A stretch of 46,120 bases of DNA, the filler included, from Streblomastix strix (Eukaryota): NCBI GenBank assembly GCA_008636045.1. It is 2 parts of 2 records of this genome, joined end to end, with 100 filler letters (N's around TTAATTAATTAA, not from the genome) between each part and the next. Parts side by side here need not be neighbours in the genome. Positions count along the whole stretch, not along the records: positions 1 to 23,014 come from SNRW01000301.1; 1 more part is not named here. The stretch is one strand, 5' to 3'. The translations under genes and the position numbers were made by a program. Below the pieces are notes generated by a model. It was not told where the DNA came from. It saw only the letters and a list, made by a program, of their open reading frames with translations, and made no database searches. Shown one piece after another: positions 1 to 46,120 of this stretch; within the stretch, counting starts at the first letter, position 1, and the number at the start of each line of letters is the position of its first letter.

Positions 1-110
1 AAGAAGAAACTCGATTTTGACATGCAAGAAAGTGAGAAAGGAAGAAGAGGAAGCATATAATTAAAGTCAATTGAAATTTAAAAGATGAAATAAAATAATA
101 AAAAATAAGA
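1..110 (+). repeat. About 110-bp near-identical direct repeat, copy 1 (copy 2 at 1007-1116)
   Basis: aagaagaaactcgattttgacatgcaagaaagtgagaaaggaagaagaggaagcatataattaaagtcaattgaaatttaaaagatgaaataaa occurs at both 1 and 1007. Confidence 0.95.
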
Positions 111-3100
111 AATAAAAATAATTAAATTAAATTGAAAGAGAAAAAGAATAATAAAATGAAAATACTAAAAGAAACAATAAAAAATAAGATTATGATGAAG
201 AAATAGAATAAAAAACAAAAAAAGTGGGGAAAAAGAGTAAAAGAATATTAATAAAGAAATAAAAAGGAGGGTAGAAAGGAAATGATAATGAAAAGCGAAG
301 TTATAAAGATGGATAAAATGAAAAGGATAAACATAATGATGATAAAGAGGAAGAAGAAGAAGAAGAAAGAGAAATAGAAATAAGACAGATAAGAAAAAGA
401 AAGAAACCAAATGATGCAAAAAAAGAAAAAGAAAAAGAGTAAGAATAAGAGGTGAGTAAATAGGAAGAAAACAGTTAATTTGAGTAATCTCTAAAATCTT
501 CATTTAGAAATAATTAATAATCAACATCTTCAACTTTGTTGTTTTAAACTTAACAATAAATAGAATTAGATAAAAAATATTAATAATAATAATCAAGAAG
601 ATCCAGTTTATTATAATAAAATTAATATAATAATAATGTGGATGCATAATAATAAGAAAATAAATTATTAACATCAGTAGGATCAGATCTAAATAAAAAC
701 TTAAAAGGAAAAAGAAAGTACAGGAGAAGATCAAAAAGCAAAGATAGTAAACATAAGGAGGAATATTTAGAAAGATAAAGACAAAGGAACAGAGAAAGAG
801 ATTAAAGAGTGAAAAGATACCCAATAAATAAAGGAATAATGTCTCAGAACTCGTATTAATAATCAGTATCTTAATATGATTCAACTTCAGTATACTCTCA
901 TTATAATTATAGAAATAGAGATAAATTAAAGAACAAGTAAAAATAGAAAGGAAAAGGATTTTTAGCCACAGTAAAAGAATTTTTCAAACCAAAAAAAGAT
1001 AAATCAAAGAAGAAACTCGATTTTGACATGCAAGAAAGTGAGAAAGGAAGAAGAGGAAGCATATAATTAAAGTCAATTGAAATTTAAAAGATGAAATAAA
1101 CTAATAAAAAATAAGATAATAAAGAATAGGAGAAAAATATCCTTAAGAAAAAAGAAAAAGAAAAAGAAATGGAGAAAATGAATGAAAAAGAAAATTAAAG
1201 GTTGAAATAAAAAGGAAGAAAAGTTCATAAAGAAAAAGAAAAAGAAAGTGACTTTTCATTGTCGAGTGATGAAGAAGATTATTATTAAGTTAGAGAATAT
1301 AATTCAGATTATTATGATTCAGATTAAACAAGTGAAGATGAAATCGTTGAAATGAAGAAAAAAGGATTTATTCTGTTTGATAATGAATTATTAATATTAA
1401 TATATTATTTATTTTAATTTTTTATATTCAATTAAAATAGTAATTAAATAGAAGATGAGAATTGGGAAGTAAAATTCTTAAAAGAAATAGATTAGAAAGA
1501 AGTATTATGAATGATTATATTAAATATATAATTTTATTAATGTATAATTTTATTAAATTGTTCATTTATTATATTTATTTTTTTATTATTATTTATTATG
1601 CTTATTTATATATTGTTATTTATTTATTTATATTTAGTCATAATATGATAAAATTCCATCTCCAATTCGAAAAAGTTAGATAATAAGAAGCATCTTTGCT
1701 ACTTTTGTCCAGGTATATATTTATAAATGAATATTAGTATAATAAATAAATATGAATTATTATTTTTGAATACTTATTCTTCTTCACAATTATTTCATTA
1801 TTAAATAATTTTATAATATTATCATTCTTTTTAATTTATTTATTTATTTTTACTTAGATTGCTGTAATGATAATATTAATTGTTGTAGCTGCAGTATTAA
1901 TTAGCGATTATCAGACCATTGCTGCAAAAGTTGTTATTTCTGGTCTTCGAACCCCTGTATTATCATAAATACAATATTTTGCTATGAGGTATATTTATTT
2001 TATTATTAATATATATATTTCACTCACAACTATATTATCTTTATTATCATATTAATATAATAAATGATAGAATATTAATACATTATTAGTGTATAACTCC
2101 TCCTGAATTAATATAATTTAGTGGTATATCTAATCCAATTTGGAATGATAGTTAACATATTAGTAATGATAAGAAAGTATTAGTACCTATTTTGGCTGGT
2201 TTGTTAATATATAATATATTTCTTAATATTAGAAGTTATTAATATTTATATATATTTATTTTCTTTATAATATAATTATTATGTTATACAAAATAGAATT
2301 AGCAAATTATTTTAATAAGTTGCACATGAATATTCACTATGGCTAGACAATAAATAAAGAAACAGATAATTTATTTACCAGTAAATTAAATAGAGGAGGA
2401 AGGTATAATACATAAATATTATATAAAGAAAAATCATTTATTTATTTATTCATCACAATTATTATTTATTTATTCATCACAATTATTATTTATTTTTAAC
2501 TTTTTTCATGAAGAATAAATTAAAAATTAACTCAAGAAATATTATTTTCGGAAAAAGAATGCTATCTTGCAGCTGATCAAGATTGTGAAAATGTTGATCC
2601 TAACAGAATATTTTAAGTATATTAAATATATTAACATAATTTAACACATTATTGCTACTTCATCCATTTATGATTTTCTTCATTTTTCTTAATTGTTTTG
2701 AAATAGACTATGCAACCATAATTTGGACTCCAACTTCTTGTATAAAAGATGCTTCTCTTTATTGAATAATTAAAAGAAATGGACGTTGATGAAAGTATGA
2801 ATTAATTAAATTGATTATTAATTAAATAGAGTTTAATTATTATTAAAAGTAATGAGATCAATTAAATGACTTTATTTATATTCTATCGCTATATAATTTT
2901 TCTCTCTTATTTTGTTTATTTATTTGTATAGTAACTGAGACAAATGAAGAAATAAGATTTATTAATACTGCAATTAGATGGGATCTAAATTAAGGTTTGT
3001 TATTATACAAATCTAAATTTATATTATTTATTTGGATTGTATATATTAAAATTAAATAATATTTAGGATTAGAAGCATTAACAACATCTATAGTTAAAGA

Positions 3101-4670
3101 TGGATAAAATAAAGTAAAATCTGCAAAGAATGCTAATTTAATTCTTACAATTTTACTTGCTTTACTTGTAATTGGTATACTTAATAGATTTATAATTAAT
3201 TAATTTATATAAATTATTTATTTAAACTTATTCTCATAAAAATACCTATTATATTCTAATATAATATATATTCAATATTTCATTCTATATTAATAGGTAC
3301 ATTATTATTGGTCTCACTACCATGGTCTATATCAATGGGAGTATGTTAAGTTATTTATTTACAGTTTTATTAATTTAAAAAATAATGGATTAAAATATAT
3401 TCATATTATTCAGCTTGAAAGCTATAGATCGCACAGATTAATAGATTTAATGCCAATTGATAAAGAATAAAGAGAAATGAATTTCTTACCTTCAATGAGA
3501 ATGGGTGATTTACTATTAGATAATGAAAAAGAGAAATTGATTGACATTGCATAAGTATATTATTTAATTATGAATGTTAACTCCTGTACATTTAATATTA
3601 TTATATATATTTTTTATTTTATATTAATAATAAAGATCTTTGTAGATTCTATAAAGCATTGCGTTGATATAAATGAAGAAATATAATGTATTTTTATTTA
3701 TATATTTCAAATTACTACTTAAATATTTATTATTATTAATAATTTTATTTTTCTTTCATTAATATTTGTTTAATTTATATAGAAATTAGAGATAATCATG
3801 TTTAAGTTGTAATTTCAACATAGAAACTATTTAATCTTATTGAAAAAGTGATGGATGATTATGATTATGAGGATTATAAGTAAGAAAAACATTAATAGGT
3901 TTGATTTTATATACATTCTAATAAGAATTGAATAATAGGGGGAAAAACATCTTTTTCTTCATTATATTCTTTTTATTTTTTCTATCATTTATTTTTATTT
4001 AATTATTTATCCACATAATTAATAATTTAAACATTAGGAGCATATATTACTTTCACAAAGATTAACAATTCTCGGAGAATAGTTAAGGAAGATTGATGAA
4101 AGTATCAAAAATAAATTTAAAAAAAATAATAGTAATGTGAAATATCTAAAAAATTAATATTATTTTTATACTTTTTTTTTGAGTTTTCACATTATTATTA
4201 CATCTTATAATTATTATAAATAGATAATCAAAGAACATAACTATATATCTAGGACTTGAAAAAATAAGGATAAAAATTAGAAATAAAGAAAAGTATAGAA
4301 ATAATCATTTTATTTTAATATTCCTCATTTTTTCATTTTCTTTATTAAATATTTTATATTAATATTTTCAGTGAAGAAAATGAATCATAAATTGGCAGTT
4401 TTGAATGTTGTGAAGAAAATGATGATCAGGTTATATGATAGGAAATTTATAGAGGATGACATTGAACTGGCAATTGACCTTGGATTGAGGGAGACCTATA
4501 ATGGGGATGATGATGAATAAGACTAGGATAAAGGCTTGTAAATAAGTTAATTTTTAATTATTTGAATATTATAATTGATATTATATTTATTATTAATAAT
4601 AATAGATGGAGAAGAATTATAATAAGAATAATAAATGGATTCAGTTCAAGAGTTTGAAGTAGAAAATTGA
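1..4670 (+). CDS. 5'-partial multi-exon membrane protein with K/E/Q-rich low-complexity region and C-terminal degenerate hemerythrin-like domain
   Basis: With TAR=Gln, frame 2 is open from about 120 to 1390. Later exons read AAKVVISGLRTPVLSQIQYFAM, TAIRWDLNQG, hydrophobic ANLILTILLALLVIG/TLLLVSLPWS, FLPSMRMGDLLLDNEKEKLID, EKVMDDYDYEDYKQEKHQQ/EHILLSQRLTILGEQL and RLYDRKFIEDDIEL. Probable stop is TGA 4668-4670; the last-exon frame was chosen by composition. Confidence 0.65.
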
Positions 4671-4982
4671 ATTCAATGATTAGAAACCAAACGATTAAGA
4701 GTTTGACGAATATTTTCTTAGTTATTTATTTGCACTATCAGTTGATTTCATAATTGCTTTGAATTTTTTTTACCAAATGTATTTATTAGTATTTCAATAT
4801 ATTGATATATCTCTTAAATTTTATTTTAAAGTACTTAAATTTATTTAATAAAAAATTAAAGAAATTTTGGTATTTATCATAACGCCAGACAATTATCGAT
4901 GAAATAAAAAATTTACGCTTTTTTCCAGACTGTACTTTATTTAAATATTTAAATTTGTAATTATTTTTCTTATAACACAGTT

Positions 4983-7900
4983 ATGTTGATATTTCCATTA
5001 CTTATTGCAGGTATAAGCTGTATCCGTGTGCCTTAATTCCTGTTTTTTTTATTTTCCGTATTTTATTTTTTATCAGCCTAAACAATCATATCTGGAGGAA
5101 AGAAAACTACCACAGTAGATTTCTCAGAAACACGAATTCTTTACTCCGTTGCAGATATCACAGAAAGCCCTCCTATTAGGCGATGGCCACAACTTCAAAA
5201 TGAAACGCTCTGTGAAGAAAGAAGGAGTGCCATTAGAGATGCATTTTAGTGTGCATGGGAGTCATACACACGAGATGCTTGGGGTAATGATGAGGTGAAG
5301 CCACTGACGCGAACCAATTCAAACTGGTTGGGCGGATTTGGAACAACAATAATTGATTCCATATCAACAATGAAGATCATGGGCTTAGATTCGCAATACG
5401 AAAAAGCTAAAGAATGGGTATCATAGATGGAAATGTACCGTAATACAATCACTTCACTCTTTGAAACAGGAATAAGAATCCTAGCTGGGTTAATATCAGC
5501 CTATGATATGACTGGAGAACTGATGTTCTTAAAGAAGGCAGAATAGATTGGAGATATTCTGATTACTAACTATGAGACGAATAAGGAGACTGGAATCCCA
5601 ATGTATGTCAGAGAGAGAAGATGTAATTATTATATATATATTATATTACTTTATTTATATATTCATTTATTCAGTAATAAAGTCTATGTAGGAAAACCCT
5701 AGAAAAAAGAAACATATAAGTATTCATAAATAATATTTAATGAAAATGAAAATATTTTCCTCTTTTTCCTTATATTTCATTTAATCAGGATTCGAAAAGT
5801 GCAAATTTTAGAAGAAATTGAAGATAAAAATGTATGAAAAACTACATTAAATTGAATAATATTTTATGTTATTCTATAATTTCATATTATTTTATGTTAT
5901 TCTATAATTTCATATTATTTTACTATATTCTATAATTTCATATTATTTTATTATATTATCACAACTTATAGTCATATCTCTCAGATCCAAAACCAATCTT
6001 CTTTAATCCAAATAATACTGATCTTCTTCCCACTCAATAATCATCATAAACTAATTCATAATAATCTCAACATCTTAATTAATTCTAAGAACAATAAAAA
6101 ATATTATCCAAACAATTTGGCAAAGAATTAATGAATTTACTTTTGATGAATAAATAAGATAAGGATAAGGATAAGAATAAAGTCAATTTAGAAGAAAATA
6201 AAGAGATTGTTAGTGAAGAAGAAAGTATGAATATATTTTCCTATTTATTTATTTAATACAATTATTATTATAGATGCCTATATTGCAGAGTTTGGTTTAT
6301 GGGTTGAATTTGTGGCTCTTTCTGATAGAACAGGTTAGTATTCATTAATAAATAAGATAATAACAATATTAATTAAATAAATATTTCTATTATATCTTCT
6401 GATCATCATATTTATTATTATTAGGAGATCCTCATTATGCATTTCATGCTCTTAGATCACTTTAGAGTGTGCTTCTTATCCCATAAAAGAAAAGAGGAGA
6501 AATATTGAGGTTTATTTTGTTACAATTATAAGGATAAATAATAATAATAAAGGATTAATTCAGATTAATTAATTTAATTAAATAAGACTATTTATTAATT
6601 ATATTTATGATATAATATATCTCACTTTCATATTTATTAGACGAGTGTCATTAAATGCATCCTCATATACAGAATAATGCTTTTCAGTTGGTGCAATGGC
6701 TGATTCATTCTTTGAATATTTAATTAAGGAAGAAATATATTTGGGCGAATCTTATTAATTGAAGTATAAATATATGAACTAATAAGTAAATTATACATGA
6801 ATAATAAAATAATTATATTATGGCATTTATCATTTTCCTGTATTAATCATTTATTTTAATGTTTCTTTTCTTAATTTCAACAGTTTATATAACGGTCCTA
6901 TTAATACAACAGAAGATAAAAAGGATAATTAAACAAATAGTAATGAAAATGATAAATTAAACAAATAAGAAAATAAAGATAACAAACCTGAAAAGAAAGA
7001 AAAGGTATAAATTAAGGATAATGATGATGGATTCAATTACAAATAGCATAATTAGTAAGATATTAAAGTTAAAGAAGTAAAAGAATTGAATTTCAGTAAT
7101 AATAATATAATTGAATAATAGAATAATACAGATCAAGATGATAGCGAAGATTATATTGTATATGTTGATGAATATAAAAGACTTTCTTTGCATTGGATAG
7201 ATACTATGCTAGCATTTGATTCTAAAATGAGAGTAAGATTAACTCCTGATTATTTAACTGATAAAGTTGAAGATTAAAAAGAAACAGTGAATGAAGAAAG
7301 AATCAATTCAGAAAACATTGATATAAACAGTAAAGAAAAAGATGAATATCTTCCTCCATTGGATCTAAGATGGATATCAGGCACTGATTGTACATCCAAT
7401 AAATTCACTCACTTATCATGTTTTGTTCCTGGGAATCTTGCATTAGGATCATATTACTTGAATAACTATACATTACCAGATAAATAACTTATAAATAAAG
7501 TGAAGAAGATGAACAGTCATTTGGATCAATTGAAGTTGGGTTGGGAGAGAATAATAGAAGAAGAAAGAAGAAAAGATGAGAAGGAGAAATAATAAGAGAA
7601 ATAATAAGAGAAGGATAAAGAATAAGAGAAATAGAAACTGAATGAGAGTTTGGAAGAAGAAGAATAAGAATAATAGATGACAATGTTTATGAGAATAAAA
7701 TATAAGATAATTAAATGGATTAAGTTGAATACATAAAAAGTAATAAGCATATTTAAGATAAATAAGAAGAGCAGATTAGAAAGAAAGAAGAAAGAAATTG
7801 AAGAATAAATGAAATTGGAGGAATAAATTGAATTGAATAAGAAAATAAGAGAAGAAGAAATAAGGAAAAGAAAAATTTAGGAATAAGAATAATAATAACA

Positions 7901-9203
7901 AAATTAAACGTAATAAACTCAATAATAAAATTAATCTCAATAATAAAACTTAACATAATAATAGTCATAATAATCCTAATAACAATCTCATAACAAATCC
8001 TCATCTCAATAATCTCGTATTCCCCCATCACAATACCCAATAATATCTCCAGTGATCATCGCCAGGTTGCATCAATTAGCTGTTGACTTGGGAGAGACAT
8101 GTTATTCAATGTATTCTAACTCACCATCTGGACTACCAGGAGAATGGATTGATATGGAGGCTCTTGATAAGTAGAGTGAATAGAAGGACAATAAACAGGA
8201 ATTGAATAAAGATGATAATAAAGATAAGAAGAAAGATAAGATAAATAAATAAAGAGAAGGAAAAGGAGAAATAGAAGTTGTTGAAGAAGGAAAAGAAAAG
8301 AAGAAATGGAAACAAAATGAAACAAAACTGAATTAAACATCTTCTAATAACACTTCACAAAACTAATCAATATAAATTAATTCAAATATATAATAATAGC
8401 AGTAATAACAGGAATAATTAAAAACAGAACCAAAACATCATCCTAATATAACAGTTATCAATACATAAGAAGATTTAATTAATACGATTAATAAGAATAA
8501 TTCTAATAATTTAATTAGTACCAACTTAACATTAACAGAATGGAGGCAACTTCCAAGTATTAAAGGCGATGATAGATTCATGTTGAGACCCGAAGTTGTT
8601 GAGAGCCTTTTCTATTTGTACAGGTGTGTATTTAGATTGATTAAATATTATATGAATTAAAAAATAGATTAATTAATATTTAATGAATATTTTTATTTAA
8701 ATTTAAATATAACAGAACTACAGGAGACATTAAATATTAAGAAAGAGCATGGAAAATATTTCAGGTTGTTATTATTATTTATTATTTCGTTCACATTTTT
8801 ATATTTTTTTATCTATCATATATTTTATTATTAAATATTAACTTTTTATTAGTCAATAGAAAAGCATTGTAAATTAGTGCCATCATATCCAAAAACATAT
8901 GATGGAGCCTGTTAAATGAATAATTATTAGTAATCATCAACATAAATATAATCAGCATCATAGAGATATTAATCATAATAATAACAACCTTCTCATCTCA
9001 AAGGATATGCAGAACTATCAGAGTCCAATTCTCTTAAACCGTCTCTTTATGATTCACAACCAAGTTTCTTCTTAGCAGAAACCTTAAAGTATCTTTATTT
9101 GATATTCAGTGACCCAGCAACTGTAATTCCTCTGGATTAATGGGTATTCACAACAGAGGCACATCCAATTGTTAGGAGAAAGTATCTAAGAAAAAGAATA
9201 TGA
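4983..9203 (+). CDS. Class I alpha-1,2-mannosidase (glycoside hydrolase family 47), multi-exon, with long Q/N/K/E insertions
   Basis: Signal-like [12 protein letters not shown]47 motifs: [134 protein letters not shown] at 9201-9203. Confidence 0.93.
5859..5950. repeat. Intronic tandem repeat, about 26-bp unit (tattctataatttcatattatttta), about 3 copies
   Basis: Read directly from the sequence. Confidence 0.8.
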
Positions 9204-9967
9204 ATTGAGAAAGATGATACAGAAATATAGAATGAAAAGTAAAAAGATTAATTAGAAATAAAAGAAATGTAAGATTTAATTTAAGATAAGAATAATTAAA
9301 TATTTTAATTGGGAAATGATGAGAAAGAATTTAAAGAGAATTATCAATATATAGAAACAAAAGAAGAAGAGAATTAATAAAAATAATCAAAATACAATTT
9401 ATTATAAAAGATAAATTAATGGTATGAAAATAGGAAGAGTATTAATATAGAAAGGAAATAAAAGGAATTAGAAAAGAAAGAAGAAAAAAAAGAAAAAAGG
9501 AAGAAGAATAATCAAATAAATTAAAATAGAAGTAGAAGATTAATTAAACATTGATATAAGAGAATGAATTATGAAACAATATTAATAAGAAGGAAGAATA
9601 AATGAATGAAATATGAAGAAAGAATAAAACATTTGAATGAGTGATTATCTCCATTTCACATTATAATTTATGTCCTGTCAATCAAATTTTATTATTTATA
9701 AATTGTCATTTTGTACACATTTTCTTTTTTTATACATAATTTATTCTTTAATAAATTCTTCTCTGTTTTATTTTGCTTATATTTACTTATATTTATCTTT
9801 TAAAGAGTGAAGCAAATATTATCATCAAACATTCACATAAATAAACAATATAATAATGAATATTTACAAAACCATTTTTTTAAGAATTTCTTTATTATTT
9901 CAAATTAAGAGTAAATTTAATAGCGAAACTAATAATAAAATGAGGAAGATAAATACACTGAGTTATA

Positions 9968-12710
9968 TCAATACTTCTTCATCTTTTTTGCTTAATATTC
10001 TTCAGCTTTTTGTTTGGCCAACTCAAGAATAGATTCATCTAATTTAAATTAAGTTGATGTTATGTCAGAATTCTTCTTATCTTTCTCATTCTTCTCATCT
10101 GGTTATGATCCGCGTACTTTTAACTTCTTTTATTGGAGTTTCTTCTGAATCTGTTCCTGTTTCCTCTTCTTTATGACATCAATTGCAATTCCCTTTCCTT
10201 ATTCTCCTTCTTCTTATTTATCCATTTGTGGTTCTTATCCAGTTTCATTTCTTTTTTGTTTCTTTTCTCCATCTTCTGATTCATCTGAGAATTCATAATT
10301 CTTTTCAATATCAATTTAATCTTCATCTTAAATATAATCTTCATCTTCATCTTTTCTAATCCTTTTATTTCCTTATACTACTCCAGTATTATTTAATTCT
10401 TTATCTTATTATTCATTCTCTTATTATTCTTCTTCTCTTGTTCTTTTAATTGGTTTTAATTAATCTAAATCTTTACTATCAAATTAATCATCATTTATAT
10501 AATTATCTTATTCTTAATCTTATTATTAATTACTCTTCTAATTTCTATTCTTCTTTTATTACTTATTCTTATTTTGTTCTCTTCCTCTATTGTTATTGTT
10601 GTTGTTATTATTATTATTATTATTACTTCTTTCTTAATCATTCTGATAATTAAATCCTATCTGATTACTCTAAGTTACTTCCATAATTGGGATCCCCCAC
10701 ATTGTAAGACACTATTCCCTGACTTGTTATTGATTCACAGGAACAAGATTATCATTCCTGATGTATCTGAGTATATTCTCTAATCCTTCTTTCTACTATT
10801 GAGCTATTGTTATATTGGAATTACGAATGAATTGAATGAATTGGTTGGGTATTTGTGTTACTGGGTATAAATGAGTAATTTAATTTGGAGGTTAAGGTTT
10901 AGATGAAGAAGAAGATGAAGAAGAAGATGATGATTAAGAAGAAGATGATTAAGATGATTATTTATTCTATTTCTAAAGAGCAAGTTTGTTGATCATGTAA
11001 TTAACATAGAGAAGATATTCAAATATATTCTCTACTTGATCTGAACCTGAATCTTTTTTAATTTTAATATCACTTTTTCTATCTTGATTTTAATCTTAAT
11101 TATCTTCCCAATTCCTTCTCAAATATTTAACCATAATATTCTTTCTTTATTAATTAGCTTATTTTTCATCTTCTTCTGTCCAAACTAATTCATTATCATT
11201 TTCTTATCCTTTTTATTATTAATCTTTTTCCATTACTTTCTCTTTTGATTTATTTATTCTACTTGTTTCACTTATCATTCTTTGATCTAATAAGAATCCT
11301 CTACATAATACATATCTTTCAGAATTAGCAGGTCTTGATTATAATGGTTTAATTATTGCAAATGAACTGAATACAGTACTTAGTAAGTAAAGTAATTCAA
11401 CAGTGAATGGTGTATATACATCAAATATCTTGCATAAGAAAGTACCTCCTTATCTAAGTACCCCCAATGCTGTTGTGAATTAACATAGGACAAGTTGACG
11501 GAGTTTTAATTCTTAACTATTATAGTCATCATCAACACTGAATCCACCATCTGCAGTTACAAGACTTACGCCAATTCCTCCTGTTTATGTCATAATAACT
11601 TATCTAAATGCACGAATATTGGCTTCCCTTGTCACATCCCCATTTGAATGTGGTCCATATATTGGATGAAACTTATCAGGTGGAGACAAAGCACCAAATA
11701 AATCAAGTTTGAAGTCATCCTGTCCAGTGAGTGTGAATCCCCATCCACGAGCTTATCCCTGACATCTCCAACATATGTATTCAGTGAACCCACCTGGACC
11801 TGCACAAATATCAGCATATGTATCCAGAGGGTGTGGAATGAACATTGGAAGTGCAGACATCCTCTCAGAGACTATATCTTCACGTACAAGCCCAAACAGT
11901 GAGTCCAAATTGGCCATCTTCATAGCTGCTCTATTCTGGAATATCTCTTTCCCTATCTTTTCATATGGGTTACTCTTTGATCGAGCTGTGCGGAATAACT
12001 TTGGTGGGACATCATCAAAGGATGATTTCAATTTGAATATTCGATCAACAAGCACAGATTCTCCAAATGTATCTGAATCAATCTAAGGAAGTTTGGATTC
12101 CTGTATTACCCATGATTTATGATAACCTTATAATGATCTTTATGCACTCAAATCAAATTCACATATAATATCTACTAGTCTAATCTCTCTATGAATGTCC
12201 ATATCTTCATCTAGATCTATATCTCCAGTATCAACCTTCTCTTTCTAACCTTTGAATCCTATACCTCTTCTATCTCCATCTAATTATGCATTTAGCATTG
12301 GAGCAAGTGGATCAATAGTTAATTTAGATGTATTTTTGGATTCTTCTTCTTCTTTTGCTTTTCTTTCTGCACGCATCTTATTTAGTAAATTATCAAATAT
12401 CTCTTTAACCTGAATGTATAGAAAGTTTAATACAATTAAATTAGTTAAACAAAAAATATAGTCATACAGCATTGGGATTGTTAGTCGAACGCAAAAATTT
12501 CCTTCTTCTGAAAAAGTCGGGAGGTGGTCGAGGATCTAGATCTATCATCCATTTAGGATCCATATATGTTTTATTACTAGGGTTGTACAGATTATCAGGA
12601 TCTCTAAATTAAATCCATTAATCATTAGTTTGATACTACGCGTACCGATTGTTTCGCGTGTCTTTCTCTGGCCTTTTTCCTGTACTTGAAGATCTCTGCT
12701 GCTGTGCCAT
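9968..12710 (-). CDS. CMTR1: Cap-specific mRNA (nucleoside-2'-O)-methyltransferase 1-like (FtsJ/RrmJ family)
   Basis: FQNRAAMKMANLD, ADICAGPGGFTEY, GFTL, GDVT, LVTADGGF, QELKLRQLVLCQ, GGTFLCKIFD and KPLQSRPANSERY give the K-D-K-E tetrad. ATG at 12710, one intron at 12410-12467, TGA at 9968-9970, long low-complexity C-terminus. Confidence 0.92.
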
Positions 12711-12822
12711 TACTACTGACCTAATATACAACAAAATAGGTTAAATTTAATGAATAATAAACTTAAAACATAAAAATAATTAAATTGAATCAGAGTGTAT
12801 CAAAAAAGTAATTTAGGATTTC

Positions 12823-12857
12823 TTTAAAACGCGTCAGTGATTTTAAAACGCGTCAGT
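12823..12857. promoter_or_regulatory. Tandem duplicated TTTAAAACGCGTCAGT motif upstream of CMTR1
   Basis: Two exact 16-bp copies (12823-12838 and 12842-12857), CpG-containing in very AT-rich DNA, about 115 bp 5' of the CMTR1 ATG. A regulatory role is inferred only. Confidence 0.45.
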
Positions 12858-12879
12858 AAAATTTTACCCCTTGTTCAGT

Positions 12880-13230
12880 ATATATATTTGTATAGTAAAT
12901 ATGTCAATGATGAATGTTTAGCTTGGAGTATTTCTAGTAACGCACTACACCAAGAAATACAGGTAGATTTTGTAAATTCATAATGTTTCGCTTGTTTTAG
13001 ATAGCATTAAAGTATTTGAAAATATAAAATTTCAAGTTAAAAGCATTAAGTTCAACAAATTATTATTAAATAAATTCATAAAAGCTTTTATTGGTGTAGA
13101 AACTGGCAGTTCAATTGTGAGAAATTTTCCAAAATCAAGTTACATTTATTTCTAAAATTATAATGAAATTAAGAAGATTATAATAGTATAATTAAAAATA
13201 ATTTGTAAAATAAATGCTTTCCATTGATGC
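12880..13230 (+). pseudogene. Degraded intronless ORF fragment, possibly part of the viral element
   Basis: Coding-like pieces in two frames: YSKYVNDECLAWSISSNALHQEIQVDF and DSIKVFENIKFQVKSIKFNKLLLNKFIKAFIGVETGSSIVRNFPK. No clear start codon. Confidence 0.3.
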
Positions 13231-13261
13231 TTATGATTGATGAGAAAAATAAATGTTGTAC

Positions 13262-13864
13262 TCATTAGAAAAGTTCAAACTCGTGTATAACCTTCGTGTG
13301 TTATATTGGTTATTCCTCATTCATCTACTCCTAAGGAGAAACATTTTCTTTCAATATTTCTGACTTATGTTCGATTGGTTGAACTTCCTTCTACTTTAGT
13401 TACTTAAGTTTATTTTTATATTTTTATATTTGTTTCTATGATTGTATGTGTTATTCTTTTATAAATTTGTTTTCTGTTCTTAACTGTATTAGTTCTTCAA
13501 AATCTAGTTAAGGATTAGTGTAGTTAATATTTGGAGCTTTTTATTAATGTTTTTACTTGGTGTTTTTATTCATTACTTTAGGCTTTACTTTAGGAATAGT
13601 TTCTTCTTCATCATCAGCATCGTCATCTTATTCATCTGTGTTGTCTTCATCATTCATATACATTAGACGGGTGTCGACAGGCTTAGGTTGCGGACGTATA
13701 GCCAATAGCTTATTCTATTGTGCTTGAGTCAGCACCTTAGGACCTTTATAACCATCTTCATATACCTTAATCTACTTGCCTACTTACATGATATAACCAT
13801 TGTTGAAGCTCTCTAATGAAGTGCCGTTTTCTTTTAATTTTCTTAGTGCATGTGATTTGTCCAT
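13262..13864 (-). CDS. Viral-element hypothetical protein, 200 aa, with acidic tract and coiled coil
   Basis: Uninterrupted with TAR=Gln: MDKSHALRKLKENGTSLESFNNGYIMQVGKQIKVYEDGYKGPK...DEDNTDEQDDDADDEEE...HEFELFQ, then TGA. Start context TAAATG. Confidence 0.75.
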
Positions 13865-13896
13865 TTATCAATAAATAAATTTTTTAATCAATAAAA

Positions 13897-14469
13897 ATGA
13901 TTAAAAGTATCGAGAGGAATTAACTCCGTATGAGTAAATCAAAGAAGTAAATATAAGACATGAAAAAAGAGTTGTCAGAAGATGATAGACTAAGGTTATA
14001 ATCAATTGATTAAGCACTAAGGAACTTATCAAATCCGCAATAAGAAGCTAACGAAGTGGATATGATTAATGAAGTTAAGTCTAAGAGGCATTATAATAAA
14101 AATAAATATCGTGATGTAGAACGAGAGACTACATAAGTAGAACCTGAGGAAGTAGTTAAAAATACATTCTTAGCACATCCAAATTTATAGGTAATGAAAT
14201 TTATAATTGATAAAGTGTGGAGTAATGTTACATAAAGAAAAAGAGGAGAAGATTTTATTTTCAGTTCTGATAACTTTATTAAATTTTGGTCATTGATAAC
14301 ATAAGAAAATGAAGATGATATAAAGATAGTTTTAGAAGAACCAATAATGTAATCACATACTTATATGAGTAAGACGTATAAGAAAAAAGACTTAGTAAGA
14401 GTAATGGATTATACTCATTAAAAATGTAAGCATCAGTGTATTGGATAATGTGTTGTTCAACTCTGTTGA
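13897..14469 (+). CDS. Viral-element hypothetical protein, 190 aa, Cys-rich C-terminus
   Basis: Uninterrupted with TAR=Gln: MIKSIERNQLRMSKSKKQIQDMKKELSEDDRLRL...FIIDKVWSN...KCKHQCIGQCVVQLC, then TGA. Confidence 0.75.
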
Positions 14470-14567
14470 GAAACTGTATCGAGTAAATAAAGATCTAGTT
14501 AGATTAAGTGATAAGCCGTAGTCAGAAGTGGATCCAAACGAGTTTTGATCAATTTTTTTTTAAGTAA

Positions 14568-15609
14568 ATGGAAACATTAATTGAACCAACTGATGAGGAA
14601 CTAGTTAATATACAAAAACAACTTTAAGAATTACCGCAAAAATAAGAGGAAATAAAGTTATTAGAGAAATTGTAAAAATAACTAACCCCTTTTATTGATG
14701 CAGAGATTGTAAAACTATTTACTTACTTTAGTTAATATATTAAAAATAAAGATGTTGATGTATCACATTTGGTAACATTAAATTCTACTAAAGTCATTAC
14801 TGGAGACAAAACTTTTACTTAACCTATTGTAGTAAATAATATTATAAAGACAAATGGTACATCAAACTAAATTCTATTGGTTAATGGTGATACAAGTGAT
14901 GTAGGAGATTTTTTGCCTAAATATTATCCTCATGCAATGGGTTAAATGATTATTGAACCGAATGATGACATACGTAATTAAGGTATTAGGATAATGAAAA
15001 ATAAAGCGAATTGGGATAGCTTTGTTCTCACTGGTTGTAATGCTGACCCTACAGATAGAGATGGAATATGGAAAGTTGGATCAACTTCATTATAGTTTAG
15101 AATATAAAAATAAGAGGATGAAGCATATGATTATAAGGGATTAATTATTGACTTTGATTGTACAACATTAAAATTTAACAATTAAATTGTATCACCTATT
15201 CCAACTCCTCCTATAGAAAATGCTATCAAATAAACAATTGCTTATGGTATGTATGAGTAATTAGTTTGGGGTTCATTTACAACATATAATGGAAGGGCTT
15301 ATTTATCAGTGTAAGTAACACATAATAATCCTAACACATAGACTTAATCTACCTATACATTATTCTCTGTTTTTTAAAGATGAAGCTAAGCCATAGTTTA
15401 CAGGGACACCTTTTAATATTCCTTTGAATGCTGTTATGTTTGCATAAAAAGTATTAGGATATCCTATATGCTGGAATGGTGCTATTCCAATAGACTGTTA
15501 TATTGATGTAGATGGACATGTTAGAATCAATACAATGTGTTAATTAAATTTACCGGATGGCTTTTGTGTTTAAGTATGCGATTTATATGCCCTACATAAT
15601 TAATCATGA
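14568..15609 (+). pseudogene. Fibre-like protein 1 (phage tail-fibre-like motifs) with a +1 frameshift at the T6 run 15370-15375
   Basis: METLIEPTDEEL...LVTLNSTKVITGDKTFTQPIVVNNIIKTNGTSNQILLVNGD...GLIIDFDCTTLKFN. Frame 0 stops at TGA 15381-15383; the +1 frame continues KDEAKPQFTG...CDLYALHNQS to TGA 15607-15609. Confidence 0.7.
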
Positions 15610-15729
15610 ATAAATTGAATTTCTTACTTCATCACTAATCTCTTCATTATCTAGTTTTATTTGTTATATCGTTAATAAACAACATAGTAGATTGTTAAGA
15701 GCTATAACTATTAATGAAATACTACTCAT
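15604..15729 (-). CDS. Small 41-aa protein with hydrophobic N-terminus (viral element)
   Basis: MSSISLIVIALNNLLCCLLTIQQIKLDNEEISDEVRNSIYS, then TGA. It fills the gap between the ATPase and fibre 1. Confidence 0.45.
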
Positions 15730-15761
15730 TATTTACCAAAACATTTAAGTAAAAATAAAAA

Positions 15762-16794
15762 TCAATTGCGAATAATTTCAAATCTATTTTAATACTTGTT
15801 AATGATTATAAATTCATACTTATTTAATGTGTTGTATATTATCATTAGTTCTTACTCCGTCAGTGTGTTGATGTGGTTTTCTTCATAAACTTACTTTAAG
15901 TCATTGTCTGATATACCAGACCCTATGACTATTACATGACATAATTTTCTAGCAGTTTTAAAAAGATAACATGGTCTTTAGGCTACATAAAACAAAGTAT
16001 TTTTCGCGTGTCTACTATCACTGATTAAGTGAGTTATTGTACGTGATAACTCTGAGGTATAACGTTGTATATCTGTGTTAGAACCTATATCGTCAAACAT
16101 CATTAGTGTAAATAACAACTTAGCATTCGTTAGTATAGGTAGTTTTAATGTTTTGATTATCTCTACACCATCTTCATCTACCTCATGTGTGTCAACGATT
16201 TTCAGTCCTTTTTCATATGACACATTTTGTATCAACGGAGGAATAGAAAAACGTGATACTTTGGTTGGTAGGCTATACGTGTTAATTGTTTCAATACAAT
16301 AGACTTTGAACACTTCTTTCATTCTATTGGGAAACTACTAATAGGACTCATCTTTTTTTTAATTCATTAGAATCAAACATTTCTTACTTGAATCTTTTTA
16401 TGTAATCATTGTTATATCGTATATTCATTTACTTTAACTTATAGTACGTGTATATCTCTTTAACTTTATATTTCAGTTCATCAAATTGAGGTAAGAAAAT
16501 CATAGCTTCATTATATGTCATATTTGTTAGTAGCACTCCCTTATCATTCATATTGATAGCCATAGTCTCGTCTGGTCCTATGTTAGAGAAGTATAACATG
16601 TAAAGATTGATAATATGTTTATATAATATTATTAACTTAGATAGTAAAGTTGTTTTACCACTTCCAACAGCTCCAACTATATAGTGGTTTCCATTAATAA
16701 CAAAGATTGATTTTGAAGTCAATGGTTTTGTTTTATATTCTTCTAACATGCTGTAATTATCGAATTGAAAATGGTTAATATCTTATGAAGTCAT
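15762..16794 (-). pseudogene. FtsK/HerA-superfamily (A32-like) viral genome-packaging ATPase with a +1 frameshift at the A8 run 16353-16360
   Basis: Walker A YIVGAVGSGKTT, Walker B LMMFDD, arginine finger SRH and sensor-Gln strand LFYVAQ (Q is TAA). Joins track ORFs 16429-16749 and 15978-16322; about 343 aa when corrected. Confidence 0.85.
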
Positions 16795-16810
16795 TTATTA
16801 AAAATTGAAT

Positions 16811-17178
16811 TCAAACTTTTTGATTTTAATTTATTAATTTCAAAGTAATTAGATACCGATAACGTTTTGCTAACTTTAAATCTTTATCATCTATTGCTAA
16901 CTACACTAATTAATACAACTCGTCAATCGTAAGCTAATTCCATTATTTTTAATAACATCATTCTAGGAATCCATTTTTCTATGATAAAAAAATTTAACAA
17001 TATACAGTACAATACTTATAGGTATAACTATAACATCAATATGACTCCATAATTTTTTAAATACATTAATCAATTCTTATGCTTCAGGAGGAAGTGCTAG
17101 ACTGATTACCGACAACAATAAGTTAGCACCATAAAAAGTCTAATTTATAACAACGGTTATCAACAATGTAATGTTTAT
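16811..17178 (-). pseudogene. Degraded small membrane protein gene of the viral element (start codon ATA, one frameshift)
   Basis: NITLLITVVINQTFYGANLLLSVISLALPPEAQELINVFKKLWSHIDVIVIPISIVLYIVKFF..., then in another frame QWNQLTIDELYQLVQLAIDDKDLKLAKRYRYL. TAAATA stands where neighbours have TAAATG. Confidence 0.5.
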
Positions 17179-17193
17179 TTATTTTTATTTAAA

Positions 17194-19135
17194 ATGCAAT
17201 CATTAATGTAATAACAACTGTCAGTAATAAAACGATTTATACATTCTGATATAAGTTATTATATGTAATATTCAAAGAAAAATACATCCAGTAGCATTAC
17301 ACAGAGCAATGAATATAATTAGATTATAGCTGATTAAAATAACTTGTTGTATTGTTAGAAAAATAACTCCTCAGAATAAGCTGTGAAACTAACTCCACAG
17401 GGTTTGCTAGTAGTAAATAATCTATAATTATTAAACAATGATTTTCTTTAAAAAATAACTCAGTTAGAATAACAAGTATATCAGATATAATAATAGATAA
17501 ATACTAGCATATAAGACATTGGTTAGTTATAAACAGATGTACAAATAATAAACTAAGAATTATCGAGATAGATACATTTCAGAGGATACTTTGCAACGAA
17601 TGGTGAGATACTAGCTTTGTAAGATAGTGCTATGGGTGATTATGCGTATAGTGCAGAGGATTTACTAGTATGGGTATATGAAATGACGGAGTCCCCGCCT
17701 GCGGCAAACTGGATTGAAACAGATCAAGTGGTACCAGACTAAGTAACGCCGGCTAGTGATACTATACCGTCAAACCCTATTGTAAATGGTAATGCAGGAG
17801 TGAGTACGGAATATAGTCGTGGAGACCATTAACATCCACTATAAGTATCAACAGTATTACTATAGTAAGATACTGCAACTGGTGAAGTAGGCACTGCTGT
17901 CACTTATGCTAGATCCGATCATACTTATCATGTAAATCTAAGTAGCAGTGTACCTCTTAAAGATACTGGAACTGGAACAGCAAGAACAGATAGTGTATAT
18001 GCTAGTGCTACACATTACCATCCATTAAATGTTGATCCCAGTAGTGTGATTGTTCCGTTAGTAAATGCTACTGTTGCGGCTAATGGTACGAGTGATTATT
18101 ATTGTAGAAATGATCATGTCTATTCTTAATAATTAACATATGATGGAAACATTATAGCGACTAAATTTATTAAGACTGGTGGATTACCAACAGAAGTGTT
18201 ATGCGCTAATGGTTATACTACAACAATAGATGCAAAGCTTTCACTTACATATTCAGCGTATAATTCTGTATAAATCATTAGACTACAACATTATTACACC
18301 GTTAATGGTATCAATACCGTATATGGAGTGTTTACTGCTCCAACTAGAGTTACATCTTATTATTTAATAGATAATGGTGCCAATTAATTATTTCATAATC
18401 ACTCTGGTTCTAGGACTTCTGCAATTTATTCAGCATATGTTAGATTAGAATCGGCTGGTAACGTTACGATAGTTGTATCTGATTAAAGCACTTATTATAC
18501 AAATAGAATCACAGAGATATTAACATAAGATGTAGTCTCCAGAGTATCAAATGGTACATAAATACCAATTAATTATGATTTAGCTAATGGTGGAATAATA
18601 AATAATAAGTTATAAGTTAATCCAACAGGACGAACATATACTAAGTTTAATAATGGTATTAGAATTGGAAACTATAACACTGAATACTCATCATTATATT
18701 TATGATGTTCAACTACAGCTATAGATACTACACGAACTGGTTAATGGGAAATAAGTAAAACAAGTGATATAGCATTAACAATAAATCCGACATCTTTACG
18801 ATAAACTGATCATAGTGTTGGTTTATCTATTAATAGTGATAGTTCAATAATAAAATTTAATGGTAATGAATTAGTTAATGTTGGAACTGATTAAACAATT
18901 ACAGGTAGAAAGACATTTGGAGGTACTACTTTAGGTAGTATTTAATTAAATCCAACTGATACAAATTATCCATTATTAGTATTCAATAATAATAACAATT
19001 ATTTGGAGTAGAACAGCTGACTAAAATATAGATAGTAGAGGACTAATGATCTTAGCTGATGGAAACACATTATCTTTCAATGGATCAGTTATCGCTGGCA
19101 CAGGAACAACAAATGGAGCTACGGTAATGTAATGA
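17194..19135 (+). pseudogene. Fibre-like protein 2: coiled coil, four H-x-H-type repeats and beta-rich fibre modules; internal TGA at 18703-18705 and disrupted 3' end
   Basis: About 503 open codons from ATG 17194: HFRGYFATN, YSRGDHQHP, YARSDHTYH, YASATHYHP, YCRNDHVYS, FIKTGGLPTEVLCANG. After the TGA it continues GTDQTITGRKTF, then in a shifted frame RGLMILADGNTLSFNGS. Confidence 0.78.
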
Positions 19136-19298
19136 AAGCAGTCATAATTCATTAAAGAAACAGATCAAATTTTAGTGTGAATAAAGAAAATAAATTTTAA
19201 AATTTCAATAGAATTAAAAGGAATTAATCTCTTTTGATCTTATTTATTGAACAGAACAATAGTCGCAAAGCAGATTATGCAATATAAATTATCCAGTT

Positions 19299-20484
19299 TC
19301 ATTTGTTACTCTTATTAAATTGATCTTTATTCTATTTGAAGCCCTGAACAACAGTGAATGATATGTTTGTAACTGTTACTCTTGGTTCTTCCATTCCAAT
19401 ATCATAACGCTTAATTTTAGGTGAACCAAATGGATTCTTTTGGAATGGAGGAGTGATCTTTGTTTGCAAGTTCCTGAATTATTTATAAATATATAATTTA
19501 TATTAAATACAATAAATAAAGTTCATATTTAAAACCTTTAATCGATATACTTTGTTGCATATTCAAGTTCTTCATCATTTCTAACTGTAATAAGTGTTGG
19601 GACATTCAATTCTCCAATCTCTTCCATTGTAATTTTCCAAGGATCTTATTTTTTCAGTGCCATTTTAAGGATATAATCGTCAGGCCTTTCAAAATTTGAT
19701 ATGAAACCTAAAACAGGATTAAATAGTACGATTAGATAAGGTTATAATCTTTATCCAGTTTATTTCTTCTTTCGACACAACTCATCAAATGTTGATCTAA
19801 TAAATGTTACATTCATTCGATCAGAAATTGTACGTTCTTTCATTGCTTACTCACAATTTGGTGATAGATCAGGTCCAACGAATATGATATTGAAATGAGC
19901 TTATGGAAAGAAACGAACAATTTCACCCCAGAAATGAACTTCTTGATTTGTTTGAGCATTTAATTGATATTCTTCTGTTTGTTAATTTGCACCAACAATG
20001 TAGATATTATTTGGATTTTCTGGTCCGAATTTTGGAAAATGGAATAAGTATTGAAGAACGAAAATAATTGTCATTGGATAACTAAGAGCTTCAGTAATTT
20101 ATTTGGCAATAAATTCCCATCTAAAGAAATCTTAGTTAAGATTTTAGTTGTACAACTTTCCTCTTGCGAAATAATCTTCTCAGTTTCTTAATATAAACAT
20201 TTAAAATGGATTCATATTAAAAATGTTGTCCTCTTCTTTTGAAACATCTGCTTTTTTTTATACTTCTGAAGTTAAAAGTTGTTGAAAATTCTTGCATTAC
20301 AATTTATGAATCTTCCAATGCTACTTCTAATGTTCTTTGCAACTGAATATATGCAAAATAACATCAAATTTTTATTTGATAAATATATATAGATTTGCTC
20401 AAACCAATAAGGTGTAACTTTGCAAGCTGAACATTACGTAGCACATTCTTTTCCACACACAGCACATGTACGTTTTTTATCCAT
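19299..20484 (-). pseudogene. zf-MYND plus MSS51-like C-terminal domain protein, 2 introns, in-frame TGA at 20180-20182
   Basis: CAVCGKECATQCSACKVTPYCCKEHQKQHWKIHKLQC (MYND), then LSYPMTI, IYIVGA, IIFVGPDL, LFNP and NPFGS. Introns at about 20343-20404 and 19474-19535. Confidence 0.8.
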
Positions 20485-21403
20485 TTCTAATAAAAATATA
20501 TAAAATACATAAATTTTAAATGAAATTGATATATATTAATTAATAATGTGTGTAAAATATGTTAAAACTCAAGAAAAATAAAAATGAATAAAAATAATGG
20601 CATTTCCTAATCTGTTCAGATTGTCAATTTCAGAAAATATTCCAAGAGCGAAACTGAAAAAGTTAATATGAAAATTTGGGGTTCGTCCCACTATACATGT
20701 AAATTAAATGCAATATATCATTCAATATGCTCGTGACTTTCAAAAAAAATTGTTAGCTTCTTGGAATATTTAATTGTTTAAATATATTCAATATTTGAGA
20801 AAACAATTACATTGCAGGGGAGAAGGTTAAAAAAATTGTATTATACATGCTTATTAAATATAAAATTTGGGGATACCAAATTGACACTGAGGGGTTTAAC
20901 TGGGTGGGTCGGTTAGAGTTCCGTGGGTAAAGATACATATATAATATTACAAAAATAGCGTTTTTGCTTTTGCAGAAATAATTGAAAAAAAGAAAAAATT
21001 CATTAAAATCTTAATTCTGACAATATATAATTCGAATAATGTGTATATTTATTATTTCGTAAGAGTTTAAGTATATTAAATCATAAATCGTGTTAAAGAT
21101 TAAATAAAACTTGAGTTACAGGATTAAAATGGTAAATAATAAAAATAATTTTGTTTGAAGCCAACAATAGCATAACGGTTAATTATATCTATTAATTTAA
21201 GTTAATATACTTATAAATTTAAAAGATAATATAAAAATTAAAGATAAATATACGCACTGACGGAAATGTGGTTGAGATTAATGTTTTACCCAAAGTGCTA
21301 ATAGAGGCTTATTTGAATCCAAATTTTTACTAAAGCATATATTTATAAAATGTATAAAAATTAAATTAATTGCAGCACTGTAATAAATCATCTTATTTAG
21401 AAT

Positions 21404-21456
21404 GACCCAGACTGGGTGGGGTTGGGTCTGGTCGGGTCGGGTCAGGTCAGGTCAGG
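21404..21456 (+). repeat. G-rich pentamer repeat (GGTCG/GGTCA) with five G3+ tracts
   Basis: gacccagactgggtggggttgggtctggtcgggtcgggtcaggtcaggtcagg within very AT-rich DNA. Confidence 0.85.
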
Positions 21457-22044
21457 TATTTATTTTAAAACCAAATTTGGATTGTAACAAGAATTATGTA
21501 GTTGTTAAGTAATAATTTTTAAATTTATTAAGACAAAAAACTGAGCGAAAATGTAATTTATCGTTAGATTTATTCTGAATAGAATAAATGATAAATGAAA
21601 ACTTATTGATTTATCGTTACAGATTTGTGTGTGCTATCGAACAATGTAAAAATATAATCAATAAATGATAAATATATTTTTCATAAATTCAATGCTTTAT
21701 AAAGCTAATTTGATTTTAAAGTTGAATTAAAAAGAAATAATTCAATGAAAAATTTTTACTGCAAAAATTGAAAACTATTTCAGTAACATTTCTATTTATT
21801 TCTTTGATAAATTGTTACATTTAATTTTGGACAAAAATTAAAAACTAATTAAAAATCAAAAGCAATTATATATTTGATCTAGAATTTATGTAGCATTAAA
21901 TTTTTACCAATATATTTTTAAAAAATTATTCGAAATTATAATTTAAATACTGTCTTTTCCATATAATTTTTATCTATGTTTTTGTTATAAAGAACAAATT
22001 TAATAAATAAAATTTAAATCAGATAATTTTATCCTTATACATGA

Positions 22045-22400
22045 GTAGTGGGCAAACAGGGGGTCAGCCCTTAAGAAAAATTAAAAAAATTATTCGGCAT
22101 AAAAATTGATTTATATTTAATAATAAATGATGAACGATAACAGATATTTTATGCAACTGTTGAAGAATTATTTATAAAGAATACTCATAATCATTATTTT
22201 AATATGATTATTGAAATAAATTTACTAATGAAAAGAAAATGAATTATCTTTGATGAATAACTTTAATAATGAAAATTAATTATACGTGCAATGGCTATGA
22301 ATATTGATATACGTTGCTTTGTGCGTTAATTTGATTAGATTATTGATAGCGATAATTTTTTTAATTTTTCTACGGGCTGATCCCCCTGTTTGCCCACTAC
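22045..22400. mobile_element. MITE-like non-autonomous DNA transposon, about 356 bp, with about 50-bp imperfect terminal inverted repeats
   Basis: Left end gtagtgggcaaacagggggtcagcccttaagaaaaattaaaaaaattat; the right end reverse-complements to gtagtgggcaaacagggggatcagcccgtagaaaaattaaaaaaattat. AT-rich non-coding interior; no clear target-site duplication. Confidence 0.8.
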
Positions 22401-23014
22401 GGAACATAGCAAATCGATATAGCATAAATCGACATATCCAATAGACAGAGTTATCTTGCTCTTATTATTGATGGTGTGTCGAATCAAGTTTTCATTGATG
22501 AAATTGAAATAATGGTATCGACCAGTTAGTCGATGAATGAAATGAGTTATTTGATGAAATTGATGACAATGAACAGTTTCAGAATTGATTATAACCATCA
22601 TTTTTGTAATTTATGACTAAGATATAACCTTAGGATAGTGTATCAAATTGATATGAAATTTTAAGTTTTTAATGGGAATTTTGACGTATCATACAATGGG
22701 TCAAATTGAAGTTTGCGAGTTTTTATTTTTTATTTTCCTAGATTAATATTTATAATTAGTATATGATATTAATATATGTATATGATATATATGAATGTAA
22801 TATTTTCATAATTCAATCAATATTGGATTCTGGCTCTATAAAGTTTTATTAACATTTTTTATATATAAGCATATAATAGGAGTTTGTGATCTAAATTAAT
22901 ATAAAGCTAACTTTTTTGTTACTAATAGCTACTATGTCATATTATATTATTTAATTACCATATATGTTCTTAATATATTCTAATAATTATTTTTGATCGT
23001 CAATAGAAACTTAA

Positions 23015-23114
23015 NNNNNNNNNNNNNNNNNNNNNNNNNNNNNNNNNNNNNNNNNNNNTTAATTAATTAANNNNNNNNNNNNNNNNNNNNNNNNNNNNNN
23101 NNNNNNNNNNNNNN
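23015..23114. other. Artificial 100-nt contig linker (N44-TTAATTAATTAA-N44)
   Basis: Symmetric N runs around a 12-mer with TAA in all six frames, exactly 100 nt in total. Confidence 0.9.
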
Positions 23115-26100
23115 TTTATCAACAACTTCGCACTAAGAACGGTTACATTCAAGCAGAACGCTGTCCACACCGATGAATGGTTTGATATTTTAAATGTTTC
23201 TTGTCGACAAAAGCATTATAAATATTCTATTTTTTATATTTTATTAAATTTATTTTTTTATCTGTTATATTTACAAGATGATGTAAAAATTAACCGACTG
23301 TTCGAGTGGGATGAAACTGCCGAAGATTGGATCGTCAATTGTATGAAATTTCTTAATGAATTCAAATTAAAATCACTCTTTTCATTTAATTATTAAATGT
23401 AGCTGCTTATGTTACTGGCCCACCATTCACTTCACCTTCAACAGTTAGTGATTACAATGGCAAAACGCAACAGTTTTTCTTGGCATCCGCCAAAGATTCT
23501 GATAGCGTCTCTGATGTTGCTCTTCCGCATATAGAAATTACTTCTTCTGATACAACTCTTGCGAACTTGCACTATACTGAAAAATATACATTTGACACCG
23601 GTCCTAAATTTGCGCCATCTTATATTCGCCGAACAATTGCTTATATTACATTTGATTCTACTTGCACTGCATTTGAATTTGACAATGTAACTCTACTGTT
23701 TGATTATTTTATTGATTATTTCATTTATTTTTACTCATTTATTCAAATTGATTAGAGGACTTGACATGGAAGGTGCTTCTGTAATAACAACATTGAATGC
23801 AAATTCTAATTTAATTCTTACTTTTAAAAAGTATGATTTATTATCTTTTCAATAATTTCTTTTATATTATTATATTTTATTACCTTTATTATAATAACAA
23901 AATTTAGTTGTGAATTCGGTAATATAAAACTGATGTCAATGCTTGTATGATTATTTTTTTCAATATTTAAATAAATTAAAAAAATATCATAATTAATAAA
24001 TTAAATATTCATTTACTTTTCTATTCATAATTTATTATATTATTTTTTCTCAATAAATATCAGGATAATTCTTCAGGTTCTCCATATACATGGTACTACT
24101 CTGCACTTCTTGATTTGATAGATGGTTTGAATTATATGTTTAATTGATAATAAAATTAGATATTTATTATTATATGCAATTTTTTTTTATTATTAATTAT
24201 TTAAATTTTAAACATATTTTTTAAATTGTAGGAGCATAATTGAATTTTCTTGATTCGCAAGTACATGGTATTTTTTTTCAATTATTTCAATTTTTATATA
24301 ATCATAAATAATCTTTAATTTAAATTTAAATTTATAATGTTAATATTAATATTAGTTACTTAATTATACATTAAAACATTATTTTTTTAATTTAATTTAT
24401 TTGTATACATTCAGATATACAAACATGGGACTATTCAGTGATTGCTATTTCATCTCAATACTCAACTGTAACTATAAGCAGATCATTATTTCAATTTGTC
24501 ACTCTGAAAAGAGCATCATATGAAACTGATGATTATGTTTGCAATAAATTAATTAATTAATATAAATTGTAAATATTAAATATAAACAATTTTAATCATA
24601 GATGATTTGAATTAAATTAAACATATTTTTATTAATTAAACATATTTTTATTAATTAAACATATTTATATTAATTAAACATATTTATATTAATATTTCTA
24701 CATAACAATTCCACATTTCACATCTTTTTTTTTCTTTTCTTCATCATTATCATTTCATTCAGTCATCTACACATAATTGTCTTATTCACTATCAAGTAAT
24801 GGATACTTCATCTTCATCTCCAAGTTAACCAACAAATATTATTCATATTTCTGATTCATTATTTGGAAAAGTGACCGTTGACAATGTGAATATCCGCGAA
24901 GTTGCATTGGAGGAGTTTGATTTGGTATGATTTAAATAATTGGTTGAAAATGATTTTTTCATATTTTTATTTATTCTATAAAATATTTATTATTATTATT
25001 ATTATTATTATTTGTTTAATTAAATGTTCTTTTATATATTTTCTATTAATTTAGTAAGCTAAATATGCATCTTCATAATATTATAAGAGATCTGCTGATG
25101 AATTGAATCTTCCAATTGTTAATACTTCTGACTATGCTACATTAATGATTGAAGTTGACAATGCTGGTATATTCATTTATTTGAATGAATATTAATATTA
25201 ATATTAATATTATTTGAAAAATATATTTATTTTAATAAATTATTAATTGTAAACATTTATTTATATTATATTCTTTTAATCTTCATTCATAGCTACTACA
25301 GGAATTGGGAATGCTGATGTTCAAATTACAAGAACAAGGTTTATTTCAACACATGGATCACATTCAGGTATATAAAGATCATATTATATTATTTATTAAA
25401 ATTTTAACTTTATTTATTTATAATCGTTTAAACATTATTATTTCACATTTCTCATAAATAAATTAAATCCATATATATTTTTATGACTAATTACAGGTGC
25501 TGTTGATATTCGACAATCAATATCAACTATTGTACTTGACTAAGTCCATTTCTTTTCAACTGTTTCTGAATTGGGGGTATTTTGAATAATAATTTGAATT
25601 ATTAATAAATAAAAATATTATAATTTTTTTTAATTAACCTTATATTCATTTTTTTACTATTTTCATTATTAACAATTATTAACTGCAGTCAAGATATGTT
25701 GATAATTCATAGTTTGGTAATGCAGTCTATTTAAGAGGAGAACAAATGTGGTAGTTGATTAAGACTGATAATTTCAAGAGGTATTAAAAATATGTTGATT
25801 CTTTAATAAAATGAACAATAATGAATTAAAAGGAAAGATATTTGTTTTAATTACAAAATAATATAAATATTAATTAATTAATTAATATATTAAATAATTT
25901 ATTAAATAATTAATTTCGTATATACATCTCTTTTTCTTATAAATACAGATCCTATATTCGTGGTGATACTCCACATATAACAACTGAGAATTCTCATAAT
26001 GAAGCAAATTCAACAGATACAATGTTGAGACAATACATATAGAATATCTTAGTTAAGAAAGGTGGATCAACTTTGAGCGGGGTTTGTTAGATAAATATAT

Positions 26101-29100
26101 GATTGATAAAAATATTTATAATAAATACATTATTGATAAAAAAATTTATAATAAATACATTATTGATAAAAATATTTATAATAAATACATTAAATAAATT
26201 TTTTTTAAAAATAGATATGATTTATTAATAATTAAAATTGAATTTATAATTTTCTTATATTAAACAGACTGGAACTACAACAAATCCAATTGATACAATA
26301 TTCAATGCATTTCTGGCTTCAATACCCAAAAGAAACTATTTATCTGAATAAGCTGTAGATTAAGAAGATATGAATATAGTTATAAGTGTAGGTATGCAAA
26401 ATGAATATTTTTTATATGGATAAATTTATATATAATTTTAATCCCTACTATTTTTATTATATTAAATTCTAAATGTTTTTTATTTTATTTATTAACTATA
26501 ATATTATATAATTCACTCAGACGAAGGCACATTTGATGAACTTCCCATATCTGTTCAATCTGAGCTAATCACACTTCAAGGAACCGATACATTCAAAACC
26601 ACAGTCCGAAACACACATTAATCACTTATCTATATAAATAAAGACAACATCAACTGCGAGTTCAATATAATCAATATAATATTTATGCAGTAATATATTG
26701 ATCCAACTTCTGTACCAGTTGGTGAGAAAGATAATCTGATTGTTATTGAAAATGGAGTAGTGAATTTTTAGAATGTTATTTTCTAATAATAGAAAAAGGA
26801 GAGTTCTGGATCTGTTATGAAACATGAAGCATCGTGGGTTGAAGTATGCGAATAATTAAAAGGATAAGATTAAATAATAATATATATAATTTTTTAATTT
26901 AAATTTCACTATCTAATTTATTTAATTCATATTAATTATTATATAATATAAATTATTAACTAAATAATTAGATCCATCATCCTCGTTCTTATTTAACCAA
27001 TTGCACTTTCTCTGAATCAAACTTCGGTGGTAATAAACCTGGATTAAGATATTGTAATGGAGGAGCTGGAATATTGACTGATGTTGTATTTACTCAGGTT
27101 TATATAGAAATTAAGTAATTCAATAATTAATATTTAATAATGAATATATAATAATATATCAGCAGAATTTGTATTATTAATTTTTTTTATTGTATTTGTT
27201 TACTCATTCAGGTTAATGGAGGAGCTCTTGGAGTTGAATATGGAAGCAGTTCTGCAGATATGATACTTAGAAAGTTTGAAATACAATTTAAATTATTTTT
27301 TTAAAATGTTTTTTATTTTCTTAATTAATTGTATCTAATTTTCTTAATTAATTGTTTCTAATTTATATTTCGCAAATAACAGTGTCACATTCGACACCTG
27401 CACTGCACTCAACAATAATGATGGTTCCTGTGATCCAGATTCACCACTTTACTCAGCATAATAACCTCTCTCATATCCAGAATGCTTATTAACTACTTCT
27501 CCAATTGTTATCCAATCTTCTTTCGTATATGAAAAGGATATGGCACCAATACCTGGATATATATTCTACTCGATATGCTCGTTCAAGAGCTGTAAGTTTA
27601 AAAGTATGGATGGAATGAGTTGTTTAATTTATTGTTGTGAAATGAAAAGAATAAATAAAACATTAAAATTATAAATTACATCAATAAAATAATAATAATT
27701 ATTATTTTATCAATTTAACTTTAATTAGACAATTAAGGGTATAATGCTGGTGCTGTAGAACTTAAAGGAAATATGATGCTTATTGCATTTGTTGACTGTG
27801 AATTTGATGGAAACATAGTTTGAGTTTATTAAGAATATTAATAAAATAAATTGGAAATATTATATATATATTTTTTATTTATTTTATTTAATTTATTATT
27901 CTATTTTATTTAATATTTATTAATTAGGGATAAAAATAACATTAACTTGATCCATCAAATGTTTCAGACGTACATGAAGCAAATGATATGTTTATTAGTT
28001 ATAATGGTATATAAAATAATAGTAACATCAATTTTTCAAATAAAATAATTTATATTAATTAACAATTTCAATTCCTAATAATTTCGTAAAATTTTTTTTA
28101 TACATCAAATTATTATTAATTTTATTATTTAGGTCCTGACGAATCAGGAACCATAGTTTATGGAGGAAATGAAGCACTCTGGTCATTAGGAGGATGTAAG
28201 AGTAGTTCCAATGCAATGCAAGTAAATTTTATTATTATTTACTGAATTATTGAAATATTATTTATTTATTTATCAAATAATTAATTTATTTTATTATTTA
28301 AATATAATATTATATAGGTCATTGGATATAGAGATCAAGATAATGATTCTAGAATGTATGAAGGAAATTATGATATATCAGTAATTATTAATGGAGGTAT
28401 AAATCTAGGAATAAATAAGAAATAAATGAGAATATAAATAATATGAAATAAAACTAGTTATTTTATTTTATTTTATTTTAATTTTTAGGAAAATTCACAT
28501 ATGACAACTTCACGCTCAGTTCAAATGGTAATTCAATAGAAAAAAAAAATATAACTTATTAATTTATAATCATTTTCTATATTTTATTAATTAGGAACAA
28601 AAACAGGAACAGGCCCAGATGGATTTAGTTAATTAAAATATGTATTCAGAGATAGATTGCCTGGTATTCAAATTAACATAGGATATTCAATTTATTGAAT
28701 TTTATTATTAAATTATTATTTTATATTTAATTTATTTTCAATTAATTTTCTATATATCTTATTATAGGCACATAGAATCCATTAATAATAAATGTAAGAC
28801 AAGGCAAATGGGATGTTATTAACTTCTTCATTGGGGCTGTTTCTTGTTAGATATATGGATCTGTATGATTATTTAATATTTTAAGAGTATCATATTGTTT
28901 TTTCAATCTTATTATTTTTTATTAATTGTTTATGTAATTATTTTATTATTTATCAATTCTTTATTAATTGTTTATGTAATTATTTAATTCACAGGGTTAT
29001 GATAAAACATCTTTCTAGAATTCAGCTGAAGAATCGAGACATCTGCTGTCAGTTGTTGGAGGGCAAGTTTTGCTGAGCAGTATCGAATTATTGTAGGTAT

Positions 29101-32100
29101 ATAGTATATGAAATGAAATATATGTAAACATTTAAATAAATTAATATATATAAGCTTATTATTCCAATTAATTCCTTATTCTTTTTACTTCCTGTATATC
29201 ATCCTTCATTTAATTCTCTTTAACTTATAGGCCAGCACCGAAACCAACTACGGCGGCTTATTAGTTCTTAGAGGTGATGGTTTACTCTCACTGTACAATA
29301 TATCCTTCAGCTAAACAGATGTGTGGTAGGCACAATTATCATCAACGATCTTCGCTACTGCTGGAGATGTGCAGATCGAGAACTGCATATTCAGTGAGTG
29401 TGAGTTTGACAATAGTGTGGAGAGGAGGTGCGTGTTGGTTGTTTAAATGAAAGAAAGAAGGAATAATTTTAATATAATTTTAATATAATTTTAATATAAT
29501 TTTTAAAATTTATTGAATTTATTGAATTTGTATAATTTATAGAAAGAAATCTGCAGCAGTATATTGTGCTGATAAAACTGGTAAAGTGAATATCACTGGT
29601 TCATCATTTGATACAGTATTTATTTTTTTAATAATTTTTATTATCAATTTTTTAATTCCTTCATACAATTTAATCATTTATAATTTAATCATTTATAATT
29701 TAATCATTTATAATTTAATCATTTATAATTTAATCATTTATAATTTAATCATTTATAATTTAATCATTTATAATTTAATCATTTATAATTTAATCATTTA
29801 TAATTTAATCANNNNNNNNNNTTAATCATTTATAATTTAATCATTTATAATTTAATCATTTATAATTTAATCATTTATAATTTAATCATTTATAATTTAA
29901 TCATTTATAATTTAATCATTTATAATTTAATCATTTATAATTTAATCAATTTTATTTCAATCATTTTTACTTCAATTAATTTTTATTCATTCTAATTATT
30001 ATTATTATTATCATCATCATCATCATTAGATTCAAACATATGGATACGATTCTCCCATTACGCAGAGCATGAGAACAGATAAGCCACAAATATACGGAGA
30101 TGGAGTCGTGGAATATGAAGGAGCAGCTATTTATATTGATGCATGTTAAATATATAATATTATATTAAGCATGAATAAGAATTAGTATTAAGTAGAACTT
30201 GATGATTAAACTAATTTATTGATGTTTGTTTATTTATATATATTTTCTATATATTATTTATTGCATAGGAAGCGCAACAGTTCATCTGCATTAATACTAA
30301 TATAACCCGATGCGATGGATGGAGAGTAGGTGGAATCAATTTGCACAAGTTAGCATTCTCTAATATGAGCATGATAAGTATGATTTAAATAAAGGATTGC
30401 TATTTACTTCTTTTATTCATTTATTCATATTTTCTATAATTTTTTTTTTTATTATTTCATTTTTTTCTCTATAATTCTTTTTATTATTATTAATACCCAG
30501 ATTGCACATTTACTAAGAACAAAGCCATGGAAGGTGAGAAAATTCAGGATTTCGTTTCTAAAATGTTGATTGGCAATGATTTGATCTTAGATTACAAATT
30601 CCTGAGAGAGGATGCAATTAATAGCATATAGGGTATATTTGAATTAATTATAGAAATAATACTTGATTAGGAATATTCGTTATTAATAATTTACTATTTA
30701 CAATTTCTTTATTTTTTTTATTATATTTAATTTAGGTTGTTCTTCAATATCCGCATTCCCACTCATTGGATCCAAAGATCCTTAGTTTGGATATGGAGTA
30801 TTTGGTATGAAATGTTTTTAAATTAAAAAATTAATTTTTATTTATTTTATTTTATTATCATAAAAACAATATTACAACCCTATTTATAACATTATTATTA
30901 TATATTTAATATTTATATCTTTTTAATAGATTACCTTCTTCAATCATCGATGTATGTAGACACAGTATATGCATCAATTAAAGACGGAAATGATGTCACT
31001 GGATAAGGTTTTGATATATTTATTATGATGAATAAATAAAATTTTGTTTTATTTAATTATTTATATTGATTTATATTCATATTTATTTATTATTACTTTA
31101 AAATTTCTTCTAAAAGGAACATAAGATCAGCCATATAAAACTGTGAGTGTTGCAACATCAAGAGCTGCATCTGCATAAGTATAAAAAATTAATAAAAAAT
31201 ATTTATTTATTAAATTTATTCATTCATTTTACTTTTCATTATAAATATTATTTTTTATTTATTTTTAAAATTTTAGGACAGAGTGACATTAATATAAATA
31301 AACGAAGGACTTTATCAAGAAAGATTAATTATGATTGGTTTGAATAAAATATATGATATTATTATTTTATATTTAATTTTTTGTATTAAAATTATTTATT
31401 TAATATTATTCAATTCATTTTTATTATATTTATATTTACAGGTGGTAGGTAACTTGGAATGCAAGGCGAACCTATTCCAGATAGTTAACCAGAAATGCCT
31501 GGACCGACTATTGTATGAAATTTGCATTATTTTATCTTGTTAATTATTGATAAAAAAAATATTTTTTTCATTTTTTGTTTTTTATTCATAAATTAATTTA
31601 GCTTCAAAATACAGAAGAGACAATTGATGAATTCATTGCTGTATATAATGGGACATTGGAAATTCATCTTCTTTTGGTTCTGATTGAAAATAGATATGAA
31701 GTCATTGCTCAGAATGCGTATGAAAACTATTTAATAGATTTTTATATTAATAGAATAATATAAAATATTTATTTGACTTATTCTCTATTTTTTTTATATT
31801 TTTTTCTTTATTTTTTTCTTTAATTTTCTTTGATAATTGTCTTAATACAAAATAGATTCTATATTCTATCAATTCGAGGTCTCTAATCAAATTTGGCCAT
31901 CACATCATGCACATTTGCTACTGTAGATTAATAAGTTTCATTGAAAGATGAAGTATATATTATTTTGCTGATATCAAAGAAATAAATTTAATTTAGGATT
32001 TCATTAACAAAATTCAATAATTAATTTAATTTAATTTTTTATTGTTTAATTCATATCAGGTACTCAATGCGGAAAGAGGAGCAAATATAACCATTGGAAC

Positions 32101-35100
32101 ATCATATTTCGAGTAGATACTATAACATGACACACCAACTGCTCATTTTAGAGTTTAAAATTAACCTCTGAGTATTTTGAAATTTAAATAATAAGAAATT
32201 TAGTAAAAAATATTTACTTTATATTTTATATTTTTTAATATTTTTTATTTTTTATTCCTAATTTTATTCTTAATTTTATTTTTTACCTTTCCAATAAATT
32301 CTCAGCTGTAACTAATGTAACATTCACTAACATAATTGTAGCTTAAGCAAATTCTGGCGCAGTTAAGATTGAATACTATTCCACTGGTAAGGAGAGAATT
32401 GAAATGCATTAATTTAATAAAACATTTTTTTTTTCTTTTATTAATTTAATTTTTATTAAATTTTATTAACATTAAGGTTCATGCTAAATCGAGGGGTGCA
32501 CTTTTAGCTTTGGAATGTCATTAACAGGTTAAAACTTTAATATTAATATTATTATTTAATAAAATACGTATAATTTTTATTTTATTTTTAATTTTATAAT
32601 ATATTTAGCTTTAATTTTTATTTTTAATATTTTATTTTATTTAATAATATTCATTGTTATATATTAGCCAATTATATGGGATCCCGAACAATTGGAGCAG
32701 CTATCACTCTTATATTCCAAGAACCATCGGTTGAGTCATAATCTGTAATTATTAGAGATTGCACTTTTGATACTTGCATGGGTATAAAATAAAATTGTGA
32801 ATAAATTTTAATAAATTAATTAATTTATGGATTTAAATGAAAATTAAATTAAATTCTTTTTTTTTTTTTGAATATAATAATATATTTATTAATAGGTGAT
32901 TGTTGTGGTGCATTAACTATATAAGGAATAACACAAGCACTTGTTGGACTATAAATATCAACATGCATATTTGAGAATAATATGTATGGTATGAAATGGC
33001 AAAACAATCTATATATTATTTGTTATAATAATAATATATTAAATGCAAAGATTTTATTATTTATTTATTTTTTCTGTTGGTTATATATTTTTTATTATTA
33101 TATATAATTAGGATCCTCATATCATTTTGATGAACTTCCCAGAGCAAGTGATGTATTCTTTGATATGGAAGATGTTTAACAGTTTCTGGATATTGACTCA
33201 GAAAATATGATATTTGAAAGTATGTAGAATTTGGAAATAATCAAATTTATACTATATTTATTTATTATTTATTTAATACCTACATTCAATTAATTTTAAA
33301 CACTTATATATTAGTTTTTATTTATAAATATTTTGCTTTTGTTATAATTTAGGTTGTGTTTCATTCTCAAACAAACCTCAAATCAATTATAGAAATGCTG
33401 ATACTAATGATGGAACACTCGATGTCTTATTTGGAGGTGAGAATATTATAATTAATAAAAATTATTATAATCTATGAATAAAATAAATTTTTTTTTATTA
33501 TTTTTTTTAAATATTTTAATAATATTTTTTTTTGTTTTTACAATCTTGATTATTTTTAAATCAAAATATAGGTGTATCAAGTTCTTCATCAGGGCAAACA
33601 GATACATAAAATGAAAGACCAGTTAACGTCTGGGTTGATTTCAAGTGTGAATTAATAATTTAAATAAACTTTCAAAAATTAAAAATTAAAATTAATTTAA
33701 TTTAATAATATAAAATAAATCTTATAATTTTTTTGTTTATTATTTTAGAGCCGGTAATAATCAAAACTCAGGAAATGATTCATCATCAGTCAGAACTATA
33801 TCTCATGCATTTGCACTTACCAACAAGAGCTAATAATGTTGTATATATGTTAATAAAGGTTAAAATAAAAAAATACATATATTTTCTTTTTACTTATATG
33901 AATTTTAATATAATTATTTTCAAATTGTTATATTGCAAATAAATATCTGTTTTAATTAATAATTTATTTCAGGTATTTATAATGAATCAATGATGGTTGG
34001 ATCTGGATGTACAACACTTATTAGAGGACAAGGATATCATATGTATAAAAATATAAAACAATTAAAATAATGATAATAATTAAATAAAATAAATTATATA
34101 TATAAATTTATTCAATAAAATGTAATATATTTTTTTTAATTCTTTGTAGAACTGAAATAATTAACGGAAAGATGACAGAACAATGCCTTATTTGGATTAT
34201 GGCTGTATGATAAATAATAATTAAACAAATATTAATTTATTTGTATTATATTTTTGTTTGATTTTTAATTTTTAATTTATTTCAGGGATCCGACATGACA
34301 ATTACAGACTTCACTTGTAGATAGAGCCCAATTATTGGTATAAATTTTCTTTTATTTTATTCTATAATTTAATTTATTTTCTTTTGATTATTATTTATAA
34401 TAATAATTAATTATTATTTAGAATCTGAATCACCACTATTTGATATGGATAACGATGCTATTTTCATGATAAGAAGATGTGTTTTAACTCAGTATTAATT
34501 AAGCCAGTAAATATAAGGAGGAGCTTTGAAGATGCAGCCGCATGGAGCTGGATTATTTAGGTATGAAATTAAAATAAAAAAATTATTGAGAATAAAAAAA
34601 TTCAATCTCATATAAAAAATTATTTTTCCTTATTTATTTGCATTAATTATTAATTCACTTAATTTATTTTTATAGAGGAACAGTATCATATGGAGGAATT
34701 TATGACTCGCTGATATAGAATATCAAATTATAATAATATTGTTGTGTGTCTCTTGAAGCTGGTGAATATGAGTATGAAAATATTAATTAAATTATAATTA
34801 ATCATTAAAAATAAATAGAACAACTTAAAATTATTATAAATCAATTTATTTTTATTATTTATTACTTTATGTTCTATTATAAATACATTTATATTCATAT
34901 AATAACTAATCTATATATAATTGTAATAATAGTGAAGATTGGGATGGATTAATTGATAGTCTTCTGGAGAAATGCACATTGGATGGAATTGCAACATGCC
35001 CAGATTCTACAAATGCGAATATGAATAAAGAATAGAATATTGGATTAAACAGAGATTAGAACTATTAGTTTTCTTAGTTATTGAATGATTTGCTTTCAAC

Positions 35101-38100
35101 AGTAAATCGAACTGAGATTATTTAGTTCAGAAAACAGCATAAATTCGTTGGAAATAAGAAAGTGACAAGACATATGATTAAGTTTAATAATGAAAATAGT
35201 ATAGGTAATAATAATTAGAATTAATAACTAAGCAATGAATATAAATAAAGAAGATTCAAATAAATATGGCTTGAAGGAGAAATTATAGGAATTACAGAAT
35301 AGATGGAATATATTAAATAAAAAGAAGCTAAATTAAAATTAAACTAAAATATCGATAATAATAAACAATTAATTTAATAATATCAATATCAATAACAACA
35401 ATATTAATCCAATCAATACCAATAAACGCCATCTTCATATTCATCTTCTTTTTCTTTTCATCAATCCCACACCTTAAACGAACCCATGTCTCCTATTACA
35501 TCCTATCCATGCACAATGTCACTCTCTAATGTCACATTCTCCAATATATACCCAGATGTGAATTATACTGAGAGGGGAATAAGTGTGAATATGCAGATGA
35601 ACTCCTTCTTTATATCTGCGAGCCCGCACATGATGTATTAGATCAGTAATTGTTTGTTTTAGAAGTGTGGTAAATATGATAGAGAATAATTTATTTAACA
35701 TATATATATTTTAATTTTTTAGTTATTGATTATTTTATTTGTTATTTTGTTAAATTTATTAATTTAGTACCACTCACATTCTGATTGATTTAAATGTTGG
35801 CGAAAGAAGTTAAATAACTCCAGATATATCCAATATAACTTTTGACAGGTAATTAATAAATAGTAATAAAAAAATTAATCATTTAATAGTTTTTAATAAT
35901 AAAATATTTTTTTTATATTCCATATTATTATTTATTTATTTATTTCATATTTAGAGTGCGTTTCATACAAATGGGATCAGATCTACTGACAACTCCAACA
36001 GGAACAACTTGTAAGGATAACGATTTCATTCAAAGTGCTGCTCAAGTTGGTGCTGTTGTTGTTAGAGCTGGTTTTTTAATAAGAATTTTTTATTATTTTA
36101 TTATAATATTATTTTATTATAATATTATTTCTGTATTTAATTTATTATAAATATTTATTTATTAATAATTTATTTAAGGTCGTACCTCACTCACAGTAAG
36201 TGATCATCTTGCCAGAATCAAATAATAATATCCTTAAGTAATGCCAGATTCGTTGTATAATGATTATCGTAGATAGAGAATATACTTTAGGTACATAAAT
36301 GTATATTATTATATATTTAATTATTTATTTATATTTTCTTTTATATATATTTTCTCTTTATCATAACTTATTAACATATTCATAGATCATGCGTATTTAT
36401 CCAAAACAACGGCACATATGTCAATGATGTAGGAATCGAAGAAGATTTAGTGATATCAGAATTAAATAACAATCAATTTGGACTTGGATTATATTATAAC
36501 GGATTTGCTGGAACAGATTCAAATGAGAAAAACACAGCAGAAAACTGCTATTTTGGATATGAACAAAAATAATGCTTTGATGGAAACGCGGTTTCACAGA
36601 GCGATTTAAACAGGAATATCTTCAATTATATCAAAGAGAACACAATTGACCAAACTTTTGCATCATATGAACTGTCTAGTGATACAAGTAAGACAAGTGA
36701 ATGGGACATTAGTCAGTTCTTTGTTGGGGAGTATAATAAACAAGCTATGAATAGTACTGTTTAGCCAGACGATGACGACAGTTATAATAAGATTGTATGA
36801 AAATTATATAAATTATAATTAAATAAGAAAATAAAAAAAAATAATGAATATTTAATTATTTTATGGTATTTTATCTATATTTTTTATTTATAGGGTATTA
36901 TCTCGCTGAAATCTGCGATAATTGATCCATTAGCTGAAACAGCTACATAATTAACAATACAGCAAGGAGTATATGTTGAGAGTGGAATTAAGATAATAGG
37001 TTAAGTAAAATAGAATATAAAAAATTTTAAATTTATATAATTGTTAAATTTCATATTTCTATATTAATATGAATAGATGGTATACTTCTTCTAATTCCAT
37101 CTGATTCCTTAACAAATGAATAAGTAACTATTCAACCATAAAAGAGTTTAGCTAAGATTGGATTGTACGAAATGCTTTATTATTTTAAAAGAATTAAAAA
37201 TAAATTGAAATTATTTATTTGTTTTTTATTATTTAATATTATTAATAGATTTGAAGATGGAGTTTCATCAGCTGTACTATCAGTTGAAGGATCTGGAAGG
37301 ATTGAAGTTGAGAGAATTACTTTTGAACACTTTGAATAGTAGACATTGAAGGTTTGAGATAAAGAAATTTAACATACAATTAAAATTGCTAATTTATTAA
37401 TAAAAAAAATATGTATTAATTTATTTAACTATTAATAATTCTTTATTTATTCATTCTTCCAGCCCGTCCTAATAATCAAAGATCAAGGCTCCATCCAAGG
37501 TTCCAATCTCCGATTTATGCCATTTGGCAAATCAAACCAAGCTGATAAAACATCTGAACTAGTTCATACATCATCGTATATATTGTTCCTATAAGGAAGT
37601 GGCTTATTTGAGAATATTGAAGTTTTTCCAACGACTTTCTAAGACTGTCCAGCATTGATGATCAAGAACGAAGAAGGGATGAGCGAAAAAACGAAAGAAC
37701 CGAGAAGAAATCACTAAATTAATAAAAATAATGAAAGAAAACAACAAAATCAACAAAATCAACAAAAATTCCAATAGAACATAGATTTAAATTAAGTTCA
37801 GCTTTAAAACTGCATCTTTAAAGGACTTATCAGGAATGAAGGACTTGGAGCAGCAATTGAGTCCAATGGGATGTATTTAATCATTAATGGAGGAGAATAT
37901 TCAAATGTTGGACAAGAAGTCATCCCGGAATAAACCGATGATTAAAATGCAAGTTTTAATTCATTTAGAGAGTATTCATTTAATTAATAGAGAAAATAAT
38001 ATGATAACAATAAGTATTATTCTTGGAGAAAATCCACATTAACTTCAGCTTCTATGAAAAATAACTATATTAAAGATCAAAATAAATAACGTAATCCGAA

Positions 38101-40604
38101 TATCCTTCTCACATTTATCCGCAAAATAATCAACATAATTCATCATTAATTCAGTTAATAAATTTCTAAATAAACTTAATCATCAACATCATTACCTGTT
38201 GTTACCCATTTCAAGACACCCAATTCACAAACTTCTATTAACGAGACTTCAAATAAGTCTTTATTCACAGGTATTTGCGTTGGTGATTAAGATTATTAAG
38301 TTTAAAAGAATAGAAAATAATAAACAAATAGAAATAATTAACATTAACAATAATAATAATAACAAAATAAATATCTCAATAATCAATAATCAACCAACGA
38401 TGGAGAAGACCAGCCACAACCAGAACAAGGTGACCCATAATAAGACACCAAAGATGATGGACATGGAATTGTAGCTCCATTAGTACCTACATGTGGATGG
38501 TCATCTGCATACATCAGAAATTCCAACTCACAGCTCAGTATTTAAGGATCCGCTCTATTCACACTACTGGGAAAGGGAGCTTTCTCAATAGTTAATACAG
38601 ATATGTAAGTTGAAGATACAGTTATATTCAGTTTGAATAGGAATGGGAATGAAGCGTAGAGTGGAACTTTATTGAGGAAGAATATACTTTGTGGGAGGAA
38701 TTCTGTTATTACTGGAGAATTCAAGTCTTTTGAGGAGGAGAACTAATAATAAGTGAATTCGCTGTGGATTCTGCCGACGGATGAGGATTTGAGCGATGTG
38801 GAGGTATTGTGAATATTTTTATAATATATTCATTTATCTTATTTATATATTTCTTGTTAATTTATTTCTAATAGTTTAGTAATAATTTTCTATTTTTTAA
38901 AATAATTTCATTTATCTAATTAAAAATAGACTCCATCTCCTGCATGTCAACTATAAGGAGGAATTTAATAAGCAGAAGCTCCACTATTTGTTCCGTATGT
39001 TGACAAAGTTGAAGGAAAAGTCTCAAAGTATGAAAATACTAGTTAGAATTTATTATTGGTAAATAAATTGAAATTTTTAGAAGTAATAAAAATTTATATT
39101 TAATTTTTCTAACTTTAAATTTTGCAATATTTTCTGGTATTATATTTAGTGATGGATATGGTTCAGATATTACATTTGTTGGTCATCATTTAGTAAGATG
39201 CACATATATTAGATATGAAGTATGACATTATAAATAAATACAGAAAATTAAATATTATTAAACATAATTTGTTAATTCAACATTAAATATTTAAATAATA
39301 TGAAAATTTTGGGTATTAATATTTTTGATTCATCAATAATTTATTAGGTATGTGAGAAGTACAAAGTGAAAGAAGGAAAAGTACTCACAGAAGAATAAGA
39401 GGTTAAAAAGTTACTTAATTATTCGCTTGATTTTAATTGAATTAAACATTCAATGAATTTAATAAATAATTTAAATCATATTTTTTTTCACTTTACAAAT
39501 AACTTTTTAATGTATTTTATAGGCTGATCGATAGCAGCACTGCCAAGTAGGATTACTTGAGAATGGGATATAGTGGAATGATGAAATGAATGCTATTGTA
39601 TAAACAAGATATAAGATTGTGAGGTTTGAATATATTAATAGTTTTAATCAAAATATTTATTTATTAACTATTTTATTTAATCAGTTAGTTATTATTTCTT
39701 TATGTTCATATTTATTTATAAACTGTTATATTAATAAATTTTAATAGGAAATGGAAAGTAATGGAAGCAGTTCTTTACTTTGGAGATGAGAAATAAACAT
39801 AGAAATTTGATGTTCGAACAGACAAGATGTCAACTGGTATGAACAAATAATAGAAAATTATTATCAAAGCTTTGATTAAATTAGATTAGAAAATATCTTA
39901 TTTTTTTATAAAAATTTAATATTGAATTATCCATATTATTGAGTAAAATTCAATTTTCCTTCAATTCTTTCGCACAATTCAACTCACATTAATATAACTA
40001 TATATATAACTACTATCATTATATTCCATATATAGGTGCCATTATAGGCTGTGTATTTGCAGTGCTTCTTATTATAGGTGGATCTATAGCTGGTGTCATT
40101 GCTGTATATGTCTATACAAAGAAGCAATCTAAGAAGAAGGAGGAAGATAAAGAGAAATTGATGGATGTATGAAGATGATTTATTTGTAAGTGATATGTAT
40201 ATATTAGTAAATGAGGATTTATTTAATGAAGAAATTTTTTGGTGAATATGAAATAGATATATTTATTTTATAATATTTGTAAAATTGAACTAATAATATT
40301 ATATTTGAATTAAATATTGTAGGAATATAACCTTTAGCAAGGTAATTAAACTCAATTTGGAGGTGTAAATAATTTAGAAAATAAAATATAGTAAATGAAA
40401 TTTTTTTTTTTTTTTGATTCTTTCCTTTTTAATTATTCATTCACTCAAATAGATGAATCTGGAACTGCCAACCAATCTCAATCAGGTTCTTCATCATCTG
40501 GATATTAGCAACAACAGTAATAATAATCATTCCTATAACAGTTCTAATAAGCATAATTAAATAATTAAGGATCGAGATTAATGACACCCTCTGATGGATA
40601 ATGA
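23115..40604 (+). CDS. 5'-partial giant type I membrane/surface protein with pectin-lyase-like beta-helix repeats, roughly 70 introns
   Basis: Recurrent motifs GTTTNPIDTIFNAF, GNDVTGQGTQDQPYKTV, GNNQNSGNDSSSVRTISHAF and many xxCxFxxC rungs (VTFDTCT, DCEFDGN, NCIFSECEF, DCTFDTC). TM segment GAIIGCVFAVLLIIGGSIAGVIAVYVY followed by KKQSKKK at about 40036-40145. Q-rich tail; TGA at 40602-40604. Treating it as one gene is inferred, as not every junction was frame-checked. Confidence 0.72.
24612..24692. repeat. Intronic tandem repeat, about 21-bp unit (attaaacatatttwtatta core), about 4 copies
   Basis: Read directly from the sequence. Confidence 0.8.
26103..26192. repeat. Intronic tandem repeat, 30-bp unit (ttgataaaaawatttataataaatacatta), 3 copies
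   Basis: Read directly from the sequence. Confidence 0.85.
29667..29948. repeat. Intronic minisatellite, perfect 15-bp unit (aatttaatcatttat), at least 17 copies, spanning a 10-N gap
   Basis: Read directly from the sequence; it produces the spurious YNLII-repeat ORF in the track. Confidence 0.95.
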
Positions 40605-40891
40605 AAATAAAATCGAATAGAAATATTAATATTAATATTAAATTTGATTCTAATTTGAATAATTTAAGAACAAATCAATTTTCATTCAATTCATTAAAGA
40701 AAAAAGACAAATTTTTTCAAATATTTCTTCAAAATCTTATTTTTACTTTAATACAATTAAACCACAAAAGTGGCTAGTTTAAAATATCAGTTTATTTTTA
40801 ATTTGTTTAATAAACAATTTATGGTATTATTTTCATAAATATATCAAGGTTTAAATTTTAAGTTGTTTGAATTTATCTCGACTACTAGCGT

Positions 40892-41439
40892 ATGGAAGAA
40901 GATATTAATGTTACAAGTGTGCGAATTACGCCAAATGAATGCGAATTAACAGCACTGGTTGATTTGATAATTACATTCGAAGCCAAAAAACCACTCGTTG
41001 ATGCATTTTTGCTGCTACGCTTTGTGTTTGATTTTGCATTCAAGAAATAATAAATTGGTGTGCATACTATTCTTTTAGAACATTTTTTCATTTAATATCC
41101 CAAACATTGAACTGCAGAGCTCACGAAAACGGCTCCTAAAAATTTTTTTGTTGGAACGCACGAAGAGCGGTTCCACGTAGACAAAATAGACATTAGGTAT
41201 ATAATTATTTATATAAACTAATGTTTACATTTGAATTCGTCATTATTTTTTTTAATTTTGCTGAATATCATAGCGCTGTGAAAGAGACAACAATATTGAA
41301 CATGGGTTTACTCAGCGCCAGCCTCTTTGTAGGTCATGATGACGATAATGCTTTGCTGGACGTCAACATGTGCACTGAAATATCAAAGAAGAAAGGATCA
41401 AATACTTTCATACGCACAATTGTGAATCCACTTGAATGA
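40892..41439 (+). CDS. ASF1-like (histone-chaperone fold) small protein, 2 introns
   Basis: MEEDINVTSVRITPNECELTALVDLIITFEAKKPLVDAFLLLRFVFD...FHVDKIDISAVKETTILNMGLLSASL...RTIVNPLE, then TGA. The beta-strand pattern resembles the ASF1 N-domain, but canonical ASF1 motifs are divergent. Confidence 0.6.
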
Positions 41440-41611
41440 TTTTTTTTATCAATTTAACTTAATGAGGATATTTCATTCAATAGCGAATCATTAAGAATTT
41501 ATTTTTTTATAACATATATAACTAATTAATAAATAAACAGATTATTAATAAAAACATATAATGAAGTGAATTTACAGATCATGAGATGGGGATGAAACGA
41601 ATTTAGAAATT

Positions 41612-41890
41612 TCACATTGCAAAACCATAGACTGTGACATAGACTTGAATAGCGTTGTTAGTCCACGTCTCAACAACATAACTGTCAGATCCAATATCCC
41701 AAATGCAGGCAGTTGCACTTTGCATGCCAGCACCAACGCTCTGAGTTATTATGCTTGTTACTGATAAGAAATTTATTTTGCGGTAATAAAAAAAAATATT
41801 ATAATAAAATATTTATTTAGATTATGAGTAGCAGGTAAGCACAGCTGTACTTATACTGATGCTTAAGCATAGACAGGCTTTTAAAAATAC
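41612..41890 (-). CDS. Tctex-1 family dynein light chain, last two exons (5' exons not resolved)
   Basis: IFKSLSMLKHQYKYS / TSIITQSVGAGMQSATACIWDIGSDSYVVETWTNNAIQVYVTVYGFAM, then TGA. Matches the Tctex-1 KY..Q..GAG......WD...D.......N.......VYG pattern. Confidence 0.85.
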
Positions 41891-42265
41891 CTTTGAGAAA
41901 TTATAAAGCAAAATTCAGAAATAAATTATTTATATATTTATAAAAATATTAACTAAAAAATTGTGAAATGCTTGTTTAACTAAACATTATATCAAAATAT
42001 TCTATTATTAGATTGAAAACTACCATAAACTTTTCGTGGATTATTTCTACGTCAATTCCATAATTTTTGATTTGTTTTATATTTAATTATTAGTAATGTT
42101 TAAATATATAGTTATATTTTTTAAAATATCATGAATATTTAATGCCATTAGCCTTTAATATTAAACTAAACAGTTTTTTTAATTATTAGATTTTTGCTTA
42201 AATTGATACAGTTTTTTATTTATTTTTTAACATTTTTCTTTATTTCATTAATTTTTAAATAGCAT

Positions 42266-45200
42266 ATGATCTCTATAAAGCAAACAAGTCAGTCATAAGT
42301 CTCATTTGACATGGAAGAATACTTAGCAATGGCTTCCAGACGTGAAGACATTCAATCAAACACATATTCGTCTATCACAGGCACGATAGCATATTGGAAT
42401 GATGCTGAACCACACAATCAAGGCTAATATTGGTATTTCTGGCTCAAACCTAGTGGAAAATTTTCTTCGCATTCTGAACCATGGATTTGTCTTGTTGTTG
42501 ATGAAAACAACCCTTCTATTGATATGCTTAAAACTGCAGCAGAGTCGAAATCATACTAAGAATTTGAATTGAATGTGCTTATAGTGCCTAGACAGCCTGA
42601 TTATCTGTAATTTGTAATTTCCAAAGATGATGAAGTGAATTAAATATTTTCAAGAGTTCCAACTATTAAAGTATCCGATCTAAATAACACTTAATTTAAT
42701 CCAATTGTACAACCAACAGAAACGTAACCAATTTAAATTCATCCAGTTGAAGAGTGGAATTTGATTGTGAAATGGACAGGTTATGTGTCTGAAGATGATT
42801 TAAAGTTAATTTTTAATCCACTTGGAGCTGAAAGTGTAATGATGCTTAAAAGTGAAGTTGAAATTGGTGAAGGATAAGCATAGATTAATTTCAAGACGTA
42901 ATTAGATGCTTAGAATGCACTTGATTAAACTGATGGGGTAAATATTAAGGGATCTGCACTAGGAGTTGAAATATAAAAATAAAACTAGTTTGAAGGAAAT
43001 CTTATGCCAGGTATAATCAGTTATTTATATTTGATTTTATTTTATTTGATGATTGATATTTTATTATTATCGTTTTATTTATTTATTTTATTTTATTAAC
43101 ATGATATTATTTATATAACAACTCATATTTCAGCTCCTGTTGAATCATGCAGACTATTCATAAAAGGTCTGAGTCCATTAACTACAGATGATGATCTTAA
43201 GAAGTTGTTTGAAGAAGTTGGTTAAGTGGAAAGCGTAAATATTATTACAAGTAGGAGTGGTAAAAGCAGAGGATTCAGATTCGTGACAATGTGCGATATT
43301 GAAACAGCAAGGATCGCAGTGACAGTTTTGAATAAGCGTGTTCTTGATGGGCGCATTATTAAGGTTTAGTTTTCTATGCCATAACAAATAAACCCTCATA
43401 AACATACTCCTCCTCCTCCTACGCTAAAACCAGGTTATTTGCAACTAAAAAATGTAATTATAAATTGATTATTTTTAATTTCGATTATTTACGTAATAAT
43501 TTATTTTTTTATTATTATTATATTATTTAGCTCCACTTGGTCCAATTACATCAGATGTAATATTCTCAGATTAAGAAACCGCTCAATAACAAGGAAATGT
43601 GATAATCCACGCACCTGATAATTATAACCATTCTACAATTGCTTATAAACCCGTAATAACAAAAGGAATTGTTAGATTCGAGGGAATATTTTAGAAATAT
43701 AGAGATTTTCCATATTGTTTGTTTTATTTGAATATAAAATACAAATTTAAAGAAATTTTTATTTTATTTTATTTTATTTTACTTTTCATTATTAGTTTAT
43801 AATTTATTTATTAATTAAATGTTTTCTTAATTATTTATTATATATTGAATTATTAACAGAGATCGGAATTTCAGAATCTTCTGTTTGGTTTGATTCTAAA
43901 AAAGAACCTGGAGATATAAAATGTTTGAATTAATTATTTTGAAATTAAATATATAAAAACCGAAAAGTATAATTTTTATTTTACTTTATTTAATAATTTA
44001 TTTATTTCTTGCCATTTAAACTATTCTTATACTTAATTAGACAAAGGAAAGACAGTTTGTTATAAGAATAAGTATGCAAAATATCATGAATTTTATATTT
44101 CAACATATTAATAATTGTAATTTATGAATAATTTCAATATCTTAATATTTAATTGCAATTTCTATTACATCCGATTCAGCGGCTGCATTACTCACATGAA
44201 TAATACAGAAATTGCAGGTAATGCCAAGATTGAAGATGGATAAACAGTTGCATTAGAAGTTTGTATTATAATTGATGAAATAATAATATATAAATATTTC
44301 ATAAAAATATTATTTATTTAATCTTTTTGAATTATTATTTATCATTATTTTAATTATCTTTTTGTTTATACTGAATATTTGAATTAGGTGAACATGTCAA
44401 CAACTCCGCGAACATTGACATTCTTCATCAATGGTCAAGAATAACAAATATCAATAAGCAGCATTCCTCCTTCAATAAAATTCTGGGTTCGTATGAAATA
44501 TAAAATGAATTTATTTGTTTTAATTCCACAATATTTATTTATTTTATTTATTTAAATCATTATTCATTTAAACTTTATTCATTTTATTTTATTTTAAAGA
44601 TCAATTTATGTGTTCCAAATTAATCATTTACTCTTACATGTTTTGAAAGAATTCAATCTCCTTCATCAACAGGTTTATAGATTTCTAAAGTTATAAATTG
44701 GGGATCTGCTAAAGTTGTATAAAAAAGTATGATTAATAAAATTTAAATTATTAAATAAACCGTTATTATTTCAACTATTTATTTTCCATAATAATCTTTT
44801 TTCTTCTTCTATTCAACTATAATTACACCCTACACATTTGTATATCCAAGGGCTAATTCCTCCTGTAATACCACCTGTTTTACCATGCAAACTTTACGTT
44901 GGTGGTTTAAATCCATTAACTACTGCTGCAGATCTTGGGAAGCTTTTTGGAGAAGTGGGTTAAGTTGAAAGCGCAAATATTGTTTCTAGAGATGAAGGGG
45001 GAAATGGAGGATTCGGATATGTGACAATGCGTGATATTGAAACAGCTTAGAGGGCAGTAACAGTTCTGAATAAGCGTGTTCTTAATGGACGCAAAATTGA
45101 AGTTAAAATTTCTGAGCCACCAATTAATCCTCCTAAACTAACTCCTCCTGTAGGACGAAATCCAGGTTATTTGCAACTATAAATGTAATTATAAATTGAT

Positions 45201-46073
45201 TATTTTTAATTTCGATTATTTACGTAATAATTAATATTTATTATTGTATAAAATAATATATATTTTAATTTAGTTTAATATCAATTTTTTATTATTATTT
45301 ATACATATAAACTTAATTTCATTATTAGAACCAACAACTATAAAACCTATCAAATTATTTGTTAGAAATTTGAATTTTTAAACCACGTCTGATGATCTTG
45401 GGAAGCTTTTTGAAGAAGTTGGTTAAGTGGAAAGCGCAAATATTGCTACATATAAGAGTGGTAAAAGCAAAGGATTTGGATTCGTGACTATGTGCGATAT
45501 TGAAACAGCATAAAAGGCAGTGACTGACCTGAATAAGCGTGTTCTTAATGGGCGCATTATTGAAGTTTAGTTTTCTGAGCCGAAACCAATTGATCCTCAA
45601 ATGCAAACTCTTCCTGTTGGACCAAAACCAGAGTTATAGTCTTCTGCATTGAAATAGATCGAACTTACTCACCCAGGTAAAAACAATTATTATATAATTA
45701 TAAATTGATTATATTTAATTGAAATCATATATAATTATTATTAAATAAAATTAAACAAAACACTATTCTAAAATATATTATTTTAATTTTATTGTTATTT
45801 TAATAATAACTTATTAATTAATACTCCTTTTTTCTTCTATTCAACTATAATTACACCCTTCACATTTGCAGGTTTAGAATAAATTGCTCCACTACCACAA
45901 CCAAATGCGGAGATGAATCAACAAATCCCATTTCCTGGAATGATTCCAAATTATGTTAATTAGTATAATAATCCTTTTGGAATGATTAACTAATAGGGAC
46001 TTCCCTAACTTGGAAATATGTCCAATCAACAATTCCCGCCTTAGCCCTATCTATAAACACAATAATAATTACC

Positions 46074-46120
<47 letters not shown>
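42266..46120 (+). CDS. 3'-partial RNA-binding protein: N-terminal domain, 4 RRMs, SPRY/B30.2-like domain and P/Q/N-rich tail
   Basis: RNP2/RNP1 pairs LFIKGL..RGFRFVTM, LYVGGL..GGFGYVTM and LFVRNL..KGFGFVTM, plus a divergent RRM at about 42755-42975. SPRY-like ITKGIVRFEGIF, IGIS, GQTVALEVNMSTTPRTLTFFING. Ends in in-frame (TAA)n. Confidence 0.87.
46075..46120 (+). repeat. (TAA)n microsatellite encoding polyglutamine
   Basis: In frame after ...PYLQTQQQLP and runs to the window end. Confidence 0.85.

Follow-up and report, generated by a model that had tools for sequence, protein, structure and literature searches.

Endogenous viruses of Streblomastix strix are known from their capsid genes. In the portions consulted, PMC10120064 describes them as code-6 elements of the Metamonada MCP group with cluster MMPC_40, and counts 820 S. 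strix MCP hits, which the Table S4 row for this organism puts in a single capsid cluster. Within the literature searched, and to the extent of its consulted portions, these viruses have so far been published as capsid counts only. Maverick-Polintons, as well as Polinton-like viruses (PLVs), are 14-40 kb long, phage-like fibres are known in PLVs, and the PLVs of Trichomonas vaginalis bear phage-tail-repeat fibres (PMC12220804). The segment described here is therefore largely of a known kind, and the "poorly described lineage" of an earlier note on this DNA needs qualification: it holds insofar as a 2026 preprint (10.64898/2026.06.19.733378) leaves the metamonad elements unplaced (ungrouped). 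The point of interest lies in the ATPase, whose divergent clade may aid in placing such unclassified elements.

Our analysis covered a window of 46,120 nucleotides of S. strix DNA, filler included. Within it, a segment of ∼6.3 kb (∼12,780-19,126), read in code 6 and holding six close-set genes, is in our judgement likely what is left, damaged and cut off, of a code-6 element repeated many times over, probably a Polinton-like virus integrated in this oxymonad (Streblomastix-type) genome; it encodes a predicted packaging ATPase, and two of its genes are predicted to specify attachment fibres. The features are as follows.

9,968-12,710, minus strand: left host gene, FtsJ-family methyltransferase (PF01728, E 1.4e-30)
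12,780-19,126, no strand: whole virus-like segment; left end approximate, right end at the break within fibre 2
12,822-12,866, plus strand: 13-nt motif containing CG, present as a tandem pair (direct repeat family D4) upstream of orfA
12,901-13,240, plus strand: orfA, putative basic protein of ∼110 aa, from an ORF with a predicted reading frame
13,262-13,864, minus strand: orfB, 200 aa, frame open, with an acidic patch and a predicted coiled coil
13,897-14,548, plus strand: orfC, conserved, ∼218 aa, frameshift near 14,409
14,568-15,609, plus strand: fibre 1, short fibre-like gene with a repeat module common to fibre 2; frameshift near 15,370
15,762-16,794, minus strand: predicted A32-like FtsK/HerA packaging ATPase, split, from its motifs and 72-74% identity to P0001
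16,815-17,190, minus strand: tentative candidate remnant of a small membrane-protein gene, with no ATG and one clearly hydrophobic stretch
17,194-19,126, plus strand: fibre 2, predicted from 420 homologue clusters and the fold of its relative P0040
19,299-20,484, minus strand: right host gene, MSS51-like, with an N-terminal Cys-rich finger (PF20179, E 6e-14)

The ends differ from the 12,880 and 19,135 given in the earlier note. The left boundary falls at ∼12,780-12,810, as judged from the layout of contigs of run X1: the host-flank contig terminates at 12,807, and the summed X1 contig depth is 18.5-36.9 in the bins from 11,500 to 12,824 and 182-32,142 in those from 12,825 to 19,184. The right boundary, at 19,123-19,126, comes from a comparison of homologue tails, in 31 of 32 of which fibre homology ends at 19,120-19,126. 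An abrupt switch out of intron-dense host genes had also been claimed. The compositional change is mild, with a GC content of 0.286 in the segment against 0.243 and 0.248 in the flanks and 0.303 in the exon of the left host gene, which we take to be CMTR1-like. This neighbour is not rich in introns, having one 58-nt intron (near 12,410-12,467, seen as a spliced joint in contig X4) in the 1.2 kb under that contig, and its second exon is an open, 813-codon frame. The right host gene contains introns, and its ends were taken from translations. Repeat searches of the window found no terminal inverted repeat joining the segment ends, and no tRNA genes were found. A 10-nt direct repeat near both ends was considered as a target-site duplication and rejected, as it sits within the right host gene. 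The tandem 13-nt motif upstream of orfA is a possible promoter or near-terminal motif; its 9-nt core has just two exact matches in the window, and with one mismatch it occurs five times against 2.8 expected, which is not significant.

The genes of the segment are hidden by the non-standard code, as had been proposed. With table 11 the segment yields just two ORFs of at least 80 aa (114 and 106 aa), whereas with table 6 six genes fill it. Their packing is head-to-head and tail-to-tail, again in agreement with the earlier description: the starts of orfB and orfC are 32 bp apart, and the ends of fibre 1 and the ATPase gene are separated by 152 bp. Because code 6 has a single stop, which leaves 268 open stretches of at least 100 aa across the window, long ORFs are by themselves no evidence, and the case for the segment genes is carried by homologue searches. 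TAA or TAG supplies 103 of the 129 Gln codons in the segment gene frames and 61 of 89 in the CMTR1-like gene. In the ATPase even the near-invariant sensor Gln has a TAA codon, and this ties these genes to the host nuclear code. Such dependence on the reassigned code would restrict a virus of this type to code-6 hosts.

The predicted packaging ATPase carries its motifs in the FtsK/HerA order, with Walker A from 16,674, Walker B from 16,097, the Arg-His finger at 16,016, and the sensor Gln at 15,980. The motif set is complete, as first noted, but an A-run near 16,353 carries a frameshift that divides it between two frames; the relative P0001, to which the two frames are 72-74% identical, holds all of the motifs in one ORF. 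When intact, the protein is 345 aa long, and its stretch from Walker A to Walker B contains a helical insertion. A programmed frameshift or a real intron was considered and is unlikely, since the subfamily's gene models leave out Walker A as well, and the extra base is missing from an X1 contig at depth 77. The ATPase of the window and all 12 rows of the first alignment give no Pox_A32 hit, and the link to that family runs through metagenomic relatives. HHalign joins the ATPase to a metagenomic clade (probability 99.9, E 9.9e-34, 289 columns), and three proteins of this clade score above the Pox_A32 cut-off. Among distant homologues, four of 13 do so, and no other ATPase family cut-off is reached by any of them. 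In the Atlas, the ATPase scores 0.97 to Pox_A32 clusters, and its ten best family-bearing hits have family or clan in common. The family profile matches HerA (E 8e-5) and, in its C-terminal part, the STIV B204 packaging ATPase (E 0.003). The alignment of a control, an ICE FtsK, extends over just 15 columns. These sequence comparisons indirectly suggest that, of viral A32 and the FtsK/HerA proteins of cells or plasmids, the former are closer to this ATPase, and they bear out the original A32-like reading.

Searches beyond S. strix returned little. No match was obtained by tblastn of P0001 against plasmids and phages or of P0040 against phages (72,556 plasmids and 50,697 phages, with a prokaryotic genome scan in addition), so the virus reading is not refuted by relatives of this kind. 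Scans of viral contigs with P0001, P0155, P0172, A4, P0162, P0175, and A9 gave nothing useful, their patterns being back-translated such that code-6 genes may escape; genome contig scans with A6 and A9 likewise gave nothing useful. A metagenome scan of four of 64 parts returned two weak P-loop matches; L001 is a bacterial ICE-type FtsK. The match of the ATPase to PHROG 2666, "terminase large subunit" (E 7e-6), was considered as a tailed-phage terminase and is read instead as a P-loop packaging-type match. The structure prediction of the ATPase had a mean pLDDT of 35.3 and was unusable. A tree of 36 rows, built with no named viral references and leaving out P0013, P0024, and P0182, which had no core, unites the 20 S. 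strix-type rows at no more than 85/82 and leaves the family unplaced.

The ATPase forms its own clade together with unnamed metagenomic proteins, which lie on contigs of up to 17-22 kb. This clade, the long insertion, and Atlas neighbours that include Nucleocytoviricota clusters as well as Parabasalia could point to a different virus class (a small NCLDV, a Mriyavirus-like virus, or a second capsid lineage) in place of the Metamonada-MCP Polinton-like family. We regard this as very unlikely, since the hundreds of fibre and orfC clusters parallel the 820 MCP hits in one capsid cluster in the consulted portions of the capsid survey, the compact head-to-head packing, fibres, and small amphipathic-peptide gene suit elements of 15-25 kb, and no NCLDV core gene family was found in the window.

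Both fibre-like genes of the earlier note stand, one through a shared repeat module and the other through fold matches of a relative. Fibre 1 is assigned as a putative fibre only via that repeat, which is 25-36% identical to repeats of the fibre 2 family; both of its frames match database models (P0145, P0148, P0294, and P0306), and its indel is seen in five X1, one X2, and two X3 contigs. Fibre 2 comprises an N-terminal coiled coil, His-containing repeats, a tailspike-like beta-sandwich, and C-terminal repeats. Its lesions are an in-frame deletion of ∼27-29 codons near 18,255, a TGA codon at 18,703, a frameshifting deletion near 19,011-19,040, and the absence of the last ∼46 codons; the deleted segment is retained in 57 of 64 homologues, and 56 of 58 have Gly or Ala at the site of the TGA. 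The model of P0040, an intact relative of fibre 2, had a mean pLDDT of 59.6. Its best structure match in the viral library was the long tail fibre gp37 (E 3.6e-9), with TM-scores of 0.07-0.20 over the top 20 rows, and no match in a PDB fold search reached E 0.001. The central domain matched WceF at Z 9.1, followed by six phage fibre, tailspike, or baseplate chains at Z 6.1-6.3, where a Z under 8 may reflect a common arrangement. At these modest scores, the modelled fold suggests a resemblance of fibre 2 to phage tail fibres and tailspikes. A PDB sequence search with the fibre gave coiled-coil matches only, and Pfam, PHROG, and NCBIfam supply no name for either fibre.

The remaining genes are likewise anonymous. 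There was no Pfam, PHROG, or NCBIfam hit for orfA, which has a 1-nt indel relative to other copies near 13,200 (three X1 contigs, one X2 contig), and no significant hit in the same libraries for orfB. The homologues of orfC form 114 clusters from 122 candidates, every named one from S. strix; 67 of the 114 read through the shifted region, and their C-terminus aligns with the other frame of the window. For orfC there was no PDB hit and no Pfam, PHROG, or NCBIfam name, and its best Atlas score, 0.88, is a lead only. The putative membrane-protein remnant has a 1-nt indel near 16,945 relative to other copies (three X1 contigs), no family hit, and no match among 354 collected proteins. No family hit to an MCP, penton, pPolB, integrase, or protease was found in 265 of the 268 six-frame stretches of the window, and neither an rve integrase or tyrosine recombinase nor a pPolB or other replicase was found in it. 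Pfam detected no double-jelly-roll MCP at the locus, and none of the unassigned ORFs of the segment comes close in length to the published S. strix MCP (∼560 aa). Pentons often escape Pfam detection.

A locus with no capsid gene, a fibre resembling phage proteins, and an ATPase subfamily in which none of the 11 other gene models reads through the frameshift region could speak for a capsid-less non-autonomous transposon, a domesticated host cluster of virus-derived genes, or phage or plasmid DNA of a bacterial symbiont. We consider these explanations highly improbable. Against them stand the host nuclear code, used even at the catalytic Gln, the empty plasmid, phage, and prokaryotic searches, and the intact ATPases of 338-345 aa with >90% identity in other subfamilies; the lesions speak against domestication of this copy.

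The remnant reading draws further support from the many diverged copies with conserved gene order, and the earlier note had itself made related copies a test of the virus reading. Homologues form 24 clusters for the ATPase, 114 for orfC, and 420 for the fibre; all 120 of the fibre clusters listed are from S. strix, and all named homologues are S. strix hypothetical proteins. They often keep the same gene order: fused gene models unite the ATPase with fibre 1 or fibre 2 and orfC with fibre 1, other gene models repeat the tail-to-tail order of fibre 1 and ATPase, and many fibre copies have a small amphipathic-peptide gene beside them. For seven of 40 ATPase models, hand-picked from hits, an orfC or fibre model lies within five locus tags on a contig of equal size. 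None of the eight S. strix MCP locus tags in the consulted portions of the published survey, too few for power, adjoins an ATPase, orfC, or fibre tag by eye.

An assembly artefact is a rival explanation. A false consensus or chimeric join of repeats, with lesions and junctions that do not occur in one molecule, would leave the family itself real, and it is the kind of artefact that PMC10120064, in its consulted portions, describes for frameshifts within such repeats. The family is a high-copy one of microvariants (3,160 X1 contigs were placed on the window, and the depth of the segment is far above that of the host flank), four indels are single-base, with at least two in homopolymer runs, none of the 26 pieces listed (of 3,683 short-read contigs) bridges either junction, and to the right of 19,185 there is no depth in any run; a filter omits some records from these contig data. 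On the other hand, a real single locus is indicated by near-exact or exact X1 contigs that lie inside the segment at a host-like depth of 6-22, and an exact one of 261 bp spans the fibre 2 deletion of the window. The TGA substitution, the ∼28-codon deletion, and the lost C-terminus are unlike homopolymer errors, the fibre 1/ATPase order repeats elsewhere, and the flanking host genes are both whole and on the same strand. We therefore think an artefact unlikely.

The integrated multi-copy virus-like family and the attachment genes of the earlier note are thus borne out, while a working module is not, as this copy is damaged, which that note overlooked, and most of its genes are broken: frameshifts interrupt the ATPase, orfC, and fibre 1, and in fibre 2 there are a stop and a deletion, and the end is missing. 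From known biology, intact members would use the A32-like ATPase to fill a double-jelly-roll capsid with their linear genome. Their fibres, as trimers, would stand at the vertices as spikes, with the tailspike-like domain binding glycans on surfaces. The putative capsid partner would most likely be the published Metamonada-group MCP family. Such an element would have entered through an element-encoded integrase and then lost its capsid, replication, and end regions before decaying, leaving an inert piece between two host genes.

Inert and ordinary as it is, this copy is of value because it samples the genes that endogenous viruses of S. strix contain, and the ATPase clade with its unnamed relatives (P0155, P0162, P0172, P0183, and others) offers a practical classification marker. 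Tentatively, as a possible rather than a probable reading, the S. strix elements may be fibre-bearing Polinton-like viruses that form a deep lineage, as yet unplaced, with the distinct ATPase clade and its helical insertion as its mark. If so, at least 420 tailspike-like fibre variants in one protist genome would imply that attachment proteins have diversified strongly, with glycans of the host or of its bacterial coat as possible targets, and the ATPase clade would provide a handle on free or other-host relatives and on the placement of metamonad elements.

Compared with the Metamonada-MCP viruses of S. strix, the segment agrees in the organism of all homologues, the translation table, and the scale of copy number. 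Those viruses are capsid-defined, with ATPase, fibres, and gene order not described for S. strix in the consulted portions of the source, whereas the present locus is known from its ATPase and fibre genes and has no MCP, for which reason we file it as a derived fragment and not as a member; at ∼6.3 kb it is also outside the Maverick-Polinton/PLV size range. The Maverick-Polintons of T. vaginalis and other parabasalid polintons share a metamonad host, and the Atlas clusters that come nearest to the ATPase belong to Pox_A32, with Parabasalia as the commonest phylum. They differ in that no named parabasalid protein was among the homologues looked up, and that the ATPase is 338-345 aa here against ∼285-292 aa in the Parabasalia Pox_A32 clusters. 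In addition, the S. strix fibres have no PTR or collagen Pfam hit, and the window has no KilA or DUF4106 hit. Set against Pox_A32 and FtsK/HerA ATPases (PF04665; STIV B204), the family falls below any Pfam cut-off and has the helical insertion that is absent from the typical A32-like hit P0175, yet it shares Walker A, Walker B with Asp-Asp, the Arg-His finger, and the sensor Gln. The cryptophyte PLVs, Gezel-14T, and MELD viruses (PMC12220804, PMC8502044) differ from the present locus in its use of code 6 and in its lack of detected Peptidase_S74 chaperone, laminin G, and collagen domains, TIR, MCP, and integrase. What they have in common with it is an A32-like ATPase beside modular, phage-like fibre genes, compact intron-free packing, and many integrated, often degraded copies.

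AT-rich eukaryotic DNA makes up the window, which is readable under code 6 (translation table 6, in which TAA and TAG are read as Gln). Under this code, the host genes give Pfam matches to family 47 glycosidase, FtsJ methyltransferase, MSS51-like, Tctex-1, and RRM proteins, while the named homologues of the segment genes are all annotated as hypothetical proteins of S. strix. Termite gut metagenomes make up three of the four sequencing runs containing the stretch, and together with the homologue names this points to S. strix, an oxymonad, or a close relative as the host. Three runs of N (23,015-23,114; 29,812-29,821) mark the window as scaffold, and the segment, a virus-like block of ∼6.3 kb between CMTR1-like (left) and MSS51-like (right) host genes, lies inside the first gap-free 23 kb. 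Only two ORFs of at least 80 aa were found within the segment using table 11, as compared to six genes on both strands using table 6. These genes, in order, and the other features of the window are as follows.

orfA, plus strand
orfB, minus strand
orfC, plus strand
fibre 1, plus strand
packaging ATPase, minus strand
possible small remnant gene, between the ATPase and fibre 2
fibre 2, plus strand
22,045-22,400, inverted repeat pair, 49 nt, 84% complementary, 258 nt apart
42,071-45,705, RRM-domain coding units, at least three repeats with similar flanking sequence

The inverted repeat pair has the appearance of a small non-autonomous DNA transposon, and the RRM repeats suggest a local tandem duplication. 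TAA or TAG accounts for 103 of the 129 Gln codons in the segment frames (61 of 89 in the host CMTR1-like gene). A TAA also encodes the ATPase sensor residue, a Gln that is near-invariant across 20 aligned homologues. The earlier note was therefore correct that a non-standard code hides these genes and that they are compactly packed. It had also described an abrupt switch from intron-dense genes; the compact block stands, but the left neighbour is intron-poor, with a single 58-nt GT-AG intron in 1.2 kb (contig from run X4). The GC content is 0.286 in the segment versus 0.243 and 0.248 in the flanks.

The segment belongs to a highly repetitive family. From run X1, 3,160 contigs aligned to the window, and the summed depth, which is not a copy number, rises from 18.5-36.9 in the left flank to 182-32,142 in the segment. 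This contrast puts the left end of the segment near 12,780-12,810. The prediction that many related copies exist held at the protein level, with 24 homologue clusters, all S. strix, for the C-terminal half of the ATPase (among 170 candidates), 114 for orfC, and 420 for fibre 2 (among 7,118 candidates). One of the 24 ATPase clusters is probably the window's own gene model. The gene order recurs as well: fused gene models combine fibre 1 with either the ATPase or orfC, and fibre 2 with the ATPase, and the tail-to-tail order of the window is also found in P0003, P0005, P0014, and P0024. For 7 of 40 ATPase models, with partners hand-picked from lists, an orfC or fibre model lies no more than five locus tags away on a contig of the same length.

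The ATPase had been described as carrying a complete FtsK/HerA motif set. Every motif is indeed present, but the set is spread over two frames, with the break in an A-run close to 16,353. The two halves are 72% and 74% identical to P0001, an intact relative of 345 aa. When 1.84 billion representative sequences were searched by profile, 45 matched, unnamed metagenomic proteins among them, and the S. strix profile aligned end to end with one metagenomic clade (probability 99.9), whereas alignment of a control ICE FtsK was limited to 15 columns. The Pox_A32 cut-off was passed by 4 of 13 proteins scanned, namely three members of the aligned clade and the more typical P0175, an A32-like match that lacks the helical insertion; the S. 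strix family itself gave no Pox_A32 match. A wider ATPase profile matches HerA and STIV B204, and in the Atlas of protein clusters P0001 (score 0.97) sits beside Pox_A32 clusters of Parabasalia and Nucleocytoviricota. Structure prediction of the ATPase gave no usable fold, and an ATPase tree, which covered no named viral references, grouped the 20 S. strix-type rows at 85/82. No relatives were matched in plasmids, phages, or prokaryotic genomes, and the earlier proposal thus withstood its own test for plasmid relatives. That the block is a capsid-less element, a domesticated cluster, or symbiont DNA is, in our view, very improbable.

The contigs that carry full-length unnamed relatives (P0172, P0198, P0183, P0197, P0195, and P0155) measure 14.7-21.8 kb, which is as large as complete Polinton-like genomes. 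Three short JGI/IMG fragments (P0146, P0335, and P0336) also belong to the family; P0146 stops just ahead of a position occupied by Gln in the S. strix relatives, which is what standard-code gene calling on code-6 relatives would produce. The frameshift lies within the helical insertion (16,273-16,432, minus strand). Of the subfamily to which the window's ATPase belongs, 11 further gene models were compared (P0002-P0005, P0007, P0013, P0014, P0017, P0020, P0021, and P0024); all fail to read through this insertion, and six model it as an intron. In the other two subfamilies, it is mostly read through. The skipping is best explained by faulty gene prediction on older copies; alternatively, it may reflect a shared lesion, intron gain, or programmed frameshifting.

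The claim of two fibre-like genes was upheld for fibre 2 by the structure model of its intact relative P0040 and for fibre 1 by a repeat module common to both. The P0040 model (mean pLDDT 59.6) has a coiled coil, repeats modelled at low confidence, a beta-sandwich, and further repeats at the C-terminus. With a cut-off of E 0.001, it had 139 matches in a viral structure library, the best being phage long tail fibres (E 3.6e-9) with low TM-scores, and none in the PDB. The sandwich aligned with the tailspike-like WceF (Z 9.1, rmsd 4.4, 130 aligned) and with six phage fibre, tailspike, or baseplate chains (Z 6.1-6.3). The fibre 2 homologues listed are all from S. strix (120 of 120), and three of them carry the UniRef name "Tail fiber protein". 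Taken together, there is moderate support for "phage-like fibre" as a fair label, and the proteins would be expected to form trimers and bind glycans. An origin of the block in another class of virus appears improbable. P0027, P0048, P0050, and some 19 further models of fibre 2 start with an amphipathic Gly-rich peptide of ∼65 aa, which is absent from the window. It is probably a separate small gene fused by the predictor, and it may resemble the membrane-lytic adenovirus protein VI.

The segment is real, virus-derived, and broken. Single-base indels separate the window from other copies at 13,200, 14,409, 15,370, 16,353, and 16,945; for orfC, fibre 1, and the ATPase, comparison with homologous proteins bears out the shifts. 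In fibre 2, a TGA replaces a residue that is Gly or Ala in 56 of 58 homologues, a segment present in 57 of 64 homologues is missing, and 31 of the 32 comparisons of the tail place the end of homology at 19,120-19,126, with some 46 codons lost. Such lesions could arise from an assembly chimera or a false consensus, and PMC10120064 warns of the latter. However, exact or near-exact X1 contigs at a depth of 6-22 lie inside the segment and one crosses the window's own deletion, which indicates that some of the decay, at a minimum, is genuine; we consider an assembly origin unlikely. No contig bridges either junction in the 26 listed pieces (out of 3,683), and the absent depth right of 19,185 is uninformative because a filter leaves records out. 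A spliced X4 contig of the CMTR1-like gene ends at 12,720, where the minus strand of the window (12,720-12,722) resembles a 3' splice acceptor, and continues with 14 nt foreign to the region and an adapter-like tail. The gene may lack a short first exon at this point, perhaps because the insertion displaced it; alternatively, X4 may represent a different strain (about 98% identical).

No terminal inverted repeat links the ends of the segment. In the 265 of 268 six-frame stretches of the window that were scanned, there was no match to a family of capsid, polymerase, integrase, or protease proteins. Our favored explanation, which we hold with good confidence, is that the locus is a remnant of an integrated Polinton-like virus (PLV) family that spread through the genome. 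Of the block for packaging and attachment, this copy would retain no more than a part. By analogy to what is established for A32-like motors and PLV fibres, the ATPase would pump the genome into a double-jelly-roll capsid and the fibres would form vertex spikes; the capsid partner is probably a major capsid protein (MCP) of the Metamonada group. More tentatively, and with some doubt, the family could represent a deep, unplaced, fibre-bearing lineage that is marked by its ATPase clade, with a very large fibre diversity in one genome.

No description of an S. strix ATPase-fibre module was found in the literature on Streblomastix or oxymonad viruses or on metamonad or Trichomonas packaging ATPases, of which few subscription papers were covered; the accessible portions of PMC8502044, 10.1101/2024.03.23.586382, and 10.1101/2020.01.28.923185 do not describe this block. 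According to PMC10120064, S. strix MCPs fall in a Metamonada group, the elements use the host's translation table, and the S. strix row of Table S4 gives 820 hits, as read without column heads. Phage-like fibres are common in PLVs, including those of T. vaginalis (PMC12220804), and metamonad elements are listed as ungrouped in preprint 10.64898/2026.06.19.733378. Since an MCP, a replicase, an integrase, terminal inverted repeats, and the length of a complete element are lacking at the locus, we class it as a derived fragment that resembles part of a PLV rather than as a member element.

Follow-up and report, generated by a model that had tools for sequence, protein, structure and literature searches.

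The TAA codon of an ATPase-like gene in a contig of Streblomastix strix, an oxymonad protist of the termite gut, falls where FtsK/HerA-type enzymes conserve a catalytic glutamine. The question raised by this locus is whether the codon records a virus lineage that evolved under the reassigned code of its host (code 6, in which TAA and TAG, together TAR, are read as Gln) or arose in some other way. The stretch of DNA that was analysed (46,120 nucleotides, hereafter the window) joins two separate pieces through N runs and a TTAATTAATTAA linker (23015-23115); the first piece, of 23,014 bases, carries the element discussed here, and genes past 23116 are not its neighbours. Endogenous viral elements of S. 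strix have been described as sharing the TAA/TAG=Gln table of the host, with a long virus-host association inferred, and host-code use by these viruses is thus already known and in print (PMC10120064); in the available passages of that paper, the claim takes one sentence without a codon-level test. Added here are codon-level support, in the form of a catalytic Gln kept as TAA across copies, and standard-code relatives from metagenomes.

The sensor glutamine and the ATPase that carries it

The first-pass annotation had read the strand following the arginine finger as LFYVA-TAA-RP, and this reading is borne out. The minus strand runs GAT AGT AGA CAC GCG AAA AAT ACT TTG TTT TAT GTA GCC TAA AGA CCA (DSRHAKNTLFYVA-TAA-RP), with the TAA at 15978-15980, and a motif pattern spanning this stretch had a single match in the window and none in 100 shuffles. 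In an alignment of 33 sequences with identities down to 22%, only D234, R261 and Q272 (numbering of the full-length paralog P0003) were invariant, and the TAA occupies the Q272 column. By the definitions given in the accessible part of PMC11703096, these residues correspond to Walker B, the arginine finger and the sensor; the same source places Walker A, Walker B, the arginine finger and the sensor Gln in this order in A32-like and FtsK-HerA ATPases. The gene in the window follows that order on the minus strand: Walker A (GxxxxGK[TS]) is present as GAVGSGKT at 16651-16674 in the N-terminal part, Walker B (hhhhDD) as LMMFDD at 16089-16106 with its D234 found in 33/33 sequences, and the arginine-finger codon (R261) at 16011-16013 is followed by the strand that closes in Q272.

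Profile alignment set the family motif faaQr opposite LLASQRP of HerA (whole-sequence E 0.0027). Pox_A32 was matched by four of 19 family members (best E 4.2e-7) and is a precomputed match on four S. strix paralogs; P0003 and the ATPase pieces in the window gave no Pox_A32 match. When P0003 was searched with phmmer against 1.84 billion representatives, 34 matches were returned, including unnamed metagenomic proteins at 26-37% identity, while single-sequence searches of the PDB gave nothing useful and PDB profile searches gave weak matches alone. The AlphaFold model, which is of P0003 and not of the window copy, reached a pLDDT of 87 from a 33-row alignment and of 36 from a 12-row alignment. 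This model resembled packaging ATPases of viruses, mavirus and Sputnik among them (best named matches E 1e-8 to 1e-7), and also matched STIV B204, HerA and FtsK, which share the RecA-like FtsK/HerA fold. The S. strix family thus has the motif order of vaccinia A32, STIV B204 and the mavirus/Sputnik ATPases together with a fold match; it differs in a long helical insert separating Walker A from Walker B in the P0003 model, unlike the named A32/FtsK-HerA ATPases, in its identity of 8-16% to the named structures, and in the frameshift of the window copy. According to the model, the family folds like A32/FtsK-HerA packaging ATPases, and a role in DNA packaging is predicted. The invariant column and the fold matches bear out the annotation's assignment of the TAA residue to the conserved FtsK/HerA sensor, and the identity of the residue at 15978-15980 as the sensor Gln of an A32/FtsK-HerA-type ATPase is supported.

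The interval 15762-16794 had been taken as a single ORF, which it is not. It comprises an N-terminal part (16348-16794, minus strand), with Walker A, three TAA and two CAA codons and a TGA end that follows a frameshift, and a C-terminal part in another frame (15762-16349, minus strand), with Walker B, the arginine finger, the sensor Gln, four TAA, two TAG and two CAA codons. The TGA of the latter (15762-15764) is a natural stop, matching the C-terminus of homologs. The frame breaks at a T8 homopolymer (16353-16360), across which one contig each of the sequencing runs X1 and X2 is in frame. An intact reading frame is therefore absent from the window copy, while full-length paralogs exist. Under table 11 the ATPase would be divided into open stretches of 3, 117, 14 and 10 residues, then of 3, 0, 118, 28, 12, 20 and 8.

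All 24 of the 24 first matches to the C-terminal part were S. strix proteins (57-100% identity). Among the public gene models, P0012 is 100% identical across 52% of the C-terminal query; this model, from the 15765-16349 region, exits the ATPase frame right before the sensor TAA and ends TLFY-SQGLV, so that the motif is lost from it. In several further S. strix models, parts of the ATPase are merged with antisense or adjoining genes. Automatic annotation of S. strix elements is unreliable, and gene callers using table 11 fragment such viruses and give them wrong names such as 'VirB4' or 'ABC ATPase'.

Codon usage, copies and the case for selection

Internal use of TAA and TAG by the ORFs of the element, as first claimed, was confirmed: stretches chosen as open contain 87 TAR and 25 CAR codons, and no TGA, in 1463 codons, and the element has one nonsense TGA. 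The comparison of CAR with TAR usage that the annotation had suggested gave like shares in element and host, with TAR making up 0.78 of Gln codons (87/112) in the element and 0.71 (152/214) in four host exons, one of which (37517-38809) lies on the second piece of the window (Fisher p=0.24). The ORFs were also said to end at TGA. They do, but TGA is the sole stop under code 6, so that such endings are automatic and carry no weight, and three of the six ends are breaks: those at 16348 and 15383 come after frameshifts, and that at 18703-18705 falls within a homolog alignment, opposite Gly.

The same codons could have come from decay, if a standard-code virus had integrated, died and gained TAA and TAG by neutral C-to-T change in an AT-rich genome. 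CAA needs one transition to become TAA, and as a pseudogene mutation of CAA the sensor TAA would say nothing about selection. The copy in the window did decay: it carries two frameshifts, the nonsense TGA and four private amino-acid changes (non-synonymous, at 15946, 15971, 15988 and 16025, where all X1 depth has the other letter). This copy was set against others by comparing contigs of four runs from two studies with the ATPase gene; one of these runs, X1, may be the source of the window. No RNA run was listed as carrying the element, an absence that does not bear on its expression. At the sensor codon (15978), the sole change among the best-supported 40 of 59 was TAA to TAG, in one low-depth contig, whereas sites near it vary in 8-15 X1 contigs within the same set. 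Copies that are 80-95% identical keep TAR at the sensor while third positions nearby vary. Two CAA codons of the window read TAA elsewhere, that at 16488 in 17, 5, 4 and 1 contigs of the four runs and that at 16067 in 9, 0, 1 and 2. Synonymous changes under code 6 made up 22 of 40 and 18 of 37 of the changes considered (drawn from the best-supported 40 of 59 rows in one list and 40 of 413 in the other), against an expected share of 0.22 (p 5e-6 and 3e-4); these p-values overstate the case, given pre-filtered lists, non-independent changes and an expectation that ignores transition bias.

Other sequences also speak against decay. Full-length paralogs at 56-59% identity are open under code 6, and three metagenome proteins that were called independently (P0089-P0091) end at FLP, right before the Gln that is read as TAA in other copies. 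Decay of a standard-code virus is largely refuted by these observations, and we consider it very unlikely as the origin of the sensor TAA. Instead, the ATPase lineage likely diverged while purifying selection acted on it and TAR was read as Gln, since the sensor stays TAA or TAG, two Gln sites swap between CAA and TAA and the changes lean synonymous. Together with the host-like TAR share, this makes evolution under selection in a TAR=Gln host likely, in line with what had been proposed.

Tabulating the residues opposite the TAR codons of the ATPase, a further suggestion of the annotation, gave a clear result at the sensor, where 14 of 14 distant relatives have Gln, but not at the other eight TAR columns, which are variable. 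All four CAA codons of the ATPase likewise fall in columns that are variable among these 14 relatives, so the non-sensor TAR columns neither support nor refute the reading as Gln. Opposite the nine in-frame TAR codons of the ATPase, P0003 has six Gln, two Glu and one Ser, a match that is partly circular because P0003 is itself translated with code 6.

An intronless element between host genes in the assembly

The element extends over approximately 12.8-19.2 kb (about 6.3 kb) and is intronless. In the assembly it lies, on the same piece, between an FtsJ-family methyltransferase gene (9968-12472, minus strand; PF01728 E 1.4e-30 under code 6) and an exon encoding the C-terminal domain of MSS51 (19523-20074, minus strand; PF20179 E 6.2e-14 under code 6), both of them host flanks outside the element. 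Elsewhere in the window we noted a fragmented host gene of glycosyl hydrolase family 47 (4899-9203, plus strand), tandem RRM-domain repeats of the host (42131-45708, plus strand) and a pair of 49-nt inverted arms (22045-22400; complementary at 84%, spaced by 258 nt and richer in GC than the sequence around them) that look like a MITE or transposon relic.

Two intronless code-6 ORFs on the left, of 200 aa (13262-13864, minus strand; no convincing family match) and 217 aa (13816-14469, plus strand; no family match), are likely element genes. The next gene (14424-15609, plus strand) changes frame near 15361-15371, and stretches homologous to it adjoin the ATPase in the S. strix gene models P0027, P0029, P0078 and P0081; its product presumably resembles a fibre protein. 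On the other side of the ATPase, a long gene with RxDHxH repeats (16981-19135, plus strand), whose product we also take to be fibre-like, is broken by a premature TGA (18703-18705) and seems to change frame further on. This gene matched nothing in Pfam or PHROGs, and stretches homologous to it are fused to ATPase pieces in the models P0027, P0030, P0035, P0038 and P0080. The gene order of the element thus recurs, in that homologs of two of its genes adjoin the ATPase in other S. strix models. An exact 16-nt direct repeat, TTTAAAACGCGTCAGT, with its copies 19 nt apart (12823-12857), lies at the likely left edge of the element and is possibly a promoter or terminal motif.

The position of the element bears on whether a recoded bacteriophage or symbiont sequence could have been co-assembled into a protist contig, as the metagenome-derived records of the source organism (MAG label) and a weak PHROG terminase match of P0003 (E 6.9e-6) would allow. 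Against this, eukaryotic host genes stand on both sides of the element on the same piece of the assembly, the ATPase family has no match in 50,697 phage records and no relative by pattern in GTDB or IMG/VR, and the best fold matches of the P0003 model are mostly packaging ATPases of eukaryotic viruses. TAA and TAG alike stand for Gln in the element, at the ratio of the host; to our knowledge, recoded phages reassign TAG or TGA, not TAA. A phage or symbiont origin is exceedingly unlikely on these grounds, and the flanking genes and the lack of phage, GTDB or IMG/VR matches agree with the annotation's view that phage contamination is improbable.

Whether the element is viral at all is a separate matter. 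The label rests on the ATPase and its relatives, because the window is without a capsid gene (0 of 21 capsid homologs match), its element ORFs include no polymerase/primase-helicase and no integrase/recombinase by Pfam and PHROG, and no terminal inverted repeat joining both ends occurs in 12400-19600; the element measures approximately 6.3 kb against the 15-25 kb expected. The copy in the window has decayed to a fragment and does not make up a working virus. These absences, and the dozens of paralogs in one genome, would also suit a non-viral mobile element or a domesticated host family that has an A32-like ATPase and was amplified, in which case code 6 would simply be ordinary host usage. The element genes are nevertheless intronless whereas the host genes of the window appear intron-interrupted, 820 capsid hits have been counted in the S. 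strix genome (supplement of PMC10120064, as far as available), and the loci of metagenomic relatives are virus-like, with a double-jelly-roll capsid gene predicted no more than about 5 kb from the ATPase in three of seven, a DUF5906 gene in one and a Pox_A22 resolvase in another. We regard the non-viral reading as improbable.

Standard-code relatives and a proposed one-way change of code

The relatives came from a metagenome scan with a Walker A DNA pattern, which yielded nine loci; an earlier scan with a peptide pattern had found no relative among 590 candidates. Two of the nine (L003 and L004) were set aside, being P-loop matches without relation to the family, and seven encode relatives of the ATPase. 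The loci are compact, intronless and virus-like. Those with the predicted capsid gene (665-729 aa) are L005 (770-4329), L008 (1949-10183) and L009 (1777-5363), and their capsid proteins are 26-33% identical to S. strix proteins. In the Atlas, the L009 protein groups with jelly-roll capsids by features and structure, and the Atlas clusters nearest to the three capsids are rich in Parabasalia and Preaxostyla. Fifteen of the 21 matches of the L009 capsid-like protein were S. strix proteins, and one is named a major capsid protein in UniRef. We infer that this ATPase family travels with the 650-aa capsids of S. strix; none of the S. strix models compared joins capsid and ATPase in one gene model. 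As to other contents of these loci, the DUF5906 gene is in L006, the Pox_A22 resolvase adjoins the ATPase in L001 (570-1220), phage-type Gp10_C domains occur in long genes beside the ATPase in L006 (7592-10183) and L008 (4080-8282), and three tandem paralogs of 201-222 aa follow the ATPase in L009. The non-ATPase genes of the window have no detectable homolog in these standard-code loci. Neither the window nor four relative loci yielded a tRNA gene, so that there is no sign there of a virus-encoded suppressor.

Judging from their codons, the metagenomic loci are standard-code elements. The sensor codon is CAA in three and CAG in three of the six standard-code loci with the motif, and the ATPase genes of four of these six end in TAA. 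Among 23 homology-supported genes of relatives (a count that excludes L005, a near-duplicate of L009), 11 end in TAA, two in TAG and 10 in TGA, and a 666-aa gene of L009 contains 29 CAR codons but not one internal TAR. Of the 13 genes with TAA or TAG stops, 10 would be lengthened by no more than 18 residues if read through with code 6. In a tree of 23 ATPase sequences, the nine code-6 sequences lie on one side of a branch supported in 100/100 and at least three other lineages lie outside; the tree is unrooted and carries a warning of long-branch attraction, and eight of the 14 outside rows entered it as protein sequences. The annotation had expected the element to be restricted to hosts with this code. 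That expectation fits the code-6 clade, whose ATPase would stop after three residues under table 11, but not the family as a whole, in which the other lineages sampled have the standard code.

In our view, the segment of approximately 12.8-19.2 kb is very probably a decayed fragment of an endogenous Polinton-like virus, with its sensor TAA owed to a lineage long resident in a TAR=Gln host. Viruses rely on host translation, so adoption of the code of the host is to be expected. We propose that a standard-code ancestral virus entered a code-6 host, where its TAA and TAG stops would have been read through at the cost of mostly short C-terminal tails and then replaced by TGA. AT-biased drift could then have converted most CAR codons to synonymous TAR codons, catalytic sites included. 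Such a process would act as a one-way ratchet, with entry into code 6 cheap and exit not: after recoding, a standard-code host would translate no more than a few codons before failing, which would confine the code-6 clade but not the family. The copy in the window would later have been inactivated by frameshifts, the nonsense change and truncation. More tentatively, the fragment might represent a second, undescribed S. strix lineage that combines a Sputnik-like capsid of about 650 aa with this ATPase, has standard-code sisters and made a one-way code switch.

Among described systems, the Metamonada capsid group of Bellas et al. 2023 (PMC10120064) shares the host species, by homology, and includes parabasalid capsids; in the part of its supplement that was searched, the identifiers of 12 capsids of 650 aa and of five ATPase or neighbour models were not found. 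RNA viruses with inferred protist genetic codes (PMC7508674) and a giant-virus genome in code 6 (PMC13524828) resemble the S. strix element, as far as the accessible parts of these reports go, in having a host-type reassigned code that was used to infer the host; they are metagenomic and their hosts are unknown, whereas the S. strix element lies in a contig of the host itself. The Maverick-Polintons and PLVs of Metamonada are left ungrouped in a 2026 PLV framework (bioRxiv 10.64898/2026.06.19.733378), which in its available portion describes a highly divergent morphogenetic module recognised mainly by structure, as in the S. strix element; its main text, to the extent available, mentions neither Streblomastix nor the genetic code. 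In the literature covered, which takes in few subscription journals, PMC10120064 alone was found to name Streblomastix, and none of the papers found dealt with this ATPase family or with its standard-code relatives.

If a second lineage of this kind exists, a recoded lineage, with TAR at approximately 78% of its Gln codons and at the catalytic one among them, would be locked into code-6 hosts, and genomes from both sides of the switch could test whether code reassignment limits the host range of viruses. Shackelton and Holmes reportedly considered reassigned genetic codes as virus host-range barriers in 2008. The asymmetry described here bears modestly on that idea: a virus moving into code 6 would mostly pay with short tails, while one moving out of it would have every checked gene cut short.
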